Positions 1 to 64,000 of a stretch of DNA of 64,000 nucleotides are shown here, piece after piece. Source of the stretch: an uncultured Bacilli bacterium (GTDB lineage: Bacteria > Bacillota_I > Bacilli_A > RF39 > UBA660). The position numbers and the translations under genes are program-made. Under the pieces are notes generated by a model. That model ran no database searches and had not been told where the DNA came from. It saw only the letters and a program-made list of their open reading frames with translations. The stretch is taken from NCBI GenBank assembly GCA_947627635.1, contig CANQWT010000001.1:18325-82324 (forward strand). The letters run 5' to 3'. Position 1 is the first letter of the stretch. Each line of letters starts with the position of its first letter.

Positions 1-948
1 ACTGGAATTACTCTTCCTAATGAAAGTAGTGGTGCTCTTAATTTTAAGTATGAAACAGAAGTATTGAATGCTGGTTTTGGTCAAGGTATCTTAACAACTC
101 CAGTTCAAAACATTCAAGCTTTAACTTCTATTGCCAATGATGGAATGCTTCTAAAGCCTTACATTGTTGAAAAAATTGTAGACCCTGATACAAAAGAAGT
201 AATTTATGAAGGAAAGAAAAAGGAAATTGAACAAGTTGCTTCCACTCAAACTATTGAAAAGATTAAGGATTTAATGTGGAAGACGGTTAATGAAGATGGA
301 AATACGGGTGTTTATTATCGTCTTGATGGCTATAATTTAATTGGTAAAACAGGAACTGCTCAAATTGCTGCGGAAGATGGTAGTGGATACCTTCATGGCA
401 AGGAAGATATTATTTCTTCTTTTGCGGGAATTTATCCAAAGGATGACCCAAAAGTCATTATCTATGCTTCTGTAAAGCGTCCTTCAGGTGGACAACAGAA
501 TGCGATTTGGGATGCTGTAAAATCTGTAGTAGTGAACTTAAGTAAGTACTATGGTTACAAACATGATACAGTAAAGGAACTTCAAACTTATGAAATGAAG
601 TCATACATGAACCAAAACACTGAGGCTGCGAAGAACAAGCTTGCTAGTCAAAATTTGAAAGTTACGGTCATTGGAAATGGTAATAAAGTCATTGCTCAAT
701 ATCCTAAAAAAGGAAGTCAAATTATTGAAAATGACCAAGTATTCTTGATTACGAATGAGGAAAAACTGCATCTTCCAAATGTAGTGGGTTACTCGAGTAA
801 ACTAGCTACTTCACTGTTAGAACTTCTGGGTATTAAAGTCAAAACGGAAGGAACAGGTTATGTGGTTAGTCAGTCTCTTCCTGAGGGAACAGAAATTACT
901 AAAGGAATGGAAATTTCTCTAACTTTAGCTCCAAAATATGAAGGATAG
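1..948 (+). CDS. Class B penicillin-binding protein, C-terminal part (end of transpeptidase domain plus two PASTA domains); 5' end cut by window edge
   Basis: Frame is open from nt 1 to the stop at 948. Two PASTA-like repeats: KVTVIGNGNKVIAQYPKKGSQI and GIKVKTEGTGYVVSQSLPEGTEI. The upstream part has PBP transpeptidase C-terminal character. Confidence 0.7.
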   Translation, partial: TGITLPNESSGALNFKYETEVLNAGFGQGILTTPVQNIQALTSIANDGMLLKPYIVEKIVDPDTKEVIYEGKKKEIEQVASTQTIEKIKDLMWKTVNEDGNTGVYYRLDGYNLIGKTGTAQIAAEDGSGYLHGKEDIISSFAGIYPKDDPKVIIYASVKRPSGGQQNAIWDAVKSVVVNLSKYYGYKHDTVKELQTYEMKSYMNQNTEAAKNKLASQNLKVTVIGNGNKVIAQYPKKGSQIIENDQVFLITNEEKLHLPNVVGYSSKLATSLLELLGIKVKTEGTGYVVSQSLPEGTEITKGMEISLTLAPKYEG

Positions 949-1013
949 TTCTATTCTTCTTTTTTGTGACATAAAAATAAGTAGGAAGTAACAAGTAGCA
1001 AGTAGGTGGTCAT

Positions 1014-1355
1014 TTGTCTAAGGATGAATTTAAAACTTTTGTAAGAAGAAATCCCCATTTAATTACTTTAGTTCACCAGCATCAATTTTCTTGGCAAGAA
1101 TTATATGAGATTTATGTTTTGTATGGAAAGGAAGCTCCTGTTTTTAAACCTTCTATGAATTTGATAGAAAAATATTTTAGTAAAGAAACCATTCAAGAAT
1201 TTCTAGAGTTTTTAAAAAATGTTGACCTTGCAAGTGTTCAAAAGACTATAACAGGACTGGAAAAAGCAATAACAATTCTTGAAAGTCTTAGTACTTCAAA
1301 AGAGGAGAAAACACTGTATCAAGAACGACCGATTTATAAATATTATGAAGACTAA
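1014..1355 (+). CDS. YlbD-like small sporulation/coat-associated protein
   Basis: N-terminus KDEFKTFVRRNPHLITLV...SWQELYE resembles Bacillus YlbD (EEFKLFVRSHPGL...SWQSVYE). Sits directly upstream of a YlbE-like ORF, as in the Bacillus ylb cluster. Confidence 0.5.
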   Translation: MSKDEFKTFVRRNPHLITLVHQHQFSWQELYEIYVLYGKEAPVFKPSMNLIEKYFSKETIQEFLEFLKNVDLASVQKTITGLEKAITILESLSTSKEEKTLYQERPIYKYYED

Positions 1356-1576
1356 TGCAGTTTGAATTACAGGAAAAGCTAAGAAATAATCCTCTATTAT
1401 TGGAGTACTTAAGGGAAAATTCATATTGGTATAAGTATTTGAACCGTGGGGAAGAATATTTTTATCTTTTTGAAAGGGAAGCAAAATCTCATTATAAAAT
1501 AAGGTTTCAAGATAAGGTGGACCAAGCATGTTCTACAATACAGATGGTCAAAACAATGATGGATGTCTTAAAATAG
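1355..1576 (+). CDS. YlbE-like protein
   Basis: YWYKYLNR and IQMVKTMMD motifs match YlbE (HWYRKLSRN...IQMASMMMG). ATGA start/stop overlap with the previous ORF. Confidence 0.55.
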   Translation: MQFELQEKLRNNPLLLEYLRENSYWYKYLNRGEEYFYLFEREAKSHYKIRFQDKVDQACSTIQMVKTMMDVLK

Positions 1577-1637
1577 GCATCTTTTTTGGCGAATGAGAAA
1601 AAGGAAAGAAAAAAAGAATAGCTTTTTAAAATAAAGT

Positions 1638-2033
1638 GTGCTAGTATATGAGAATGAGGAGGAATTTCAAATCATGGAACAAAGGGATTTAACAATTGAA
1701 AATTATACTTATGAAAGATTAGAAAATCATTTTCGTTATGCTATTGTGCAGTTTTATAAAAGTGAAAATCAAGAAGAGAAAGTGAGCTTACAGTTCGATA
1801 ATGGCTCACGTTCAACAAACTTTCTACTGCATTGTTTAGGTGATGTCGATTATTGGGAAGATGCAAGTGATTTATGGAAGAATAAGAAAATTGAAATTGC
1901 TTTTCAAAGTGGGCAACCAATTGCTTTAGTAGAAAAAGACCATAAACGTATTTGCTTTATTAAAAGTAGTGATACCAAAAAATATGGTGTATCTAAGAAA
2001 GAATTAAAACAATTTGTTAAGAAGAGTGCTTAA
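1638..2033 (+). CDS. Hypothetical protein, 131 aa
   Basis: Clean ORF with no recognisable motif. Does not resemble YlbF or YlbG. Confidence 0.4.
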   Translation: MLVYENEEEFQIMEQRDLTIENYTYERLENHFRYAIVQFYKSENQEEKVSLQFDNGSRSTNFLLHCLGDVDYWEDASDLWKNKKIEIAFQSGQPIALVEKDHKRICFIKSSDTKKYGVSKKELKQFVKKSA

Positions 2034-2138
2034 AAATATTGCCAGAAATATGGCGATATTTTTTTGTCTAAATTTTTGCTTTTATTTATCTATAATAGAT
2101 ATTGAAGGAGAAAGCGACTATCATTTAAAATTCGACAG

Positions 2139-2575
2139 TTGACATTTATTAACATATTGCCGACGTCGGCAATATGTTAAGATTTGTAAAGTGAATTTAA
2201 AAGAAATAAGGTAGAAGATATTCGTTTATGAATGGAATTATGGAATATAATGAAAAAATATATAAAAATCAAAGTGATGTGTATAAAAAAAACTTTAAGA
2301 TAATAGATTGAGTTTACTCAAGGAATATGCCTTCAACACTATATTAAGTCATATAATTCATCGTATGATTATTGACATTTCTTAACATTTTCCCTACTTG
2401 GGGAAAATGTTAATTTTTGTAAAGTAAAAATTCGGAGAAAAACATTATAATATAAGGTGGAAAATATGCAATTATAAACAAAATTATGGAAATAATATAA
2501 GGATATTTAAAGTATTAAATATGTTGACATTTCTTAACATTTTGTCGGCGCCGACAAAATGTTAAGATTTGTAAA
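2139..2575 (+). repeat. Three copies of a module: TTGACATTT(A/C)T, then a 32-nt perfect palindrome (TTAACAT...ATGTTAA outer arms, variable complementary centre), then GATTTGTAAAG. Each copy is followed by a decayed or intact copy of the dinD promoter, RBS and 5' CDS
   Basis: The three palindromes are TTAACATATTGCCGACGTCGGCAATATGTTAA (2149-2180), TTAACATTTTCCCTACTTGGGGAAAATGTTAA (2382-2413) and TTAACATTTTGTCGGCGCCGACAAAATGTTAA (2534-2565). Centres differ but stay complementary. Downstream of copies 2 and 3 is TATAATATAAGGT(G/A)G. Copy 1 is followed by ATGAATGGAATTATGGAATATAATGAAAAAATA, a degenerate copy of the dinD start ATGAACGGAATTATAGAATACAACGAAAAAATA. Confidence 0.8.
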
Positions 2576-2623
2576 GGAAAATCAAAATAAAAGACTATAA
2601 TATAAGGTAGGAGGTGTTCGGTT

Positions 2624-3466
2624 ATGAACGGAATTATAGAATACAACGAAAAAATATTTGAAAACATTAAACACATTGACGAGTTTGGAAAGGAATTTTG
2701 GTATGCAAGAGAACTACAAAAAGTACTAGATTATAATGAGTGGCGAAAGTTTAAGGGAGTTATTGGAAAAGCTAAAGAAGCTTGCAAAAGTAGTAATATC
2801 AATACTTTGTACCATTTCATTGACACCGAAAAAATAATAAAAGTAGCTCAGGGTGCTCAACGAAAATTGGCAGATTATAAGCTATCACGATATGCCTGTT
2901 ACTTAATTGTTCAAAATGCTGACCCAAGGAAAGAAAGTGTGGCACTTGGACAAACCTATTTTGCGATACAAACAAGAAAACAAGAAATTAGTGAGAAAGA
3001 ATATAGTGAGCTTACTGAGGATGAAAAAAGATTTTATCAGAGAAATTTAACGAAGAAAGGTAATTTTTCTTTAAATCAAACTGCGAAAGATGCAGGAGTT
3101 AAGAACTTTGACCAATTTCATAATTTTGGATATAAAGGTTTATATAATGGTGAAACTGCAGATGATATTGCCAAGAGAAAAGGTCTAAGATATCGTGAAG
3201 ATATTTTGGATAATATGGGAAGTGAAGAATTGGCTGCGAATTTATTTCGAATTACTCAGACAGAAGCAAAGTTAAAAAGAGAAAATATAAAAACTGAAAA
3301 AAATGCAAATCATACACACTATACAATTGGAAGAAATATTAGAGAAGTTATTTTAAAAAATGGTGGGACAATGCCAGAAAACTTGCCAACCCCTAAGAAA
3401 AGTTTGAAAGAATTAGAAAAAGAAAAACGCGAGAAAATATTAAAAGAAAAAAGTTTTGAAAGTTAA
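2624..3466 (+). CDS. dinD: DNA damage-inducible protein D homolog
   Basis: Collinear with E. coli DinD from memory: WYARELQKVLDY vs WSARDLAPLLDY, LSRYACYLIVQNADP vs LSRYACYLVVQNGDP, GQTYFAIQTR, MGSEELAANLFRITQTEAKLKR vs MGSTELAANLFRATQTEEKLKR, GGTMPENLPTP vs GGTMPEELPTP. Confidence 0.8.
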   Translation: MNGIIEYNEKIFENIKHIDEFGKEFWYARELQKVLDYNEWRKFKGVIGKAKEACKSSNINTLYHFIDTEKIIKVAQGAQRKLADYKLSRYACYLIVQNADPRKESVALGQTYFAIQTRKQEISEKEYSELTEDEKRFYQRNLTKKGNFSLNQTAKDAGVKNFDQFHNFGYKGLYNGETADDIAKRKGLRYREDILDNMGSEELAANLFRITQTEAKLKRENIKTEKNANHTHYTIGRNIREVILKNGGTMPENLPTPKKSLKELEKEKREKILKEKSFES

Positions 3467-3625
3467 AAAATATCAAATAGTTTTAGAAACCCTTCAACTC
3501 CTAAGCTATCAATAATTATAAATCATTGGAAAAAGAAGTATTACATAAAAGTTTCTTTTCTAAATTGAAAACAAGGAAAAGATTTTGTATACTAAAATAG
3601 AAACAGAGAAAATGAGGAATGCAAA

Positions 3626-3934
3626 ATGGAAATCGATGAAAAATTAGAAGGATTACTAGATACTTTAAACAATTCAAGACTTGTAAAAAACTATCTAAAT
3701 GCGAAAGAAAATGTACTCAAAGATAAAGATTTGATAGAGCAACTACAACATTATCATCAAACACAAGACATTACTTTCAAACAACAAATTCTAGCCAATA
3801 AAACATATCAAATTTATCACGATGCAAGTTCTTGCTTATCCATTTTGATTTGGGGAATGAACTTGAAATTTAAAAATGGAAGGGATGATATTACATGCGG
3901 ATTATCCAAGGAAAGTATAAAGGCAGAAAAATAG
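3626..3934 (+). CDS. YlbF/YmcA-like small regulatory protein (tentative)
   Basis: Position corresponds to ylbF, upstream of rsmD (ylbH), with a Cys-containing C-terminus. Its 3' end overlaps the rsmD start by about 40 nt. Confidence 0.35.
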   Translation: MEIDEKLEGLLDTLNNSRLVKNYLNAKENVLKDKDLIEQLQHYHQTQDITFKQQILANKTYQIYHDASSCLSILIWGMNLKFKNGRDDITCGLSKESIKAEK

Positions 3935-4446
3935 AAGGATTTCAGTTAGAAGGAACAAGACCAACAATGGAACGAGTTAAAGAAAGTCTTTTCGCAATTT
4001 TACAAGAAAATATCCCAAATCGTGTTTGCCTAGATTTATTCGCAGGTAGTGGAAACCTTGGCATAGAAGCATTATCCATGAATGCCCATGAAGTTGTTTT
4101 TGTAGACCAAAAGAAAGAAGCCACTAAAACCATTGAGAAAAATTTAAAACAATTCAACATTGTAGCGCCTATTTATACTCTTGATTATTTAAAAGCCTTA
4201 GACCTTTTTAAACAACAACAAAAAAAGTTTGACATTGTCTTCTTAGACCCACCTTATCAAACTGATTATATTGAAAAAAGCTTAACAAAACTTTTAGAGC
4301 TTGACTTATTAAATCAAGAAGCATTGGTTGTTTGTGAAAGTGATAGCTTAGACAAAATCACTGTACCATTTGAAGCCTACCAAATTGTCAAGGAAAAGAA
4401 ATATGGAGATAAATATATTCGGATTTTGAAAAAAATGGTACAATAA
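3895..4446 (+). CDS. rsmD: 16S rRNA (guanine966-N2)-methyltransferase RsmD
   Basis: LDLFAGSGNLGIEALS SAM motif and the DPPY motif (FLDPPYQ), typical of RsmD/YlbH. Confidence 0.8.
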   Translation: MRIIQGKYKGRKIEGFQLEGTRPTMERVKESLFAILQENIPNRVCLDLFAGSGNLGIEALSMNAHEVVFVDQKKEATKTIEKNLKQFNIVAPIYTLDYLKALDLFKQQQKKFDIVFLDPPYQTDYIEKSLTKLLELDLLNQEALVVCESDSLDKITVPFEAYQIVKEKKYGDKYIRILKKMVQ

Positions 4447-4462
4447 AAGAGAAGGTGGATGT

Positions 4463-4636
4463 ATGAATAATAAGGGTTTTGCCATTTCTACTATTATATA
4501 TGGTCTAATTACTATGGCTAGTTTGGTTTTATTTATATTGGTTGCAAGTCTTTCATTTTCCAAAAAGTCAACTGATGATATGACTGATACAATTGAAAAG
4601 GAATTAAATGCCTGTGTGGCAGCGAAAACTTGTTAA
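4463..4636 (+). CDS. Small (57 aa) membrane protein with prepilin-like N-terminus
   Basis: Not in the ORF track because it is under 60 aa. RBS GAAGGTGGA sits 4 nt upstream. MNNKGFAISTIIYGLITMASLVLFIL resembles a class III (type IV pilin-like) leader, but there is no Glu at +5. Confidence 0.3.
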   Translation: MNNKGFAISTIIYGLITMASLVLFILVASLSFSKKSTDDMTDTIEKELNACVAAKTC

Positions 4637-4756
4637 GTTATTTTAATTTTGTGAAGAAAAGTTTTGACAGAGGCTTACAAATAAGTTATAATGAACGTTA
4701 AGAAAGGAGTGGGAACGAAAAAAATCCCACTCTTTCATTTCTCTTGGAGGTGGAAA

Positions 4757-5008
4757 GTGAAAGAAGAGATTACTCGCATCATTGACCCTGAAATCGAAGA
4801 GTTAGGTTTATGGGTAAGCGATGTTAAAAAAGTTCATCAAGAAGGTGTAATTGCTCTTGAAATTGAACTAGATAGTCAAGGTGTACTTGACCTTGATATC
4901 ATTACAAAAGCAACCGATATTATCAACCCTATTTTAGATAGAAATAATGTCATCGATGAAGAAATAGATGTGGTTGATATTTATGGAAAAAGTAAGGAAG
5001 AGGTGTAA
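4757..5008 (+). CDS. rimP: Ribosome maturation factor RimP, short form (N-terminal domain only)
   Basis: GTG start 5 nt after GGAGGTGG. EEITRIIDPEIEELGLWVSDVKKV...LEIELD matches the RimP N-domain. The stop lies immediately before nusA. The longer ORF from 4691 has no RBS and a non-homologous N-terminus. Confidence 0.6.
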   Translation: MKEEITRIIDPEIEELGLWVSDVKKVHQEGVIALEIELDSQGVLDLDIITKATDIINPILDRNNVIDEEIDVVDIYGKSKEEV

Positions 5009-5010
5009 AC

Positions 5011-6222
5011 ATGGATGGCAAAGAATTTATAAAAGCAGTTGAAAATATTGTCAAAGAGAAAAATATCGATAAAGCCGTTGTCTTTGATGCAATGAAACTT
5101 GCACTATCATCTGCTTATAAGAAAAATACTGGAAACAAAAACAGTAATGTAAAAGTCGTTATTGATGAAGATACTGGAGATATTAAAGTCTATTCTTTCT
5201 TAACCGTTGTGGAAGATGAAAAGATGACGAAAGAAGAATACGAAGACTACTTATTTGAACATTATACAGATGAAGACGATGAGGAAGAAGAAGCTGAAGT
5301 AGAAAAACAAGAGGAAGAAGCAACAGAAGATGAAGCATTAGAAAAACAAGAAGAAAAGATTTCTTTCTTTAATAAAGATACAGAAATCAAACTTTCTGAT
5401 GCTCGTAAAATTGATAAGTCCTTAAATATTGGAGATACCATTGATACAGAAGTTACTCCAAAAGACTTTGGACGTGTCGCAACTTCAACAGCAAAACAAG
5501 TTGTCATTCAAAAAATTCGTGAGGCAGAACGAAATAGTATCATGGACGAATTTGGAGATAAACAAGATGAACTTTTAATTGGAACTGTAGCCTTAGAAGA
5601 TACAGATAACTACTTTATTGACCTTGGAAGATGTAATGGAATTTTACCAAAGAAAGACATTATTCCAGGTGAGAAAATAGAGATGGGTTCACAAATTAAA
5701 GTTTATGTAACTAAAGTTGATAACAATGGACGAAACTTACTCATTCTCTTATCAAGAAGACATTATGGTTTTGTAAAACGCTTATTTGAACTTGAAATTC
5801 CAGAACTTTCTGATGGTAGTGTTCTTCTATATAGTGTCGCAAGAGAAGCAGGAGTTCGTAGTAAAGTTGCTGTATATTCTGAAAACTCTAAAATTGACCC
5901 AATTGGTGCATGTATTGGTGAAAAGGGAAGCAGAATTGCCAACATTATCACAGAACTTCATGGTGAGAAAGTGGATATCATTCGTTATGACAAAGACCCT
6001 GCAGTCTTCATTGAGAATGCTCTTTCTCCAGCGAAGGATTTAACTGTTGCAATTACAGATGCTAAAAAACAAGAAGCATTAGTCATTGCCGATGGAGATA
6101 ATTTCTCACTTGCTATTGGAAAACGTGGATTAAATGCAAGATTAGCTTCTAAATTGACAGGTTATAAAATAGATATTAAAACAAGAGAACAAGCAGAAGA
6201 GTTAGGCATCAATTTAAGATAA
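5011..6222 (+). CDS. nusA: Transcription termination/antitermination factor NusA
   Basis: S1 and two KH domains (GACIGEKGSRIANI, AIGKRGLNARLAS). Sits between rimP and ylxR-infB. Contains an acidic insert DEDDEEEEAEVEKQEEEATEDEALEKQEEK after the N-terminal domain. Confidence 0.9.
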   Translation: MDGKEFIKAVENIVKEKNIDKAVVFDAMKLALSSAYKKNTGNKNSNVKVVIDEDTGDIKVYSFLTVVEDEKMTKEEYEDYLFEHYTDEDDEEEEAEVEKQEEEATEDEALEKQEEKISFFNKDTEIKLSDARKIDKSLNIGDTIDTEVTPKDFGRVATSTAKQVVIQKIREAERNSIMDEFGDKQDELLIGTVALEDTDNYFIDLGRCNGILPKKDIIPGEKIEMGSQIKVYVTKVDNNGRNLLILLSRRHYGFVKRLFELEIPELSDGSVLLYSVAREAGVRSKVAVYSENSKIDPIGACIGEKGSRIANIITELHGEKVDIIRYDKDPAVFIENALSPAKDLTVAITDAKKQEALVIADGDNFSLAIGKRGLNARLASKLTGYKIDIKTREQAEELGINLR

Positions 6223-6236
6223 GGGAGAGATATCTG

Positions 6237-6716
6237 TTGGAAACAAAAGACAAAAAAATACAAAAAGGGTACAAAGGGGCAGTTGATAGATTAGGTAATT
6301 TCTATCCATTTGAAAAAGCTGAAGTTCTAACAGCAAGTCATGATAAAAATTTTAGAAGGCTTACATTAGAAGAGTTAGGACAAGACCCAAGAATTGCCTT
6401 TTTAGAAGTCAAGGATACCCTTCCACATCCTGAATTTTATGATGTAAACTATCAAGACTATGATTTTAAAGCTCTAGCAATTGATTTTTTAGGTTTTTGT
6501 TCCTTTTCCATTTATGGAGAACAACTAGGAAATTATGCTGCAATTGAAGTACCTAATCCAAATATTTACGGTTATTCTATTACTAGAGAGCAACAAGAAA
6601 CATTATGCAAATTAGTAGAAATCAATCATTGTAGCTTGGAGTCTTTAAAACCAGTATTTCAAACCAAAACTTATGATGTGGTGCTTGGATATCAATATGA
6701 AAAAACAATAGATTAA
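6237..6716 (+). CDS. Hypothetical protein (159 aa, TTG start) inserted between nusA and ylxR
   Basis: ORF with no recognisable motif. This position normally holds ylxR or ylxQ directly. Confidence 0.4.
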   Translation: METKDKKIQKGYKGAVDRLGNFYPFEKAEVLTASHDKNFRRLTLEELGQDPRIAFLEVKDTLPHPEFYDVNYQDYDFKALAIDFLGFCSFSIYGEQLGNYAAIEVPNPNIYGYSITREQQETLCKLVEINHCSLESLKPVFQTKTYDVVLGYQYEKTID

Positions 6717-6730
6717 AAAGGAGGAAGAAG

Positions 6731-6994
6731 ATGAAAGAGAGAAAAATACCCATGAGAACTTGTGTTGTAACTGGGGAAAAATGTGAAAAGAAAGACCTTC
6801 TTCGAATTGTAAGAAATAAAGAGGGAGACGTCTTTGTAGATGAGACAGGAAAGCAAAATGGTAGAGGTGCCTATCTTAAAAAAGATATTGCTGTCCTTCA
6901 AAAGGCGATAAAGACGAAAGCTCTTAATAGAAAATTAGAGTGTACCATTCCAGAAGATGTGTACATGCAAATTGAAAAAATTATAACAAAATAA
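6731..6994 (+). CDS. ylxR: YlxR/DUF448 RNA-binding protein
   Basis: MRTCVVTGEKCEKKDLLRIV...GRGAYL is the canonical YlxR motif. Lies upstream of infB. Confidence 0.75.
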   Translation: MKERKIPMRTCVVTGEKCEKKDLLRIVRNKEGDVFVDETGKQNGRGAYLKKDIAVLQKAIKTKALNRKLECTIPEDVYMQIEKIITK

Positions 6995-7001
6995 GAAAGA
7001 G

Positions 7002-9122
7002 GTGAATGATATGACAGTTAAAGAGTATGCAGAAGATGTTTCAAAAACAGTAGGGGAAATTCTTGAGCTTTGTAAGTCACTATCTATTCCAGTTGATGAT
7101 GAAGAAAGCTTACTAACCGATGATGCAATAATTATTTTGGATAATCAAATTCAAGATGAAGAAGACTATGTCACAGGAGATGCTGAGACTTTAGCAAAAA
7201 TTGAGATGGATGAGAAGGCAGAAGCTCTTGCCGATATGGTTGTTCAAGAAGAAAAGAACTTTACGAAAGTCAAAAAGAAAAATAAGGAGAAAAAAGAAGA
7301 AGCTCCTAATTTTAAAGAAGAGCGAAAGAAACTTTATAAGCATCGTGAAAAGTTACAAAGTAATGAAAAAGATGTGGATGATACAGTTATTGTTTACAAA
7401 GATGGAATGACAGTCAAAAGTTTGGCAGATGCTCTTGCTGTTCCATCAAGTGAACTGATTAAAAAGCTCATGGGTCTTGGAGTAATGGCCACATTAAATA
7501 ATCCTCTTTCTTTTGAAAATGCTGAGATTTTAGTAGTGGATTATGATAAGACACTAAAGAAAGAAGAAACTCAAGATATTTCTAATTTTGAAAACTATGA
7601 AATAGAAGAAGATGAGAGCAATTTAGTAAAACGTCCTCCTGTTGTAACAATTATGGGACATGTTGACCATGGAAAGACAACTCTTCTTGACTATATTAGA
7701 AAAAGTCATGTTGCAAGTGGAGAAGCAGGAGGGATTACCCAAGCAATTGGAGCTTATCAAGCTTCTTATAAAGATGAAGTGATTACTTTTATTGATACGC
7801 CAGGTCATGCTGCTTTTACAGAAATGAGAGCCCGTGGAGCTTCGATTACGGATATTGTTATTATTATTGTGGCTGCAGATGATGGAGTTATGCCTCAAAC
7901 GAAAGAAGCAATTGACCATGCAAAAGCTGCGAAAGTTCCTATTTTAGTTGCTATTAACAAAGTGGATAAGCCAGATGCAAATGTTGAAAAGGTCATGACT
8001 GGACTTGTTGAAGCAGGACTTACTCCTGAAGAGTGGGGTGGAGATGTACTCGTTTCTAAAATTTCTGCGAAAACAGGAGAGGGTGTTGAAGCACTTTTGG
8101 AAAACATTTTGTTGGTTGCAGAAATGCAGGAATTAAAAGCAAATCCTAAACGTTATGCAACAGGTGCTGTTATCGAGGCACAAATGGATAAGCATGTAGG
8201 AAGTATCGCAAGTATTCTCGTTCAAAATGGAACACTTCGTTTAGGAGACCCTATTGTGGTCGGAACTTCTTATGGTAAAGTAAGAACGATGAAAAATGAT
8301 AGGGGAGAAGAAATTACTGAAGCGCTTCCATCAACTCCAGTTGAAATTACAGGGCTTTCTGTTCTTCCTGCTGCCGGTGATAAGTTTATGGCATTTGAAA
8401 CAGAAAAACAGGCAAAACAAATTGCTGAAGAACGAGCTCTTAGAGTGCGAGAAGAAGATACAAATAGAACAGGAATGAGCTTGGAAGATTTATTTGGACA
8501 AATTCATGAAGGACTAAAAGAAATCAATGTGGTATTAAAGACAGATGTAAACGGTAGTCTAGAAGCTGTTCGTAATTCATTAGAAAAAATTGAAGTCGAA
8601 GGAGTTCGTATCAATGTCATTCGTGGTGGTGTTGGAGCAATTACTGAAAGTGATGTTGTACTCGCTCAAGCAAGTCATGCGATTATTATTGGTTTCAATG
8701 TTCGTGGAAACTTAAAGGTCAATGAAATTGCCAAAGAATATGGAGTAGAAATTCGTCTTTATGATATTATTTATAAAGTTGTAGAAGATATGGAAAGTGC
8801 TATGAAGGGAATGTTAGACCCTGAATATGAAGAAAAAGTTATTGGAACTTTGGAAATTAGACAACTCTTTAAGTTTTCTAAAGTTGGAATGATTGCCGGT
8901 TGTCATGTAACATCAGGAGTTGTTAAAAATAACGCATCAGCAAGACTTATTCGAGATGGTATTGTTATTTATACGGGTTCTATCAAGACTTTACAACATG
9001 AAAAAGACCAAGTAAAAGAAGTCAAAAACAATATGGACTGTGGTCTTACATTATCAGATTTTCAAGATTATAAAGAAAATGATGTCATTGAAGTTTATGA
9101 ACTAATAGAAATTGAAAGGTAA
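7002..9122 (+). CDS. infB: Translation initiation factor IF-2
   Basis: GTPase motifs GHVDHGKTT, DTPGH, NKVD, and IF-2 domain architecture. Confidence 0.95.
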   Translation: MNDMTVKEYAEDVSKTVGEILELCKSLSIPVDDEESLLTDDAIIILDNQIQDEEDYVTGDAETLAKIEMDEKAEALADMVVQEEKNFTKVKKKNKEKKEEAPNFKEERKKLYKHREKLQSNEKDVDDTVIVYKDGMTVKSLADALAVPSSELIKKLMGLGVMATLNNPLSFENAEILVVDYDKTLKKEETQDISNFENYEIEEDESNLVKRPPVVTIMGHVDHGKTTLLDYIRKSHVASGEAGGITQAIGAYQASYKDEVITFIDTPGHAAFTEMRARGASITDIVIIIVAADDGVMPQTKEAIDHAKAAKVPILVAINKVDKPDANVEKVMTGLVEAGLTPEEWGGDVLVSKISAKTGEGVEALLENILLVAEMQELKANPKRYATGAVIEAQMDKHVGSIASILVQNGTLRLGDPIVVGTSYGKVRTMKNDRGEEITEALPSTPVEITGLSVLPAAGDKFMAFETEKQAKQIAEERALRVREEDTNRTGMSLEDLFGQIHEGLKEINVVLKTDVNGSLEAVRNSLEKIEVEGVRINVIRGGVGAITESDVVLAQASHAIIIGFNVRGNLKVNEIAKEYGVEIRLYDIIYKVVEDMESAMKGMLDPEYEEKVIGTLEIRQLFKFSKVGMIAGCHVTSGVVKNNASARLIRDGIVIYTGSIKTLQHEKDQVKEVKNNMDCGLTLSDFQDYKENDVIEVYELIEIER

Positions 9123-9249
9123 TACCTTTCGTTTTCAAATTTCATTCTTATTAAAAGTGGGGTTTAATACTTATTGATCTAGATATTATTTTGAAATTTA
9201 TTGAACTATTAAAAAGTGAAGTGTAACAAAAGAATAAATCAAATATTAT

Positions 9250-9279
9250 TTGACAAAACCTAAAACGTTGTAATATAAT
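9250..9279 (+). promoter_or_regulatory. Sigma-A-type promoter for the pheST leader
   Basis: TTGACA (9250-9255), 18-nt spacer, TATAAT (9274-9279). Confidence 0.45.
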
Positions 9280-9289
9280 CAAATAGAAA

Positions 9290-9515
9290 TTTGTTGATGA
9301 AGAAATTATCTCAGTAGTTTATTTGAAACTCTAAAATTAGGGAATTATGGTCATGGACTGAAAGCCATAATAGATAAGCAAATAGATGAAATTCAATAAT
9401 GGAGTCAAATCGTGAAGAATGCGTTAATCTAAATAAGGTAGTAGGAATACTATAAAAAAAGGTGGTACCACGAAAGCAATTCGTCCTTTTAGGGATGAGT
9501 TGCTTTTTTATTCGA
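9290..9515 (+). promoter_or_regulatory. T-box riboswitch leader (Phe) ending in an intrinsic terminator
   Basis: Conserved T-box core AAAGGTGGTACCACG at about 9458-9472. Then hairpin GAAAGCAATTCGTCC...GGGATGAGTTGCTTTTTTATT, which is a terminator. Lies immediately upstream of pheS. A UUC-containing AAATTCAA segment sits in the candidate specifier region. Confidence 0.6.
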
Positions 9516-9549
9516 TTTCATTAGAGATAAAGGAAAGGAAGATGAAAAA

Positions 9550-10587
9550 ATGAAAGAAAAATTAGAAACGATTAAAAATGAGGGATTAAAACAAATTGAT
9601 GCTACAACAAGTACAGAAGCTCTTCAAGAAGTAAGAAAGGATTTAATGGGAAAGAAAAGTGAATTATCTATAATCCTTAAAACTTTAGGAAGCTTATCTC
9701 AAGAAGAAAGAAAAGAAATAGGACAATTAACAACAGAAATTAAAAATTTATTTGCGACAAAATTGGATGAGAAAGAGGAAACTCTAATGGCTTCTAAAAG
9801 TGTTTTGGATGAACCAATTGACCTGACTTTACCAGGCACAAAAGTAAGTGGTGGTGTACTTCATCCTGTAACACAAATGTGTTATGACTTAAATGATGCC
9901 TTTCGTTCTCTTGGATTTGAGGTCTTTAGTGAAGATGATATTAGTAGTGAGAAGTTTGCTTTTGATAACTTGAACTTCGCCGAAGACCATCCTGCTCGTC
10001 AAATGATGGATACTTATTGGATAGAAGGAACTGAAAATAAATCTGCTTCCGAACGACTTTGCTTGAGACCACACTTAACAGGTGCTTCTGTTCGTTATTT
10101 ATTAAAGCATGGTGCTCCTGCAAGGTTTGTCTATCCTGGTCGAGTTTATCGAAATGAAGATGTTGATGCTAGTCACGAAAGAGCTTTCTTTCAATATGAA
10201 GCGCTAATCGTTGATAAAAACATTTCCTTTTCATCAGGAATGGTGATGATACAAGCAATTTTGGAAAAAGTATTCGGTCGTTCTATCAATGTGCGAATGC
10301 GTGAAGGATTTTTCCCATTTGTAGAGCCAGGATATGAAATTGATATGGAATGCTTGGTTTGTGGAGGAAAAGGTTGTAAGGTTTGTAAACACAATGGTTG
10401 GATAGAAATTATGCCAGGAGGTGTCATTCATCCAAACGTTTTAAAATCCGCAGGACTTGACCCTGATACTTGGACAGGATTTTATATCAATATCGGTCTT
10501 GAAAGATTAGTAATGATGCGTTATGGAGTTGATGATGTGCGCCTATTCCATAGTGCTGACTTACGGTTCTTAGACCAATTTAAATAG
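9550..10587 (+). CDS. pheS: Phenylalanine--tRNA ligase alpha subunit
   Basis: Class II aaRS motifs (FRSLGFEV..., GFGLERLVMMRYG) and PheS N-terminal coiled coil. Confidence 0.95.
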   Translation: MKEKLETIKNEGLKQIDATTSTEALQEVRKDLMGKKSELSIILKTLGSLSQEERKEIGQLTTEIKNLFATKLDEKEETLMASKSVLDEPIDLTLPGTKVSGGVLHPVTQMCYDLNDAFRSLGFEVFSEDDISSEKFAFDNLNFAEDHPARQMMDTYWIEGTENKSASERLCLRPHLTGASVRYLLKHGAPARFVYPGRVYRNEDVDASHERAFFQYEALIVDKNISFSSGMVMIQAILEKVFGRSINVRMREGFFPFVEPGYEIDMECLVCGGKGCKVCKHNGWIEIMPGGVIHPNVLKSAGLDPDTWTGFYINIGLERLVMMRYGVDDVRLFHSADLRFLDQFK

Positions 10588-10597
10588 GAGGGAAAGT

Positions 10598-13021
10598 ATG
10601 AGAGTATCATTAAATTGGGTAAAAAAATATGTTGATTTACCTAGTGATTTAACACCAAAACAAATTGCTTATGACTTGACACTTCGTACTGTTGAAGTAG
10701 AAGAAGTCATTGATGAAAGAGAAAAATATCATGATATTGTTGTTGGAAAAATTTTAGAAATTAGACCACACCCTAATGCTGATAAGTTAAAGCTTTGTAT
10801 CACAGATATTGGCGAAGATGAACCTGTTCAAATTGTCTGTGGAGGCTCTAATTTATATGAAGGAGAAATGGTTGTTGTCTCAAAACCAGGGGCTGAAGTT
10901 GTTTGGCATGGAGAAGGAGCTCCTGTAAAAATTGAAAAGACTAAAATGCGTGGAGAATCTTCTTATGGAATGATTTGTGCTGCCGAAGAAGTCTATTTAG
11001 ATAACTTTTTCCCAAGTAAGGATGAACGAGAAATCGTTGATTTAAAAGGTGTCGAATGTTATCCAGGAGAAAATATCGCAGATGTGATTTGCATGAATGA
11101 CACAGTTTTAGAAATTGACAATAAATCACTAACGAATAGACCTGATTTATGGGGGCATTATGGTGTTGCCCGTGAACTTGCTGTCATTTATGACGTTCCT
11201 TTAAAAGAATTGCCTACTTATAAAATTCCTAAAAATATAAAGGAGTATCAAGTAGAAATTAAAGAACCTAGTAAGTGTCATCGTTACGTTGGTATTGAAA
11301 TTGAAAATGTTTATGAAAAAGAATCTCCAATGTGGATGAAGGCTTTGATTACAAGTTGTGGAATGCGCCCAATTAGTGCTATTGTTGATATTACCAATTA
11401 TGTTATGCTGGCTGTAGGACAGCCTTTACATGCATTTGATAGAACTCATGTTGAGGGTGAGAAAATCATTGTTCGAAATGCCAAAAAGGATGAAGAGTTG
11501 TTATTGCTTGATAATAATACAATTGCTTTAACGGAAGATGATTTAGTAATTAGTGATACTAAAAATGCTCTTGCTTTAGCTGGAATACGTGGAGGTAAAA
11601 AAGACTCTATCTTACCTGATACGACAGGAATTGTTTTAGAAGTTGCTAACTTTACCGCAAGTACAATTCGAAAAACTGGAAAACGCTTTGATGAAAAGAC
11701 AGATGCCTCTATTCGTTATGAGAAAAATATTGATACTGCCCGTGTTGATTTAGGAGTTGCTCTTGCTCTTGAGTTATTTAAAGAACTTTTTGATGAAAGT
11801 AAAATTGTTGCTTATAAAGATGCTTATCCTGTTCCTACAGAGTGTGCAAAAATAGATTTGCCACAAGAATTTTTAGATGTTCGTCTTGGAAAGAAGCTTT
11901 CTTGCGAGACGATTACTAAAATTTTAACTTCTTTAGGTTATCAAGTAAATTTAAAGGACGGAATTTATCATGTGACAGCTCCAATTTGGCGTTCTACAGG
12001 TGATGTTTCTTTAAAAGATGATGTCATGGGAGATATTGCTCGAATTTTGACTTATCAAAGTTTTGAATCCAAACCTCTTACAATTGAATTTTCTCATGCA
12101 GTTCATGATGGCAAGGACTTATTAGAGAGAAGAGTGAAAGAATACTTAGCTTATCGGGCAGGATTTAATGAGATTTATACTTATCCATGGATTGATATCA
12201 AATATATTCAAGCTGCACGAATTGATACAACTTCTTCTGTTCGTCTAGCTACACCCCCTGCGCCTAATCTTGCAATTCTAAGAAGTTCCCTAGTTCCTGG
12301 AATGCTAGAAGCAATTGCTAAAAACTTAAGATACTTTACTGATTTCAAGATTTTTGAAATGGCTCAAGTTGTTGAACAAGGAGAATATCATGAATCTTGT
12401 GAAGAAGAAACTCTTCCTATTCATAAGAAATTTGTAACGGGTGCAATTGTTTCTAAAGATGCCAAAGAAAACTTCTATGAAGTAAAAGGAGTTATTGAAG
12501 AAATGGCTCGGTATTGTCATATGGAAGATTTAACTTTTACAAACGAAGCAAAACCAAGTTGGGCTGATATCAATGCTTATTTAAATGTGGTTCATCATGA
12601 TAAAATCATCGGTTCTATTGGACTTCTTTCGCCAGTTGTTATGAATGATGCTAAAATCAAACGTACAAATGTCGCTATCTTTGAACTTAATTTTGATGAA
12701 TTTATTCCACTTCCATCAAGAACCAACCATTATGAAGCAATTCCACAACTTCCATTGGTTGAAAAAGACTTATCTATTTTAGTAAATTATGAAGTTTCAT
12801 GGGCTCAAATTCAAGAAGCAATTGAAAGTAAGGTTCGTGAGTTAGAGTTTATTGAAGAATATAAAGGAAATCAAATTCCAGCTGGTAAAAAATCACTCAC
12901 TTTAAGAGTTAAAATTGGAAATGATACCAAAACACTTACATCCGAAGAAATCAGCCAAGAAATGGAACATCTATTAAAACTTCTTCATAAAAAGTGTGGA
13001 GCAATTCTTCGCGAAGAATAA
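10598..13021 (+). CDS. pheT: Phenylalanine--tRNA ligase beta subunit
   Basis: MRVSLNWVKKYVDL start and tRNA-binding domain, 807 aa typical length. Immediately downstream of pheS. Confidence 0.95.
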   Translation: MRVSLNWVKKYVDLPSDLTPKQIAYDLTLRTVEVEEVIDEREKYHDIVVGKILEIRPHPNADKLKLCITDIGEDEPVQIVCGGSNLYEGEMVVVSKPGAEVVWHGEGAPVKIEKTKMRGESSYGMICAAEEVYLDNFFPSKDEREIVDLKGVECYPGENIADVICMNDTVLEIDNKSLTNRPDLWGHYGVARELAVIYDVPLKELPTYKIPKNIKEYQVEIKEPSKCHRYVGIEIENVYEKESPMWMKALITSCGMRPISAIVDITNYVMLAVGQPLHAFDRTHVEGEKIIVRNAKKDEELLLLDNNTIALTEDDLVISDTKNALALAGIRGGKKDSILPDTTGIVLEVANFTASTIRKTGKRFDEKTDASIRYEKNIDTARVDLGVALALELFKELFDESKIVAYKDAYPVPTECAKIDLPQEFLDVRLGKKLSCETITKILTSLGYQVNLKDGIYHVTAPIWRSTGDVSLKDDVMGDIARILTYQSFESKPLTIEFSHAVHDGKDLLERRVKEYLAYRAGFNEIYTYPWIDIKYIQAARIDTTSSVRLATPPAPNLAILRSSLVPGMLEAIAKNLRYFTDFKIFEMAQVVEQGEYHESCEEETLPIHKKFVTGAIVSKDAKENFYEVKGVIEEMARYCHMEDLTFTNEAKPSWADINAYLNVVHHDKIIGSIGLLSPVVMNDAKIKRTNVAIFELNFDEFIPLPSRTNHYEAIPQLPLVEKDLSILVNYEVSWAQIQEAIESKVRELEFIEEYKGNQIPAGKKSLTLRVKIGNDTKTLTSEEISQEMEHLLKLLHKKCGAILREE

Positions 13022-13124
13022 AAAACAAAAGGACTTTGTAAAAATAAGTTCTTTTTGTTTATTGATATGTTAGAATAGAAGTAGTAAAACATGTTGATTT
13101 ATTGATAAAAGAAGGAGGATAAAT

Positions 13125-13601
13125 ATGATTATTCAGTATGATAATTCTTATGAGGAAGAAGTACGTGATTTACTTTGTGAGCTACAAGACTATATTGTAT
13201 CCATTGACAAAGAAAAATATAATATCAGAACAGAAGAGTATAGAGAAAAATATTTCAAGAAAACCATGGAAGAGATATCTAAGTATCAAGGAAGAATGCT
13301 TCTTTATAAGAAAGAGAATAAAATTGTAGGTCTAGTTGTCGGTCTTATCAATAATGACCCAATTGATAGCTATGATTTTGTTGTTCCAAAACGAGGTAGA
13401 ATTACAGAATTAGTTGTGACTGAAAGTGCAAGAAAACAACAAATTGGAAAAGCTCTACTAGATGCCATGGAACAGTTTTTAAAAAATAAGGGTTGTGAAG
13501 ATATTTTACTTGGTGTTTTTGCCTATAATTTGCAAGCAAGAAGTTTCTATGAGAAAAATGGTTATCATGAAAGAATGATAGAGTGTAGTAAGAAACTTTA
13601 G
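13125..13601 (+). CDS. GNAT family N-acetyltransferase
   Basis: Acetyl-CoA binding motif RKQQIGKALLDAMEQFL and ...FYEKNGY at the C-terminus. Confidence 0.7.
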   Translation: MIIQYDNSYEEEVRDLLCELQDYIVSIDKEKYNIRTEEYREKYFKKTMEEISKYQGRMLLYKKENKIVGLVVGLINNDPIDSYDFVVPKRGRITELVVTESARKQQIGKALLDAMEQFLKNKGCEDILLGVFAYNLQARSFYEKNGYHERMIECSKKL

Positions 13602-13613
13602 AAAAGGTGTTAC

Positions 13614-14180
13614 ATGATGAAGAAACCTATATATCATGGTAGTTCAAATCCGAATTTAAAAGTCATCAAAGCCAACAAAAGTACCCACAATGTAGAATGT
13701 ATTTATGGGGCAGAAGATAAAATCACAGCATTACTTTTCGCAAATTCTGGTCAAAAAGATTTGGATACAAGAATTTCAAATGTCTCTGGTAAAGTAGAAT
13801 TAGTAGAGCGAAGAAGAGGTGTCTTTAAGAAACTTTATAATCGGGAAGGCTATTTATATGAACTAGATGGCAGTAGCTTTCAGCATTATGACTATTTATG
13901 GAGCTTAGAAGTTGTTTCTTTTGAAAAAGAGCTAAAGCCTTTAAGAAAAATTACGTATCAAAATATTTTAGAAGAAATTGAAAAAGAAGCTTACAAAGGA
14001 AATCTTATACTATATCGCTATCCTAATCGTCCTAGTGATATGCCACTTGATAACTCAGATTTAATTGAAAAATATATTGCTTTCGAAGAACAAGGCTTAA
14101 AAGGGGCAATTCAAAAATTATTAAATGTCTATCCAGAGTTTCAAGAAAGGGTAAGAGATAAAATCACACAAAAAAAGTAA
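13614..14180 (+). CDS. Hypothetical protein, 188 aa
   Basis: ORF with no recognised motif. Confidence 0.45.
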   Translation: MMKKPIYHGSSNPNLKVIKANKSTHNVECIYGAEDKITALLFANSGQKDLDTRISNVSGKVELVERRRGVFKKLYNREGYLYELDGSSFQHYDYLWSLEVVSFEKELKPLRKITYQNILEEIEKEAYKGNLILYRYPNRPSDMPLDNSDLIEKYIAFEEQGLKGAIQKLLNVYPEFQERVRDKITQKK

Positions 14181-14222
14181 GATGAGTAGTAGTACATACT
14201 AAAATAGCTTATCTTACTTTTT
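14177..14222. terminator. Bidirectional intrinsic terminator between convergent genes
   Basis: Stem GTAAGAT...ATCTTAC flanked by an A-run (14171-14176) and TTTTT (14218-14222). Confidence 0.45.
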
Positions 14223-15132
14223 AAATGGCTAATTCTTGATAAATTTCTTTCGGATAAAGATGTTCAGTATCTTCTAGTTCTTCCAGTTCACTCGGTGTAA
14301 TCAAATAGAAATTATATTCCAAACTGTCACTTCCATCAGACATAACAGGGTCATCCCAAGTCAGGTCCATATGGTACCATGCATGATTTAATTCTACAGC
14401 ATTCCATACATGATTTTCTGAGGAAACTTTATAGTTTTTAAGACCTAAGTCTTCTAGAAATAAAGCCATCGCATCTGTATATCCTCCACAAAGTGCAATT
14501 CCATCAATTAAAGAACCATATGCTGTATCAGACTGATATCTTACAATATTAGAATCACTTCTATCTTTATCGTATTTTGTATGGTTAATAATGTAGTCAT
14601 GCGCTGCTTTAATTTTATCTTGAATACTCATAGTATCAGTCCAAATCTCTTGTTCAATTTGCTTTAACTTTTGAGTAATCATAATAATTTTTTCCTTATT
14701 ATAAGTAGGTTCTATTTTTAAAGTCACAGCTCCATAACTATCATATTCTGTCTCAATATGTTTAAATCCATTGAAAGGATGAACAAAGTTATTGATATGA
14801 GAAAGTAAAACCTGATTATTCGCAAGTTCCTTTACATCTTCTGTACAAGTTTTATACTTTTTAGGACAGTGAAACGTAAAATTCTTTTTCCCAGCATTGA
14901 TTACAGTATAGTAAATAGAGATTAAATCCTCTTTAGTTGAAGGTACAAAGTTATCTGTTTGTTTTACAAAATCAAAGTCAAAATCTCGATAATAAGTATT
15001 CTTATCTTCCAAGACAATAGCCTCATGTTTTAATACAAATTGTTCTAAATAAATGCGATAAATCTCTTTTCTAAAGACATAGACTATCCCAAAAGATAGA
15101 ACTAACAAAATACATACAACATATTTTTTCAT
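14221..15132 (-). CDS. Membrane-anchored transglutaminase-like cysteine protease domain protein
   Basis: N-terminal TM segment. Cys-His-Asp signature region IDGIALCGGYTDAMALFL...ENHVWNAVEL...HMDLTWDDP typical of the transglutaminase-like superfamily. Confidence 0.6.
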   Translation of the reverse strand: MKKYVVCILLVLSFGIVYVFRKEIYRIYLEQFVLKHEAIVLEDKNTYYRDFDFDFVKQTDNFVPSTKEDLISIYYTVINAGKKNFTFHCPKKYKTCTEDVKELANNQVLLSHINNFVHPFNGFKHIETEYDSYGAVTLKIEPTYNKEKIIMITQKLKQIEQEIWTDTMSIQDKIKAAHDYIINHTKYDKDRSDSNIVRYQSDTAYGSLIDGIALCGGYTDAMALFLEDLGLKNYKVSSENHVWNAVELNHAWYHMDLTWDDPVMSDGSDSLEYNFYLITPSELEELEDTEHLYPKEIYQELAI

Positions 15133-15210
15133 TATTGTATCACCATAGTATCATTATAGTTAAATTTTAGAGAAATGCCAAGACTTCTTCCTTAAAAAAG
15201 TCACTGTTGA

Positions 15211-15237
15211 CAATAAAAAAAGTAGCGTTCAACTACT
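15211..15237 (-). terminator. Intrinsic terminator for rpsT
   Basis: Hairpin AGTAG-CGTTCAA-CTACT overlaps the stop codon. It is followed on the minus strand by a U-run (plus-strand A7 at 15214-15220). Confidence 0.4.
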
Positions 15238-15505
15238 TCTCAGTTTCTTTTGAATTTTTTAATTTTGTAAGTCTTGATTTTAATCTTGCAGCTTTATTTT
15301 TGTGAATTAAACCACTTTTAGCAGCTTTATCAATTCTTTGTACAGCAATATTTAAGTTCTTTGCAACCTCTTCAATTGTTCCTTCTTTAGCACTTTTTTC
15401 TACATTTTTAATTGCTGTTCTCATGCTTGATGTTACAAATGTATTTACTGTTTCTTTTTTTGCATTACTACGAACACGTTTTTTCGCACTTTTAATATTT
15501 GGCAT
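15233..15505 (-). CDS. rpsT: 30S ribosomal protein S20
   Basis: MPNIKSAKKRVR... is the canonical S20 N-terminus; 90 aa. Confidence 0.9.
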   Translation of the reverse strand: MPNIKSAKKRVRSNAKKETVNTFVTSSMRTAIKNVEKSAKEGTIEEVAKNLNIAVQRIDKAAKSGLIHKNKAARLKSRLTKLKNSKETEK

Positions 15506-15613
15506 TTTTTCACCTCACTTTTTTGTAAACATATACATAATATCAAAAAGTCACTAAAAAAGCAAATAAAAATAAGGAATTTGTTCAAAATAGAAAAAAG
15601 AAAGAGGGATAAA

Positions 15614-16630
15614 ATGGGAAAAAGAAAACAAATTGCTTTGATGCATACAGATTTAATTGAAGATATTATTTGTAATCAGGATAGAAAAGTTAAAGGGGAG
15701 GAATATTCTTATTCAGGTGGAAAGGTGAAAAGACTTTATTTAAATCAAGAAGATGAAAAAGCTTTATCGAAAAAGAAGGGATGGTATAGTACAATTTTTT
15801 TTGATGAACTGTTGCTTGATGAAAATGCAAATTCTATTCAAGAAGTTTTAGAAAAAGAAATATCTTTTTATATGAAACAATTTGAAATCAAAGAAAATGA
15901 TTTTGGATTAGTCATTGGATTAGGAAATCGAATGAGTACTCCTGATTCTTTAGGACCTAAGGTTATAGAAAATACTACTGTTACAAAGCATTTGTTTGAT
16001 TTAGGATTAAATGTAGAACTCAAGTATCGTCCTTTATCTGTTATATCCCCAGGTGTAATGGCTCAAACTGGAATTGAGACAAAAGAATATATTCTTGCTC
16101 TCATTGAAAAAATTCATCCAACATTTGTAATTGCCATTGATGCTCTTGCTTCAAACTCCTTAGAGAGGGTGATGAAAACCATTCAACTAACTGATACCGG
16201 AATACACCCAGGAAGTGGTATTGGAAATCATCGTAAAGAAATATCTCAAGAGACCATAGGAATTCCTGTTTTAGCAATTGGCGTTCCAACCGTCGTAGAT
16301 GCCGCAACAATTGTACAAAATACGCTTTCCTTTTTAAGTAAGAAAATCTCTTATCAAAAAGAAAACAAAAATAATCCCAAAAACAAGTTCCTAACAGGAC
16401 TTGAAGACGTTTATAAAAATCAAGAAGATACTTTGACAAAACAAGAAAAGCAAAGCCTATTAGGAGAACTTGGTCTTTTGTCTTTGGAAGAACAAACTCA
16501 TCTTTTTGAAGAAGTATTAACCCCTTTAGGTTACAACTTAATGGTAACCCCTACAGATGTTGATGCTTTAATTGAACAACTTTCTAAAATCATCAGTGGT
16601 AGTTTAAATCATGTTCTTCATAAGAGTTAA
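15614..16630 (+). CDS. gpr: Germination protease GPR (spore endopeptidase)
   Basis: Near-identity blocks with B. subtilis Gpr: AIDALASNSLERV..IQLTDTGIHPGSGIGN, GIPVLAIGVPTVVDA, SPLGYNLMVTP. The start at 15614 is preferred because AAGAGGGAT RBS precedes it; the track's TTG at 15581 has none. The rpsT-gpr-spoIIP order is conserved. Confidence 0.85.
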   Translation: MGKRKQIALMHTDLIEDIICNQDRKVKGEEYSYSGGKVKRLYLNQEDEKALSKKKGWYSTIFFDELLLDENANSIQEVLEKEISFYMKQFEIKENDFGLVIGLGNRMSTPDSLGPKVIENTTVTKHLFDLGLNVELKYRPLSVISPGVMAQTGIETKEYILALIEKIHPTFVIAIDALASNSLERVMKTIQLTDTGIHPGSGIGNHRKEISQETIGIPVLAIGVPTVVDAATIVQNTLSFLSKKISYQKENKNNPKNKFLTGLEDVYKNQEDTLTKQEKQSLLGELGLLSLEEQTHLFEEVLTPLGYNLMVTPTDVDALIEQLSKIISGSLNHVLHKS

Positions 16631-16695
16631 ACAATAGAATTCTTTCGACAGAGTTTTTAGTTTCTCTTTGTTACAATCATCTAAAAGGTGATAGT

Positions 16696-17664
16696 ATGAA
16701 GAAAAGATTTATCGTAAAAAAGAAAAAGAAAAGAGCTAATAAAAAGATAAAAGTCTTAATTTTGTTATCTCTTTTTCTAGTAGCTTTTTATAGTTCACTT
16801 TGTTTTTGTGCAAGGCTAAAATTCAAAAGTGACCATCAAGAACTTTTAAACATTTTACTTTCTCATAGTAACAGTTTTATTAAAGAGAAAAAGGATAATA
16901 CTTTTTTAGTCAAGGCTATTTCTTATCTATTACAAATTGATGTAAAGCGTCCTAGTACACTTCTATATACGGGTTATACAGGTATTTTTAAAGAACAAGA
17001 AAAAAGTACGCATATTATTTCTAAAAATGTTGAGGAAAAGCAGTCTATTCTTTATAAGGAACCTCGTGTTTATATTTATAATACACATCAAAAAGAGGAA
17101 TATCAGCCGAGTTCTTTTTTAGAATATAGTGTTTCTCCTAATGTGATGCTTTCAAGTTATATTTTAAAAGAGCAACTCGATAAAAGTGGTATTGCAACTA
17201 TTGTTGAAGAAAGAGATATACAAGGAGAGGTTTCACGTCTTGGTAAGAAATATTACTATAGTTATACAGTTAGTCGAAAGTTTATGGAAGAGGCAAAGCT
17301 AAAGTATCCGACCCTTGAATATTTTATTGATGTTCATCGTGATTCTGTGTCTAAAAATTTATCTTATCTTGAAAAAGATGGAAAGGGATATGCAAAAGTT
17401 CTTTTTATCATTGGAAAAGAAAATCCAAACTATCAGGAAAATTATAATTTCACAAAGCAAATCTTTGATTTGATGGAAAGTAAAGTTCCTGGAATTACGA
17501 GGAGTATTTATGAAAAAGCAGGAGAAGGTGTTGATGGAGTTTATAATCAGGATTTTTCACCGAATACGATTTTAGTAGAAATAGGTGGAGAAGAAAATAC
17601 TGTGGATGAAGTCTATAATACAACTCTTGTTTTAGGAGAAGTTCTAAAGGAAGTGATAGGGTGA
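16696..17664 (+). CDS. spoIIP: Stage II sporulation protein P (SpoIIP)
   Basis: Position after gpr. N-terminal TM plus amidase-like domain with YIYNTHQ...EEY and FIDVHRDS motifs. Confidence 0.75.
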   Translation: MKKRFIVKKKKKRANKKIKVLILLSLFLVAFYSSLCFCARLKFKSDHQELLNILLSHSNSFIKEKKDNTFLVKAISYLLQIDVKRPSTLLYTGYTGIFKEQEKSTHIISKNVEEKQSILYKEPRVYIYNTHQKEEYQPSSFLEYSVSPNVMLSSYILKEQLDKSGIATIVEERDIQGEVSRLGKKYYYSYTVSRKFMEEAKLKYPTLEYFIDVHRDSVSKNLSYLEKDGKGYAKVLFIIGKENPNYQENYNFTKQIFDLMESKVPGITRSIYEKAGEGVDGVYNQDFSPNTILVEIGGEENTVDEVYNTTLVLGEVLKEVIG

Positions 17665-17996
17665 AAGAAATCAAGAAAAATGGTGCGAGAATAATGGTAT
17701 TTACAACCTTTTTCTTATTTCTTGCTCTTTATATGACCCAAGCATCTGGATACAACGAATACCAACAAGCAAAACGGACAGCTTTAACAGATGAAGAAAT
17801 TGCAATTTTTGAACAGGATTTGAAAGAAGGAAAGGAAATCAAGACGAAAGAATATTTTAAAAATCAGGAGAAAAGTTATGATAACCGTTTAAGTAAAATG
17901 GGATTTTTTGTCTCTAAAGAAATTGAAAAAGTTTTTCAAAAGGGAATGAATGCATTTTTTAAGATGTTAGAAGATATGGCCAAAACTGAAGAATAA
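17661..17996 (+). CDS. Small membrane protein (YqxA/DUF3679-like position after spoIIP)
   Basis: Overlapping start with spoIIP. Single TM and charged C-terminus. Synteny with B. subtilis yqxA. Confidence 0.35.
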   Translation: MKEIKKNGARIMVFTTFFLFLALYMTQASGYNEYQQAKRTALTDEEIAIFEQDLKEGKEIKTKEYFKNQEKSYDNRLSKMGFFVSKEIEKVFQKGMNAFFKMLEDMAKTEE

Positions 17997-18002
17997 GTAT
18001 TA

Positions 18003-18200
18003 TACTAGAGGGGAATAGACGAAGAACGGTGATTATACCATCATGGTTAATGCTACAGGCCCATGGTCAGTCCGGAATGGTGCTCATCTCGATGGAGCAG
18101 GCACAGGAGTTTTCTATTTCCATCGCAACATCGGACATGCAAGTTCGGGCGCTTCCTTTCGCCAAGTGCTAACTCCTAATGAAAACTGATAATCTCACCA
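18003..18200 (+). promoter_or_regulatory. Structured, GC-enriched leader of infC-rpmI-rplT (L20-responsive leader candidate)
   Basis: A roughly 200-nt stretch far more GC-rich than its surroundings (GGCCCATGGTCAGTCCGGAATGGTGCTCATCTCGATGGAGCAGGCACAGG...). It lies directly 5' of infC and holds no credible ORF. Confidence 0.4.
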
Positions 18201-18404
18201 ATTTATAGAAAAAACGTTCAAAAATCATTGACAAATCATTATTTTTCGCATATATTATTACCAGTAAATGAAAAAGGAAAGCGATTTTATATCCACCTGA
18301 TTGCGAATAGCGATAGGTTAAAGGCCAAAAAAAAGAAATTCAAATGGTTTTTAAGTGGATATTTTCGTGGTATCCACTTTTCATTTGTTTTGGAGGTGTT
18401 TTGT

Positions 18405-18938
18405 ATAGCAAATAACAAAGGGAACAATTTACTAATCAATGACCAAATTAAAGTGCCTGAGGTATTAGTAATTGGTCCAAATGGGGAACAGGTAGGAATT
18501 AAATCAATTGAGGACGCAAGGACACTTGCTTCATATGCAGCCCTTGACCTTGTACTAATTAGTCCGAATGGAAACCCACCAGTTTGTAAAGTAATGGACT
18601 ACAACAAGTATCGTTACGAAAAGAATAAAAAAGAAAAGGAAGCTCTAAAAAGACAAAGAGCTAATCAACAAGAATTAAAAGAATTTCGTCTTTCACCAGT
18701 AATTGATGTTGGAGATTTTGAAACGAAACTTAAAAATGCTTCAAAGTATTTACAAAAAGGAGACAAAGTAAAATTAACCATTCGTTTTAAAGGAAGACAA
18801 ATGGCTCATACTGAGTTAGGACGCGAAGTTTTAGAAAAATTTACTGCTCGTTGTTTAGAGTTCGCTGAAGTACAAGACAAGCCAAAGTTAGATGGTAGAG
18901 TTATGAGCATGCTCTTAGTACCTAAAAAAGAAAAATAG
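18405..18938 (+). CDS. infC: Translation initiation factor IF-3, probable non-AUG (AUA) start
   Basis: Homology to IF-3 begins at NDQIKVPEVLVIGPNGEQVGIKS. GGAGG at 18393-18397 is followed 7 nt later by in-frame ATA at 18405; IF-3 genes classically use AUU/AUA starts. The track ORF from 18228 carries a spurious N-terminal extension. Confidence 0.75.
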   Translation: MANNKGNNLLINDQIKVPEVLVIGPNGEQVGIKSIEDARTLASYAALDLVLISPNGNPPVCKVMDYNKYRYEKNKKEKEALKRQRANQQELKEFRLSPVIDVGDFETKLKNASKYLQKGDKVKLTIRFKGRQMAHTELGREVLEKFTARCLEFAEVQDKPKLDGRVMSMLLVPKKEK

Positions 18939-18951
18939 AAGGAGTGAAATT

Positions 18952-19140
18952 ATGCCAAAGTTAAAGACACACAAAGGTTCAAAAAAAGTATTTAAAGTTA
19001 GAAAAGGCGGTACTATTAAAATGGGACATCCTGGAAGCCGTCACAACATGGGATATAAATCAGCAAAAGCAAATCGTAAAAAGAGAAGCAATGCTTCATT
19101 AAGCAAAGCAGACCAAAATCGTTTAAAAAACATTATTTAA
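18952..19140 (+). CDS. rpmI: 50S ribosomal protein L35
   Basis: MPKLKTHKGSKKVFKVRKGG is the canonical L35. Confidence 0.9.
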   Translation: MPKLKTHKGSKKVFKVRKGGTIKMGHPGSRHNMGYKSAKANRKKRSNASLSKADQNRLKNII

Positions 19141-19160
19141 TTTAAGAAAGGAAGTTTAAA

Positions 19161-19778
19161 ATGGCAAGAGTTAAAAATAGTGTGACAACAAAAGCACGTC
19201 ATAAAAAAGTATTAAAACAAGCCAAAGGATACTTTGGAAGTAAGCATAGACTTTATAAGTCAGCAAAAGAACAATTGATGCATTCAGGACAATATGCATT
19301 CCGTGACCGTAAACAAAAGAAAAGAGATTTTAGAAAATTATGGATTACACGTATCAATGCAGCATGTCGTGAAGAAGGAATTAGTTATTCAAGATTTATT
19401 GAAGGACTAACAAAAGCAGGAGTTGAAATCAATCGTAAGATGTTATCTGAAATCGCAATTAACGATAAAGAAAGATTTAAAGAATTAGTTCAACTTGCAA
19501 GAGATGGTAAGGCTGGAAAAGTATCACCATCAAAAGTAGAAATCAAAGAAGAAGTTACAATTAAGTCACAAAATAAGAAAGAAGAAGTAGAAAAGAAAAC
19601 AACTACTAAGAAAGAAACTGTAAAAGAAGATGCGAAGGAAGAAAAAAAATCTTCAAAGGAAGATGTTAAAGACTATAGTAAAATGACAGTTCAAGAACTT
19701 CGTGAAGTTGCAAAAGATAAGAATATCAAGGGTGCAAGTACAATGAAAAAAGCTGAACTTTTAGAGGCTTTAAAATAA
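19161..19778 (+). CDS. rplT: 50S ribosomal protein L20 with an ~85-aa C-terminal K/E-rich extension ending in a Rho_N-like motif
   Basis: [26 protein letters not shown] is canonical L20 through ~118 aa. It is followed by a low-complexity KE linker and then [31 protein letters not shown]. Confidence 0.9.
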
Positions 19779-19871
19779 AAAACATATTTGCGGATGGAAC
19801 TCCCTAGTGCTCTAAATAGAGTGGGATTCTTAGAAACAAATAGAAGAATGAACGAAAAGGAGATATAAGAT

Positions 19872-20855
19872 ATGACAGTAGTATCAATGAATTATTTATT
19901 AGAAGCTGGTGTACATTTTGGACACCAAAAAAGAAGATGGAATCCAAAAATGAAGGAATACATCTATACAACAAGAGATGACATTTATATTATCGATTTA
20001 CAAAAAACAGTAAAGAAAATGGAAGAAGCATACGAAGCAATTAAGCAAATTGCTGAAGCAGGTGGAAAGTTCTTATTTGTAGGAACTAAAAAACAAGCTC
20101 AAGAAGCTGCTGAAGAAAATGCTGTACGTACAAATATGTACTTCGTAAACGAACGTTGGTTAGGTGGAACTTTAACAAACTTCAAAACAATTAAATCAAG
20201 AATTCGTAGAATGGAAGAAATCGAGAAAATGGAAGAAGATGGAACTTTTGATTTACTTCCAAAGAAAGAAGTTATTAAAATCCGTAAAGAATATGATAAA
20301 TTAAACAAGAATTTACGTGGAATTCGTGAAATGAAGAAAGCACCACAAGCTATGATTATTGTTGACCCACGTAAAGAAGAAATCGCTATTAAAGAAGCAA
20401 GAATTCTTGGAATTCCAGTATTTGGTATTGTTGATACCAACTGTGACCCTGATATGGTTGATTATGTAATTCCAGGAAATGATGATGCTGTCCGTGCTGT
20501 AAAATTGATGCTTGGTGCACTTACAAATGCAATTGCTGAAGTAAATGGAAATGAAATCATCGATTATGTTACAGAAGAAGATAAAAATAAAGATGCCAAA
20601 GCAAAAGAAGCAGAAACTTCTAAGGTGGAAGTAACAGAAGAGAAAAAGGAAGAACCAAAATCTACTCCTTCTAAAGAAGAGGCCGTAGAAGAAGTTCAAG
20701 AAGAACCTGTTCAAAAGGATGTAACTACTAAGGAAGATAAAAGTACAGATTTAGAAAGTCTTTCTTTACAAGACCTTAAAGCAAAAGCGAAAGAACAAGG
20801 AGTAAAAGGTTACTCTAAAATGAAAAAAGCAGAACTTATTGAAGTATTAAAGTAA
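19872..20855 (+). CDS. rpsB: 30S ribosomal protein S2 with a C-terminal K/E-rich extension ending in a Rho_N-like motif
   Basis: [18 protein letters not shown] is canonical S2. The C-terminus is [31 protein letters not shown]. Confidence 0.9.
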
Positions 20856-20942
20856 TAGGAAGGAGGAGGGCAACCTCTTTTTTCTTGCTAAAATGACAAG
20901 TTCATAATAGAATAGAATTAGAAAATAAGAAAGGTGATAAAT

Positions 20943-21824
20943 ATGTTTAGTGCAAGTGATATTAAAGAGTTAAGAGATAAAACAGGAGCTGGAATGCTTG
21001 ACTGTAAAAAGGCATTAGAAGCAACTGAAGGAGATATGGACAAAGCCATTGACTGGTTACGTGAAAAAGGAATTAGTAAAGCAGCTAAGAAAGAATCACG
21101 TATTGCCGCAGAAGGACTTTGTGAAATCAAGGTTGATGGAAATACTGCGATTATGGTAGAAGTAAATTCTGAGACAGATTTTGTTGCTAAGAATAGTGAA
21201 TTTACTGATTTCGTAGATTATTTAGCTACTAAGATTTTAGAAAACAAAGTATCTACAAACGAAGAAGTATTACAAATTCAAGATGGAAGTGAAACAGTTC
21301 AAGATAAACTTGTTGCTTTGACTGCTAAAATTGGAGAAAAACTATCTTTCCGTCGTTTCGTTCGTGTTGAAAAAGAAGACAATGAATATTTTGGAGCTTA
21401 TACACATATGGGCGGTAAAATTGGAGCTTTAATTGTTCTAGAAAATGGATGTGAAGAAGTTGCGCGTGATATTGCAATGCATACTGCTGCTATGAACCCA
21501 ACTGCAATTAGTCGTGATGCTGTACCACAAGAAATGATAGAACGTGAAAGTACTGTAATTAAAGAACAAGTTATGAATGAAGGAAAACCTGCTGATATTG
21601 CTGAAAAGATGGTAGTAGGTCGTCTCAATAAATTTTATAAAGAAATTTGTCTAGAGGAACAAGAATTTATTAAAGATTCAAGTATGACTGTAGGTACTTT
21701 TGCTAAAAATAATGGAGCTACAATTAAAGCAATGTATCGTTTCCAAGTTGGTGAAGGTATTGAAAAGAAAGAAGAAGACTTTGCCAGTGAAGTCATGAGC
21801 CAAATTAACGGAGCAAATCAGTAA
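20943..21824 (+). CDS. tsf: Elongation factor Ts
   Basis: MFSASDIKELRDKTGAGMLDCKKAL is the canonical EF-Ts N-terminus. AAGGTGA RBS precedes the ATG at 20943; the track's GTG at 20934 is less likely. Confidence 0.9.
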   Translation: MFSASDIKELRDKTGAGMLDCKKALEATEGDMDKAIDWLREKGISKAAKKESRIAAEGLCEIKVDGNTAIMVEVNSETDFVAKNSEFTDFVDYLATKILENKVSTNEEVLQIQDGSETVQDKLVALTAKIGEKLSFRRFVRVEKEDNEYFGAYTHMGGKIGALIVLENGCEEVARDIAMHTAAMNPTAISRDAVPQEMIERESTVIKEQVMNEGKPADIAEKMVVGRLNKFYKEICLEEQEFIKDSSMTVGTFAKNNGATIKAMYRFQVGEGIEKKEEDFASEVMSQINGANQ

Positions 21825-21831
21825 TTTCATT

Positions 21832-22371
21832 ATGAAGAAGTATGTTGTAATCATATTGATTTTCACATTTTTAATGACAACAGGTTGCTCTGTTAAAAAG
21901 GTTGAAGAAGTAACTGATGCTGAAAAGTTTGCTATTGAATATAATATTTCCAAAGAAAATCCGTTTATCTATTTAGAGGATGAGGATATGCTTGAATTTA
22001 TGAAAGAGGGAACAGGTATCATTTATTTTGGATTTCCTTTAGATACCAAGTCACAAGAAGTTATCTCTCTTCTTTATAAAGTAGCTAAAAAACAAAATGT
22101 CAAAAAGATATACTATTATAATCCTAAGAAAATTAAAGAACAAAATAGCAAAACTTATCAAGAATTATTAAAAATTTTGGAAACTCAAGAAGATAATGAA
22201 CTATCAGAATTTTTACTTCCTGAAATTTATGCCTTAGAAAGTGGAAAAATCATCTCTCATAATCATACTTTAGGAAAAGTAGAGGGAAATATTCAAGAGT
22301 ATTTAACCAAAGCAAAAAAAAGAGACTTAGAAAAAGAACTACTTGAACTAGTAGAAATCTATCAAAAGTAA
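21832..22371 (+). CDS. Putative lipoprotein, unknown function
   Basis: Lipobox LMTTGC after a hydrophobic signal sequence. Confidence 0.5.
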   Translation: MKKYVVIILIFTFLMTTGCSVKKVEEVTDAEKFAIEYNISKENPFIYLEDEDMLEFMKEGTGIIYFGFPLDTKSQEVISLLYKVAKKQNVKKIYYYNPKKIKEQNSKTYQELLKILETQEDNELSEFLLPEIYALESGKIISHNHTLGKVEGNIQEYLTKAKKRDLEKELLELVEIYQK

Positions 22372-22437
22372 AGCTTTAAGAGGATAAAATAACGATAGGT
22401 TCATTAGAAAATATAAAATTAAAATAGGAGTTTGGTT

Positions 22438-24024
22438 ATGAGTATATATGAGGAACTAAAACACTTCAGTAAAGATTATATTTATGAACAATATATAAAA
22501 ATTGTAGAAGACCCTAAGTATTATGAAAACATTACGAAAATAAAAATGATAGATGCTATTTGTAAAATTTATAGTAATCCTGATAATATTATTGATATTT
22601 GTACGATAAAGGAATTAAAGTATTTGAAAATGGTTATTGATAATCTTTTTTCCCTTGCTGATGGACTTCAATCTAAAGAGAAGATAGATATTAAATATTT
22701 CAGTCATAAATATGATTGGGAAAGAAAAACTTTACAGAAAAAATTTTTACTAACGTCTGATTTTTATGGTGAAAGTACTATTCCTTTTGAAATAAAAGAT
22801 TCTGTTAAAAAGGCTTTAGAAAAAATCAAGTGGAGTAGTCAAAGAAAAATCAATGAATTAAATGAAATCTTAATAGGTTATTGTAAGATACAAGGTATAG
22901 TTTCTTTAGATGTTTTATGTGAATTTGCATCGAATATAACGGATTTAACTTCTGATGCTATATGTAATCATATATTTGATAATAAACTATTGAATTATTA
23001 TGTATATATTACAATGGTAAATAAGATAAAATCAGAAGAACAAGTTACTGTTGCTATTTTTCGTGAGAACTATGAGTTTGCTAGTACAATAGAAGATAAA
23101 AGAGATTTCATGGGATTAGTTGAAAATCTACAAATAACTGCTCAAACTTGTAAGAGTATATTCTATAATGATTTTGATATTTATAATCCTAAGGTCAAAA
23201 AACTTTTAACAGAAATTAAAAAGTTTCCTTCTTCTTGCGATATAGGACTAGAAGAAATTAGAGAATATGCTTTATTAAGTTGGTATAGAAAACCTTTAGA
23301 AGAGAAGATAAGCAATCTTTCGGAATTAGATGATGCGCACATCACTAAGTTTCTTAAGATATTAAATGAAGCTCTTGATGAAATGCCTTCTGGTGTTTTA
23401 GGTGGATACACACCTAATCAAGTTGGTGACATTAGAGACAGGCAAGTGCAACTGTTTAGGAAAAAAGATGCACAATATAAAAAACAAACAAATGCTCATT
23501 TGTCTATTCAAGATGCCAATCTTTTTAATAAAATCTATTTTGCTTTGTTAGAATATACGAACAAGAAATATAAAATCAATAAGAATTTTAAAATTTATAA
23601 ATGTAAGAAGGAAAATTCTGATGGACTAATGAACGTTATAGAGAAATTTTGGAAAGAAAAAGAAACAATTATTTTAGAATTTTGTAAGGTAAATCCTTAT
23701 AAATTTAGTCCAGAAGAGTTAGAATTTGCAAGCGAATTAAAAAAAGGAATGCGAAGAGAGTTTATTATTGCTAGATATGAACTAGATTACACTGCTTTTA
23801 TGGTAGATGATAGAATTTATATGGTCAAAGGACTACAGGGAAATATTGATAAGCTGATACCTTATGAATGTCTACCTTTTCCTGTGATGACAACAATTAT
23901 TCCATTTAGAGGAAACTTGATATATGATGGAATTATTCAAGGAATCAATAAGAAAATGAGTATTGAATTTGAAGAGATGGTTGAAAGAGAATACGATAAC
24001 TTAATGAAATATTATTATTTCTGA
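22438..24024 (+). CDS. Large hypothetical cytoplasmic protein (~529 aa)
   Basis: Long clean ORF. AGGAG RBS sits 7 nt before the ATG at 22438. No recognisable motif. Confidence 0.5.
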   Translation: MSIYEELKHFSKDYIYEQYIKIVEDPKYYENITKIKMIDAICKIYSNPDNIIDICTIKELKYLKMVIDNLFSLADGLQSKEKIDIKYFSHKYDWERKTLQKKFLLTSDFYGESTIPFEIKDSVKKALEKIKWSSQRKINELNEILIGYCKIQGIVSLDVLCEFASNITDLTSDAICNHIFDNKLLNYYVYITMVNKIKSEEQVTVAIFRENYEFASTIEDKRDFMGLVENLQITAQTCKSIFYNDFDIYNPKVKKLLTEIKKFPSSCDIGLEEIREYALLSWYRKPLEEKISNLSELDDAHITKFLKILNEALDEMPSGVLGGYTPNQVGDIRDRQVQLFRKKDAQYKKQTNAHLSIQDANLFNKIYFALLEYTNKKYKINKNFKIYKCKKENSDGLMNVIEKFWKEKETIILEFCKVNPYKFSPEELEFASELKKGMRREFIIARYELDYTAFMVDDRIYMVKGLQGNIDKLIPYECLPFPVMTTIIPFRGNLIYDGIIQGINKKMSIEFEEMVEREYDNLMKYYYF

Positions 24025-24149
24025 AATGTTACATAGATATTAAAGCTTAAAGTAGAAATAGATGGGTTAGAAGATATATTAAAATTAGACTATGATATTA
24101 TAGAAGCTTGAAAATGAAATGGTTATAAAAGTGTCAATTTGACAAAATT

Positions 24150-24800
24150 ACTTGAATATGATATAATGTGAAGCGTAATGGAAATGGCACACTATTCTAG
24201 TCAATTCCTTTATTACGAAGACGGGATTAAACCACCGTTAAAGAGCACATCTGTGAAACTTCTGGTGTTTGCTTCTTACGCCCAGTTTGGGGTGGATGCT
24301 GGAAGGTATGGATAATGGGTAGTCTATAATGGCATATAGATGAATCCCACTATCTTGGAGACCTAAACTTGTGAGATACCTATACGTGCTAACTGATGGA
24401 TATCTTACGACTTAGGTAGAACCTACTATGTGGCGAAAGTTATGAGTAGCGTAGCTTGTCTTGAGTGGAAAAGTTGGGATTTATGAGCTGACCTAATGAT
24501 TTGGCCAAATCGATTAGATAAACTGCATAATGAAATCTTTTCTGCAAAAAAGAATTAGTAATAAAGATTGGTGAGGAAATCTCCTAGAGTGATGTCGTTT
24601 GGGATTGCAGTGGGTACTAAGTGGTGATCAAGCCATACTTTAAGTATTCGACTTTCGTAAGGGGGAACCGCAGAATTGGTAACGATTCTGTAAAGAAGAG
24701 GGAAATCCTGCTTGACCTAAGGCCCAAAGTTTACCAAAGGATAGCCAACCATGATATTGAAATTAAAGTAACTTCGGTTGCTTTTTTTGTTTTTGTAAAT
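24150..24800 (+). ncRNA. Candidate large structured ncRNA (OLE-like?)
   Basis: About 650 nt with no credible ORF and clearly elevated GC compared with flanks (GGGGTGGATGCTGGAAGG..., GGGGGAACCGCAGAATTGG...). Immediately upstream, on the same strand, of a ~21 kDa 4-TM protein with a DxxxD motif. This is the arrangement described for OLE RNA and oapA. Confidence 0.4.
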
Positions 24801-24882
24801 GCATTATTTTATGGCATCAAAAGTCAAAAGCAAATTTACTTTTTCAAAGACTTTCGTTATAATAGAAAACATGAGGTGTCTT

Positions 24883-25488
24883 ATGAACAGAGAAGAAAGA
24901 AGTAAAATTAAAAGTGAGTTAAGAAATTTAGAAGTACAAACTAGAAGAAAAGAGAAGAAAAAGAAAAGTTTAGTAGACTGGAAATGGATAGGAACTATAT
25001 TTTTTGTAGCTTTTGTTCTATCAATGTCTCTTTCATTTGTCTCTGAAACAACCATCAAAGAAGCAAGCCTTCCTATTAGTATTTTGATTACGGTCTTCTT
25101 TATTTGCTTAGGAATTTTATTTGATATTATTGGAGTTTCAGTAACAGCAAGTGATGAAGCTATTTTTCATTCAATGAGTGCGAGAAAAGTAAGAGGAGCA
25201 AAAGTTGCTGTCACATTTAAGAAAAATGCGGATAAAGTATCAAGTTTTTGTTGTGATGTCATTGGTGATATTTGTGGAATTATTTCTGGTGCTTCAGGTG
25301 TTACCATTACAGCACTTTTAACTCAAACTTTTGATTTCCAACTTCTTCCAACAACTTTAGTAGTGACAGGAATGATTTCCGCCCTAACTATTGGTGGAAA
25401 AGCTTTAGGAAAGAGTTTTGCTATCAACAAAAGTAATATTATTCTATATGAGTTTGCAAAAGTGATATCCATAGTTTATAAAGGATAA
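24883..25488 (+). CDS. Small polytopic membrane protein with DxxxD motif (OapA-like candidate)
   Basis: GAGGTG RBS 6 nt before the ATG at 24883. About 201 aa with four predicted TM segments and a conserved-looking CCDVIGDICG (DxxxD). The track ORF from 24799 runs back into the noncoding block. Confidence 0.4.
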   Translation: MNREERSKIKSELRNLEVQTRRKEKKKKSLVDWKWIGTIFFVAFVLSMSLSFVSETTIKEASLPISILITVFFICLGILFDIIGVSVTASDEAIFHSMSARKVRGAKVAVTFKKNADKVSSFCCDVIGDICGIISGASGVTITALLTQTFDFQLLPTTLVVTGMISALTIGGKALGKSFAINKSNIILYEFAKVISIVYKG

Positions 25489-25499
25489 GGAGGATTAAA

Positions 25500-27095
25500 A
25501 TGATACAAGTTGACCACGTTACTTTAACATTTGGGAAAAGAACTTTATTTGAAGATGTCAATTTAAAATTTATGAATGGAGCTTGTTATGGCTTAATTGG
25601 CGCAAATGGAGCAGGCAAATCAACTTTCTTAAAGTTGTTGACTAAAGAGTTAGAAACAACACATGGGGAGATTACCATTGGAAAAAATGAGCGCGTTTCT
25701 TTCTTAAAACAAGACCATTATGCCTATGATGAAATGCGTGTTTTAGATATTGTGTTAATGGGAAATGATGCTTTGTGGAAAGTCATTGATGAAAAGAATA
25801 AGCTTTATAGTCAAAGTGAGTTTAGTGATGATGATTACATGAAAATGGCTGATTTAGAAGCAGAATTTCAAGACTTAGATGGCTATAATGCAGAACCTGA
25901 TGCAGCTCTTCTTTTATCTAATCTTGGAATTGATATTGGCTATCACTCTATGTTCATGAAAGAAATTCCTGTCAAGTTAAGAGTAAAAGTTCTTCTTGCT
26001 CAAGCACTTTTTCAAAATCCTGATATCCTACTTTTGGATGAACCTACAAACAGTTTAGATATGGCAGCAATTAAATGGCTAGAAGATTTTTTAATGGATT
26101 ATCCTAATACAGTCATTGTAGTATCTCATGACCGACACTTTTTAAATAAAGTTTGTACTCATATTGTTGATATTGATTTTGGAAAAATGAAAATATATTC
26201 TGGTAACTATGATTTTTGGTATCAGTCAAGAGAATTTGCTCTTAAACAGATGAAAGAACAAAACCGCAAGAAAGAAGAAAAAATCAAAGAACTTCAAGCT
26301 TTTATTGACCGTTTTTCAGCAAATGCTTCTAAGTCAAAGCAAGCAACATCAAGAAAGAAAATCTTAGAAAAAATAGAGTTGGACGAAATTGTTCCTTCCT
26401 CAAGAAAATATCCTTTTATTGATTTTAAAATGGAACGACCACGAGGAAATGATATTTTAGAAGTTAAAAACTTATGTAAAGAAGTTGATGGAGAAAAGCT
26501 TTTAAATAAAGTTTCCTTTACTATTCAAAAAGGAGATAAAATTGCCCTTCTTGGGGAAAATGACTTAGCTAAGACAACACTTTTAAATCTTCTTGCAGGG
26601 AAAGAAAAGTATGATAAAGGAGAAATCCATTATGGGAAAACGATTTTTCCTACTTATCTTCCACAAGATAATAGTTCTTACTTTCAAGAAGATTTACCAC
26701 TTCTTACTTGGTTATCAAAGTATTATGAGGGAAATGACTTACAATACTTACGTTCCTTCTTAGGAAGAATGCTATTTTCAAATGAAGAAGTATTTAAGAA
26801 AACTTCGGTTTTATCAGGAGGAGAAAAAGTAAGAGCGATGCTTAGTAAATGTATGTTAGAACTTCCTAATTTCTTACTTTTAGATGAACCTACAAACCAT
26901 TTAGACCTTGAAAGTATTACCTCTTTAAACAAAGGACTTTCTAATTTTCAAGGAGAGATGATTTTCACAAGTCGTGATTTAACTTTAAACGAAACACTTG
27001 CCAACAGAATTATTGAAATTCAAGAGGATGGTACAATTTTGGACAAACGATGTAGTTTTGATGAGTATTTTGCTTGGAAAGAGACCCGAAAATAG
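25500..27095 (+). CDS. ABC-F family ATPase (tandem ABC domains, no TMD)
   Basis: Two Walker A (GANGAGKST; GENDLAKTT), two LSGGE signature motifs, and a charged inter-domain linker. Confidence 0.85.
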   Translation: MIQVDHVTLTFGKRTLFEDVNLKFMNGACYGLIGANGAGKSTFLKLLTKELETTHGEITIGKNERVSFLKQDHYAYDEMRVLDIVLMGNDALWKVIDEKNKLYSQSEFSDDDYMKMADLEAEFQDLDGYNAEPDAALLLSNLGIDIGYHSMFMKEIPVKLRVKVLLAQALFQNPDILLLDEPTNSLDMAAIKWLEDFLMDYPNTVIVVSHDRHFLNKVCTHIVDIDFGKMKIYSGNYDFWYQSREFALKQMKEQNRKKEEKIKELQAFIDRFSANASKSKQATSRKKILEKIELDEIVPSSRKYPFIDFKMERPRGNDILEVKNLCKEVDGEKLLNKVSFTIQKGDKIALLGENDLAKTTLLNLLAGKEKYDKGEIHYGKTIFPTYLPQDNSSYFQEDLPLLTWLSKYYEGNDLQYLRSFLGRMLFSNEEVFKKTSVLSGGEKVRAMLSKCMLELPNFLLLDEPTNHLDLESITSLNKGLSNFQGEMIFTSRDLTLNETLANRIIEIQEDGTILDKRCSFDEYFAWKETRK

Positions 27096-27184
27096 GCTGT
27101 TTTTGTGAAAAATTGAAGAAATTTACGTACAAAGGCTTAAAAAAATTAGAAATATGTTATAATGAGTATAGGGAGGAAAAGATT

Positions 27185-27751
27185 ATGAGTAATAAACAAA
27201 AAGAGAATTTAAAAACTGCGATTATAGTAGTTTTAGTAATGGTCATTGTTTTTGGAGCTAGCTTTTTTGTTTCTGAATTGAGTGGAAAGGCAAGCACTTA
27301 TAGTAAGACTAGTTCATCTTCTAATGAAGCAGGAGAAGATACATCCTATGATGATATCGACTATGATGAGGGAGCAAGCATTCCTGAAAGTGAACAAAAG
27401 GACTTAACTGAAATCAGTGTCAGCAAATTTATTAAGTTAAAGAAAGCTAGTGAAAAATCTCTTGTCATTATTACAAGAGATGGTTGTTCATGGTGTGAAC
27501 GTTATTTACCAATTATGAAAAATATAGCTTATCTATATAAGAACTTAACAATTTACAATATCAATTTAGCAGAACTTAGTGATGATGAATCAACAGATTT
27601 AATGACTTCAGATGATTTCTTCACAGAAGAAGATTGGGGAACTCCACTAACCCTTGTTGTTCAAAATAATAAAATTGTAGATACCATCAATGGCTTTACT
27701 TCTAAAGACCTTACAATTGAATTCTTAAAAGACCAAGGACTTATTCAGTAA
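27185..27751 (+). CDS. Membrane-anchored thioredoxin-fold protein (CxxC)
   Basis: GGGAGG RBS. N-terminal TM segment and CSWC active-site-like motif in ITRDGCSWCERYLP. Confidence 0.5.
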   Translation: MSNKQKENLKTAIIVVLVMVIVFGASFFVSELSGKASTYSKTSSSSNEAGEDTSYDDIDYDEGASIPESEQKDLTEISVSKFIKLKKASEKSLVIITRDGCSWCERYLPIMKNIAYLYKNLTIYNINLAELSDDESTDLMTSDDFFTEEDWGTPLTLVVQNNKIVDTINGFTSKDLTIEFLKDQGLIQ

Positions 27752-27754
27752 CTT

Positions 27755-28192
27755 ATGAATACGTATGATTATGTTCAAAAGTTCATGAGAAAGTATCCCA
27801 TGACAATTGGGTGGAGGCTTAAAAAAAATTCTGCGATTATTGATAGGCACTTAAATCCAGGAGAAGAAATACGCTATGCTTTTGTTGCTCAAAAGAATGA
27901 CCGGTTTTATACCATCATCAATACAGCAATAGTTGCTCTTACAAACAAGCGCCTACTTATTGGTAGAGACCGTGTTGTTGTCGGATATTTCTTGGATTCT
28001 GTTACCCCTGATTTATTCAATGATTTAAAAGTAAGAAGTGGCTTTATTTGGGGAAAAGTAGAAATTGATACCGTTAAAGAATTTATTACCTTAACCAACA
28101 TTGATAAACATGCATTATCAGAAGTTGAGACAGCAATTTCTTCATTTATGGTAGAAATGAAACAAAAAAGAAAAGAGGAAACATCCAACTAG
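27755..28192 (+). CDS. Bacterial PH (bPH/DUF304-like) domain protein
   Basis: ALTNKRLLIGRD...GKVEIDT pattern typical of bacterial PH domains. Confidence 0.4.
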   Translation: MNTYDYVQKFMRKYPMTIGWRLKKNSAIIDRHLNPGEEIRYAFVAQKNDRFYTIINTAIVALTNKRLLIGRDRVVVGYFLDSVTPDLFNDLKVRSGFIWGKVEIDTVKEFITLTNIDKHALSEVETAISSFMVEMKQKRKEETSN

Positions 28193-28247
28193 GATGCTTC
28201 TTTTCATATAAAATAAAATTTGATAAAATAAAAGAGGAAGTGATAAG

Positions 28248-29510
28248 ATGAAGAAAATTTTAAAATGGCTTTTATTCATATTTGTCCTTTTTTGCTTGTA
28301 TCAAGTACTAATCTTCTTCTTTATTAAAGAACATGATGCTACCTATATTATAGGAAAAGGAAAAGAGAAGTATACCATTCAAGAAAATTTTAAAATCATT
28401 GATAAAAAACATATTTATACTTTTGAAATTATCGATAGTAAGAAAAGAAAATATCACCTTCAGTTGGAACAAAATTTACATAAAAGAAATAAAATTATTG
28501 AAAAAATAGAAACCTTTAGTGATAGTAAAAAGAACCTTACTTGTATTTATCCTATCTTTTTAAATGATGCTCAAAGTGATATTATCTGTGTCCAAAATAA
28601 ACAAGAATTAAGTAGTACATATCTTTTACAAAAAGAAGATGAAACAATTCAAAATTTTATTGAACAACTTAAAAAGAAAGGATACCAAAATGCAATTTGG
28701 GAGGAAGATTACCTAGCATCTAAAACCAAAGACCTCACTTATTATAAGGATGCTTTTCTAGAAAAAGAAGTACTCTACCTTTGGAATTATAAGGGAATTA
28801 CACGAATAAGTAAGAATGGTACTTCTAAAGAGATACTATTTGATGTTGATAAGTATGAAAATAATCAAAGCATTTTAGCGGGCACTATGGAAGATACTTT
28901 AGTTGTAATTGATACCGACCAAAAATATGATTTTGACAAGCTTTACTTAGTTTCTTTAAAAGAAGAGAAACAAGAGGAAATCAAGCTGAAAAATAAAATT
29001 CCTCAAGACAGTTATTTTTGTGGTAGTGTAGGAAATAAAGTTTACTTAATTGACCGAAAAAATATAAGACAATATGAAATTGATATTCAAAAGAAAACAG
29101 TAAAATTAGTGGGAAATAAAGAAAGTAATGCTAAGTATTATAACGGTAAGAAATTCTCAACTAGAAATATTTATGATTTTATTAAAGAAGATATAGTGTT
29201 TGAAGAAAAAATTCCTTCAAAAATTAGTAAAGCGTATAAAAATGCTATAATTTTAAAGGGAACGGAACGTTACTATTTAATTGAGAAAAATCAAGTTTCT
29301 TATATTCCTTCTCTTTATCCAAATCAACCAGTAAAGTTATTTGAAATGAATGACTTAAAAGAAGTCAAAACAAAAGAAAATGCTCTATTCTTTATTTATA
29401 AAGATACAGTGTATCAATATGATACAAATCAAGGACTTCGAAAATTATTCACATCAAGAGAATTATTATTTAATCAAAAAAATATGTATGGAGTAAGTTT
29501 TACAAAATAA
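28248..29510 (+). CDS. Hypothetical membrane-anchored protein, 420 aa
   Basis: N-terminal TM segment and a long extracytoplasmic region with no recognised motif. Confidence 0.45.
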   Translation: MKKILKWLLFIFVLFCLYQVLIFFFIKEHDATYIIGKGKEKYTIQENFKIIDKKHIYTFEIIDSKKRKYHLQLEQNLHKRNKIIEKIETFSDSKKNLTCIYPIFLNDAQSDIICVQNKQELSSTYLLQKEDETIQNFIEQLKKKGYQNAIWEEDYLASKTKDLTYYKDAFLEKEVLYLWNYKGITRISKNGTSKEILFDVDKYENNQSILAGTMEDTLVVIDTDQKYDFDKLYLVSLKEEKQEEIKLKNKIPQDSYFCGSVGNKVYLIDRKNIRQYEIDIQKKTVKLVGNKESNAKYYNGKKFSTRNIYDFIKEDIVFEEKIPSKISKAYKNAIILKGTERYYLIEKNQVSYIPSLYPNQPVKLFEMNDLKEVKTKENALFFIYKDTVYQYDTNQGLRKLFTSRELLFNQKNMYGVSFTK

Positions 29511-29645
29511 AAATGCAATTTGTAATAAGAATAAAAGTAAAATGAAAGAAAACAAGATATACTAAATAGAGAAGATTTGAAGTTTTATCTTCATCAGAAG
29601 GATAAAGACAGAAAGAATATCGATGATAGAAAGAGAGTTGTTTTT

Positions 29646-30842
29646 ATGAAATTTGAAAGATTAGAAGAAGAAGAGTTTCGAACATTTTTAGACCAACACC
29701 CTCTAAAAACATTCTTACAAACTCCTGAAATGGCAAGAGTAAGAGAAAAAATGGGGTTTGAAACATATTATGTTGGGGTAAAAGAAAATGATAAAATTAT
29801 TGCTGCAACCATGATGGGGAGAAAAAAAGCTCATTTTGGTCTCTATCTGTTTTATGCTCCAAGAGGTCTTTTAGTAGACTATGAAAATGAAGAAGTGTTA
29901 GATTTTTTCACCAAAGAGTTAAAGAAGTTTATCAAGAAGCACAAAGGTTATTTCTTACGAATTGACCCTTACTATATTACAGAAGAAAAAGATATCAATG
30001 GGAAAAAAGTAGAAGGGGGAATTACTCATAAAAAAGGAATAATGAACTTGAAAAAGGTAGGATTTCATCATTCTAAGGAAGTTTATCAACAGTTTCATTT
30101 AATGTTTTCGCTTCTTCTTGATAAAACAGAAGAAGAACTTTATGATAACTTTCATCACCTTACCAAAAGAATGATTAAAAAAGCTCAAGAAAATGAAGCT
30201 ATTGAAATTAGAGAAGTCGAAGATGATGAAATCATCGAAGTAGAAAAACTTATTGAAGAAACTGGCAAAAGAAAGAACTTTAGTTCTAGAAAAAGTGATT
30301 ACTATAAAGATTTGTATCAAGCCTTTCATCCAAGAGGAGAAATCAAGTTCATGGTCGCAGAGCTTAATCTTGTAAAATATCAAAATCAAAAGAAAGAAAT
30401 GATTACCAAGCTAGAGCAAGAACTAACTCAAATTAAGAAAGAAGAGAAAAGAAAGAAATATCAAGAAAAACTAGAAAAAGAAAAACAACTCTTAGAAGAA
30501 AGTAAAATGATGAAGACAAACTCTAAAAAGAAAGTACCATTATCAGGAGGAGTTTTCATTCTCTATCAAGATGAACTCATATACCTTTTTGGAGGAAATC
30601 AAAAAGAATATATGCATTTAGCATCTTCCTATCTCTTACAGTGGACAATGATAAAGTATGCAATAGCCCATCACTTTAAGAAATATAATTTTTATGGAAT
30701 TTCTAAACCTTCTAGAGAAGATGGTGTTTATAATTTTAAACGAGGCTTTTCTGGTTTTGTAGAGGAGTTAGTAGGAGATTATGAACTACCTACACATCCA
30801 TATTATTATTTAGATAAAATCATTCATTTTATAAGAAAGTAG
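29646..30842 (+). CDS. FemAB-family peptidoglycan interpeptide-bridge aminoacyltransferase
   Basis: FemAB-like N-terminal domain (FLQTPEMARVREKMGFETYYVGV...YAPRG). Central coiled-coil insert. C-terminal LYQDELIYLFGGN...KRGFSG. Confidence 0.65.
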   Translation: MKFERLEEEEFRTFLDQHPLKTFLQTPEMARVREKMGFETYYVGVKENDKIIAATMMGRKKAHFGLYLFYAPRGLLVDYENEEVLDFFTKELKKFIKKHKGYFLRIDPYYITEEKDINGKKVEGGITHKKGIMNLKKVGFHHSKEVYQQFHLMFSLLLDKTEEELYDNFHHLTKRMIKKAQENEAIEIREVEDDEIIEVEKLIEETGKRKNFSSRKSDYYKDLYQAFHPRGEIKFMVAELNLVKYQNQKKEMITKLEQELTQIKKEEKRKKYQEKLEKEKQLLEESKMMKTNSKKKVPLSGGVFILYQDELIYLFGGNQKEYMHLASSYLLQWTMIKYAIAHHFKKYNFYGISKPSREDGVYNFKRGFSGFVEELVGDYELPTHPYYYLDKIIHFIRK

Positions 30843-30849
30843 GAAATTT

Positions 30850-31284
30850 ATGAAAAAACCACCCATTGCAAAAGTTTATGAAGCTTTAACTGCAATTGTA
30901 TCAAATCGCGTAGAAATGATGGATGATAAAGCAATTGTCCATTCTTCTACCTTAGAGAAAAGTTATCAAGTGTGTTGGGATGAAAACAAGTATTCTTCAA
31001 CAGATAATGCAAGTGTTTGGCAAGGTTATCCAGGGTATCCCATTATCGCAGTTTTGTTTTTACAAGGACGTCTTCCTTACCACCAAGAACTAGCGATTTA
31101 TCTCAAAGATATTCCATGGAATGATGTCAATAAGAAGTATAAAAGAGACTATGATAAAGCCATTCAAGAAGTCTTACTTCCTATAGATAAAACTGTAAGA
31201 AAAGAATTAGAAGAATATGTATCGACCACTTACCAACAGCTTCTGTCTCTTGATTTAGAAATTGTAAGAACCATAAAAAAATAA
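30850..31284 (+). CDS. Hypothetical protein, 144 aa
   Basis: ORF only. Confidence 0.45.
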   Translation: MKKPPIAKVYEALTAIVSNRVEMMDDKAIVHSSTLEKSYQVCWDENKYSSTDNASVWQGYPGYPIIAVLFLQGRLPYHQELAIYLKDIPWNDVNKKYKRDYDKAIQEVLLPIDKTVRKELEEYVSTTYQQLLSLDLEIVRTIKK

Positions 31285-31325
31285 GCTTCTTCCATCTTGT
31301 AGAAGAGCTTATTCTTATTTTTAAG
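31275..31325. terminator. Bidirectional intrinsic terminator
   Basis: Stem AAGCTTCTTC...GAAGAGCTT with U-rich tails on both strands, between convergent genes. Confidence 0.4.
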
Positions 31326-31326
31326 A

Positions 31327-32340
31327 CTACTTTTCGTTTTCTGATACACTATAAGTATAGACAAATGACTTAGTAGAAACATAAAAGAAATGCTTATTTT
31401 GGGTAGTATCTTTATAATAAATAATGTTTAAATGATTTTGATATGCAACATCGATTAAATCCATAAAACCATCAAGATAAAGAAGTTCTAAATCTTTAAA
31501 ATCAGGCCTATTTTTGACAGATACAATTAAGTCTTTATAATCTTTAAGAAATTTATTGAGCTGTTTTTTAGCTTTATTTTTCTTGATATTATTCTGATAG
31601 AGAAGTAGGATGATAGAGATAAAAAGTACAAATACACTAGAGGTGATAAGAGATAGAATAGTACTGTTTGTTTTATTCTTTTGAATGACTACTTTCTTAA
31701 GTACTTTCGGTGAACTTGTTTTAGAAACTTCCATTATTTCATCAGTAAGTGGAATTAAAATCTCTTGCTTTTCTTTGAGTTTTAAAGGCTTTCTTCCAGG
31801 TATTGTAATTTGATAGGTCACAGTAAAACTAGATTTGATAAAGGCATCTACTTTTATGGAATAAGTATCTTCATACTGTTTTACTAGTTGTTGATAAGTA
31901 CTGTAATCAATTTCTTGTGTCGTATTTCGTTGCCATTTCTTTTTGTTTTCTATTGAAGCATTCTCTTTCTTATTTAAAATGGTCTTCTTCCATATTTCTT
32001 TAGAAACTCCATCTTTGTTTGTATGAGTAGCAACTAATTCTTGTTGTTCCTTTTGAACAAAAGAGATAGATACTTCTTTGTTACTTTCTCCTTTGACTTG
32101 AAAATCAATATTTAAAGATGAGACTGCATTTTTGGGATAAATTTCTTTACTTTGTTGTTCTTGATAGAAGAAGTTCGGTTTTAGTAGAACTCTATAGTGA
32201 CTGTTTTTATAAGATTTAATTTGATAGACTTGTGTATTATTTTGAGCGAATATAACATTGATGATGATAAGAAGACTTCCTAAAAGAAAGAGTACACCTA
32301 ATAAAATCATTTCAGAAAAATATCTTTTTTTCATGTTCAT
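31327..32340 (-). CDS. Hypothetical bitopic membrane protein, last gene of the tasA-like/sipW-like operon
   Basis: N-terminal TM, ~200-aa exposed domain, second TM near residue 225, then a charged tail. Confidence 0.45.
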   Translation of the reverse strand: MNMKKRYFSEMILLGVLFLLGSLLIIINVIFAQNNTQVYQIKSYKNSHYRVLLKPNFFYQEQQSKEIYPKNAVSSLNIDFQVKGESNKEVSISFVQKEQQELVATHTNKDGVSKEIWKKTILNKKENASIENKKKWQRNTTQEIDYSTYQQLVKQYEDTYSIKVDAFIKSSFTVTYQITIPGRKPLKLKEKQEILIPLTDEIMEVSKTSSPKVLKKVVIQKNKTNSTILSLITSSVFVLFISIILLLYQNNIKKNKAKKQLNKFLKDYKDLIVSVKNRPDFKDLELLYLDGFMDLIDVAYQNHLNIIYYKDTTQNKHFFYVSTKSFVYTYSVSENEK

Positions 32341-32365
32341 AATTCACCTACTTCAATTTTTCTTT

Positions 32366-33499
32366 TTATTCCTCTTTTAAAACGTCATGTAACCAAATAG
32401 AGGGGAAGCCAAGATATTTTAAAGAAAAACAATAAACTCCTTTAATTTGTTGTACTTTGACAAAGTTGTTATCAGGCATATTGTTATTGTCTCCTTTTGT
32501 TTGATAGAAGATATCATTTCCTTGTTTTACTACTTTAAAAATTCTATGAGCAACAAGTTGATGGGATGTTTCAAAGACGATAATCTCTTGTTCTTTTAAC
32601 TGCCTTTTTTCTATAGAAGATAACTTTTTTAAGACAATAACATCTCCTCTTTGGTATGTGGGATACATACTGTTTGATAAAATCGCAAGGGGCTCATAAC
32701 GAAAGATGCCTAACATGAAACTTGTGAAAATCGTCGCAAAAATTAGGACAAATGCATATAGTAACAATATAAAAGAATTTTTCTTTGGAAGATGGGAGAA
32801 GGGAAATTCTTTTATAGAATGATATTTAAAAATCATAGATAACAACAAGTATTTTATTAAATGAATAGAACCAGTTATATACCAGTTTGTAAAGGGAAGA
32901 ACTGGAAAGAGGAGAAGTGGTACTTCTTCTAAAAGCCGAAAGAGAATGGAAATACAAGAAGAGGTTTTATAGTCTAGGTAACTTGAATAGATATGGTTCA
33001 TTAGAAAGGGAAGCATTGTTCCTAAAAGAAATTGAAAGAACATTTCTTTGTTAGAAAATGAATATGTAAAGAAAGGATAGGGAATGGTTATTATGATAAG
33101 AAAGAGTGTGGAAAGAAAGAGTGCAGGTTTGTTTCTTTGATTTTTGATAATGAGAATACTTCTTAGATATTCAGTACTAAAAATAAGAAGTCCACTTGAT
33201 AATAGATTTTGGATGATACCTAGAATATTTTGGTTATAAGGATTTGTTTGAAATCCTACAAAAAAACCTAGACTAAAGTAACTGAGATGAAAAAGCAGTA
33301 CTAAAAAAATGATGGCAATGAAATCTTTCTTATTTCTAGTAAATCGAATGATATGAACATTTTTGTAATAGAATGCGACAAGAAGGAATACAATTCCTAT
33401 CAATAATTCTATTTTTTGATAAAGAGAAGTGCTACTTGAAAGAAGAAGTATTCCAGTTGATAGAAGGAATAAGAGCAATATAACTGTTTGTTTTTTCAT
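32366..33499 (-). CDS. Fusion protein: ~270-aa polytopic membrane domain plus C-terminal SipW-like type I signal peptidase (S26)
   Basis: C-terminus LSNSMYPTYQRGDVIVLKK...HRIFKV...TKGDNN carries the S26 catalytic Ser and GDNN box. The N-terminal 270 aa are about 8 hydrophobic helices with no match to anything I recognise. Confidence 0.6.
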   Translation of the reverse strand: MKKQTVILLLFLLSTGILLLSSSTSLYQKIELLIGIVFLLVAFYYKNVHIIRFTRNKKDFIAIIFLVLLFHLSYFSLGFFVGFQTNPYNQNILGIIQNLLSSGLLIFSTEYLRSILIIKNQRNKPALFLSTLFLIIITIPYPFFTYSFSNKEMFFQFLLGTMLPFLMNHIYSSYLDYKTSSCISILFRLLEEVPLLLFPVLPFTNWYITGSIHLIKYLLLSMIFKYHSIKEFPFSHLPKKNSFILLLYAFVLIFATIFTSFMLGIFRYEPLAILSNSMYPTYQRGDVIVLKKLSSIEKRQLKEQEIIVFETSHQLVAHRIFKVVKQGNDIFYQTKGDNNNMPDNNFVKVQQIKGVYCFSLKYLGFPSIWLHDVLKEE

Positions 33500-33501
33500 A
33501 A

Positions 33502-34026
33502 TTATTCTTGAACATATTCAATAATGCCAGTAATGGTTTTACTCTTAGTTGTTGGTGGGATTTTGGAATTTTCATCATAAGTTACAATGACATCAAAAGA
33601 AGTTTTCTCTCCAGCTTTGAGTTTGTTTGCAAAGGAAGTTGTCTGATAAAGAATGGCACTAGAACCTGTTTTTTCATCAGTTTGGAAGACGACATTTTCA
33701 AGTTTTGCATTGATAGAACCTAAGTTTTGAATGGTGACGCGATAGATAATTTCATCTTTTGGTTTTACTAATTGAGCATTGAAAGTTGCACTTGTGTTTG
33801 TGAAACTAGGTGTTCCAGGATTTGTTCCTTCACTTGCTTGGACGACTTCGATATTGGTAATTCTAACATCCCAAGCACCTATAATTTCAGCACTTCCACT
33901 CAAACGAAGTTGGGTAGCAAAAGAGGCATATCCAACAGCCATAATGAGTAAGAGAAACAGAAAAATACTCAAACTCAAAAGGATTTTCTTTTTATTTTGA
34001 CGCATATTTTTAACTCCTTTCATCAT
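33502..34026 (-). CDS. Secreted TasA/CalY-like (SipW-cognate signal peptide) protein candidate
   Basis: Long signal peptide ending AVGYASFATQLRLSGSAEI, similar to the TasA-type leader (GGTWAAFNDI...ASGT). Directly upstream of and co-directional with the sipW-like gene. Confidence 0.4.
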   Translation of the reverse strand: MMKGVKNMRQNKKKILLSLSIFLFLLLIMAVGYASFATQLRLSGSAEIIGAWDVRITNIEVVQASEGTNPGTPSFTNTSATFNAQLVKPKDEIIYRVTIQNLGSINAKLENVVFQTDEKTGSSAILYQTTSFANKLKAGEKTSFDVIVTYDENSKIPPTTKSKTITGIIEYVQE

Positions 34027-34163
34027 TTTGTCCTTCTTTTTTGATGAATGGCTTTGATTATGAGTCCTAATGTATTATATGCCAAAAAAACTTTATGTTT
34101 AGGCGAGAAAGACAAAGTAAGGAAAAGAAAAAGACTTCGTTTGTAGAAGTCTTCTATTTCAAT

Positions 34164-35213
34164 TTAACCTAAATCAATTCCTGATAAAAATCTCCGTTCC
34201 AAATGGAGTTGTTTTTCTTTTTCCATAGTTTCTTTTGAAATGTTTGGATAAGTTTGCATGACTTGATTTTCATAAGCAGCATTAAAGGTCTGTAATTGTG
34301 ACAGGATACCTTGCATTTGATTTAATATTTCCACTATTTCTTGTTGACTTTTAACATCCTCTATTTTTTGTGTTACTTTTTGAAAGTATTCAAAACTGTG
34401 GGCTAAATCATTACTAGCAACAGCCAAGTTGACAGAGTTTTTTATGGCTTGGTATTCAGCACCTTTTTGAGTTGCAAGATGATGAATGAGACCAATTGTG
34501 GTATCTGTTGTAATGCCATCGGGAAGTCTATCTATATCAAATACTAAAGTATTTAAGTATATTTTTCGACTAGTATCATTGATATTTTTATAAGTACCAT
34601 AACCATTTGTCCCAATTCTAAGACCATAACAAGACCCAGTTGTCTTATATCTTATTGGGTCTTCTAAGTAAGCAGGAAGCACTTCCATATTTTCTAAAAA
34701 GATAAATTCATTATCAAAAGAATCCACTTGATATTCTTCATTTTTAAAATCAATATCTTCTGAATAGTAAATGGTATCAAATCCTAAATCACTAACTTTT
34801 GAAGCAACTTTTTTAATTGTATCGATATCTTTAGGATGGTTTTTTAGGTATTCATAAAAATAATCTTCAGATAGTCCTTTTATTCTTTTTCCTTTGGCTG
34901 TATAACAAAAAAGTGTAAAGTCACTTAAATAGGAACGTTCTTTTAAAATATCAATGGTTTTTTTGTGTTTGTCAAGGAATGGTTTGTATTTATTGTTAGA
35001 TGCTTTTCCTTGCATTACTCTATATAGTTTTTCGATTAAGTTTTTATCATTTTTAGAATGAACTAAGTTTCCTAAATCTTCATAAAAAGACTGATAATCT
35101 TCTTTGATTTCACAGAGTACGACTAAGTGATTTACTTTGATAGCATGACTATTTTCTTCCCAATTTTCAGTTATATTTAAACGCATAACGAACCCTCCAT
35201 ACCTCAATATCAT
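34164..35213 (-). CDS. Hypothetical protein, ~340 aa
   Basis: ORF with no motif recognised. Very AT-rich. The start may be the internal Met (MRLNITENW). Confidence 0.45.
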   Translation of the reverse strand: MILRYGGFVMRLNITENWEENSHAIKVNHLVVLCEIKEDYQSFYEDLGNLVHSKNDKNLIEKLYRVMQGKASNNKYKPFLDKHKKTIDILKERSYLSDFTLFCYTAKGKRIKGLSEDYFYEYLKNHPKDIDTIKKVASKVSDLGFDTIYYSEDIDFKNEEYQVDSFDNEFIFLENMEVLPAYLEDPIRYKTTGSCYGLRIGTNGYGTYKNINDTSRKIYLNTLVFDIDRLPDGITTDTTIGLIHHLATQKGAEYQAIKNSVNLAVASNDLAHSFEYFQKVTQKIEDVKSQQEIVEILNQMQGILSQLQTFNAAYENQVMQTYPNISKETMEKEKQLHLERRFLSGIDLG

Positions 35214-35335
35214 TGTATCATTTCATCTTGATGCTTGACAACTATAAATAAAGTTTCAAAGGAAATATTCTTTTCTACAATAAAAAAGTGATAACTTGAA
35301 AGCTTTAGTTGTATCACTTTTTCATTGGTTTTAAT

Positions 35336-35776
35336 TTAGTCTTTTCTTTCTTTAAAGGAATGTAGGATTTCTCCACTTGTTGCATCAATATAGTATTCAT
35401 ATTCATATCTTTGATAATCAAAGTCAATTTCATAAACAGTCTTACCATATTTGTAGTCGAATTCTACACTGATATCATAAATATCATTTTGATTTAACTT
35501 AGCACTTTCTAAAGCAATGGAAAGCGCTTTTTCTTTAGAAATGTATGTTGTGTCAGTTTGAATTTCATGATTATCTTCATCATCATCTATATCATGAGTG
35601 ATTTGACCTTGATTTGCTGAGTTATTGGTTGATGATTTTCCTTCTTTTCCATTGATTGCAAAGATTAAAAGAACAACCAATAAAATAGTTATCATTCCTA
35701 GTAACATAGGAACAATCCAGTTAATAACGTCATTTTCTTTTTTTGTTTTTACTTCTTTTTCCTTCATATTTCCCAT
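35336..35776 (-). CDS. PepSY domain membrane protein
   Basis: TM segment plus PepSY-like ISKEKALSIALE...TVYEIDF...YEYYIDATSGEIL. Confidence 0.6.
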   Translation of the reverse strand: MGNMKEKEVKTKKENDVINWIVPMLLGMITILLVVLLIFAINGKEGKSSTNNSANQGQITHDIDDDEDNHEIQTDTTYISKEKALSIALESAKLNQNDIYDISVEFDYKYGKTVYEIDFDYQRYEYEYYIDATSGEILHSFKERKD

Positions 35777-35929
35777 CCTTTCTTAAACTAAGTGTATCAC
35801 AAATTAAGAGAAATGTTACCGATTATTTCATCTTTTTTAAAGTTCTTTATGAAAAGGTGTTATAATTAAATAAGAAGAAAAAATATATCATTTATCTCTT
35901 ACAAAAATATGATATGAGGATGTGATAGA

Positions 35930-36226
35930 ATGGATTTACTTTCCATCATGCCAGGGTTAATCATGATTACGCCTTTTATGGTTTGTGGTATGACAATGGT
36001 CTTACATGTTCTTTTTTTCCTTTTTAAAAAGCCAGCGCAAATTTTGATTTGTAAGTGCATTTATTATATTATGTTTTTGATATATTGGGCTTTTTTTATT
36101 CTGTTTTGGATTATTGATATTATTATGAAGAAAGAATATCTTCTTTTGGTCTTTGCTATTCCATTCATTGCTTCAGAAATTTATATAGCCAAGAAGCTCT
36201 ATCCGTTTAAAAGAAAAGAAGATTAA
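35930..36226 (+). CDS. Small polytopic membrane protein
   Basis: Three hydrophobic helices. Confidence 0.4.
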   Translation: MDLLSIMPGLIMITPFMVCGMTMVLHVLFFLFKKPAQILICKCIYYIMFLIYWAFFILFWIIDIIMKKEYLLLVFAIPFIASEIYIAKKLYPFKRKED

Positions 36227-36255
36227 AAATCAAAGTATAGAGGAAGGATGATATT

Positions 36256-37032
36256 ATGAACTCTAACAAAATTATAGAAACGATTAAATTTCTTATTGTG
36301 ACAATTGTTTTATTGCTTGTTCTTTTCTTTTTAATCACCATCAATTTGGATGCGAAAGGAATAGCAAAAATTATGTTTCTACCTTTTATTGTTGCTTTAT
36401 TTATTGATTTATTATATCAAATTTTTCGCTATTTCAATAAACCAGTTCAAGCAAAAATCTGTTATTTTATTGGGATAGCTACAGTTTTTACTTATTTTTT
36501 TGGAATACTTTTAGTTGGAACTATCCAGGCAATTGCTGCCAAAGAATATAGTAGCCTTTTTTATATTCTTCCATTTTGGGTCATCGTGATTTTTGCTCTT
36601 ATCATAAAAATTCGTCCTCCACAACTAAGTGATAAAGCAAAGGAAATCATAGAAACGATTATCTTTATTTCAATAATTGCTCTTAGTGCTATCGCAGGTC
36701 TTACTTGTATTTTACTAGGGATTTTTTCAAAACAGATAGAAGGGTCAAGAGCATTTCCTATTCTATTCGGTGTTGTCTTTCTTTTCGCATCTTTGTGGAT
36801 GCTTGCTTATCAACTAAAGTTGAATGAGAAAATCTCCTTTAAGAATATAAATATTGAGTTTGTTTTAGTGAGTGGCTGTTTTGTAGTAGTTGGAACAGTC
36901 ATTCTTGGAAGTCAAATCATCTCTGCAACTTCGATTATGGATTTCTTTAAAAACTTTAATGCAACCTCAATTATTTCACTGTTGTTTATTGTTGTTGGAG
37001 TGCTTGCTATGGTTCAAAATTTTCATAAATAA
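36256..37032 (+). CDS. Polytopic membrane protein, unknown function
   Basis: About 7 hydrophobic helices. Confidence 0.45.
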   Translation: MNSNKIIETIKFLIVTIVLLLVLFFLITINLDAKGIAKIMFLPFIVALFIDLLYQIFRYFNKPVQAKICYFIGIATVFTYFFGILLVGTIQAIAAKEYSSLFYILPFWVIVIFALIIKIRPPQLSDKAKEIIETIIFISIIALSAIAGLTCILLGIFSKQIEGSRAFPILFGVVFLFASLWMLAYQLKLNEKISFKNINIEFVLVSGCFVVVGTVILGSQIISATSIMDFFKNFNATSIISLLFIVVGVLAMVQNFHK

Positions 37033-37086
37033 AGATAGTAAAATCCAAAAAAATTAGATATAATAAAAAATGAAAGGAATGATAAA

Positions 37087-37965
37087 ATGGAAAAAGCAAA
37101 AGTTTATTTTACAAGAAAGTTAACACCTGAGGCAGTAGTACAATTGTATCAAAAATTAGGAAAAGAACTTCAAGGAAAAGTGGCAGTTAAAGTTCATTCA
37201 GGAGAACGAGGAAATCAAAATTATTTACGTCCAGAGTTTTTAAAACCAATGGTCGACTATGTTCAAGGAACTATTGTTGAATGTAACACAGCTTATGAAG
37301 GTGCAAGAAACACAACTGAAAAACATATAGAACTTATGAAAGAACATGAGTGGAGTAACTATTTTAATGTAGACATTATGGATAGTGAAGAAGATATTAC
37401 TTTAGAAATTCCAAATGGTAAAGTTATTCAAAAAAATTCTGTAGGAAGTCACTTGAAAAATTATAATTCTATGCTTGTTTTATCTCATTTTAAAGGACAT
37501 CCAATGGGAGGTTATGGTGGAGCTTTAAAACAATTATCTATTGGAGTTGCATCAGGAAAAGGAAAAAGATATATTCACTGTTGTGGACATGATGGTTCTT
37601 ATGAGGATATGTTTCATCAAGACCAAGATAGTTTCTTAGAAGCAATGGCTGATGCTGCAAGTAGTGTAACCAACTATTTTAAAGACAACATTTTATATAT
37701 CAATATTATGTGTAATATGTCTGTTGACTGTGACTGTTGCAATGTTGCTGAAGACCCTTGCATGAAAGATATCGGTATTTTAGCATCCACTGACCCTGTG
37801 GCAATTGACCAAGCATGTATCGATTTAGTCACACAGTCAACTGACCCAGGTCGCAACCATTTACTAGAGCGAATTAACTCACGTCATGGACTTCATACCA
37901 TCGAAGCTGCAGAAAATCTTGGAATTGGTACACGTGACTATGAACTTATTGAAGTAGAACTATAA
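37087..37965 (+). CDS. DUF362-like protein with Cys cluster (possible Fe-S ligand set)
   Basis: CCGHDG and CNMSVDCDCCNVAEDPC Cys-rich segments. Overall resemblance to DUF362 proteins is from memory and uncertain. Confidence 0.4.
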   Translation: MEKAKVYFTRKLTPEAVVQLYQKLGKELQGKVAVKVHSGERGNQNYLRPEFLKPMVDYVQGTIVECNTAYEGARNTTEKHIELMKEHEWSNYFNVDIMDSEEDITLEIPNGKVIQKNSVGSHLKNYNSMLVLSHFKGHPMGGYGGALKQLSIGVASGKGKRYIHCCGHDGSYEDMFHQDQDSFLEAMADAASSVTNYFKDNILYINIMCNMSVDCDCCNVAEDPCMKDIGILASTDPVAIDQACIDLVTQSTDPGRNHLLERINSRHGLHTIEAAENLGIGTRDYELIEVEL

Positions 37966-38049
37966 AATTCAACAATTTATACCGTTTAAAACGAAGTTTC
38001 AAAGCATAATTTTTCAAATTTGGAGATACTAAAATTGAGGTGTATCAAA

Positions 38050-38505
38050 ATGCGAAAAAGAAGTGCTTTTTTCTTTGCTTTTCTAATCATAACAACAGTA
38101 ATCATCACATTTGTTTTAGACTGTTCTGCCAAAGAAAAAACAAAAGTCAAACAATATAGGGATGAAGAAATCATCAAAGTTACTCTATTGTTTTCGAATA
38201 AAACAGTAACCACTAAAACTTTAAATCAGCTTTTAAAAAACGAAGGACTTCTTTTAGAAATCTTCTTCCAAAATAATTTATCTTATTTAGATAAGACCAT
38301 GGAAGAAAATTTATCCCATCTTTCTTTTTTTACGATAGAAGACTATGAAAAGTCTTTTGAGGAAAAACTGTTACAATATGGCTTTTTTGATGAGTGTGAA
38401 AAAATTAGTAGGCAAGGCGTGTTATTAAAGAAAGTTATTGTCTTACTTCCTTATAGAAGAATGTTAACTTTAGAAAAAATGGAAGGGGTAAAAGTGGAAC
38501 TTTAA
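38050..38505 (+). CDS. Hypothetical secreted/membrane-anchored protein
   Basis: Signal/TM MRKRSAFFFAFLIITTVIITFVLDCSA. Confidence 0.4.
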   Translation: MRKRSAFFFAFLIITTVIITFVLDCSAKEKTKVKQYRDEEIIKVTLLFSNKTVTTKTLNQLLKNEGLLLEIFFQNNLSYLDKTMEENLSHLSFFTIEDYEKSFEEKLLQYGFFDECEKISRQGVLLKKVIVLLPYRRMLTLEKMEGVKVEL

Positions 38506-38553
38506 CTTCTTTTTATTTTGTGTTATAATGAAAAAAATAAAGGAGGAAGCAAG

Positions 38554-39471
38554 ATGGATACGAAAAAAACAAAAAAGGTCAGTATTTTAACAACCTATGG
38601 TGAAAATTTTTCTAAGAAACAGTTTATTACAAATCCTGCAATTGGTAGGGAAGAAGAAATCAAACAGTTGGTTCTTATTTTGTTAACTCCTGAAAAAAGT
38701 GCGATTTTAACAGGAAAACCTGGTGTTGGTAAAACAGCCATTGTCGAAGGTCTTGCATATCGTATTCAAATTGGAAATGTACCAAATCATTTGAAGGGCT
38801 ATACCATTATCAAAGTCAATACTTCTGCCTTATTAGGAGTAGACCCAGATAGTGGAGAAAGTAAAGTCCAACTATTATTAGATGAGTTAAAAGAATATCA
38901 TAACTTGATTTTGTTTATTGATGAAATTCATACTTTAATGGGTTCTAAAGGAGAAGCACTAGACTTTGCGAATATGTTTAAGCCAGGTCTTGACCGTGGT
39001 GATATCAAAGTCATTGGTGCGACTACAACAGAAGAATATGAACGTTATATTTTAAGAGATAAAGCGTTTGTAAGACGTTTCCAAAAAGTAGAAGTTGAAG
39101 AACCAACAAAAGAACAGACTGTTGGAATTTTAATGGGAACACTTCCTAAAATCGAGAAGAAGACTGGGGCAAAACTCTTGTATAGTCCTTATGTCCAAGA
39201 AAAGATTATGACTTTTTTGACAGAACTTACTAGTGAATATAAAAGGATTTATGAAATAGGTTCACGATATCCTGATATTGCATTAACTCTTTTACAACAA
39301 GCATTCTCTTATGCTGTATTTGATAACCGTGATGAAGTCAATATTTTCGATATTCAAAAAGCTGTAGAAAATACCAAAAATGTCTATCCTGATGTCATTG
39401 AAAAAGAATTGGTTCGCTTTCAAGAAATTTTTGCGAAAGAACTTCAAACAAAAGAAGAGGATAAAGAATGA
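38554..39471 (+). CDS. Stand-alone Clp/Hsp100 NBD1-like AAA+ ATPase
   Basis: Collinear with ClpB NBD1: PAIGREEEIKQLVLIL...ILTGKPGVGKTAIVEGLAYRI (Walker A), ILFIDEIHTLMG (Walker B), GATTTEEYERYILRDKAFVRRFQKVEVEEPT (sensor/Arg finger). No N-domain, middle domain or NBD2. Confidence 0.7.
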   Translation: MDTKKTKKVSILTTYGENFSKKQFITNPAIGREEEIKQLVLILLTPEKSAILTGKPGVGKTAIVEGLAYRIQIGNVPNHLKGYTIIKVNTSALLGVDPDSGESKVQLLLDELKEYHNLILFIDEIHTLMGSKGEALDFANMFKPGLDRGDIKVIGATTTEEYERYILRDKAFVRRFQKVEVEEPTKEQTVGILMGTLPKIEKKTGAKLLYSPYVQEKIMTFLTELTSEYKRIYEIGSRYPDIALTLLQQAFSYAVFDNRDEVNIFDIQKAVENTKNVYPDVIEKELVRFQEIFAKELQTKEEDKE

Positions 39472-39896
39472 AAGCACTCAAAACAGTTTTATATGCTTCA
39501 AGAATTACCTCAAATATTTTCTACTTAATTTTGTTTATTTGGATGCTGCCTTATATTTATGATGCATCATGGCAAGGACTTCTTTTTATTGGAACAACCA
39601 TTATATACGTTGGCTTAACGCTTTGGACACTTCTTAAGAAGAAGCCTATCTTTAAAGAAACGATTAGTTACAACTTGATTATGATTGCTGTATTTTTCTA
39701 TTTTCTCTTGGTGACACTTCGTGTTTTATTTGACCCAAGATTACAAAGTACACTATATACCTTAAATATGGAATACTGTAGAAATAACTTCTTTTTGTTG
39801 AGCATCATTTTAATTGGAATGAGCCTCAATACCGTTTTACTAGCGCTCATTGAAAGCGATAAAGAAGAAGTACCGAAAAAGAAAAGACCCGTCTAG
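39468..39896 (+). CDS. Small 4-TM membrane protein translationally coupled to the AAA+ ATPase
   Basis: ATGA overlap with the upstream ATPase stop. Four hydrophobic helices and a charged C-terminus. Confidence 0.45.
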   Translation: MKALKTVLYASRITSNIFYLILFIWMLPYIYDASWQGLLFIGTTIIYVGLTLWTLLKKKPIFKETISYNLIMIAVFFYFLLVTLRVLFDPRLQSTLYTLNMEYCRNNFFLLSIILIGMSLNTVLLALIESDKEEVPKKKRPV

Positions 39897-39912
39897 GTCT
39901 TATTTTTCTTTA
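39878..39912. terminator. Bidirectional intrinsic terminator
   Basis: AAGACC-CGTCTA-GGTCTT followed by ATTTTTC on the plus strand. On the minus strand GACC...GGTC is followed by TTTTCTTTTT, after the ldh stop. Confidence 0.45.
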
Positions 39913-40817
39913 TAAACACTTTGAATGGCTTCTTTGATGACGTTAATAGAATGAGTTAGTTTTGCTTCTTCCTCTTTGGTCAAGTCCATATATATCCGTT
40001 CTTTTACACCATTTTTTCCCAGAATACATGGAGTTGAAATGTAGACATCATTTTCCTTATCGTAATTTGAAACTGGAAGAATAATTTCTTCATCTTTTAA
40101 AATTGCATTGGTAATTCGTTGTAGAGCCATAGAAATTCCATAGTAAGTTGCCCCTTTTCGCTTAATAATTTCATAAGCAGCATTTCTTGTTTTCTCTTCT
40201 AAAGCTTGTTTTTGTTCTTCACTTACAAAACGGTTTATATCTTGTTGAGCAATATTTGCTTTACTCCAGGCCACAAACTGGGAAGCACCATGTTCTCCTA
40301 AGACGTAAGCATGAATGCTTTTAGGACTTACTCCAAGACTTTCTGCCATGTAGTAAGAAAGTCGGGCACTATCAAGACTTGTTCCTGTTCCAATGACTTG
40401 ATTTGCAGGAAGGTTTGAATAACGATAAGCAAGATAGGTCATCACATCAAGGGGATTTGAGGCAATGAGTAAAATGCCATTGAAGTCTGTTTCGTTGATT
40501 TTTGCTAAGATATCTTGATAGAATACATTGTTTGCTTCTAAATCTTTTAAACGGTCATTTTCTGACTGAGGAATTCCTGCGGTAATGACAATAATTTTGG
40601 CATCATTACAGTCACTATAATCTCCAACTTTTACCGTAATATTGTTTGGAGTAAACTGTAAAGTGTGACATAAGTCAAGACGTTCTCCTTCAAGTTTTTC
40701 TTTATCAATATCAATCATGATAATTTCATCGACGTTATTCATTTGGTTCACAAGAGCATAGATATAAGTCATGCCAACCTTTCCACAACCAATTACGACG
40801 ATTTTATTTTGGTTCAT
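39900..40817 (-). CDS. ldh: L-lactate dehydrogenase
   Basis: NAD-binding VVIGCGKVGMTY. Substrate/catalytic region IVITAGIPQSENDRLKDL, GEHGASQF. Confidence 0.85.
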   Translation of the reverse strand: MNQNKIVVIGCGKVGMTYIYALVNQMNNVDEIIMIDIDKEKLEGERLDLCHTLQFTPNNITVKVGDYSDCNDAKIIVITAGIPQSENDRLKDLEANNVFYQDILAKINETDFNGILLIASNPLDVMTYLAYRYSNLPANQVIGTGTSLDSARLSYYMAESLGVSPKSIHAYVLGEHGASQFVAWSKANIAQQDINRFVSEEQKQALEEKTRNAAYEIIKRKGATYYGISMALQRITNAILKDEEIILPVSNYDKENDVYISTPCILGKNGVKERIYMDLTKEEEAKLTHSINVIKEAIQSVYKEK

Positions 40818-40987
40818 ATTCTACCATCCTCCTACTTGTTAGTATAGCATACTTTTTGCTTTTCTATGCTTTTCTTTGTCAAGCTTTGTGTCAAGTAAGA
40901 AACCAAAAATTTACATTTTTTTCTCTAATCTTATAGACGATACAAAAGGAATTTAGTATACTTTAAATGGAGTAAGGAGTAAGAATT

Positions 40988-42313
40988 ATGAAAAATCAAA
41001 AATTGAAGTGGGTTTTGTTGGGACTTGCAATTTTACTAATTGTAGGTGGTGGAATAGGTGCATATCTTTATTTGAATTCTAGTAAGTATATCTTTGAAAA
41101 AGCAATTACAAAGGCAACAGATACACTAACAGCAAATGAAAAGGAGAAAGAACTCAGTTTTGATACCATTCATTGGGAGACAAATACCAAAGTGAATGAA
41201 GTAGAAGATGGGACAACAACTTCTAATCAGTTTGATGGTACTTTAGGGTTTGACCTTGATAAACAAAAGATGAACCTCAACTTGATTTATCTTTTAAACG
41301 AAGCAAAGATATTGGATTTAGATGCTTTCTTTGAAAAAAATCGGTTTTATTTTAAACTAAAGGATATTATGGAAGAATTTTACTATGTAGAAAGTGATGA
41401 AGATGTTTTCGCATCACTCGATACTCAAGAGGATATCGACTATTCTTATATTGTTAAATATACTAGAGGTGTAATTCTTTCAAGTTTAGCAAATAAGGAT
41501 TTTAAGAAAGAAAGTTCTGAAATTGAAGTGGATAATACAAAAAGTAAGACGACTAAAATTACTTTAAAGTTAACAGAAGAAAAAGTTTATGATATTTATG
41601 TCAATTTCTTCTCAAAGTTAAAGACTGATAAGAAGATGCTTGGTGAAGTTAAGAAAATAAGTAAAGATTTTGATACAAAAGATATCAATACGCTTATTGA
41701 AGAATTTAAGAAAGAGAAAAAGGATGCATCCAGTGACAACTATATTTCTTATGTGATTTATGTAGATGGTAAAAAGAACATTATAAGACAAGAGATTACA
41801 ACAAATGAAAGTGATACAGCTATTAGAATTGATTATCAACAAGATAAGGATAAGAAAAATTATCGAGCAATTTCTGTCATGAGTAACAAACAGGAACTCG
41901 TTTCTTTCATCCTCAAAGATAAGAATGAAAAAGAAGCAGATATTACATTACAAAGTGCTTTTGTAAGTGCGAAAGGAACTCTTGAATATAGTGATAAATT
42001 ATTTGATTTAAAACTAACAATCAATGATTTCCTAGGAAATAAAGTAGGAGACGTTAGTTGTTATTTCAAAGAAGAGAATAAAAAAGAATATACTGTGAAT
42101 GTCCAATTTAGTTATAATGATGGAGAAAATCAAGTTCAATTGAATTCTCAAAACAAAATGATTTTGGACAAAGCATTGGAAGAGTTTGATACAAAAGGAA
42201 GTAAGAATGTTGATGCCTTAACCGAAGAAGAACAAGCAAACTTCTTCCTCAAACTCCAAGAATATTTTGCAACAACTTTATTGGGAAATAGTATGTTAGA
42301 AAATATGATATAA
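40988..42313 (+). CDS. Hypothetical membrane-anchored extracytoplasmic protein, 441 aa
   Basis: N-terminal TM segment. No recognised motif. Confidence 0.45.
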   Translation: MKNQKLKWVLLGLAILLIVGGGIGAYLYLNSSKYIFEKAITKATDTLTANEKEKELSFDTIHWETNTKVNEVEDGTTTSNQFDGTLGFDLDKQKMNLNLIYLLNEAKILDLDAFFEKNRFYFKLKDIMEEFYYVESDEDVFASLDTQEDIDYSYIVKYTRGVILSSLANKDFKKESSEIEVDNTKSKTTKITLKLTEEKVYDIYVNFFSKLKTDKKMLGEVKKISKDFDTKDINTLIEEFKKEKKDASSDNYISYVIYVDGKKNIIRQEITTNESDTAIRIDYQQDKDKKNYRAISVMSNKQELVSFILKDKNEKEADITLQSAFVSAKGTLEYSDKLFDLKLTINDFLGNKVGDVSCYFKEENKKEYTVNVQFSYNDGENQVQLNSQNKMILDKALEEFDTKGSKNVDALTEEEQANFFLKLQEYFATTLLGNSMLENMI

Positions 42314-42414
42314 AAGATTTCCAAAGAAAAACAAATAGCCAAATTGGAAGACTATTTGTTTTTTTATGTTCGCTTGTTTTAGAATGAGCTTTAGTTTTTA
42401 CATTTTCTTTTATC

Positions 42415-42789
42415 TTATTTTCCTTCACGTTTATAAGTATCATATAATTCTTTAAAACGATTAAAGTGAACAATTTCACGTTGTCTTAACCAGAGAAGTG
42501 GTCCTAAAATGTCAGGGTCATCTGTTAAATCGATTAGATTTTCATAGACAGCTCTTGCTTTTTGTTCGGCTGCCATATCTTCAGAAAGGTCGGCAAAGAA
42601 ATCTCCTGTTGTTGAGACATAAGTAATTGTAAAAGGAACACTATCTGCATCAGTTGGATAAAGTGCTTTTCCATGTTCTGTGTAGTGCGCATCAAGTCCT
42701 GCTTTTTTCATTTCCTCTGGAGTTGCATCTTTAGTCAGTTGATAGAGCATGGTAGAAATAATTTCCACATGAGCAAGTTCTTCTGAATA
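42415..42789 (-). pseudogene. cotJC: 3' half of spore-coat Mn-catalase-like gene cotJC, separated from its 5' half by the prophage insertion
   Basis: EELAHVEIISTMLYQLTKDATPEEMKKAGL...AEQKARAVYENLIDLTDDPDILGPLLWLRQREIVHFNRF aligns with the C-terminal ~115 aa of B. subtilis CotJC (EEFAHLEMIATMVYKLTKDATPEQL...AEEKARATYQWLIDISDDPDL...LREREIVH). The frame stays open upstream but homology stops near 42787-42790, and there is no start or RBS. Confidence 0.7.
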
Positions 42790-42884
42790 ACAACGATTGA
42801 AATAAATGTTAGTGATACTTTTATTTATGTCTAACGTAAATGTTCTAAAGAATGAGAACGTTTACGATTAAAGTATAAACAGTG

Positions 42885-44693
42885 CTAGAATTTTGGGTGT
42901 ATTACAATGGAAAAATTATTCTCGTAACCACGTCCGCCCTTATCTTTTTTATATTCTATATAAGATATAACAGACTTTAAAAGTTTGTTTTTCTTTTCTA
43001 TAGAATTAACTTTATTGTATGAATTTATTACTTTTTCTATTTTAGGTAATAACTTTTCTATACTATTTTTATTTAATTTAGATTGGTATTTATTTAATTC
43101 TTTTTCTGTATTTTTGATTCTATCTTTAATTACTTTTGTACGTTCTGTAAATTCTTTAGATGTATATATTCCTTGTTCTACTAATTCGTATGCTTTTTCT
43201 AGTTGTTTGTTATATTTCTCTAAATCTTTACTTAAAGAAATAGCCATAATATTATCTTCTTCCTCAGCTGGAATATATGTACTTAATAATTCTTTTTGAG
43301 TAGTAGCGTACTCTTTTAATCCGTTTATTACTTCTTTTTCAACGATAGAAAGATTAGAACCTATATTAGTACAATGAGCTTTAGAACATATTAAAGTGTC
43401 TTCGTGAGGGCTTATAATATTTTCTTCAAAAGTCATAATTGATTTATCAAACTCTGTTGTTGTTATATTTAATAAGTTTTTTAATTGTTCCCATTTATCA
43501 GCATAAGGAATAGTAAATTTATCTATAGTAGCTGAGAACCAATGATCTACGACACTTTTACTTATATGTAGTTCGTTAGCTATATCACGTAAACTATATT
43601 CTCCTTTATGTTCTCTTAAACATAGTCTCAATTTATCTTTATCGACTTCATACTTGCGTCTTAACTTTGGCTCTTGACCTTTAATTTCGTAATATGGTCG
43701 TCTTTGCATAGTTCTTCCGCAATCAGCACATTTTATCAAAGTAGCTAACGGATTCTGTAAATCAGTACCGTGTTTTGTACTTGTATTTCTAGGCTCTATT
43801 TTTTGTACTATATCAAACAAAGTTTGATCTATAATAGCTTCGTGTAATCCCTCGACTATAATAAGATCTTCTTTATTTCCTCTTTTACGAGTTTTTATAA
43901 TCTGACCGTTAACAAGACTTTTTTGTTGTTTATTATTATTCCACCTTATTTTCCCTAGATAGATTGGATTAGATAACATTCCTTTAATTGTAGACGGAGT
44001 CCATACATCAGACGTTTTAGGCTTAAAATCAGTTGTATTAAGCCAATTACATATTATATTATGTCCCATTCCGTCAGCTCTTTTTTGAAATATCTGTTTA
44101 ACAATTTCCGCTTCTTCTGGTATTATTTCTAAGGTAAAGCCTTTAGCGTATTTTATTTTTACTTTTTTATAGCCAAAAGGTGGCTCAGAAGCACAGTATT
44201 TTCCCTCTAGTACATTTGCAAGTCTTCCACGTTGCATACGCCTATTTATGGTTTTATATTCACGTCTAGACATAAATAATCCAAACTCGAAGTATTCTTC
44301 GTCTTCTTCACTATTAGGATCGTAGATTTTATTAAGAGTTATTATTTTAGTATTAGAGTATTTAAAAGCTTGAGCTACAACTCCTTGATCTTTAGCGTCT
44401 CCACGTGTAAGACGTTCTACTTCTACAACTAATATTCCGTCTACTTCGCCAGTTTCAATATTTTTAAGAATCTTTTGTATTTCTGGACGCTCTTGTATAG
44501 ATTCTCCAGATACAACCTCTTTATATATTTTACGAATTTTTATTCCTAGTTGTTTAGCTCTATCTTTTAAGAATTTTTCGTGTTGCTTTAACGTATCAAA
44601 TTTTTTAATTCGTTCCAATTCCATATCGGCACGAGATTTTCTTAAATAAACATCATATATTCCGTTTGGATCTAACGTAACAGTATTATACAT
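42885..44693 (-). CDS. Large serine recombinase (phage integrase, SprA/SpoIVCA-like class)
   Basis: N-terminal resolvase-type catalytic domain (YLRKSRAD...ILVVEVERLTRGDAKD), recombinase domain, Cys pair CADCGRTM zinc ribbon, and long coiled-coil C-terminus. Lies ~95 nt from the cotJC junction. Confidence 0.8.
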   Translation of the reverse strand: MYNTVTLDPNGIYDVYLRKSRADMELERIKKFDTLKQHEKFLKDRAKQLGIKIRKIYKEVVSGESIQERPEIQKILKNIETGEVDGILVVEVERLTRGDAKDQGVVAQAFKYSNTKIITLNKIYDPNSEEDEEYFEFGLFMSRREYKTINRRMQRGRLANVLEGKYCASEPPFGYKKVKIKYAKGFTLEIIPEEAEIVKQIFQKRADGMGHNIICNWLNTTDFKPKTSDVWTPSTIKGMLSNPIYLGKIRWNNNKQQKSLVNGQIIKTRKRGNKEDLIIVEGLHEAIIDQTLFDIVQKIEPRNTSTKHGTDLQNPLATLIKCADCGRTMQRRPYYEIKGQEPKLRRKYEVDKDKLRLCLREHKGEYSLRDIANELHISKSVVDHWFSATIDKFTIPYADKWEQLKNLLNITTTEFDKSIMTFEENIISPHEDTLICSKAHCTNIGSNLSIVEKEVINGLKEYATTQKELLSTYIPAEEEDNIMAISLSKDLEKYNKQLEKAYELVEQGIYTSKEFTERTKVIKDRIKNTEKELNKYQSKLNKNSIEKLLPKIEKVINSYNKVNSIEKKNKLLKSVISYIEYKKDKGGRGYENNFSIVIHPKF

Positions 44694-44694
44694 C

Positions 44695-44965
44695 TTACAC
44701 CTCCTCACTTTCTAATATTTTATCTACTTCTTTTTCATATTCGGCTATTTTTGATTTATCATAATTTTTTAAATGTCCTAGTTTATAATGTAATATTTCG
44801 TGTCTAAAATGACTTTTCTTTTTGTACGTCAGAAATAGAATCGTTAATTACTATATAAATACTATCGTCTAATTCTAAAATAAAGGCTCTAATTTTATTA
44901 GGTAACTTCATTATTTTTAATTTCAAACCGTATTTTTCGGCAATTTTCGACATTCTTTCGTACAT
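44695..44965 (-). pseudogene. ImmA/IrrE-family HEXXH metalloprotease (anti-repressor protease), apparently frameshifted at an A5 run
   Basis: N-terminal frame: MYERMSKIAEKYGLKLKIMKLPNKIRAFILELDDSIYIVINDSISDVQKEKSF*. The downstream +1 frame continues KKSHFRHEILHYKLGHL... (HEILH). Deleting one A from GTACAAAAAGAAAAGTC restores ...SDVQKKSHFRHEILH. RBS GGAGGTA precedes the start. Confidence 0.5.
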
Positions 44966-45001
44966 AAGTAATACCTCCTAAGACACAGGTACTACTTAAA
45001 A

Positions 45002-45532
45002 TTAGTGTCTATTTCTAGGCTTATAAATATAGCCATTTTCTTTTTTCTTTTGTAGATCTTCTAAAGTCTTATCTATAGTGTCTTTGAATATAGTATCATA
45101 TTTATAAATTGAAATATTTTTGCTAGTATTCAATACTTTAATAGCCTCGTCCAATCTATTCATTTTTACTAATAACTGTGATTCATACATTCTAGGTGGG
45201 GTAAGATATTCCATATCTATACCAGTTTTAGCGTTAAGTTCTATAATTTTCATTATTGAGTTATCAGCTAGCCTACAATGTAGTAAAGCTTTATCAAAGT
45301 TATATTCTTTTTCATATTTTTTAGCTAGTGCTAAATTTTCTTGATAGCTATTATAATAAAAATCGGTTTGTTGGTTGATTTCATTAAATTTACTATCAAT
45401 AGTTTTTTTATTATTTCTAAGATTCTTTCTTTTTTTATTTATTGCTAGTAATATACAAATAATATTTCCTATACCAGCTGTAGTAAAAAAAAGAATAATC
45501 TGTTTAGTTATTTTTTTCATTATTTTTGTCAT
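45002..45532 (-). CDS. Membrane-anchored protein in lysogeny module (superinfection-exclusion/abortive-infection candidate)
   Basis: N-terminal TM and a helical C-terminal domain. Located between the integrase and the repressor. Confidence 0.4.
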   Translation of the reverse strand: MTKIMKKITKQIILFFTTAGIGNIICILLAINKKRKNLRNNKKTIDSKFNEINQQTDFYYNSYQENLALAKKYEKEYNFDKALLHCRLADNSIMKIIELNAKTGIDMEYLTPPRMYESQLLVKMNRLDEAIKVLNTSKNISIYKYDTIFKDTIDKTLEDLQKKKENGYIYKPRNRH

Positions 45533-45929
45533 CTTTCTTGATAATAGTAACTATATCGACAAATTGTTTTAATTCGTCTTCGTTTAAGTCGCCCAGTTTA
45601 TCAAAAAGGACTTTTGCATTTTCATTTTTTACTAAATGATTAAATTTATCATATAATTCATTATCATTTATATATTTATCTATACGAGATAAATCCTCGT
45701 CTTCTATATAGTTACAAGCTTTTAATAATTCTTCATAAGTAACTATACCGTGGCTACCTTTGGAAATTTTTTTGAGAGTTTCTGGACTAGGAGGGTTAAC
45801 AAAATTTCCATTTAGTAATCTTGATAAATGACCTGCATTAACTTGACAAGATAGTGCAAATTGATTCAAAGTTTTATCTCCTTGAGCTTTTTTTATTAAA
45901 TTTATCAATTCATCATAATTTTTTTTCAT
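45504..45929 (-). CDS. XRE-family HTH repressor (CI-like)
   Basis: HTH LNQFALSCQVNAGHLSRLLNG. Divergent from the cro-like gene across the operator region. Confidence 0.65.
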   Translation of the reverse strand: MKKNYDELINLIKKAQGDKTLNQFALSCQVNAGHLSRLLNGNFVNPPSPETLKKISKGSHGIVTYEELLKACNYIEDEDLSRIDKYINDNELYDKFNHLVKNENAKVLFDKLGDLNEDELKQFVDIVTIIKKDDKNNEKNN

Positions 45930-46023
45930 TTATTTTTACACCCACTTTCCCTTTGTTTACAGGCAATATTATACTATATTTTGTTGCTTCCGTGCAAAGT
46001 TTTTTGAAAATTTTTAAAAAAAG

Positions 46024-46074
46024 TATTGCATTGGTGCAATAATTATGTTATATTAGTATTGCATTGAAGCAATA
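46024..46074. promoter_or_regulatory. Two operator copies in the CI/Cro divergent promoter region
   Basis: TATTGCATTGGTGCAATA (46024-46041; 7-4-7 inverted repeat) and TATTGCATTGAAGCAATA (46057-46074). TTATAT and TATATTAG -10-like elements lie between them. Confidence 0.5.
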
Positions 46075-46102
46075 GAGAAAGTTAAAAGGAGGTTTCAATA
46101 GT

Positions 46103-46312
46103 ATGTTAAATGTAGAAAAATTTACAGAATTGGTAGAAGTAAAATTCAATAATAATTATACCAGTTGTGCGAAAGAAATAGGCGTGAATGTAAGTACTAT
46201 ATCAAGAATCCTTAATAAAGAAGTAGAACCTAGTACAAAGTTTATTAAGTTATTTGCTGAATATTGTAAAAAAAATAAAATTGATTTTAAAAAGTATATT
46301 TTTTTAGCTTAA
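46103..46312 (+). CDS. Cro-like XRE HTH protein
   Basis: HTH CAKEIGVNVSTISRILN. AAAGGAGG RBS. Confidence 0.55.
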   Translation: MLNVEKFTELVEVKFNNNYTSCAKEIGVNVSTISRILNKEVEPSTKFIKLFAEYCKKNKIDFKKYIFLA

Positions 46313-46376
46313 TCGTTGCGTACACGCAATAACAAAAGAAAAGTTTTGAAGAATAAGATTAAATAGGAGGGTAGTT

Positions 46377-46595
46377 ATGAAAAAAAAGATTATTCCAGAT
46401 ATAAAGCCTAAAGTATCAATTTCTTTAGACTGTGTACCTACGAATATTGAAGAACGAAAAAACAATATAAAACAATTTTATGATGTCTGTAATGAAGTAA
46501 TAACGGATCCTAACTGTTTCTATTCTAAAGAAGAAATAGAAGAACTCAAAAAGAACGTACAAAAGCAAAAAGAAATGAATATAAAGTTTATCTAA
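46377..46595 (+). CDS. Hypothetical phage protein, 72 aa
   Basis: ORF preceded by AGGAGGG RBS. Confidence 0.35.
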   Translation: MKKKIIPDIKPKVSISLDCVPTNIEERKNNIKQFYDVCNEVITDPNCFYSKEEIEELKKNVQKQKEMNIKFI

Positions 46596-46658
46596 TAAAG
46601 AATCATTTAAGGAGGTGGTCGTATGTGAAAAATTATATAGACTTAACTTAAAAAGGAG

Positions 46659-46913
46659 GTGGAAAAAATGAAAGTTAAGAGAAGAAAAATAAATTGGTTA
46701 GCTGTGATTTCATTAGTATTGTTTTTAGCAAGTCTAGCCTTAATAATTCACGATTTCTATATGCTTACAATTTATAGCATTATTCATTCTATAACTGTAA
46801 GTCTGACCTGGTTTGGTTTAGGAACTCTAGTTATTGCTTTTATGGTTGCTGGCTGTACTTATGACTATTTAGAAGAAAGATTTACTAGAGTAACAAAAAA
46901 AGAGAGAGCCTAG
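46659..46913 (+). CDS. Small 2-TM membrane protein (phage)
   Basis: AAGGAGG RBS. Two hydrophobic helices. Confidence 0.35.
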   Translation: MEKMKVKRRKINWLAVISLVLFLASLALIIHDFYMLTIYSIIHSITVSLTWFGLGTLVIAFMVAGCTYDYLEERFTRVTKKERA

Positions 46914-46992
46914 GCGAGACCTCTCATTATGAATATTTTGTTAAATATTCACTCCACCATTATATCAAAAAAGTGGAGTTCTAGCAAAGGCG

Positions 46993-47697
46993 GTGGTAAA
47001 TATCAATGGTAATTGGATTAAATTGTTTTCTAAGTTTATAAATTGGGAATGGTATAAAGACCAAAATACCAAAAGTTTATTTATTCACTGTCTATTAAAA
47101 GCTAATTGGAAAGACGAAAAGTTCGAGGGAATAGTTGTTCCTAGAGGTAGTTTTGTAACGTCGCTAGATACATTATCAAAAGAATTAGGTTTGTCAGTAC
47201 AAGCAATTCGAACAGCACTAAAACACTTAATTTCAACAAAGGAACTAACAAGCAAAAGTACCAATAAATACCGCATAATTACAATAGTAAATTACGAATT
47301 GTATCAGCAAGTCAACAAGCAAACTAACAATCAATTAACAAGCGAACAACAAACAGGTAACAATCAACTAACAACAATAGAAGAATATATAGAATATAAG
47401 ACTAAAGAAGAATATAAGAAAAATAGTGTGTGTAATGAGGAGACGCAAAAAAATTTTGATTGTCATTTAGGTAGCTTTTATAAAACTTTAACTTGTATAG
47501 ATTGTATGAAGAAATGGAAGTGTCCGCTACCAGACGATCCTACTTTTAAAGGAATACACGGTAAGACATTTTACGAATATGTAGCGGAAAAGGAACTTAG
47601 AAAATTAGAGGTTGCTAAAGAATTAGAAAATATGAAAGAAAGCCCTAACCAAGAACTATTCGAATACGATTGGCTTAATGATAAGGGGGAGGAATAA
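46993..47697 (+). CDS. Putative phage replication protein (replisome-organizer N-terminal domain-like wHTH)
   Basis: WIKLFSKFINWEWYKD...LFIHCLLKANW...VTSLDTLSKELGLSVQAIRTALKHL resembles the phage replisome organizer N-terminal domain, from memory. Confidence 0.4.
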   Translation: MVNINGNWIKLFSKFINWEWYKDQNTKSLFIHCLLKANWKDEKFEGIVVPRGSFVTSLDTLSKELGLSVQAIRTALKHLISTKELTSKSTNKYRIITIVNYELYQQVNKQTNNQLTSEQQTGNNQLTTIEEYIEYKTKEEYKKNSVCNEETQKNFDCHLGSFYKTLTCIDCMKKWKCPLPDDPTFKGIHGKTFYEYVAEKELRKLEVAKELENMKESPNQELFEYDWLNDKGEE

Positions 47698-48344
47698 TGA
47701 AACGTGAAGAATGGCTAGAGGAACGTAATAAAGGTATAGGTGGCTCAGATGTAGCGTGTATCTTTGGTATGAGTCCTTACAAAACAAACGTAGAACTATG
47801 GGAGGAAAAAGTAGGAATAAGAGAACCAGAAGACATCTCTCAGAAAGAATACGTACAGAATGGAACCGATAGCGAGGATCCATTGAGAAAATTATTCGCT
47901 ATAGATTATAAACAATATGAAGTCTTACACGAAGAATACGAAAATATTGTTAATAAAGAATTTCCGTTTATAAGAGTAAGCCCTGATAGTAGACTTATTG
48001 AAAAAGAGACGGGACGCAAAGGCTTTTTAGAAATAAAAAGGTGCGAAATTATGAATCATAGACAATATGAAAAATGGAAAGACGGAAATATTCCGCAAAA
48101 TTACTATCTACAAACATTACAGTATTTTCTAGCTGACGAAGATATGGACTTTGGTTATTTAAGAGCATATCTTATAAGACATTTAGCTGACGGTACTGTA
48201 ATACGTGAGATACGGGATTATGTGATAGCAAATAGTCGCAACGAAGTACAAGACGATCTCGATTATCTTAAACCAAAGGAAATAGAGTTCTGGAATTGTG
48301 TAGAAAACAAAATAAGACCAGCACTTATATTGCCGAAAATATAA
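47697..48344 (+). CDS. YqaJ-like viral recombinase exonuclease (PD-(D/E)XK)
   Basis: GIGGSDVACIFGMSPYKT..ELWEEK is the YqaJ signature. Confidence 0.65.
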   Translation: MKREEWLEERNKGIGGSDVACIFGMSPYKTNVELWEEKVGIREPEDISQKEYVQNGTDSEDPLRKLFAIDYKQYEVLHEEYENIVNKEFPFIRVSPDSRLIEKETGRKGFLEIKRCEIMNHRQYEKWKDGNIPQNYYLQTLQYFLADEDMDFGYLRAYLIRHLADGTVIREIRDYVIANSRNEVQDDLDYLKPKEIEFWNCVENKIRPALILPKI

Positions 48345-48347
48345 AAT

Positions 48348-49214
48348 ATGGAGGAAAAAAATATGGAAACAAATTTACAATTAGTTATTAGTCCATTACA
48401 AAAAATGGAAGCAATTAAATTTAATTATGAAGAATTAAAAGAGGGGTTAAAGTCAAGTCTTACTAAATATCAAAATCTAGTGTATACGCCTGAAACAATA
48501 AAAGAGGCTAAAGACGATAGAGCTAAATTAAATGCACTAGCTAAATCTTTGAATGACGGGAAGATAAATATTAAAAAAGAATTTATGGTACCTTATGACG
48601 AGTTTGAGGGGAAAATAAAAGAACTAATAGAACTTGTTAAAGAGCCAGCCAACGAGATAGATAAACAAGTGAAAGTTTTTGAGGAGCAAGAAAAAGCCAA
48701 AAAACGTAAAGAAATAGAGGAAGTTTATCAAGAAAATATAGGTAATTACTCAGATTTAATTTTGTTAGAGAAAATATATGATTCTCGTTGGGAAAATAAA
48801 ACTTATAAAATTACAGACATAAAAAAAGAGATTCAAGATGTTGTTAAGAAAGCTGATAGCGATTTAAAAGTTATTGAAAGTCAAGATCCAGAATTTTTAA
48901 ACAATATGAAAGATGTTTATTTTAATACTTTAGATTTAGGACAAGCTTTAGTAGAAAAAGATAGATTAACTAGACTAAAAGAAACTTTAAAATCTAAGGA
49001 AGAAGTAAAAGAAACAACAGTAAATGACGATAGTGTGGACGCTGTTAGATATGCTACTGAAAATATAGGAGTAGATACTTCTAAAGAGGAATCAGTACAG
49101 GTAAATTCAAAAATAGTAAAAATTACATTTACTGTAGAATGTACCGAACAACAACTACTTGCTTTAGGACAATATATGAAAAATAACGGTATTAAATATG
49201 GGAGGGCTGAATAA
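48348..49214 (+). CDS. Hypothetical coiled-coil phage protein between exonuclease and RecT
   Basis: ORF only; highly charged. Confidence 0.4.
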   Translation: MEEKNMETNLQLVISPLQKMEAIKFNYEELKEGLKSSLTKYQNLVYTPETIKEAKDDRAKLNALAKSLNDGKINIKKEFMVPYDEFEGKIKELIELVKEPANEIDKQVKVFEEQEKAKKRKEIEEVYQENIGNYSDLILLEKIYDSRWENKTYKITDIKKEIQDVVKKADSDLKVIESQDPEFLNNMKDVYFNTLDLGQALVEKDRLTRLKETLKSKEEVKETTVNDDSVDAVRYATENIGVDTSKEESVQVNSKIVKITFTVECTEQQLLALGQYMKNNGIKYGRAE

Positions 49215-50113
49215 TGGCTGTTGCTAATAAACTAGTTCCAGCTACCTCACAAAAACCAAAAGTAACATTTACTGACTATATAGCTGGAGAAAATATTAAG
49301 AAAAAAATTAACGAAATGGTAGGAGGAAAAAATAGTCAGAGATTTATTACAGCTGTCGTAAGTGCTGTTTCAAATAATAGAGATTTAGGAATGTGTAATC
49401 CTAGCACCATTATTGCTGGAGCACTATTAGGAGAAGCTTTACAACTATCTCCGTCTCCTCAATTAGGACAATATTATTTAGTTCCTTATAACATCAAAAG
49501 AAAAGACGCTCAAGGTAAAGATTATTGGGAAAAAGTAGCTCAGTTTCAATTAGGTTATAAAGGCTATATTCAATTAGCTATTAGAAGTAATTTCTATCGT
49601 GATTTAGATGTTTTAGAGGTTAGAGAGGGAGAATACCTAGGACGTGATAAAAATACTGGTAAGCACCGTTTTAATTTCATAACTAACGAAGAAGAAAGAA
49701 ACTCTAAAGCTGTAGTAGGTTATTTAGCATACTTTGAATATACAAACGGATTTACTAAAACTTTATATTGGACTAAGTCAGCTATGGAAAATCACGCTAT
49801 TACTTATAGTAAAGCTTATGCGTCAGACAAAGAAAAAAATACTAAATTTAGTTTTTGGACGACTAAGTTTGACGATATGGCTTTTAAAACAATGATAAGA
49901 CAACTAATTTCTCGTTGGGGAATTATGTCTATAGAAATGCAAACAGCTTTTGAAAGAGATATGGCTGTTATCAATGAAAATGAAAGCTACGAGTATGTCG
50001 ATAATGACGATTCTATGGTTCCAGACGAGCCAATTATAGAACCACCTATAGAAAAACCAGTACAAGAACAAGAACCAGCGGACAATGCTGTAGACCAATT
50101 CTTTAATCAATAG
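49214..50113 (+). CDS. recT: RecT-family single-strand annealing protein
   Basis: VTFTDYIAGENIKKKINEMVGGK...FITAVVSAVSNN...LGQYYLVPY is RecT-like. Confidence 0.75.
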   Translation: MAVANKLVPATSQKPKVTFTDYIAGENIKKKINEMVGGKNSQRFITAVVSAVSNNRDLGMCNPSTIIAGALLGEALQLSPSPQLGQYYLVPYNIKRKDAQGKDYWEKVAQFQLGYKGYIQLAIRSNFYRDLDVLEVREGEYLGRDKNTGKHRFNFITNEEERNSKAVVGYLAYFEYTNGFTKTLYWTKSAMENHAITYSKAYASDKEKNTKFSFWTTKFDDMAFKTMIRQLISRWGIMSIEMQTAFERDMAVINENESYEYVDNDDSMVPDEPIIEPPIEKPVQEQEPADNAVDQFFNQ

Positions 50114-50124
50114 GAGGAATAAGA

Positions 50125-50385
50125 ATGTATATCGTAAACTTACTAAGTATGGAAAAACGTATAAAAGCGTATTTAACCAGTGAAAAAGAAAAAATAAATA
50201 AAGAATATGAGGTTTTAGACAAACCAACTAAGTATATGTGTGATCTAGAAGTTAGTTTTACTGAGGATTTATTAAAGCTAATTGATAACTATAAACAAAG
50301 ACTTGATAAGGTTACAGATATACTCATAGAAAATTCAAAGGAGGGAAAGAATGAATCTAGTAGTACAAACAGGACGCTTAGCTAG
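50125..50385 (+). CDS. Hypothetical phage protein, 86 aa
   Basis: ORF only. Confidence 0.3.
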   Translation: MYIVNLLSMEKRIKAYLTSEKEKINKEYEVLDKPTKYMCDLEVSFTEDLLKLIDNYKQRLDKVTDILIENSKEGKNESSSTNRTLS

Positions 50386-50803
50386 AGATGTTGAATTGAG
50401 ATACACGCCGAATAATAAAGCTGTAGCTCAATTCACTATAGCTGTAAGAAAAAGTTTTATTAAAGAAAATGAAGACGAAACAGCCTACTTTTTCCCAGTT
50501 ATTATATGGGGAGCTCAAGCCGAAAATTGTAAAAAATACTTACATAAAGAAAGTAAAGTAGGAGTTACTGGAGAATTAAGAAGCCGAAGCTATGAAAAAG
50601 ATAATCAAACTAAATATGTTACTGAAATAGTAGCCGATAGAGTAGAGTTCTTAGAACCTAAAGCAAAAGATAATACTAATACCGAACAAGATAACTATAT
50701 GCCAAACGAAGAAAATATACCGTACGAACCAGAAAGAGAACAAGCGTCGCTTTATGACAATGACTATATAAATCAAATTAGCGACGACGATCTACCGTTT
50801 TAA
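50351..50803 (+). CDS. ssb: Single-stranded DNA-binding protein
   Basis: OB-fold N-terminus MNLVVQTGRLARDVELRYTPNNKAVAQFTIAV and acidic DDDLPF tail. Confidence 0.85.
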   Translation: MNLVVQTGRLARDVELRYTPNNKAVAQFTIAVRKSFIKENEDETAYFFPVIIWGAQAENCKKYLHKESKVGVTGELRSRSYEKDNQTKYVTEIVADRVEFLEPKAKDNTNTEQDNYMPNEENIPYEPEREQASLYDNDYINQISDDDLPF

Positions 50804-51150
50804 TGGTTAAGAGCGAGTTTGAAGATTATTCCGAAATAAAAGAGGATTGCGAACAATATAGAGATTTAGCTCGAAGATATTTAGCTTTAGATTTATCAGA
50901 TCCTAACTTATGTTTTGAAGTAAAAAAAGACGCTTGGGCGTTAGCACAGCGTTGGAGTGATATAGCGAGTATGGCTAGTAAAATAGCAAGACTACACGAT
51001 TCTTCTAAAACAGATTTTAGGGATTGGGCGTATCAAAGATATAGACAATTACAATATATGCACGAAGACGCTCGTATGATGTGGAATAAAGCTGAGGAAG
51101 AATTAAAATTTATAACACGTTTTGAAAAATACGGAGTTGTAAGTAATTGA
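50803..51150 (+). CDS. Hypothetical phage protein, 115 aa
   Basis: ORF only. Confidence 0.35.
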   Translation: MVKSEFEDYSEIKEDCEQYRDLARRYLALDLSDPNLCFEVKKDAWALAQRWSDIASMASKIARLHDSSKTDFRDWAYQRYRQLQYMHEDARMMWNKAEEELKFITRFEKYGVVSN

Positions 51151-51503
51151 TAAGAACTAAACATCTAAAATCAAAAAGAGCTAAAGCTACCAGTATTACT
51201 AAGCAAGTAAAACTCGAAGTATGGGAACGTGATAAAGGGCGTTGCGTGGTATGTGGAAATACATATAACGTAATGCCTAACGCTCACGTTGTCCCTAGAA
51301 GCAAAGGCGGTATGGGTATAGTTACTAATATAGTTACTTTATGTACTAACTTAACTGAAAATAAATGCCACCATTATTACGACAACGGTACAAAAGCTCA
51401 AAGGGAAGCTATTGACGCTAAAATCGTTGCGTATATGAAACGGTGCTATGGGGAGAGTTGGAATAAGGAAGACCAGATATATAGAAAATATGGAGGTAAA
51501 TAA
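51147..51503 (+). CDS. HNH endonuclease
   Basis: CVVCG...NAHVVPRSKGG...LCTNLTENKCHH is HNH-like (Cys/His/Asn spacing). Confidence 0.55.
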   Translation: MIRTKHLKSKRAKATSITKQVKLEVWERDKGRCVVCGNTYNVMPNAHVVPRSKGGMGIVTNIVTLCTNLTENKCHHYYDNGTKAQREAIDAKIVAYMKRCYGESWNKEDQIYRKYGGK

Positions 51504-51790
51504 TGGAAAGCAACAATTTATCTGAATCATTTAAAAAGCTCGGAGAGGCTATTTCTGAAATAGCTGGAGGAATAATAGACGCATTTAGCGAAGCATTAAA
51601 AGAGGTTTTAAAGTTAATGGAAAAAATAGACTTAGATAAAAAATTATCAAGAAAAAAATTTATTAAACTTTTAATGAGTAAAGGTATTCAAAGAAACGAA
51701 GCAAATAAAATAGCTTGGGAAATTCATAAAGAATACGGAAAATATACACTAAAAAATTTATTAGAAATTGTAAAAAATAAGGAGGAATAG
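51503..51790 (+). CDS. Hypothetical phage protein, 95 aa
   Basis: ORF only. Confidence 0.3.
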   Translation: MESNNLSESFKKLGEAISEIAGGIIDAFSEALKEVLKLMEKIDLDKKLSRKKFIKLLMSKGIQRNEANKIAWEIHKEYGKYTLKNLLEIVKNKEE

Positions 51791-51792
51791 AA

Positions 51793-52011
51793 ATGTTAGA
51801 AGAAATTGTTAAAGAACAAAGGGAGTTACAGGTTGATTCAATAGGGCGTTTATTAGAATTACATAGGTTTTTAATAAATAAGGATCCAAAGCCAATAGAT
51901 AAAATTGAGGAAACTTGCTTTACTGATACGGTAAAAAATAGTTTAGAACAAACAAGATTGATTCACGATTTAATAATTGACATATCAGAAATAATTAAAG
52001 GAGGAAAGTAA
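51793..52011 (+). CDS. Hypothetical phage protein, 72 aa
   Basis: ORF with GGAGG RBS. Confidence 0.3.
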   Translation: MLEEIVKEQRELQVDSIGRLLELHRFLINKDPKPIDKIEETCFTDTVKNSLEQTRLIHDLIIDISEIIKGGK

Positions 52012-52012
52012 T

Positions 52013-52183
52013 ATGTCCTCTGTATTAAGAAAAATAAAAAGAAATAAAGAAAGAGACGAAGTTTTAAATAGGTATGGTAAGAAGCCTAAACACGCTTGTC
52101 CTAAATGTGGAAAACTTACATTATTTCAAAGAAAAGGTAAGAACGTAATATGCGTTCAATGTAAAAAGGTGGTTAACGAATGA
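52013..52183 (+). CDS. Small zinc-ribbon protein (56 aa; not in ORF track)
   Basis: MSSVLRKIKRNKERDEVLNRYGKKPKHACPKCGKLTLFQRKGKNVICVQCKKVVNE with CPKC...CVQC. GGAGGAAAG RBS. Confidence 0.35.
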   Translation: MSSVLRKIKRNKERDEVLNRYGKKPKHACPKCGKLTLFQRKGKNVICVQCKKVVNE

Positions 52184-52449
52184 CAGTAGTAGAGGGTTTA
52201 ATAAGTGTAGTTTTAATCGTAGCTATAGTAATTATGATTTTAGGCTATATAGGTACAAGATTCGGAGTAACTGAATTAAAAGAAGAAAATAAGAAAAAAG
52301 ACGAGTTAATAGTTAATCTAAATAATCAAATTTTAGAATTACATAAAAAGCTTCGTAAAAAAAGAAATAAGAAAAAAGAAACTAATTCAAAAAGTAAGTC
52401 TGGAGGTAAAAAAGATGTTAAAGGAAAAAGTAAGAAGAATCATAAATAA
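52180..52449 (+). CDS. Small membrane protein with basic tail (phage)
   Basis: One TM plus lysine-rich C-terminus. Confidence 0.3.
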   Translation: MTVVEGLISVVLIVAIVIMILGYIGTRFGVTELKEENKKKDELIVNLNNQILELHKKLRKKRNKKKETNSKSKSGGKKDVKGKSKKNHK

Positions 52450-52741
52450 TATTATAGATTTTATTAAAGGAGATACATTTAAACTAATTCTTACAATGTC
52501 GTCATTATGCGTAGCTTGTATAGCTGTATTGTGGGGGTATATTATGACGGTACTTACTAACGATTTAACAAATGTAGTTATTGAGAAAGATAAAGAAAAT
52601 CAGCAATTACAAACAGAAGTAGAATATTACAGTATGGAAGCTACAAGATATAAAATGCTTAGTGAAGAATATTACGAGTTATTTTATGATTGCCAGTCTC
52701 ACAATTCTTATACTGGAGAAATAGAGGAAGATAGTGAGTAG
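52415..52741 (+). CDS. Small membrane protein (phage)
   Basis: One TM plus coiled coil. Confidence 0.3.
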   Translation: MLKEKVRRIINNIIDFIKGDTFKLILTMSSLCVACIAVLWGYIMTVLTNDLTNVVIEKDKENQQLQTEVEYYSMEATRYKMLSEEYYELFYDCQSHNSYTGEIEEDSE

Positions 52742-53000
52742 CTATCAATTTGACATTTTTGGTAATTCAATTCCTATAGAGGAAACATCAAAAAATATAA
52801 AGCACGGTGGAAGAATTACTAAAAAAAGTTTATTTAGAAGTATCAATGGCTATAAAAGTGGATTCTATTGTAAAAATTGTAAATATTTTAGGGAATTAAG
52901 ATATAACAGAAAATATTTTAAGTGTGAAAAATTAGGTATTACATCTTCTGAGGCTACAGATATTCGCAAAAATGATATCGCTTGTAATTTATATAGGTAA
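52734..53000 (+). CDS. Hypothetical phage protein with CxxC pairs
   Basis: CKNCKY...CEK Cys pairs. Confidence 0.3.
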   Translation: MSSYQFDIFGNSIPIEETSKNIKHGGRITKKSLFRSINGYKSGFYCKNCKYFRELRYNRKYFKCEKLGITSSEATDIRKNDIACNLYR

Positions 53001-53003
53001 GCT

Positions 53004-53522
53004 ATGAATGAGATATGGAAACCAATAGAATATGATCTTAGGTATCAAGTATCTAATTGGGGAAGATTTAGAAAAAAGAATCCTAAAAATGGCTATAGAT
53101 ATTTAAAACCTTTTAGAAAACAAAATCTGTTTTTAATCAAGGTAAAAGATAAAGATATGAATTGTGCTAGATTGGTTGCTAATGCTTTTATAAAAACTTT
53201 ATCTCCAACTGATAGAGTTTATCATAAAAATAAAATTGAGGACGATAATTTTTATCGAAATTTAGAAGTAATTTCTTTGAAAGAACTCGGAAAAAGAACT
53301 GGCTATATGTCTAAATCCAAACGAGTAGTAGAAGTAAAAAACAACGAAATTGTTAGAGATTGGGGATCAGCCAGAAAAGCCAGTAAAGATTTATTTATTT
53401 CGTATCAAACAGTTATGGATTATTGTAATAATAAAGTTAAAAGACCAATGTATAACTTGATGTGGGAGGACGATTATTTCGATAAGATATTCGAAAAATT
53501 TAGTTGGGAAAAAAGGAGGTAA
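53004..53522 (+). CDS. HNH homing-endonuclease-like protein (NUMOD4 plus HNH_3)
   Basis: YQVSNWGR (NUMOD4 motif), ARLVANAF, and a C-terminal DNA-binding module. Confidence 0.5.
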   Translation: MNEIWKPIEYDLRYQVSNWGRFRKKNPKNGYRYLKPFRKQNLFLIKVKDKDMNCARLVANAFIKTLSPTDRVYHKNKIEDDNFYRNLEVISLKELGKRTGYMSKSKRVVEVKNNEIVRDWGSARKASKDLFISYQTVMDYCNNKVKRPMYNLMWEDDYFDKIFEKFSWEKRR

Positions 53523-53525
53523 ATA

Positions 53526-54092
53526 TTGGAAGTAGTTAATTTTAATAAAAAACAATGGCGACAAGACTTTGCGACATACGTTAAAAATAAATTAGGTTGG
53601 AATCACGCTAGAGTAACTAAATCAATAGTTATAGAAAAAAGTCATTATGATAATTCTTTAGGAGAATATATAACATCATTAAAAGAATTTAGCGTTATAA
53701 ATGGAACTGGGGACGAAGTAAAAATACAGTATTATCACGATAGTATTGTTGGAGAAGACGGTATGTATTATACAGACAGGGATTTTAATTTAGTTTATGA
53801 CTATTTAGAGGAAATAAAAAAAGAGCCACTGTGGTTTTTATTAAATGATTTCTTTTATAGAAATAAATGTAATAACGGTTTTATAAGTCAAGATAAAGAT
53901 TTTTACGCTTTTGTTAAAAAGAATAATAGATATAGAGTTTATAGAAAAAGTGATACTAACTTTACTATAGAAGTTGAAACAGTTAAATATTTTGAATGTA
54001 TATTATTGAAAAAAATAGAAAATATTAAGTCAATAAAATTGGTAGAAAAAATATTGGAGGAAATAATCAATGGAACTTATAAAGAGGAATGA
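53526..54092 (+). CDS. Hypothetical phage protein, 188 aa
   Basis: ORF only. Confidence 0.35.
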   Translation: MEVVNFNKKQWRQDFATYVKNKLGWNHARVTKSIVIEKSHYDNSLGEYITSLKEFSVINGTGDEVKIQYYHDSIVGEDGMYYTDRDFNLVYDYLEEIKKEPLWFLLNDFFYRNKCNNGFISQDKDFYAFVKKNNRYRVYRKSDTNFTIEVETVKYFECILLKKIENIKSIKLVEKILEEIINGTYKEE

Positions 54093-54300
54093 TTTAAAGT
54101 TAATTTTTACTAATTATATAGGAGAAGCTAAAGACGATAAAGATAATTTAATATGTGAGTGTAGAACAACACAACATTATGATCCAATTATAGTATTTCC
54201 AGACGGAGATATGGTAATAATATCGTGGACTGATATATATAACATAGCTAAAGAATATAAAGATAAATGTTATGAGGAGGTAAAAAATGAATCAATATAA
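54070..54300 (+). CDS. Hypothetical phage protein, 76 aa
   Basis: ORF only. Confidence 0.3.
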   Translation: MELIKRNDLKLIFTNYIGEAKDDKDNLICECRTTQHYDPIIVFPDGDMVIISWTDIYNIAKEYKDKCYEEVKNESI

Positions 54301-54649
54301 AGTGAATCTTTACGACGAAGTTATAAACGATAAAGGAACTTATAAAGTTATAGCTGGTAATTTAAAAAGAGGCTTTAGTACATTTATAGGTTGGACTGAT
54401 AATGATTCTACTCATTATGATATATTGTTTACTTATGGCTGTACTGGCGAGGGTTGTTATCAAAGAGGGATTAGAATTACTGATTTATTCGTAAGTATTA
54501 TGAGTATAGGTAGTTTTGGATTTAAAATTGATAGTCATAAGGAAGTTGGCTATATAGCGGAAAAATTATTCGGTAGTCGTATAGATAGAAGTGTCGAGGC
54601 TGTAACAGAACTTATTAACGGTGTTTTGGAGGAACTTAATAATGAATAA
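54287..54649 (+). CDS. Hypothetical phage protein, 120 aa
   Basis: ORF only. Confidence 0.3.
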   Translation: MNQYKVNLYDEVINDKGTYKVIAGNLKRGFSTFIGWTDNDSTHYDILFTYGCTGEGCYQRGIRITDLFVSIMSIGSFGFKIDSHKEVGYIAEKLFGSRIDRSVEAVTELINGVLEELNNE

Positions 54650-54827
54650 TTTAGGTAGTCAACAAAATCCAGCTCGTAATAATGACGAAATACGTAAGGC
54701 TCTAATTGGAAAAAGATATGGTGTTATATATACCTTAGGAACATTTAAAATAGATCAAGATGTTTTATTGGAATTAGAGTTTCATAGTGTAAAACTGTTA
54801 GCAATAGGGCGATTGGTTAGGAGGTAA
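54642..54827 (+). CDS. Hypothetical phage protein, ~61 aa
   Basis: The ATG at 54642 overlaps the upstream stop (MNNLGSQQNP...). The track's start at 54621 is less likely. Confidence 0.25.
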   Translation: MNNLGSQQNPARNNDEIRKALIGKRYGVIYTLGTFKIDQDVLLELEFHSVKLLAIGRLVRR

Positions 54828-54831
54828 TAAT

Positions 54832-55113
54832 ATGGAAATACCAGTTATACAAATAACAGCACCTAATATTTTAAATAAAGATACATTTAGCGAAAAAAAG
54901 GTAATTAGATATGATTATAGTGTTTCTCATTTAATTTATAAGGGAGAAGATTTAGGAACTATGGAAGACATAAAATCAAATATTCAAAAATTAAATGAAA
55001 TTACTGATATAGCTATGTTTCAAGCTAAAATGATTGAAAAATTAGTTAATAAAGATAAACTTACTAAGCAAGACAAAGAATACTTTTCACATTTTAAAAG
55101 GAGGGACAAGTAA
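54832..55113 (+). CDS. Hypothetical phage protein, 93 aa
   Basis: ORF only. Confidence 0.3.
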   Translation: MEIPVIQITAPNILNKDTFSEKKVIRYDYSVSHLIYKGEDLGTMEDIKSNIQKLNEITDIAMFQAKMIEKLVNKDKLTKQDKEYFSHFKRRDK

Positions 55114-55268
55114 TGTTTTTAATTAAGTTTATAGGTTATTTATTACTCTCAATAATAGCACTCATATTATTAGCTTTTATGTTTTTTCGTGATTAAGGCG
55201 TTCTTTATGTGTAATTTTACTAAGAAGAAACCATATAACTATAAAAAAATAGATGTAAGAGGTAAGAA

Positions 55269-55619
55269 ATGAATTTCGATACCACTGATTTAACAAGTTA
55301 CTACCCAGGTTATGACGAATATTGCGAACCTAGGGAAGAAACAAACGACGACGATTTTGATATAGACGCTATTATAGACGAGAGGAGACTTCAAGAAATG
55401 GAAGAAAAAGAAAGTAAAAAGGAAGTAGAATTATTCAAAGTTGTTTTTACTCAGGGGGCGAAAAGCGGACAGTTTGAGATTACTACATATCATAATGAAT
55501 TTTTAGAGAAAATTTGTAAGCAAGATCCTAGTACATTTCTAGCTACTAAGAAAACTATATTACAATCTCTAGAAAATATAGAAAGAAAAGTAAAGGAGGG
55601 AGAAAATGGAAGCGATTAA
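55269..55619 (+). CDS. Hypothetical acidic phage protein, 116 aa
   Basis: ORF only. Shares a ...ICKQDP.. / ..MCKQDP.. segment with the next ORF, so they may be paralogs. Confidence 0.3.
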   Translation: MNFDTTDLTSYYPGYDEYCEPREETNDDDFDIDAIIDERRLQEMEEKESKKEVELFKVVFTQGAKSGQFEITTYHNEFLEKICKQDPSTFLATKKTILQSLENIERKVKEGENGSD

Positions 55620-55878
55620 AAACGAAGCACCAGAACAAGAAAATAATAAAGTAGTGGCTGAATTATTATTAGTGTTAGCTGAGGTTAACAATGATAAACA
55701 CGAAGTAAGATTCGGAGCAAAAACCAATGAAGATGTACTATTAGAAATGTGTAAACAAGATCCAAAGTCTTGGGAAGTTTTTAAAAATGTAATTTTTGAA
55801 ACGTTAGATAAGATAGAGACAGCTTCTGGTTGCTATGCACTAAACGAAGAAAATACAGAAGTAATAAGAATAAAGTAA
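55606..55878 (+). CDS. Hypothetical phage protein, 90 aa (paralog-like of previous)
   Basis: EMCKQDPKSWEVFKNVIFETLDKIE vs EKICKQDPSTFLATKKTILQSLENIE in the previous ORF. Confidence 0.3.
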   Translation: MEAIKNEAPEQENNKVVAELLLVLAEVNNDKHEVRFGAKTNEDVLLEMCKQDPKSWEVFKNVIFETLDKIETASGCYALNEENTEVIRIK

Positions 55879-55889
55879 GGAGGTAAGAA

Positions 55890-56363
55890 ATGGAAAACTA
55901 TTATAAGCAAATAGCGGATCTGTTATGTTCTAGAGAGCGTTTGAATACATTAAGAGATAGACAATCCGAAATATTCGATAAATACTTCCCTATAACAGTT
56001 CGATATACTGATTCCGTGTCTACTGGAGGAGAAAAGCAAGATAAAATGGTATCTTACATAGCTGAATTAGAGGAGTCAGGATTAGACAAAGAAATAAAAA
56101 AAATAATTGAAAAAATAGATAAACTACAAAATAGCATTTATCGTATGGAAATGATATTAAAGAATGTGGAAAATATATCAGGTGTAGAGAATTTAGAATA
56201 TAAAGTTCTTAAATTAAAGTATTATGAAAATAGAAATTATACTTTACAACAAATAGCTGATAAATTACATTATTCTTTAGATAGAATTAAACAAGTAAGT
56301 GCTGATGTAGAAAGAAAAATTAAAAGTAATTATTACACTGAAAATACACTAATAAAGTGCTAA
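55890..56363 (+). CDS. ArpU/RinA-like late-gene transcriptional activator (sigma-70 region-4-like)
   Basis: Size and position (just before the packaging module). C-terminal HTH-like NYTLQQIADKLHYSLDRIKQV. Confidence 0.4.
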   Translation: MENYYKQIADLLCSRERLNTLRDRQSEIFDKYFPITVRYTDSVSTGGEKQDKMVSYIAELEESGLDKEIKKIIEKIDKLQNSIYRMEMILKNVENISGVENLEYKVLKLKYYENRNYTLQQIADKLHYSLDRIKQVSADVERKIKSNYYTENTLIKC

Positions 56364-56384
56364 AATGATAATGTGGAATAATTA

Positions 56385-56912
56385 AAAATGGCTAGCTGAT
56401 TGCCCTCTGAGTATTGGAAAAAATCAGCAATATATCTCGGTAGCGGTGTGATAGTCGCACGGGGGTTCCATATTCCCCAGGAGAGGTGCAATTCCTACTA
56501 CCGAAACCAATATGCTAGTATGGTGGAAAAGAGACACGCCTATATTAGGTGGGTAACCGTGAGGAACCCGTGGGAGGTTGTAACTCTCTACTAGCTCCAA
56601 TTATGCTATTATTCATTATTTCGTATAGACCTAAGATGTCAGTAAGGTGGAAGTCCTTACAACAACTCCTTTCTAAGCTCTGGCTTATCGGCTTCTAATT
56701 GATAAGATACGTTTTATAACGTATTCTCGTGAGCGAACGGGGTTTCACGTTGGTTATGACAAACATACGCTAAACTATTAGTCGTAATTCTAGGTAAGTT
56801 AACGTAATGGTTAACCTCGGTTATTGCCTAGGAAAATAGTATTTATGGGTAAGAGAGGTTAAAGCCTTAAATACCCGCCACGCTAGTATCACACTAGCCA
56901 ACCCCTTTTTAT
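56385..56912 (+). ncRNA. Candidate large structured ncRNA in prophage (ROOL/GOLLD-class candidate)
   Basis: About 530 nt with no credible ORF and far more GC-rich than the phage flanks. Bounded by a long-range pairing GGCTAG (56390-56395) / CTAGCC (56895-56900). Internal perfect hairpins include GTTAAC-GTAATG-GTTAAC and GGGGTTCC...CCCC. A U-rich tract follows (CAACCCCTTTTTATTCTTTTTT). Confidence 0.45.
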
Positions 56913-57058
56913 TCTTTTTTAGATAAACTAAAAGCACTACTTATCTTAGGTAGTGTACTGGTAACATAAAAACAACCACTAGCAGGTGCACGGAATCGAG
57001 GGTGGGCTCGTGTATGTTATTGGTACAGTATCTATGATAAAATTATTATGAATCGGAG

Positions 57059-57271
57059 GTGCCTATTATGAGTAGAGGCGAGTTTGTAGAGAAAGTACAA
57101 GCCAAAGAAATAGTGAACGGAACAAAGTTCGAGGTATACGATAAGAATGATACTAAACTGGGAACGGTAGGAGTAATTGATTCGACAATAGTATATTTAG
57201 ATATGAAATCAGTTCCAAATGATTTATTCATAGGGGAATATACCTTTAAAGAGATTAGAGAAGAAAAATAA
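57059..57271 (+). CDS. Hypothetical phage protein, 70 aa
   Basis: GGAGGTG RBS. Confidence 0.3.
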   Translation: MPIMSRGEFVEKVQAKEIVNGTKFEVYDKNDTKLGTVGVIDSTIVYLDMKSVPNDLFIGEYTFKEIREEK

Positions 57272-57375
57272 TAATGGTAGATACTCTCCTCAATCTATAA
57301 GCTATGAGACATTACAATCTTACGTAGTGTCTTTTTTTTGTATAAGGAGGCGTTGCGTTATGCGAGAGCGATATT

Positions 57376-57636
57376 ATGAATTTAGATAGCTATATTAAAA
57401 AGTTTCTTATTAACTTGTCTTTATATAGTCAATACTTCGATATAACAATAATGACTTATGAAAGATTTAATAGTAAGTACAATACTGTCAATAGGAGTTT
57501 ACTACTCCAGTACAGTGAGCCGAACCCTAAAAAGAAAGACTCATATTTTCGTTATAAAGAATGGTATAGCAATAAAAGAGAGTTAGTACAGAGGTTGAAT
57601 GAATTATGGCTAAAAAGAAAACAGACAAAGAAATAA
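57376..57636 (+). CDS. Hypothetical phage protein, 86 aa
   Basis: ORF only. Confidence 0.3.
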   Translation: MNLDSYIKKFLINLSLYSQYFDITIMTYERFNSKYNTVNRSLLLQYSEPNPKKKDSYFRYKEWYSNKRELVQRLNELWLKRKQTKK

Positions 57637-58118
57637 AGGAAATCATAGCATATTATTTAGATTGTAATAATTATAGTGAAACAGCTCGTAAATTCGGAAT
57701 GTCTGATACTGGTGTAAGAAAACTAATAAATAGGGAATCTGATAAAGAAAGTACGAGATTGTTAGAGGAGAAAAAAAATAATAATACTAAAGAAGTAATA
57801 CAAGATATGGACGACCGTAAGGAAACAGTTAAGAGATTACTCGGAAAGTTATTAGACGCTATAGAAGATAAAATAGACAATGTTGATATGTTTACTTCTG
57901 TTCGTGATATAGCTATGGCTTACGGTACGATAGTAGATAAAGAGTTTAAACGTCAAGAGTTAGAGTTAAAGAGAAAAGAAATAGCTTTAATGGAGAAAGA
58001 GTTAGAGGGCGATTCAAGTTTAAACAGTTCTATTATTCAAGCTATTAAAGGACAAATGACTTCTATATGGGAGGGCGAAGACGGAGATGTTAAAGAGCCT
58101 AAAAAAGAAACTAAGTAA
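57606..58118 (+). CDS. Terminase small subunit (HTH)
   Basis: Position immediately 5' of terL. HTH ETARKFGMSDTGVRKLIN. Confidence 0.5.
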   Translation: MAKKKTDKEIKEIIAYYLDCNNYSETARKFGMSDTGVRKLINRESDKESTRLLEEKKNNNTKEVIQDMDDRKETVKRLLGKLLDAIEDKIDNVDMFTSVRDIAMAYGTIVDKEFKRQELELKRKEIALMEKELEGDSSLNSSIIQAIKGQMTSIWEGEDGDVKEPKKETK

Positions 58119-59430
58119 GCCATTTATCTGGAGCCCTCTTTCAAAGAAACAGTTAAAAGTAATGTCGTGGTGGTGTGAGGGTAGTCCTTATAAGAATTAT
58201 GACGGAATAATAGCTGACGGTGCTGTTAGATCTGGAAAGACTATATCAATGTCTCCCTCATTCGTATTATGGGCTATGACAAACTTTGACGGATTAGATT
58301 TTGCTTTATGTGGTAAGACAATAGGTTCTTTAAGACGTAATGTTATTAACACGTTAAAAAAACAGATACTTACTTTAGGTTATCAATACGAAGAAAGACG
58401 TACAGATAACTTGATTATTATTTATAAAGGCGATAAGTATAACAATTTTTACTTATTCGGTGGTAAAGACGAATCTTCACAAGATTTAATACAAGGTATG
58501 ACGCTAGCTGGCGTCTTTTTTGACGAAGTAGCACTTATGCCTTATTCATTCGTAGATCAAGCTATGGCTCGTTGTTCTGTAGAGGGTGCTAAATATTGGT
58601 TTAACTGTAATCCAAAGAATCCGAATCACTGGTTTAAAACTGATTTTATAGATAAAGCCAAAGAGAAAAGATTTTTATATTTACATTTTACTATGGACGA
58701 TAATCTTACTCTATCAGAGAAAGTTAAGTTACGTTATAAGAGAATGTTCGCTGGAGTATTCTATAAACGTAATGTAGAGGGATTATGGGTAACAGCTGAG
58801 GGACGTATATATACGACCTTTGACGAGAGTAGAGTTATTAGCTATAAAGATTTTATAATAAATTATTCTAAAGATATTGTAGGAGCGTATATTGGTGTCG
58901 ACTTTGGAGGAAATAAATCGGCTACGTCTTTTACATTAACTTTAATTACTAGAGGTTTTAAACACGTAATAATAGCTGACGAGTGGTATCACAAAGAAGA
59001 ATTAACTCCTAAACAGTTAGAAGAAAAGTTTGTAGAGTTTGTAACATCTTCTTTTAGTAAATATCCTCAGTTACACGATATATATTGCGATAGTGCGGAG
59101 CAATTACTTATTAACGGTTTAAAGATAGCACTTAGGAAAGCTAAATATACAGATAGTAAGGGAATTGTTAGAGCATACCCTATAATAATTCATAATGCTA
59201 TTAAAGGAGAAATTATAGATCGTATTAGATTTACTACAGCTATGTTCGGACAAGATAGATTATGGGTTGTTAAAGAGAAATGTCCTAACACTATATCAGC
59301 ATTTGATAATGCTGTATGGGACGAGGACGAATTAGACGACGTTAGATTAGACGACGGTAATTATAATATCGACTCGTTAGATAGTTTTGAGTATTCGATA
59401 GAAAAACAAATGAAATTGATTTTAAGATAG
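58087..59430 (+). CDS. Terminase large subunit (PBSX/SPP1-type)
   Basis: Walker A GAVRSGKTIS and Walker B-like AGVFFDEVA. C-terminal nuclease region with acidic residues (DSAEQ..., D-rich end). Confidence 0.8.
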   Translation: MLKSLKKKLSKPFIWSPLSKKQLKVMSWWCEGSPYKNYDGIIADGAVRSGKTISMSPSFVLWAMTNFDGLDFALCGKTIGSLRRNVINTLKKQILTLGYQYEERRTDNLIIIYKGDKYNNFYLFGGKDESSQDLIQGMTLAGVFFDEVALMPYSFVDQAMARCSVEGAKYWFNCNPKNPNHWFKTDFIDKAKEKRFLYLHFTMDDNLTLSEKVKLRYKRMFAGVFYKRNVEGLWVTAEGRIYTTFDESRVISYKDFIINYSKDIVGAYIGVDFGGNKSATSFTLTLITRGFKHVIIADEWYHKEELTPKQLEEKFVEFVTSSFSKYPQLHDIYCDSAEQLLINGLKIALRKAKYTDSKGIVRAYPIIIHNAIKGEIIDRIRFTTAMFGQDRLWVVKEKCPNTISAFDNAVWDEDELDDVRLDDGNYNIDSLDSFEYSIEKQMKLILR

Positions 59431-59441
59431 GAGGTATAAGA

Positions 59442-60788
59442 ATGGATTTTATTGTTGAATATTTAAGAGGATTAGGTTATAACGTAGAGAAAGATTATTA
59501 CGGTTATATTAACACTTGGTGGGAATGGTACTCAGGTAAGGTAAAAAAGTTTCATCATTATAAACAATATAACGGTAAAAGACAAGTACCTAGAGAACGC
59601 TATACTTTAGGTATGGCTAAAAAAGGCTGTGAGGACTGGGCTAATAAATTACTTAGTGAAAAAGTAACTATTTCCACTACAGCTCAAGAAGAAGTAGACG
59701 ATATATTAGAGAGGAATAACTTTTGGCTTAATGGTAATCAATTAGTCGAGGAAACATTCGCTTTAGGTACTGGAGCGTTTGTTGAGTATAAAGCTGGGGA
59801 TTTCCCAGTTATTGATTATGTAATAGCACCTATGATATTTCCTTTAAGGTGGAAAAAAGGCGAGATTATAGATTGTGCTTTTGCTAGTGCTTTAGAATCA
59901 GATACCGAAAAACAATTTTATATTAACATTCATAAAAAAGTTGGTAATCGTTATTGTGTAGAAAATAAGATTATAATTGTTAACGGAGACGGTACTTTTA
60001 AAGAGGGAGAACTTCCTAAACAAGTTATGCCTGTTGTATGGAATGATGTTAAAACTTTTCAAATTATTAAGCCTAACATAGTTAACAATATTAGTTTAGG
60101 TAGTCCTATGGGTATAGCTATTTTTGCTAATGCTATAGACGAAATGAAAACGATAGATCTTATCTATGATAGTTATAAAAATGAATTTAATTTAGGTAAG
60201 AAACGTATCTTTGTTAAAAGTGGGGCTTTAAATATTGATTTAGAGAATGGAGATACAGCTCCAGTGTTTGACGAAAACGACGTAGAGTTTTACGCTCTAC
60301 CAGACGAAGACGGAACAGATATGATAACAGAATCTAAATTCGATATAAGAGCCGAACAACACGACGTAGGGTTACAAACGAATCTTAATTTATATGCTAA
60401 GAAAATCGGTTTTGGAGACAATGGTTATAGGTGGGAAAAAGGACAAGTTAAAACAGCCACTGAAACTATTAGCGATAATTCCGAAATGTATAGAAACATT
60501 CAAAAACACGAAGTTATATTAGAACCAGCTATTATTGGTTTAGTAGAAGCTGTTATGTATTTAAAAACTGGTAAAGTATATACTGGAGATACTACTGTTA
60601 ACTTTGACGATTCTATTATAGAAGATATGGCGGAAGTAAAACGTCAAGCTATGATAGAGTATAACGCTGGAATCATAGATAAAGTAGAATATTATGTTCG
60701 TGTTTACAAAATGAATGAAGACGAAGCTATTAAGAAAATAGAAACAATGGAGTCAAGAAAACCTAAAGAAGAAGTGTTAGAGGTTTAG
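59442..60788 (+). CDS. Portal protein
   Basis: About 448 aa. Lies between terL and the MuF-like head morphogenesis gene, in SPP1 gene order. Confidence 0.55.
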   Translation: MDFIVEYLRGLGYNVEKDYYGYINTWWEWYSGKVKKFHHYKQYNGKRQVPRERYTLGMAKKGCEDWANKLLSEKVTISTTAQEEVDDILERNNFWLNGNQLVEETFALGTGAFVEYKAGDFPVIDYVIAPMIFPLRWKKGEIIDCAFASALESDTEKQFYINIHKKVGNRYCVENKIIIVNGDGTFKEGELPKQVMPVVWNDVKTFQIIKPNIVNNISLGSPMGIAIFANAIDEMKTIDLIYDSYKNEFNLGKKRIFVKSGALNIDLENGDTAPVFDENDVEFYALPDEDGTDMITESKFDIRAEQHDVGLQTNLNLYAKKIGFGDNGYRWEKGQVKTATETISDNSEMYRNIQKHEVILEPAIIGLVEAVMYLKTGKVYTGDTTVNFDDSIIEDMAEVKRQAMIEYNAGIIDKVEYYVRVYKMNEDEAIKKIETMESRKPKEEVLEV

Positions 60789-60791
60789 TTT

Positions 60792-62345
60792 ATGCAAGAC
60801 GATAAGAAATTACGAGAAATCTACGAGAATATAGAAGCTGATTTACTTCGTAATATCGCCAGTCGACTTGATATTGACGAGATAGACGGAGGTACAGTTG
60901 AGTGGCACACCAGAAAATTAAACGAATTAGGTATGTTAAGTTCTGAAAATATCAAATTATTATCTAAATACTCTGGAAAAACAGAAAAAGAAATAAAAAG
61001 TATGTTAAAAAAGTCTGGGTATGAAAATATAGAGGAGAAAGCTTTTAAAGAAGCGTATAAAATAGGAACTTTAAGCGAACAACCTATAGCTTTAATGAAA
61101 TCAGAATCGTTAAAGAATATTCTTAATACATCTGTTGCTAACTCTATTGATTCATTTAATTTAGTAAATACTAAAGCGTTAGAAAGTGCTAACGAAGAAT
61201 ATTTAAAAATAATAAATCAAGTATACTTAGAAACAGCACAGGGAATATATGACTACAGTACATCTTTAAGAAAAGCTACTACTCGTTTAGCTGAAAAGGG
61301 AATAACTGGAGCTACTTATATGCGTACTGACGGAACTCATATAAGAAGAACTTTAGAAAGTGCTGTACGTATGCAAATATTAACATCTACAAATCAATGT
61401 ATGACTAAAATGCAAGAGGAAAGAGCTAAAGAATGGGGCTCTAATTTAGTAGAAGTTTCTTCTCATATAGGAGCAAGACCTAGCCACGCTGAATGGCAAG
61501 GAAAAATTTATATGTTAGAGGGCTCTAGTGATAAATACCCTAACTTTTATCAAGCGACTGGTTATGGTACAGTAACAGGTTTAGGTGGAGTTAATTGTAG
61601 ACATACATTCTACCCTTATTTAGAGGGAGTTAGTGAAAAAACATATAAACACTATAACCTTAACGAAAATAAGGAACAATACGAAAAAGAACAACAACAA
61701 CGTCTTTTAGAAAGAAAAATTAGGGTTGAAAAACAAAAGATAATTGTAGCCGAAGAAACTGGCGATAAGTTAATGCTAGAAAAAGCTAGTATGAAATTAA
61801 AAGAACGTAGAGACGACTTAAAGAAATTCTTAGAAGAAAATAATCTTTTGGAAGATACTTCGAGAGAGTTTAAATACGGATTCAATCGTTCTATGTCTCA
61901 AAAAGCCTTAAATACAAGTCGTAGCGTTGAAAATAAAGCCAATATGATGTATAATTTAGGTAGTACGGAGAATAATGTTAAAGCATACATTAAAGACGCT
62001 CCTATTAAGGAAACAATTAGTACAACTTATGATTTAGAGAAATACAGAGATAGTAAATGGGAAAAACACGATCCAAATAGTAAAGGCTATGAAACTAACG
62101 CTAGTCAAGTAACTATCTCAAAACAAGAAACAATAGATTTAATAAAAAAATATGCTGGTAAAGGTGCGTTGTTAAGAAATCCTAACGGAACTTGGAATAA
62201 ACAAGAACTAATTCATTCTGATACTGTTGTTGGTAAAGTATTAGGCGTTAATAATAAGTGGGTAGAAACTAAAACATTTAAAATACATTACTCTAAACGA
62301 GGAGTACATATTGTACCTAGTTTAAGAGATACAAAGGAGAAGTAA
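60792..62345 (+). CDS. Minor head protein (Phage_Mu_F/SPP1 gp7-like) with extra ~190-aa C-terminal domain
   Basis: Mu F core: TRLAEKGITGATYMRTDGTHIRRTLESAVRMQILT...EVSSHIGARPSHAEWQGKIY. Confidence 0.65.
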   Translation: MQDDKKLREIYENIEADLLRNIASRLDIDEIDGGTVEWHTRKLNELGMLSSENIKLLSKYSGKTEKEIKSMLKKSGYENIEEKAFKEAYKIGTLSEQPIALMKSESLKNILNTSVANSIDSFNLVNTKALESANEEYLKIINQVYLETAQGIYDYSTSLRKATTRLAEKGITGATYMRTDGTHIRRTLESAVRMQILTSTNQCMTKMQEERAKEWGSNLVEVSSHIGARPSHAEWQGKIYMLEGSSDKYPNFYQATGYGTVTGLGGVNCRHTFYPYLEGVSEKTYKHYNLNENKEQYEKEQQQRLLERKIRVEKQKIIVAEETGDKLMLEKASMKLKERRDDLKKFLEENNLLEDTSREFKYGFNRSMSQKALNTSRSVENKANMMYNLGSTENNVKAYIKDAPIKETISTTYDLEKYRDSKWEKHDPNSKGYETNASQVTISKQETIDLIKKYAGKGALLRNPNGTWNKQELIHSDTVVGKVLGVNNKWVETKTFKIHYSKRGVHIVPSLRDTKEK

Positions 62346-62346
62346 T

Positions 62347-62553
62347 ATGACAGAGGAAAAATTTATAAAATATTATGGTAAAGATGTGGAAATAAAACTT
62401 AATAGCGGAGAAACAATAACAGGGCACTGTGAAAGTTTTACACGTGCTGTTGATAGTGATACTAAAGTAGCTTCACTTACAATAGCAACTCAAGACGGTT
62501 ATTTTGAGATATACCAAAATGACGTTACAGAAATCAAAACTATTACACCTTAA
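62347..62553 (+). CDS. Hypothetical phage protein, 68 aa
   Basis: ORF with overlapping start. Confidence 0.3.
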   Translation: MTEEKFIKYYGKDVEIKLNSGETITGHCESFTRAVDSDTKVASLTIATQDGYFEIYQNDVTEIKTITP

Positions 62554-62715
62554 TTACACTCTTTTAGTGTTAATATGATATTGTGATAATTTATAAAGAA
62601 CTGGCGAGAGCTGGTTTTTTTATTTATTATGCGTTACTCGATTGTAAGAGAATAAATTACTATTTCGACTTTACAGCCTACAAGCTGAATAAAAACTGAG
62701 AGGAGAAGATAAAAT

Positions 62716-63279
62716 ATGGATTGGTTAAAAGAGATTTTAACAAACGCAGGAGTAGAAGACGAAAAAGTAACAAGTGTTGTAGAAAGTGTTAAAAAGGAAG
62801 TACCTAAGTATTATGTACCTAAAAATGACTTTAACGAAAAAGTTACAGAGGTAAATAATCTTACTACTGAAAAAGCTACACTTACTAAACAATTAGAGGA
62901 TCTAAAAAAAGTAGATCCAGAGAAATTGCAAGAAACAATTAACGATTTACAAAAAGCAAATAAGGACTTAGAAGACAAAAGCAAAAAGGATTTAGCTGAT
63001 GTAAAACGTATGAGTGCTATTGATTTAGCAATAGCTAACTCTAAAACTATTGACGCTGTTTCTCTAAAAGCACACTTAGACTTAGATAAAATCGAATATG
63101 ACGAAAAAAGCGGTACTCTAAAAGGTATCGACGAACAAATCAATACTATTCGTGAATCTAAAAAATACTTATTCACAGAAGCTCCTACTGACGGAGGTAT
63201 GCCTCAAGGTGGTGCACCAAAGCCAGAACAAACTATTGACGACGAAATCCGAGAACATATCTACGGTACGTCAAAATAA
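62716..63279 (+). CDS. Scaffolding protein candidate (coiled coil)
   Basis: Position between MuF and capsid. Heptad-rich (LTTEKATLTKQLEDLKK..., INDLQKANKDLEDKSKKDL). Confidence 0.45.
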   Translation: MDWLKEILTNAGVEDEKVTSVVESVKKEVPKYYVPKNDFNEKVTEVNNLTTEKATLTKQLEDLKKVDPEKLQETINDLQKANKDLEDKSKKDLADVKRMSAIDLAIANSKTIDAVSLKAHLDLDKIEYDEKSGTLKGIDEQINTIRESKKYLFTEAPTDGGMPQGGAPKPEQTIDDEIREHIYGTSK

Positions 63280-63301
63280 ATAAGTATAGGAGGAAAAAAT
63301 T

Positions 63302-64000
63302 ATGGCAATTAAATTAGAAGACGCACAAAAATTGTCTCAAAGTAAATTAACTAACAAAATTGTTGACGAATTTAGAAAATGTCCTTTATTAGACGCTATT
63401 CCATTCGACAACACTGTAAAACCTCAAGGAGGTAAAACTCTAGCTTACGTGTTTAATAGAATTACTACACAACCAAAAGCTGGAGCTCGTAAAATTAACG
63501 GAGAATATACTTCTCAAGAAACAGTTACTACACCAGCAACTGTATTATTAAAAGTTATGGGTGGTTCTTATGAATTAGACCGTGTTATCGCTAACGAAGA
63601 AAAACAAGTTGTAGATCACGTACAATTTCAAGCTACTCAAAAAGCTAAAGCTACAAGAGCTTATTTCCTAGATCAATTCATTAACGGAGATGTTGGAACT
63701 GACGCTGACGGATTCGACGGAATTGATAAGGCTGTTAAAGGAACTGTAACAGAATACAATACAGAAGAAACTATAGATTTATCTAGTTCTGACGCTATTG
63801 ATTCTAATTATAAAAAGTTCTTATATTTAATTCGTAGAATGACAGCTAAAATGGTTGAAAAACCTACTCATTATTTAATGAATAGTGATATGTACGCTGT
63901 ATTCCAAACTATCGCTGATAGAGTTCCAAATATTCATTATGATAAAGACGCTTTCGGAGAAGAAATTATCAGATATGGTAGAGCTGTATTAGTTGATATG
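63302..64000 (+). CDS. Major capsid protein, 5' part (runs off window)
   Basis: GGAGGAAAAAAT RBS, ATG at 63302, open to the window end (not in the ORF track because no stop was reached). Position after scaffold. Confidence 0.5.
   Translation, partial: MAIKLEDAQKLSQSKLTNKIVDEFRKCPLLDAIPFDNTVKPQGGKTLAYVFNRITTQPKAGARKINGEYTSQETVTTPATVLLKVMGGSYELDRVIANEEKQVVDHVQFQATQKAKATRAYFLDQFINGDVGTDADGFDGIDKAVKGTVTEYNTEETIDLSSSDAIDSNYKKFLYLIRRMTAKMVEKPTHYLMNSDMYAVFQTIADRVPNIHYDKDAFGEEIIRYGRAVLVDM

Follow-up and report, generated by a model that had tools for sequence, protein, structure and literature searches.

A temperate prophage inserted at the metal-binding motif of the spore coat gene cotJC in an uncultured Bacilli bacterium

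A split cotJC gene and the adjoining prophage

The window, i.e., the whole 64-kb stretch of DNA that was analyzed, joins a host flank and a 5′-truncated spore coat gene to the left part of a prophage. The following features were annotated:

39900 to 42313, both strands: host flank with ldh (minus) and the gene of a 441-aa protein (plus), syntenic with the unoccupied locus L004 (blastn identity, 94 to 98%)
42415 to 42780, minus: cotJC 3′ fragment (codons 65 to 185 plus stop; B′ side of the bacterial attachment site), without a usable start codon
42755 to 42810, minus: hybrid attachment site at the integrase end, where the core joins a phage arm to a cotJC arm; from junction comparison
42778 to 42780, minus: core GAA, common to attB, both junctions, and attP; found by comparing attB in L004 with the window junction and with L008
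42781 to 64000, not strand-specific: left ∼21.2 kb of the prophage, running past the window end; host identity to L004 stops at 42780
42885 to 44693, minus: large serine recombinase (LSR; int), i.e., phage integrase, 602 aa, co-oriented with cotJC
44695 to 44965, minus: small ImmA/IrrE-like (HExxH) gene in two frames, with a +1 shift at TTT T (∼44806 to 44809)
45002 to 45532, minus: 176-aa protein of the lysogeny operon, function unknown; no Pfam or PHROG match
45504 to 45929, minus: cI-like HTH repressor, which opens the leftward lysogeny operon; int closes this operon (repressor: HTH_3, E = 2.8e-4; phrog_18248, transcriptional regulator)
46103 to 46312, plus: Cro-like HTH protein, which opens the rightward early operon (HTH_3, E = 4e-6; phrog_3642)
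46993 to 50803, plus: replication/recombination module with DnaD-like loader, RecE/YqaJ-like exonuclease, phrog_674 (unknown function), RecT-like protein, and SSB (PHROG, E = 1e-25 to 1e-64)
58087 to 63279, plus: packaging/head module with large terminase, portal, minor capsid protein 2 fused to Ntox50, and scaffold

The minus-strand open reading frame (ORF) at 42415 to 42768 matched the Pfam Mn_catalase profile over positions 70 to 189 of 284 (E = 3.7e-25) and was 100% identical to the C-terminal part of P0001, a 111-aa database fragment, which bears out its first-pass annotation as the C-terminal piece of CotJC. It shares one 90% cluster with P0122, an intact 185-aa CotJC that matches PF05067 and aligns to the Mn catalases 1jku and 4r42 from residue 1 through the EExxH motif. 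The traits of the CotJC family (∼185 aa, Mn_catalase fold, E and ExxH ligands, and a gene directly after cotJB) were all found. The split gene is identified as cotJC by this homology and by its place directly after cotJB in L004. A CotJC-specific model is absent from NCBIfam, and CotJC falls short of the cutoff of the generic ManCatBAC model.

Nucleotide identity to the intact allele (L004:943-1500) extends from the stop codon to window position 42780, corresponding to gene nucleotide 193 onward, with none beyond. The end of homology had initially been placed a few bases too far, at ∼42787 to 42790, and the missing N-terminal portion estimated at ∼75 aa; the actual number is 64. An apparent S-E-E extension past the junction arises because attP and attB are alike beside the core (TCAGAAGAA versus ACTGAGGAA). 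Upstream of the fragment, the reading frame contains stop codons, no start, and no replacement N terminus. Neither a second Mn_catalase sequence nor the cotJC 5′ half occurs within the 64-kb window, which ends in head genes. Either piece of cotJC alone cannot yield a functional Mn-catalase-type coat protein.

The translation start of the LSR was set at the ATG at 44693, with the GTG at 44708 being only the mechanical ORF start; an exact database lookup of the protein from the GTG returned no match, and the ATG version is the called gene. The protein carries Resolvase (PF00239; E = 1.4e-13) and Recombinase (PF07508; E = 3.7e-25) domains and a partial Zn_ribbon_recom domain (PF13408) with an E value of 0.0018, below the Pfam cutoff. 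Compared with a 519-aa relative, its zinc ribbon is split by an extra segment of ∼90 aa between the two Cys pairs. The catalytic Ser20 lies in YLRKSRAD, and R18-K19-S20-R21 is invariant in alignment A1. Its closest solved structure in the PDB is SprA/YokA of SPbeta (E = 1.2e-34 over residues 16 to 332). These domains and the top PDB match agree with the earlier assignment of a SprA-class recombinase to the edge of the element. It does lie close inside the junction, at a distance of 104 nt instead of the ∼95 nt first given.

The end of the ImmA-like gene overlaps the int ribosome-binding site. When joined, its 89-aa product gave a Peptidase_M78 match that spans the frameshift (E = 2e-4; score of 21.5 bits, with a cutoff of 22). 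The two-frame form is kept in three lineages with protein-level conservation past the shift, and this conservation favors recoding over decay. Relatives also carry an ORF in the same place as the 176-aa gene. A scan for sigma-70 promoters and terminators near int was unremarkable. Of the tailed-phage modules, those for lysogeny and replication are visible in the window, as are the terminase, portal, minor capsid, and scaffold genes; tail genes fall outside it, and an endolysin was found at the far end, in L008. The phage modules look intact as far as the window extends, and relatives suggest a whole-phage size of probably about 38 to 45 kb. No GenBank phage gave a megablast or DNA match to it, and IMG/VR held only relatives with 80 to 84% LSR identity, as viral genomes of 27 to 37.5 kb.

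Reciprocal junction and attachment sites

The pieces missing from the window were taken from metagenome contigs of the same species and phage (L004 and L008). L004 represents the unoccupied locus with an intact cotJB-cotJC allele, in the gene order cotJB-cotJC-(441-aa homologue)-ldh-AAA, where the end of cotJB (PF12652) meets the start of cotJC. The other junction, consisting of cotJB, cotJC codons 1 to 65, and the phage endolysin, lies on the metagenome contig L008; its source sample also yielded L003, in which the window junction is reproduced at 99.96% identity. The reciprocal junction is also present in L009. The first-pass annotation had asked whether the far prophage end borders the cotJC 5′ half; in L008, rather than in the window's own contig, it does, with cotJB ahead of the 5′ half, and L008 plus the window junction reproduce the L004 allele in register (...TEELAH...). 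That annotation would have taken a far end without a cotJC 5′ fragment, or halves that fail to rejoin in frame, as simple gene destruction; the far end in L008 carries the 5′ fragment and the rejoined cotJC is in frame, so neither applies. The window junction recurs with 99.9% identity in two independent ENA assemblies (L002 and L003), and it is not an artifact, because both carry the identical join. Within the species the insertion is polymorphic: four contigs (L004 to L007) have the intact allele in a matching gene neighborhood, and several have the split one.

The insertion lies within the coding sequence, at codon 65 of 185. We infer that the crossover dinucleotide is GA (42780-42779), within the codon for Glu65 of the E-x-x-H metal-binding motif; the conserved context of this codon is T-E-E-x-x-H. 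Specifically, TCAATCGT at 42800 to 42793 in the phage arm pairs with ACGATTGA in the opposite phage arm (L008), and the attP of the window phage, as deduced from its two junctions, would be an inverted repeat of TCAATCGT and ACGATTGA centered on GA. The same GA is the center of attP symmetry in L012 and L022, which are real attP sites of relatives, and in the mini-elements described below. The attB sequence is ...ACTGAGGAACTTGCTCAT..., and the deduced attP sequence is ...TTATTCAGAAGAATTGTATCAT.... A short dyad attP, a minimal identity core shared with attB, and a 2-bp crossover, as are typical of serine integrase sites, were all found. The attP 24-mer had no match in IMG/VR or JGI metagenome contigs. 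Because serine-recombinase exchange is conservative, recombination between attL and attR would restore cotJC exactly and in frame. The structural model, in which LSR-driven insertion of a temperate phage at Glu65 split cotJC in a manner reversible by excision, is almost certainly correct.

Site specificity across the recombinase clade

The LSR clade is large, spanning 35 to 100% identity. In species-representative genomes, 56 of 80 LSR relatives (35 to 72% identity) adjoin cotJC fragments, all broken at codon 65. The human-gut phage LSR P0193, 80% identical to that of the window, is indexed in 434 assembly-collection blocks; 9 of the 10 places listed for these 434 blocks adjoin a cotJC 3′ fragment at the CAGAAGAA junction. 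These nine places represent seven different cotJC sequences with mutual identities of 50 to 81%, while the phage itself is 99.9% identical; every P0193 place read came from metagenome assembly. Sequence comparison shows that the window LSR is a member of a broad clade dedicated to this one cotJC position. In the terms of PMC7192596, these are independent integrations by one integrase clade into the same domain at the same position.

Element sizes in the clade range from ∼37.5-kb phages down to mini-elements of 3.3 to 5.8 kb. At six loci (L050, L055, L062, L068, L094, and L097), an intact LSR separates the two cotJC halves, which lie 3.3 to 5.8 kb from each other; apart from the LSR and a conserved small ORF immediately upstream of it, these mini-elements contain hardly anything. 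The attP forms of two related phage types (L012 and L022) indicate that relatives excise or circulate as free phage. Some LSR relatives adjoin a YaaH/SleL-like gene instead of cotJC, and yaaH has been listed beside cotJC as a recurrent integration target among sporulation-related genes. Some related human-gut temperate phages carry diversity-generating retroelements.

Excision in the mother cell and alternative readings

In Bacillus subtilis, cotJC is a mother-cell (sigma-E) gene, and on this knowledge the target is counted here as a mother-cell sporulation gene. In the mechanism that we propose, int would be expressed as the last gene of the lysogeny operon, behind the genes of the repressor, the 176-aa protein, and the ImmA-like protein, a phage recombination directionality factor (RDF) would set directionality, and the prophage would remain silent in growing cells and in the forespore. 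Excision in the mother cell, and also on lytic induction, would give back cotJC. This SPbeta-like mode seems the most likely one, because cotJC is expressed in the mother cell and the mother cell is a dead end. Taken as a whole, a cotJC-splitting phage that is excised in the mother cell is the explanation that we lean toward, with its developmental timing, considered separately, standing at roughly an even chance.

Mother-cell excision of LSR elements from sporulation genes has precedent (PMC4191935, PMC5595907, and PMC5025042), and several tested elements of this kind (skin, SPbeta, vfbin, vrin, and gin) do excise in sporulation. SPbeta in spsM of B. subtilis (SprA integrase plus SprB RDF) is likewise an apparently complete temperate phage that splits a mother-cell-expressed spore-envelope gene, the frame of which is restored by conservative excision. 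It differs in its target (spsM versus cotJC), in having an SprB-like RDF gene beside int, where the window phage has the ImmA-like gene, and in being an unrelated phage by DNA. The SPbeta genome measures 134 kb, whereas relatives of the window phage measure ∼37.5 kb. The initial description of this phage as SPbeta-like therefore holds for its apparent intactness and not for its affiliation, given that no GenBank phage matches its DNA.

The skin element in sigK (SpoIVCA; B. subtilis and Clostridioides difficile) similarly has its recombinase at the edge, immediately upstream of the 3′ gene fragment and in the same orientation, according to 10.1101/2022.02.25.481979. An element of this kind can also be an inducible phage, as PhiS63 in sigK of Clostridium perfringens demonstrates (PMC3442830). 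Excision of skin is under strong selection because the sigK regulator is essential in late sporulation; in contrast to these two cases, the product of cotJC is a coat enzyme and frequently redundant. The non-prophage element gin in gerE of Bacillus cereus ATCC 10987 (GirC LSR) resembles the 3.3- to 5.8-kb cotJC mini-elements rather than the window phage. In the active lysogeny of Listeria phages A118 and phi10403S in comK, a serine-integrase phage also splits a gene that is switched by reversible excision (PMC7192596). There, excision occurs in the growing cell and is followed by reintegration, which would be unnecessary in the cotJC case because the mother cell would be terminal. C. difficile phi027 was considered as a cotJC precedent and rejected, since it adjoins a CotJC-like gene instead of lying inside it and has a different attP.

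The strongest alternative is ordinary lysogeny with plain disruption of cotJC, where the E-E-x-x-H codons would be a conserved, dispensable landing site, excision would be lytic only, and spores would lack this CotJC or rely on paralogues. We regard this as a serious possibility, somewhat short of even. Several observations are consistent with it. The integrase gene sits within a standard repressor-ImmA-int module, the insertion is polymorphic in the species (four intact contigs and several split ones), and one 99.9%-identical phage occupies seven different cotJC genes, a spread that points to opportunistic integration into whichever member of the family is present. No RDF was recognized among the phage ORFs by family search or by position next to int. 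The 53-aa ORF beside int was rejected as an SprB-like RDF, as it is the first part of the ImmA/IrrE-like HExxH gene. The conserved 45- to 47-aa ORF upstream of the mini-element LSR was also discarded as a shared RDF, because its HMM matched nothing in the window; that it acts as an RDF in the mini-elements is our guess. Two ORFs of 72 aa (46377 to 46595) and 84 aa (46659 to 46913) had no family match and are positional RDF candidates. When the phage was scanned for the sigma-E/sigma-K consensus, matches were as numerous as in shuffled sequences, with no sigma-E match and no sigma-E/K-like motif in a telling position; the scan also missed its control, the region upstream of the host's own cotJ genes, and is therefore uninformative.

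Loss of this CotJC may also be affordable. Paralogues are common (PMC13492147 and PMC11222575), e.g., three CotJC-like candidates in Turicibacter sanguinis (PMC13492147), and B. subtilis mutants without the protein in the coat are stated to have no apparent defects (PMC12122855). Plain disruption might be tolerated on both counts, i.e., the several paralogues in many spore formers and the absence of apparent defects in mutants. No sample with both the occupied and the empty site was found. However, LSR relatives adjoin genes tied to sporulation (cotJC and the YaaH/SleL-like gene), which fits repair in a terminal mother cell without proving it, and mini-elements free of phage genes retain an intact LSR inside cotJC in many species. 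Plain disruption is further at odds with the sporulation excision of the several tested elements of the kind.

A decaying or defective skin-like remnant that forms no particles, with its recombination unit alone functional, is very unlikely. Only the left half of the phage is visible, the two-frame ImmA-like gene could pass for decay, and neither an attP nor a free-phage contig of the exact type was found in IMG/VR, JGI metagenomes, or GenBank phages. Nonetheless, every module in view is made up of full-length ORFs that match their families strongly, three lineages retain the two-frame form, L008 shows an intact lysin end, and relatives with 80 to 84% LSR identity exist as attP-form contigs and as IMG/VR genomes of 27 to 37.5 kb. 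The sequence probably derives from a metagenome-assembled genome, but a chimera of phage and cotJC fragment has a negligible chance of being correct, in view of the identical junction in L002 and L003, the reciprocal one in L008 and L009, and the same break dinucleotide in dozens of unrelated genomes.

Returning to excision in the mother cell, a broader and rather doubtful proposal is that the cotJC-specific LSR clade constitutes Firmicutes-wide developmental switches. Abundant human-gut temperate phages and their mini-element descendants would leave at the time of cotJ expression, the catalase would be made only after their loss, and the phage would perhaps replicate and be released at mother-cell lysis. 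If so, phage spread would be coupled to sporulation in gut commensals. Sporulation-timed excision in itself would add cotJC to sigK, spsM, spoVFB, spoVR, gerE, and yabG as a gene rebuilt in the mother cell.

A cotJC-targeting element, first thought to be undescribed, has in fact been mentioned before. Abe et al. 2013, as cited in the available portion of 10.1101/2021.11.22.469490, reported cotJC-interrupting elements, and the available text of [quoted passage not shown] (10.1101/2022.02.25.481979) describes a skin-like element that interrupts cotJC of Laceyella sacchari. These elements share the target gene and the element class with ours and, in the portions available, are one-line mentions without att sites or phage characterization. 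The supplementary text of PMC7192596 has no cotJ or catalase entry. The window phage is thus a new, well-resolved instance, with cotJC already reported as a target.

The element is not a laboratory curiosity, a close relative being indexed in 434 assembly-collection blocks. Cultured strains with a related LSR beside a cotJC fragment, namely Clostridium methylpentosum DSM 5476 (L083), Caproiciproducens galactitolivorans BS-1 (L081), Anaeromonas frigoriresistens D2Q-11 (L060), and Bacterium 1XD42-1 (L090), appear to hold such insertions, so the timing of excision is open to direct test. The attB site is conserved across Clostridia and Bacilli because the metal-ligand motif constrains it, and the precisely mapped attB/attP pair (attP deduced) could help to integrate DNA into gut spore formers on which genetic work is difficult.

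Both junctions of the cotJC insertion and its unoccupied site

The split gene and the recombinase lie side by side on the same strand of the window.

Features at the left junction
42415-42768, minus strand: Mn_catalase-matching ORF (3′ part of cotJC); Pfam Mn_catalase, profile positions 70-189 of 284, E 3.7e-25
42885-44693, minus strand (that of the cotJC fragment): large serine recombinase (LSR, int); Resolvase E 1.4e-13, Recombinase E 3.7e-25, partial Zn_ribbon_recom match

The open frame of the cotJC fragment runs upstream as far as the motif SEELAH, beyond which it has stop codons and lacks a start. A gap of 104 nt separates the fragment/phage junction from the LSR, whose start in gene calls elsewhere is the ATG at 44693 (602 aa). 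These features confirmed the observation of the first-pass annotation that a prophage splits cotJC, with an LSR beside the junction. The 64-kb window contained no tRNA genes and no second Mn_catalase sequence, the latter indicating that the other prophage end lies outside it.

At 90% identity, the cotJC fragment represents a cluster that further includes an intact 185-aa CotJC (P0122) and two N-terminal fragments of 72 aa (P0121, ending …GTEELYHLRLI) and 68 aa (P0123, ending …GTEELTQ). The P0122 gene directly follows cotJB (PF12652) on four contigs. On contig L004, its further neighbors are those of the window (a 441-aa gene, ldh, an AAA ATPase, and others), and DNA identity to window 33353-42780 is 94 to 98%, with the match ending at 42780. 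The L004 locus is the unoccupied bacterial attachment site (attB) of the same species. The right junction is known from a sister contig, L008, and not from the window's own contig; L008 belongs to the same sample (ERZ27249148) as L003, an assembly 99.96% identical to window 41545-46153. The gene order in L008 is cotJB, cotJC codons 1 to 65 with a short tail (P0121), and then, on the opposite strand, a phage endolysin (CHAP + CW_7), i.e., the far phage end is flanked by the cotJC 5′ half, as had been anticipated. Base-by-base comparison revealed that L008 tracks attB through gene nucleotide 195 and the window from gene nucleotide 193 on, the sole stretch common to both junctions being GAA (window 42780-42778). 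Joining both phage arms yields the predicted phage site (attP), …TTTCAATCGTTGTTATTCAGAA-GAA-TTGTATCATTTACGATTGATA…, where an inverted repeat (TCAATCGT/ACGATTGA) centered on the GA of the core has the geometry expected for a serine-integrase site with a 2-bp crossover. This attP was absent from IMG/VR and JGI contigs. With the intact allele as reference, joining the cotJC halves restores the gene in frame (…ACT GAG GAA CTT GCT CAT…; TEELAH). Both results, the second of them likewise expected in the first-pass annotation, argue in favor of a reversible split.

The alignment of P0122 with the Mn catalases of Lactobacillus plantarum (1jku) and Anabaena (4r42) begins at residue 1, and its E65-x-x-H68 lies opposite the E-x-x-H motif of these enzymes, in L. 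plantarum the metal ligands Glu66/His69. The crossover therefore falls inside the codon of a predicted metal-ligand glutamate. Helices 1 and 2 (with E35) are cut off by the break from the remainder of the four-helix bundle.

A recombinase clade and its targets

Among LSRs of 600 to 602 aa, protein searches revealed a very large family ~80% identical to the window enzyme. Its member P0193 occurs in 434 indexed blocks of the assembly collection, and the 10 places listed were examined, all from ENA metagenome assemblies (one record labeled human gut). A Mn_catalase C-terminal fragment follows int in 9 of the 10, with differing host neighborhoods; the tenth (L012) has the phage lysin after int and is thus the attP form. 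L012 and L011 are on the same scaffold at a distance of 37.5 kb, the result of either two lysogens in tandem or an assembly run round a circular form. The sequence at all nine junctions is …TCTATCGTTGTTATACAGAAGAA|, and host codons for x-x-H-x-E-M-I come next. Among these nine places (within L011-L020; junctions near position 5860), the LSR is identical and the phage arm 99.9% identical over 5.8 kb, and the interrupted cotJC occurs in seven versions with a mutual identity of only 50 to 81%, pointing to either an unusually broad host range or the use of several cotJC paralogues. The host flanks have 26 to 30% G+C.

A third type, P0128 (LSR 84% identical), has an attP inverted relative to int, which therefore adjoins the 5′ and not the 3′ half of cotJC (L021:5806-6040). 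Its attP form is L022, and the crossover position in cotJC is the same as elsewhere. The 68-aa fragment of L010 has the same break as L008 with a different phage arm, and may belong to a P0128-type phage. Near the lysin end of related phages lies an apparent diversity-generating retroelement (L012:5962-9809; L022:6131-9806), the putative parts of which are a reverse transcriptase (RVT_1), an Mtd_N-type target protein, and a Phage_tail_APC match.

Scanning species-representative genomes with the LSR alignment retrieved 80 loci with relatives 35 to 72% identical, from MAGs (Clostridia, Lachnospiraceae, Ruminococcus, Oscillospiraceae, and Bacilli) and several isolates. A cotJC fragment adjoins the LSR in 56 of them, invariably (56/56) broken at codon 65, …GA(A/G) GAA|. 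The clade that contains the window LSR is dedicated to codon 65. Several relatives without cotJC nearby adjoin other split genes, identified from translated motifs only as GH18 YaaH/SleL-like (break at …EWGYTY|GPPMAVAP…) and AsnB-like (break near DEIFGGYPWF); these loci are L041, L053, L096, L100, and L105 (and L035, L075, and L082), together with L037 and L088.

In six mini-elements (L050, L055, L062, L068, L094, and L097), the cotJC halves are 3.3 to 5.8 kb apart, with an LSR of ~520 aa and variable cargo between them (ToxN, a RhuM-family protein, an AAA ATPase [AAA_14/DUF4143], and an MFS transporter). Directly upstream of the LSR, all six conserve a 45- to 47-aa ORF (M.LEEYTLENTKIKFYDDYIVENI.TQKEYIDNVIINLI), and the derived HMM matched at E < 1e-5 in 31 loci overall. 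Most loci share, upstream of this ORF, the same order of elements: a near-perfect sigma-70-type promoter (TTGATT-17-TATAAT), a hairpin with a T-run, and CATAAAT immediately before the ribosome-binding site. In the 602-aa LSRs, the two Cys pairs of the zinc ribbon are separated by an extra ~90-aa segment (window 43400-43676, minus strand; residues ~340 to 432), seen by comparison with a cotJC-targeting relative of 519 aa; the segment contains a helix-turn-helix-like stretch, SLRDIANELHISKSVVDHWF.

Precedents and proposed timing of excision

Prophages or remnants with an LSR that split mother-cell sporulation genes are well known. SPbeta/spsM is the closest functional analogue, and its SprA is the best structural match of the window LSR (E 1.2e-34). 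Contrary to the first-pass annotation, cotJC is not a new target: a 2021 preprint (10.1101/2021.11.22.469490) already gives it, alongside yaaH, citing Abe et al. (2013), and a 2022 preprint on Firmicutes sporulation gene set conservation (10.1101/2022.02.25.481979) reports that the cotJC of Laceyella sacchari contains a skin-like element. The proposed structure stood (both junctions and in-frame rejoining), and the claim of novelty did not. A search of the open-access literature found no paper mapping att sites, showing excision, or describing cotJC-targeting phages in gut bacteria; base-pair resolution of the insertion and the breadth of the LSR clade are added here.

At the sequence level, the comparisons establish LSR-mediated conservative site-specific integration at a fixed dinucleotide, which inactivates cotJC and is, on paper, exactly reversible, as well as the existence of attP-form relatives. 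In the mechanism we propose, int would be made from the lysogeny operon, a recombination directionality factor (RDF) would set the direction of recombination, and excision would take place upon induction and, as the analogy with SPbeta, skin, vfbin, vrin, and gin suggests, also in the mother cell. We consider such developmental excision about as likely as not. It is favored by the presence of sporulation-tied genes (cotJC and YaaH/SleL-like) among the targets of the LSR group, the intact LSRs kept by non-phage mini-elements inside cotJC, and experimental precedents within this element class. Against it, CotJC is often redundant, with three CotJC-like candidates in Turicibacter sanguinis (PMC13492147); Bacillus subtilis mutants missing the protein from the coat are stated to have no apparent defects (PMC12122855); and the conserved E-E-x-x-H coding sequence alone makes a good broad-host landing site. 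A sigma-E/sigma-K pattern scan gave nothing above shuffles and was uninformative, as the host cotJ upstream region, used as a control, also remained unmatched.

No RDF was recognized in the window. The HMM of the mini-element ORF found no homologue there, and the ORF adjoining int was ruled out by the nature of its product.

The gene beside int and the phage layout

Immediately upstream of int, a small gene reads in two frames (window 44695-44965, minus strand; also L021:3729-4000 and L011:3700-4000). Its first part ends …QKEKSF and the +1 frame continues RHEILHYKLGH…, with a stop overlapping the int ribosome-binding site. Three phage lineages with LSRs 80 to 84% identical to that of the window share this +1 break (TTT-T-AGA, TTT-C-GGA, and TTT-C-AGA); across them, the +1 codon is again Phe, UAG, CGG, or CAG comes next in the 0 frame, and the protein is conserved downstream of the break. 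The joined 89-aa product is ImmA/IrrE-like with an HExxH motif, and the Peptidase_M78/IrrE match spans the join (E 2e-4). The arrangement appears to be an ImmA-type anti-repressor protease gene with prfB-like programmed +1 ribosomal frameshifting, and not a pseudogene.

To the right of int, the layout is typical of a temperate phage.

Phage genes to the right of int
45504-45929, leftward: HTH repressor of the lysogeny operon, then a 176-aa gene, the small ImmA-like gene, and int
46103-46312, rightward: Cro-like HTH of the early operon, then two small ORFs without assignment
After these ORFs, rightward early operon: DnaD-like loader, RecE/YqaJ-like exonuclease, PHROG family of unknown function, RecT, SSB, HNH endonucleases
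Up to the window end: packaging/head genes (large terminase, portal, minor capsid protein 2, scaffold)

Polymorphic toxin domains on MuF-type phage proteins are a known type; the minor capsid protein 2 (SPP1 gp7/MuF-like; window 60792-62345, plus strand) carries a C-terminal fusion to an Ntox50 toxin domain (E 1.3e-21).

Follow-up and report, generated by a model that had tools for sequence, protein, structure and literature searches.

What is encoded in the long noncoding stretch that separates the late regulator of a prophage from its packaging genes? The prophage in question lies within 64,000 nucleotides of DNA from an uncultured Bacilli bacterium (contig CANQWT010000001.1 of assembly GCA_947627635.1), and this whole stretch is referred to here as the window. 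A first-pass annotation saw between the two sets of genes a GC-rich and structured noncoding element, closed by a terminal pairing, followed by a U-rich tail and bearing some likeness to RNase P RNA; it was seen as one element of ~530 nt that could be a member of the ROOL or GOLLD families or a new class. The noncoding, GC-rich and structured character of the element is upheld by the analysis presented here, as is the view that it is a genuine structured noncoding RNA of the prophage. The terminal pairing, the kinship with RNase P, the membership of ROOL or GOLLD and the single RNA of ~530 nt are not.

A conserved noncoding RNA locus on the + strand

The features of the locus are the following, in window coordinates; homologous loci in related prophages are cited as L001, L002 and so on.

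55890-56363, + strand: late regulator gene, 157 aa, with Sigma-70 region 4 (Pfam PF04545, 27.9 bits; PHROG 36, transcriptional regulator)
56358-56382, + strand: promoter-like block with two extended -10-like motifs, TGCTAAAAT (56358-56366) and TGTGGAATAAT (56372-56382)
56390-56957, + strand: the noncoding element as a whole, in the prophage, with the late regulator on one side and the packaging genes on the other
56396-56427, + strand: leader hairpin H0, with seven base pairs in its stem and a loop that varies but contains a conserved UGCC
56437-56509, + strand: module M1, a tRNA-like cloverleaf (from the RF00005 alignment, covariation and fold)
56514-56599, + strand: module M2, a five-way junction with the layout of a class II tRNA (from a parse of nine variants and the fold)
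56600-56676, + strand: module M3, which is AU-rich in its 5' part and continues with a hairpin whose 7-nt loop resembles a T-loop and with a pyrimidine motif, CUCCUUUCU (56666-56674)
56677-56839, + strand: module M4, with five or six hairpins in succession
56847-56880, + strand: module M5 in its minihelix form, an acceptor-like stem GGGUA/UACCC around a T-arm remnant, AGGUUAAAGCCU, then GCCA
56882-56920, + strand: constant 3' end, a hairpin GCUAGU-AUCAC-ACUAGC (56882-56898) and a tail (56900-56920)
56935-56955, + strand: last conserved hairpin, CACUAC...GUAGUG, a candidate part of the RNA
57306-57339, + strand: intrinsic terminator, the only terminator-like site that the scan found in 56200-57400

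The element is a conserved noncoding RNA locus of the + strand and not a degraded gene. Measured between + strand ORFs of at least 60 aa, with one 64-aa ORF set aside, the interval 56364-57058 is indeed the longest internal gap in the prophage part of the window, and it is without a conserved ORF. Its G+C content is 0.416 over 56390-56923, with a peak of 0.48, compared with 0.29-0.32 in the prophage flanks. The 64-aa ORF (56400-56594), previously judged implausible, has no match in Pfam or PHROGs at E<=1; it is split by a 164-187-nt insertion in L002 and L003 and half deleted in L023 and L034. Four other small ORFs of the region are likewise without a Pfam or PHROGs match at E<=1, and the indels among the homologues, the lengths of which are not multiples of three, cut through the ORFs. 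With no protein homology in any of the five and with whole-module indels interrupting them in relatives, the degraded gene that had been considered as an alternative is not borne out. Folding of the + strand gives -170.3 kcal/mol and a z of -4.0, with none of 100 shuffles doing as well, and folding of the - strand gives z = -1.35, a fold signal that is strand-specific.

Sequence comparison leads in the same direction. Across 11 phages the mean nucleotide identity is 91% for M1 and 86% for M4, as against 75% for the adjacent regulator gene, and the full alignment has compensatory changes in 32 of its 160 predicted pairs, a covariation that rests on about 10-13 distinct sequences since the family is one clade of closely related phages. 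Because the modules exceed their neighbour gene in conservation and preserve their stems by compensatory change, selection appears to act on the single-stranded fold.

In all loci the element lies directly 3' of the late regulator. The promoter-like block overlaps the end of the regulator ORF and is nearly invariant in all homologues despite spanning the stop codon, and the promoter scan lists CTGAAA-17-TAAAAT with a TG upstream; the transcription unit of the RNA probably starts at this block. At the other end, the tail at 56900-56920 (AACCCCTTTTTATTCTTTTTT on the + strand, AACCCCUUUUUAUUCUUUUUU as an RNA element) is C/U-rich. The U-rich tail described earlier is pyrimidine-rich, and the terminator scan found no canonical intrinsic terminator there. 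The terminator at 57306-57339, a possible end of the transcription unit, sits 3' of an optional small ORF (57059-57271) and is followed directly by the RBS of an 86-aa ORF and then by terS. It is kept in all relatives, including those without the small ORF.

Comparison with known RNA families was made with the Rfam covariance models, among which that of ROOL has six multistem junctions, three pseudoknots and ~580 nt and that of GOLLD a conserved 3' half. Neither ROOL (RF03087) nor GOLLD (RF01998) reached its gathering score anywhere in the window or the 12 related loci compared, and neither matched the region 56200-57150 alone at E<=10, which argues against the membership proposed for the element. 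At gathering score the only Rfam match in the whole window is OLE, located elsewhere in it, and at E<=10 the region 56200-57150 gave two chance matches, to Dictyostelium class I RNA and CRISPR-DR. Covariance models of group I and group II introns, also suggested for comparison, gave no match, and with ARAGORN neither a tRNA nor a tmRNA was called in the window or in most of the loci.

tRNA-derived and other modules

The 7-bp stem of H0 is paired in 100% of cells and has compensatory changes in four of its seven pairs. The segment that had been likened to the P4 region of RNase P RNA falls within the loop of H0 and is variable among homologues; since the models of bacterial RNase P RNA, types A and B, also gave no match at E<=10, the resemblance has to be given up.

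M1 is found in every homologue. It is composed of a 7-bp acceptor stem, a D-like hairpin, an anticodon-like arm, a T-loop hairpin (UGCAAUU) and a single-stranded AACCA, and its anticodon-like loop, UUCCAUAUU, is invariant, with CAU at the anticodon position. The module aligns with the Rfam tRNA model RF00005 over model positions 1-71 of 71. In the window this alignment scores 18.5 bits with an E-value of 0.058, and the copy in L023 reaches 27.5 bits (E 2e-4); both values stay below the gathering score of 29 bits, and ARAGORN did not call the module. In the M1 alignment 96% is paired, eight pairs have changes on both sides and 0 of 500 shuffles were as good; when M1 is folded alone, the MFE and centroid structures are both the cloverleaf (z -2.66). 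Its departures from a tRNA are the loop UCCAUAU, C33, U31-U39, C8, G55, the lack of G18G19, a T stem of 3-4 bp and two nucleotides before CCA. Of the features of a canonical tRNA it lacks U33 and the usual tertiary pairs between D-loop and T-loop. A pairing between its anticodon-like loop and the 5' flank of M5 was considered and rejected as not conserved.

M2 begins with a 7-bp acceptor stem, the connector UG and a 3-bp D-like stem with a 9-nt loop. At the position of the anticodon arm there is a short capped stem, which carries a UAU triloop in the window and GNRA tetraloops in most relatives and is replaced by a 38-nt hairpin in L022. It is followed by a long hairpin resembling a variable arm, a 5-bp stem with a 7-nt loop, and then U and CCA. 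Among the nine variants covariation is seen in four acceptor pairs, one D pair and three variable-arm pairs, with three pair types at each of two acceptor positions; the 3' end is NCCA in six variants and GCCU in three. Folded alone, M2 takes up the five-way junction as both MFE and centroid. It has no Rfam match, and it is missing from L023, L034 and L047. M1 and M2 each fold independently into a junction of their own with a free NCCA tail, and the strong conservation of their loop sequences points to a putative specific partner.

In the window M5 and the hairpin next to it fold with z -3.57. In L047, L052 and L050 the M5 slot is occupied by a tRNA scaffold that scores 36.7, 35.3 and 34.0 bits, respectively, with the Rfam tRNA model (gathering score 29), and in which ~88 nt stand in place of the anticodon arm; in L022 it is occupied by two genuine tRNA-Ile genes, tRNA-Ile(UAU) with 65.6 bits and tRNA-Ile(GAU) with 62.3 bits. 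The long M5 of L001 has no Rfam tRNA match, and the tRNA-likeness of this form and of M2, both being without such a match, rests on the structural parse. The 3' end of M5 is not always NCCA but can be ACCG, ACAG or ACUG. Hairpins resembling a T arm number 1-3 per element in the relatives, as compared with a window background of 0.04 per kb. Judged by sequence and predicted fold, at least three modules of the window, M1, M2 and M5, are tRNA-derived. The remark of the first-pass annotation that large phage RNAs often occur where phage tRNAs sit was well founded, as the replacement of the 3' module by the tRNA-Ile genes in L022 and the tRNA derivation of several modules demonstrate. The context known from ROOL and GOLLD is also present: a prophage, with tRNA genes inside the element in L022 and none in the window.

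M3, M4, the modules MX and MY and the insert of L002/L003 are not tRNA-like. The isolated fold of M3 is weak (z -0.07). Its 7-nt loop is UGGAAGU in the window and UGCGAAU in relatives, which have T-arm-like hairpins such as TAAGGG.TGCGAAT.CCCTTA, and the module is missing from L028 and L040. The idea that M3 mimics helix 45 of 16S rRNA with the anti-SD tail was discarded, as the GGAA loop is not conserved. The pyrimidine motif of M3 is itself conserved. The first hairpin of M4 has an 8-bp stem and a 7-nt loop, CUUCUAA (CUUAUAA in relatives), in the form of an anticodon loop; the second has a 40-97-nt insertion in relatives. Across 11 variants RNAalifold predicts 49 pairs in M4, 16 of them with compensatory changes. 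L040 has no M4, and in L051/L052 other sequence stands in place of the 5' half of the module. The repeat GGTAG..ACT, considered as a protein-binding site, was rejected, there being a single exact copy in the region.

The 3' hairpin and tail are nearly or wholly invariant in all homologues except L022. The last conserved hairpin, which is kept after the tRNAs of L022, has one compensatory pair (AU to GC in L002) and wobble changes elsewhere. The terminal pairing that was thought to enclose the element, GGCTAG (56390) with CTAGCC (56894), does not survive comparison, because its 5' side varies (GGCTAGC, GGCTGGC, GGCTGAC, GGCTTGT and GGCTCGT) without compensation on the 3' side, which is CTAGAC in L023, L034 and L040. 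The 3' CTAG pairs locally instead, within the hairpin GCTAGT-ATCAC-ACTAGC at 56882-56898.

Modular exchange and distribution among related prophages

About 20 distinct homologues were found in related prophages, all between a Sigma70_r4 late regulator and terS/terL. Among them the element is a mosaic with eleven combinations of modules and a length of 330-910 nt between constant ends. Even among close relatives whole modules are present, absent, swapped or reordered, and the indels remove or add entire modules. H0 with M1 and the 3' hairpin with its tail are the only near-universal parts; the middle (M2, M3 and M4) can be missing, and L040 consists of M1-M2-M5. Such gain, loss, exchange and reordering speak against the single ~530-nt RNA closed by a terminal helix that was first envisaged.

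In phages with distant regulators (30-35% identity) the position of the element is taken up by only ~100 nt, which indicates that the element is an accessory insertion. A blastn search of the region against 50,697 GenBank phage records gave no match, and the element would accordingly seem to be absent from cultured phages. In the scan of genome contigs L008, which carries the label of a Melainabacteria MAG, was the single true homologue beside three chance matches; that of metagenomes gave four true matches and three chance ones. The phage group itself is not rare, since its terminase has 336 members in its 90%-identity cluster, with several hundred near-identical relatives in metagenomes.

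Possible functions and relation to known systems

The explanation that we prefer, with a probability of roughly one half, is that the locus encodes a phage array of tRNA mimics, likely excised by tRNA-processing enzymes. Transcription of the + strand would begin in the promoter-like block at the end of the regulator gene, the start and end of the transcript being predicted ones, and would produce a chain of structured modules, each self-contained, that is flanked by constant ends, with the leader hairpin and M1 at the 5' end and a hairpin and C/U-rich tail at the 3' end. The tRNA-shaped modules would retain the "top half" of a tRNA (acceptor stem, T arm and NCCA), which is the part recognised by RNase P, by 3'-end processing and CCA-adding enzymes and by other tRNA-binding proteins; as the top halves are kept, the precursor is probably cut at these modules. 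The products would be several stable, non-decoding tRNA mimics and an M3-M4 piece freed between them, and the released RNAs would engage tRNA-binding factors of the host or the phage. The cassette-like exchange, together with the real tRNA-Ile genes in the same slot, suggests a role in the conflict between phage and host over tRNAs. A decoy role is plausible: as decoys or sponges, the mimics could draw off nucleases that attack tRNAs, or enzymes acting on the CCA end to modify it. Alternatively, they could add to the pool of tRNAs. To our knowledge this kind of phage RNA has no earlier description, and it is possible that it constitutes a new RNA class, of another kind than the one proposed earlier.

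More tentatively, the array may be a device for counter-defence or host takeover, in which late-expressed and rapidly reshuffled mimics without an anticodon would be set free by RNase P and by processing of their 3' ends and would then sequester host factors with an action on the acceptor end or the elbow of tRNAs, and M1, with its invariant CAU loop, would have a specific partner of its own. Candidate targets are toxins, whether they modify the CCA end or cut within the acceptor stem, and tRNA-directed abortive-infection nucleases; aminoacyl-tRNA synthetases that do not read the anticodon are further candidates, as are T-box leaders.

The alternatives account for parts of these data. One large, undivided ornate RNA belonging to a new class, a functional and possibly self-assembling analogue of ROOL and GOLLD with a conserved core, a variable periphery and tRNA-like parts that serve as building blocks of the structure and are not released separately, would agree with the size of 330-910 nt, the many GNRA tetraloops and T-loops, the location in a prophage, the tRNAs of a relative, and the constancy of the 5' and 3' ends in nearly all variants. 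ROOL and GOLLD, too, are RNAs of phages and prophages found near tRNA islands, and GOLLD has a variable half and sometimes tRNAs in its linker (PMC5737381, PMC12286853). However, neither family was matched, every module folds alone and the whole middle is dispensable, as seen in L040 and in L023 without M2. The long-range helices that RNAalifold proposes, UAAAA/UUUUA, GG/CC and AACCA/UGGUU, are without covariation and lack a partner in some variants (AACCA/UGGUU cannot form in L040), and we regard the single RNA as unlikely. Still less credible to us is a cis-acting leader of the late operon that would control read-through at 57306-57339 into terS/terL, with a layout like that of the lambda pR'-6S RNA-tR' system and its Q, or of the put RNAs of HK022, and with tRNA-like parts that might respond to signals related to uncharged tRNA or bring in factors. 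The location of the element, immediately behind the late regulator and ahead of the packaging genes, suits such a leader, as does the lack of a canonical terminator at the RNA's own 3' end. So does the conserved terminator in the path of late transcription, which has to cross it because it abuts the RBS of the first late gene. The loss or exchange of most modules and the swap of the 3' part for two tRNA genes would nonetheless be unexpected in a regulatory leader, and phages with related regulators manage with ~100 nt at this place. Moreover, no alternative pairing with the terminator is conserved; the sole candidate, an antiterminator pairing of the last hairpin with it (CACUAC with GUAGUG), is lost in L016-type terminators.

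That translation makes use of any of the modules, and of M1 in particular, as functional non-canonical tRNAs is very improbable. M1 aligns along the full tRNA model, has CAU where the anticodon would be and is followed by NCCA, tRNA-Ile(UAU) and tRNA-Ile(GAU) lie at the same locus in a relative, and as a tRNA-Met or tRNA-Ile2(CAU) it could help an AT-rich phage to read AUA/AUG. Against this stand the sub-threshold scores, the negative ARAGORN result and the features of M1 itself (C33, U31-U39, C8, no G18G19, a 3-4-bp T stem, two nucleotides before CCA), and M2 and M5 are without any anticodon loop. We give least credence of all to a decaying tRNA cluster or junk, a DNA-level site (pac/cos or protein-binding) or a degraded protein gene. 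The tRNA ancestry and sub-threshold scores do suggest pseudogenes, and the element adjoins terS, next to which pac sites are often located. But this explanation fits the conservation data poorly: the modules outrank the neighbour gene, their stems are kept by compensatory changes and the fold signal is specific to one strand, while for a protein gene the ORFs of the region have no family match and are cut by indels that are not multiples of three.

Several known systems resemble the array of mimics that we favour. Non-decoding tRNA mimics include mascRNA and the stable RNAs "species 1 and 2" of the T4 tRNA cluster. Others that act outside translation, YrlA and Y RNAs, tRNA-Other of B. cereus and viral tRNA-like structures, belong here as well (PMC4201824, PMC3399842). 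The modules share with them the retained acceptor/T-arm geometry and the inability to decode, and those mimics are handled by tRNA-processing enzymes; they are, however, single units in other genomic contexts, and no Rfam match to Y RNA was obtained here. We know of no described multi-module tRNA-like array in a phage late-operon leader. The succession of regulator gene, promoter, leader up to a terminator and late or packaging genes is like that of lambda pR'-6S RNA-tR' and of the RinA/ArpU systems, in which activators of the RinA family act on a promoter upstream of terS (PMC3152322). The leader of the present locus differs in being 0.6-1.1 kb long, modular and tRNA-like, and it is lacking in phages with distantly related regulators.

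With the tRNA arrays of phages the element has in common closely packed, tRNA-sized cloverleaf units on one strand, with 4-5-nt spacers and an encoded CCA, as well as a set of units that differs between related phages and, in L022, real tRNA-Ile genes in the slot. It differs in that most units cannot decode (M2 has a capped stub, M5 a ~88-nt insertion or no arm) and in the inclusion of the non-tRNA modules M3, M4, MX and MY. Like ROOL and GOLLD it is phage-borne, several hundred nucleotides long, highly structured and associated with tRNAs, but unlike them its body consists mostly of exchangeable modules, several of them tRNA-derived, with only the two ends constant. In one conserved slot, under purifying selection, real tRNAs, scaffolds with a replaced arm, minihelices and non-tRNA modules interchange, and the variants with their different sets of modules form a ready comparative series for the roles of the modules. 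Should these be released as mimics, we would have here a natural "polycistronic tRNA-punctuated" RNA and a candidate RNA-based anti-defence system. The locus stands between phage tRNAs and ROOL/GOLLD, both of which are known but poorly understood in their roles, and it may hint at the origin of the large phage RNAs linked to tRNA islands.

The noncoding stretch and its gene neighbourhood

Between the stop of the 157-aa ORF of the late regulator (56363) and the next conserved ORF (57059) lies a gap of 695 nt, the largest one inside the prophage part of the window if an embedded 64-aa ORF is disregarded. The first-pass annotation had described this locus as the longest noncoding stretch of the prophage, GC-rich and structured, with the 64-aa ORF implausible, and the data on the gap, base composition, fold, ORFs and neighbouring genes show this descriptive core to be correct. 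G+C is 0.416 over 56390-56923, with a peak of 0.48, against 0.29-0.32 in the flanking phage DNA; over 56385-56960 the + strand has a fold of -170.3 kcal/mol (z = -4.0, with 0 of 100 shuffles as good), compared with z = -1.35 for the - strand. The region's five small ORFs are all without Pfam or PHROGs matches, even at E<=1. The product of the upstream 157-aa ORF has a Sigma-70 region 4 domain and belongs by its match to a transcriptional-regulator PHROG; downstream are a terS-type HTH protein and the large terminase. The parts of the element, defined by comparison of variants, and one further prophage gene are as follows.

Features of the element and prophage (window coordinates)
56358-56382 (+), promoter-like block
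56396-56427 (+), leader hairpin H0
56437-56509 (+), module M1
56514-56599 (+), module M2
56600-56676 (+), module M3
56677-56839 (+), module M4
56847-56880 (+), module M5
56882-56898 (+), 3' hairpin
56900-56920 (+), C/U-rich tail
56935-56955 (+), last hairpin
42885-44708 (-), large serine recombinase (Resolvase and Recombinase domains), on the other side of the prophage

The recombinase is probably the prophage integrase, marking the left prophage boundary. Among the head genes, a Phage_min_cap2 minor capsid protein 2 (60792-62345, +; 286 bits) has at its C terminus an Ntox50 domain ("bacterial toxin 50", 77.6 bits), an unusual fusion of a toxin domain to a head protein.

The nearly invariant promoter-like block, AAAGUGCUAAAAUGAUAAUGUGGAAUAAUUAAA, contains two extended -10-like motifs and is probably where transcription of the element starts. 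No canonical terminator was found after the C/U-rich tail. Since the only terminator in 56200-57400 is a strong intrinsic one at 57306-57339 (+), conserved in all relatives, the RNA may form the beginning of the late transcript or be a unit ending there. This terminator lies immediately before the RBS of the first packaging-operon gene, the 86-aa ORF preceding terS, and expression of the late packaging genes thus seems to require read-through or antitermination. Another conserved motif of the extended -10-like type, UAUGAUAAAAU (57033-57043, +; variants UAUGAUAUAAU, UAUGAUACAAU and UAUGACAAGAU), is preceded by GUACAGUAUC and is found 5' of the optional small ORF (57059-57271); its 3' half is lost in L016-type phages, which lack that ORF.

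Homologues, mosaic architecture and selection

DNA-pattern scans, protein-guided scans and contigs encoding relatives of the regulator yielded about 35 homologous loci, with about 20 distinct sequences, all in the order regulator, element, optional 67-76-aa ORF, 86-89-aa ORF, terS, terL. Where the regulator is only 30-35% identical, the distance from regulator to packaging genes is about 100 nt, which makes the element an accessory insertion within a single phage clade. This clade is common in metagenomes (its terminase 90%-identity cluster has 336 members); similar DNA is absent from GenBank phage records.

Module order in the window and in related loci (L numbers)
Window: M1-M2-M3-M4-M5(mini)
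L001, L005, L011: M1-M2-M3-M4-M5(long)
L002, L003 group: as L001, with 164-187 nt inserted behind M1 and, in the L003 group, another 40-97 nt inside M4
L022: M1-M2(long arm)-M3-M4-tRNA-tRNA
L023: M1-M3-M4-M5
L034: M1-M3-MX-M4-M5
L028: M1-M2-M4-M5'-MX-M5
L040: M1-M2-M5, about 330 nt
L047: M1-M3-M4-M5(big)
L050: M1-M2-M4-M5(big)
L051, L052: M1-M2-MY-half of M4-M5(big)

What stays constant is limited to the promoter block, H0, M1 and the 3' hairpin plus tail, and in L022 even the tail is missing; deletions and insertions respect the module borders. The further modules MX, MY and the post-M1 insert (165-250 nt; L034 ~3190-3420, L028 ~3440-3650, L052 ~7650-7900, L003 5775-5960) lack both an Rfam match and any obvious tRNA shape; M3, M4, MX and MY match nothing known.

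On a 10-sequence alignment RNAalifold predicted 160 pairs, of which 32 are maintained by changes to both partners; for M4 taken alone, this holds for 16 of 49 predicted pairs. Across 11 phages mean nucleotide identity is 91% for M1 and 86% for M4, against 75% for the adjacent regulator gene. These paired changes and the high module identity exclude a decaying gene or junk; with the strand asymmetry added, they argue against a purely DNA-level site. The long-range folding that had been proposed did not survive comparison: in the supposed terminal pairing, changes in the 5' GGCUAG are not matched on the other side, and several variants have CUAGAC in place of the 3' CUAGCC, whose CUAG belongs to a local hairpin. 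The segment thought to resemble P4 of RNase P is the loop of H0, whose sequence is not conserved; the H0 stem covaries at 4 of 7 pairs. Long-range helices predicted by RNAalifold were rejected, as covariation was absent and one is unable to form in L040.

tRNA-like modules

M1 aligns over all 71 positions of the Rfam tRNA model. Against a gathering score of 29, the window copy reaches 18.5 bits (E 0.058 in a small search) and the L023 copy, with T arm GGUUCGAGUCC, 27.5 bits. In 13 variants the cloverleaf specified for M1 shows 96% pairing, and 8 of its pairs have changed in both partners; shuffles never did as well, and slid controls collapse. The loop UUCCAUAUU is invariant, with CAU at the anticodon position. 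M2 can be read as an acceptor stem of 7 bp joined by UG to a 3-bp D-like stem whose loop has 9 nt. Next come a stem of 4-5 bp with GAAA, GUAA or a triloop as its cap (L022 has a 38-nt hairpin here), a long hairpin resembling a variable arm, and a 5-bp stem bearing a 7-nt loop, ahead of N+CCA. Covariation affects four pairs of the acceptor stem, one of the D stem and three of the variable arm. Folded singly, both modules give the same junctions, with MFE equal to centroid and 3' tails free.

The M5 slot is a minihelix in the window (GGGUA / AGGUUAAAGCCU / UACCC, followed by GCCA). In L047, L050 and L052 it exceeds the Rfam tRNA threshold (36.7, 34.0 and 35.3 bits), with canonical D arm, T arm, acceptor stem and NCCA; the 17 anticodon-arm positions are swapped for about 88 nt that hold further T-arm-like hairpins. 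Such hairpins number 1-3 per element in relatives, versus 0.04 per kb across the whole window. L022 carries tRNA-Ile(UAU) (65.6 bits) and tRNA-Ile(GAU) (62.3 bits) in this slot. These genuine genes (4980-5056, 5060-5136) replace M5, 3' hairpin and tail, and the pair reads Ile codons, AUA among them, as suits AT-rich phage genomes.

M3 ends in a conserved CUCCUUUCU, and M4 is a run of covarying hairpins whose first loop, CUUCUAA/CUUAUAA, has anticodon-loop form. A conserved pyrimidine motif, (C)UCCUUUCU, occurs at module ends (window 56666-56674, with equivalents in relatives, "ACCCTCCTTTCTA" in L028) and resembles the anti-Shine-Dalgarno 3' tail of 16S rRNA, CCUCCUUUCU; in L050, L051 and L052 it directly follows an acceptor-like stem, in the place of CCA.

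Interpretation and known systems

Several modules are tRNA-derived. They share an acceptor stem, a T arm and, in most cases, NCCA; it is by these features that RNase P, enzymes adding CCA or trimming 3' ends, and several tRNA-binding proteins recognise their substrates. The anticodon arm is dispensable. The best-supported model is that a precursor RNA would be cut into several non-decoding tRNA mimics and intervening structured RNAs; it draws on the conserved top-half determinants, independent folding, 4-5-nt spacers and cassette-like turnover. Genuine if odd tRNAs are a rival to which the M1 cloverleaf and its CAU lend themselves, but C at positions 33 and 8, U-U at 31-39, a D loop without GG and two nucleotides before CCA mark M1 as a mimic rather than a standard tRNA, and ARAGORN finds 0 tRNA or tmRNA genes in the window. 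A cis-acting leader of the late operon is a further rival, as are non-functional and DNA-level explanations.

The remaining rival is a single large RNA of a new ROOL/GOLLD-like class; the first-pass annotation had suggested a member of those families or a new class. Searched alone at E<=10, the region gave just two Rfam matches, both chance, and none to ROOL, GOLLD, RNase P or intron models. At gathering thresholds the sole Rfam 15 match in the whole window is an OLE RNA outside the element (RF01071; 24168-24764, +; full-length, 354.5 bits, model positions 1-616). It sits in the host-chromosome part, near the IF-2 and PheRS-beta genes, and places the host among OLE-bearing Firmicutes. One related contig with the element and the phage packaging genes, L008 (QHMG01000017.1), comes from a MAG named "Candidatus Melainabacteria". 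For a related regulator the MAG label reads "Bacilli bacterium", and OLE is present in the host of the window; the Melainabacteria binning of the L008 prophage contig looks doubtful.

The invariant M1 and M2 loops imply specific partners, and the turnover pattern with the substitution by real tRNA-Ile suggests that the element might act in a tRNA-centred phage-host conflict. The element is of real interest, the evidence so far coming from one phage clade. Our literature search found no description of such an element, and in a large survey of phage structured RNAs the tRNA-like candidates were short only, at <=151 nt (PMC10690425). With ROOL and GOLLD the element has context and scale in common but fails their family membership test; it is similar to a phage tRNA array, but most of its units are unable to decode; and it is similar to known tRNA mimics, but is a multi-unit, shuffling array in a late-operon leader.
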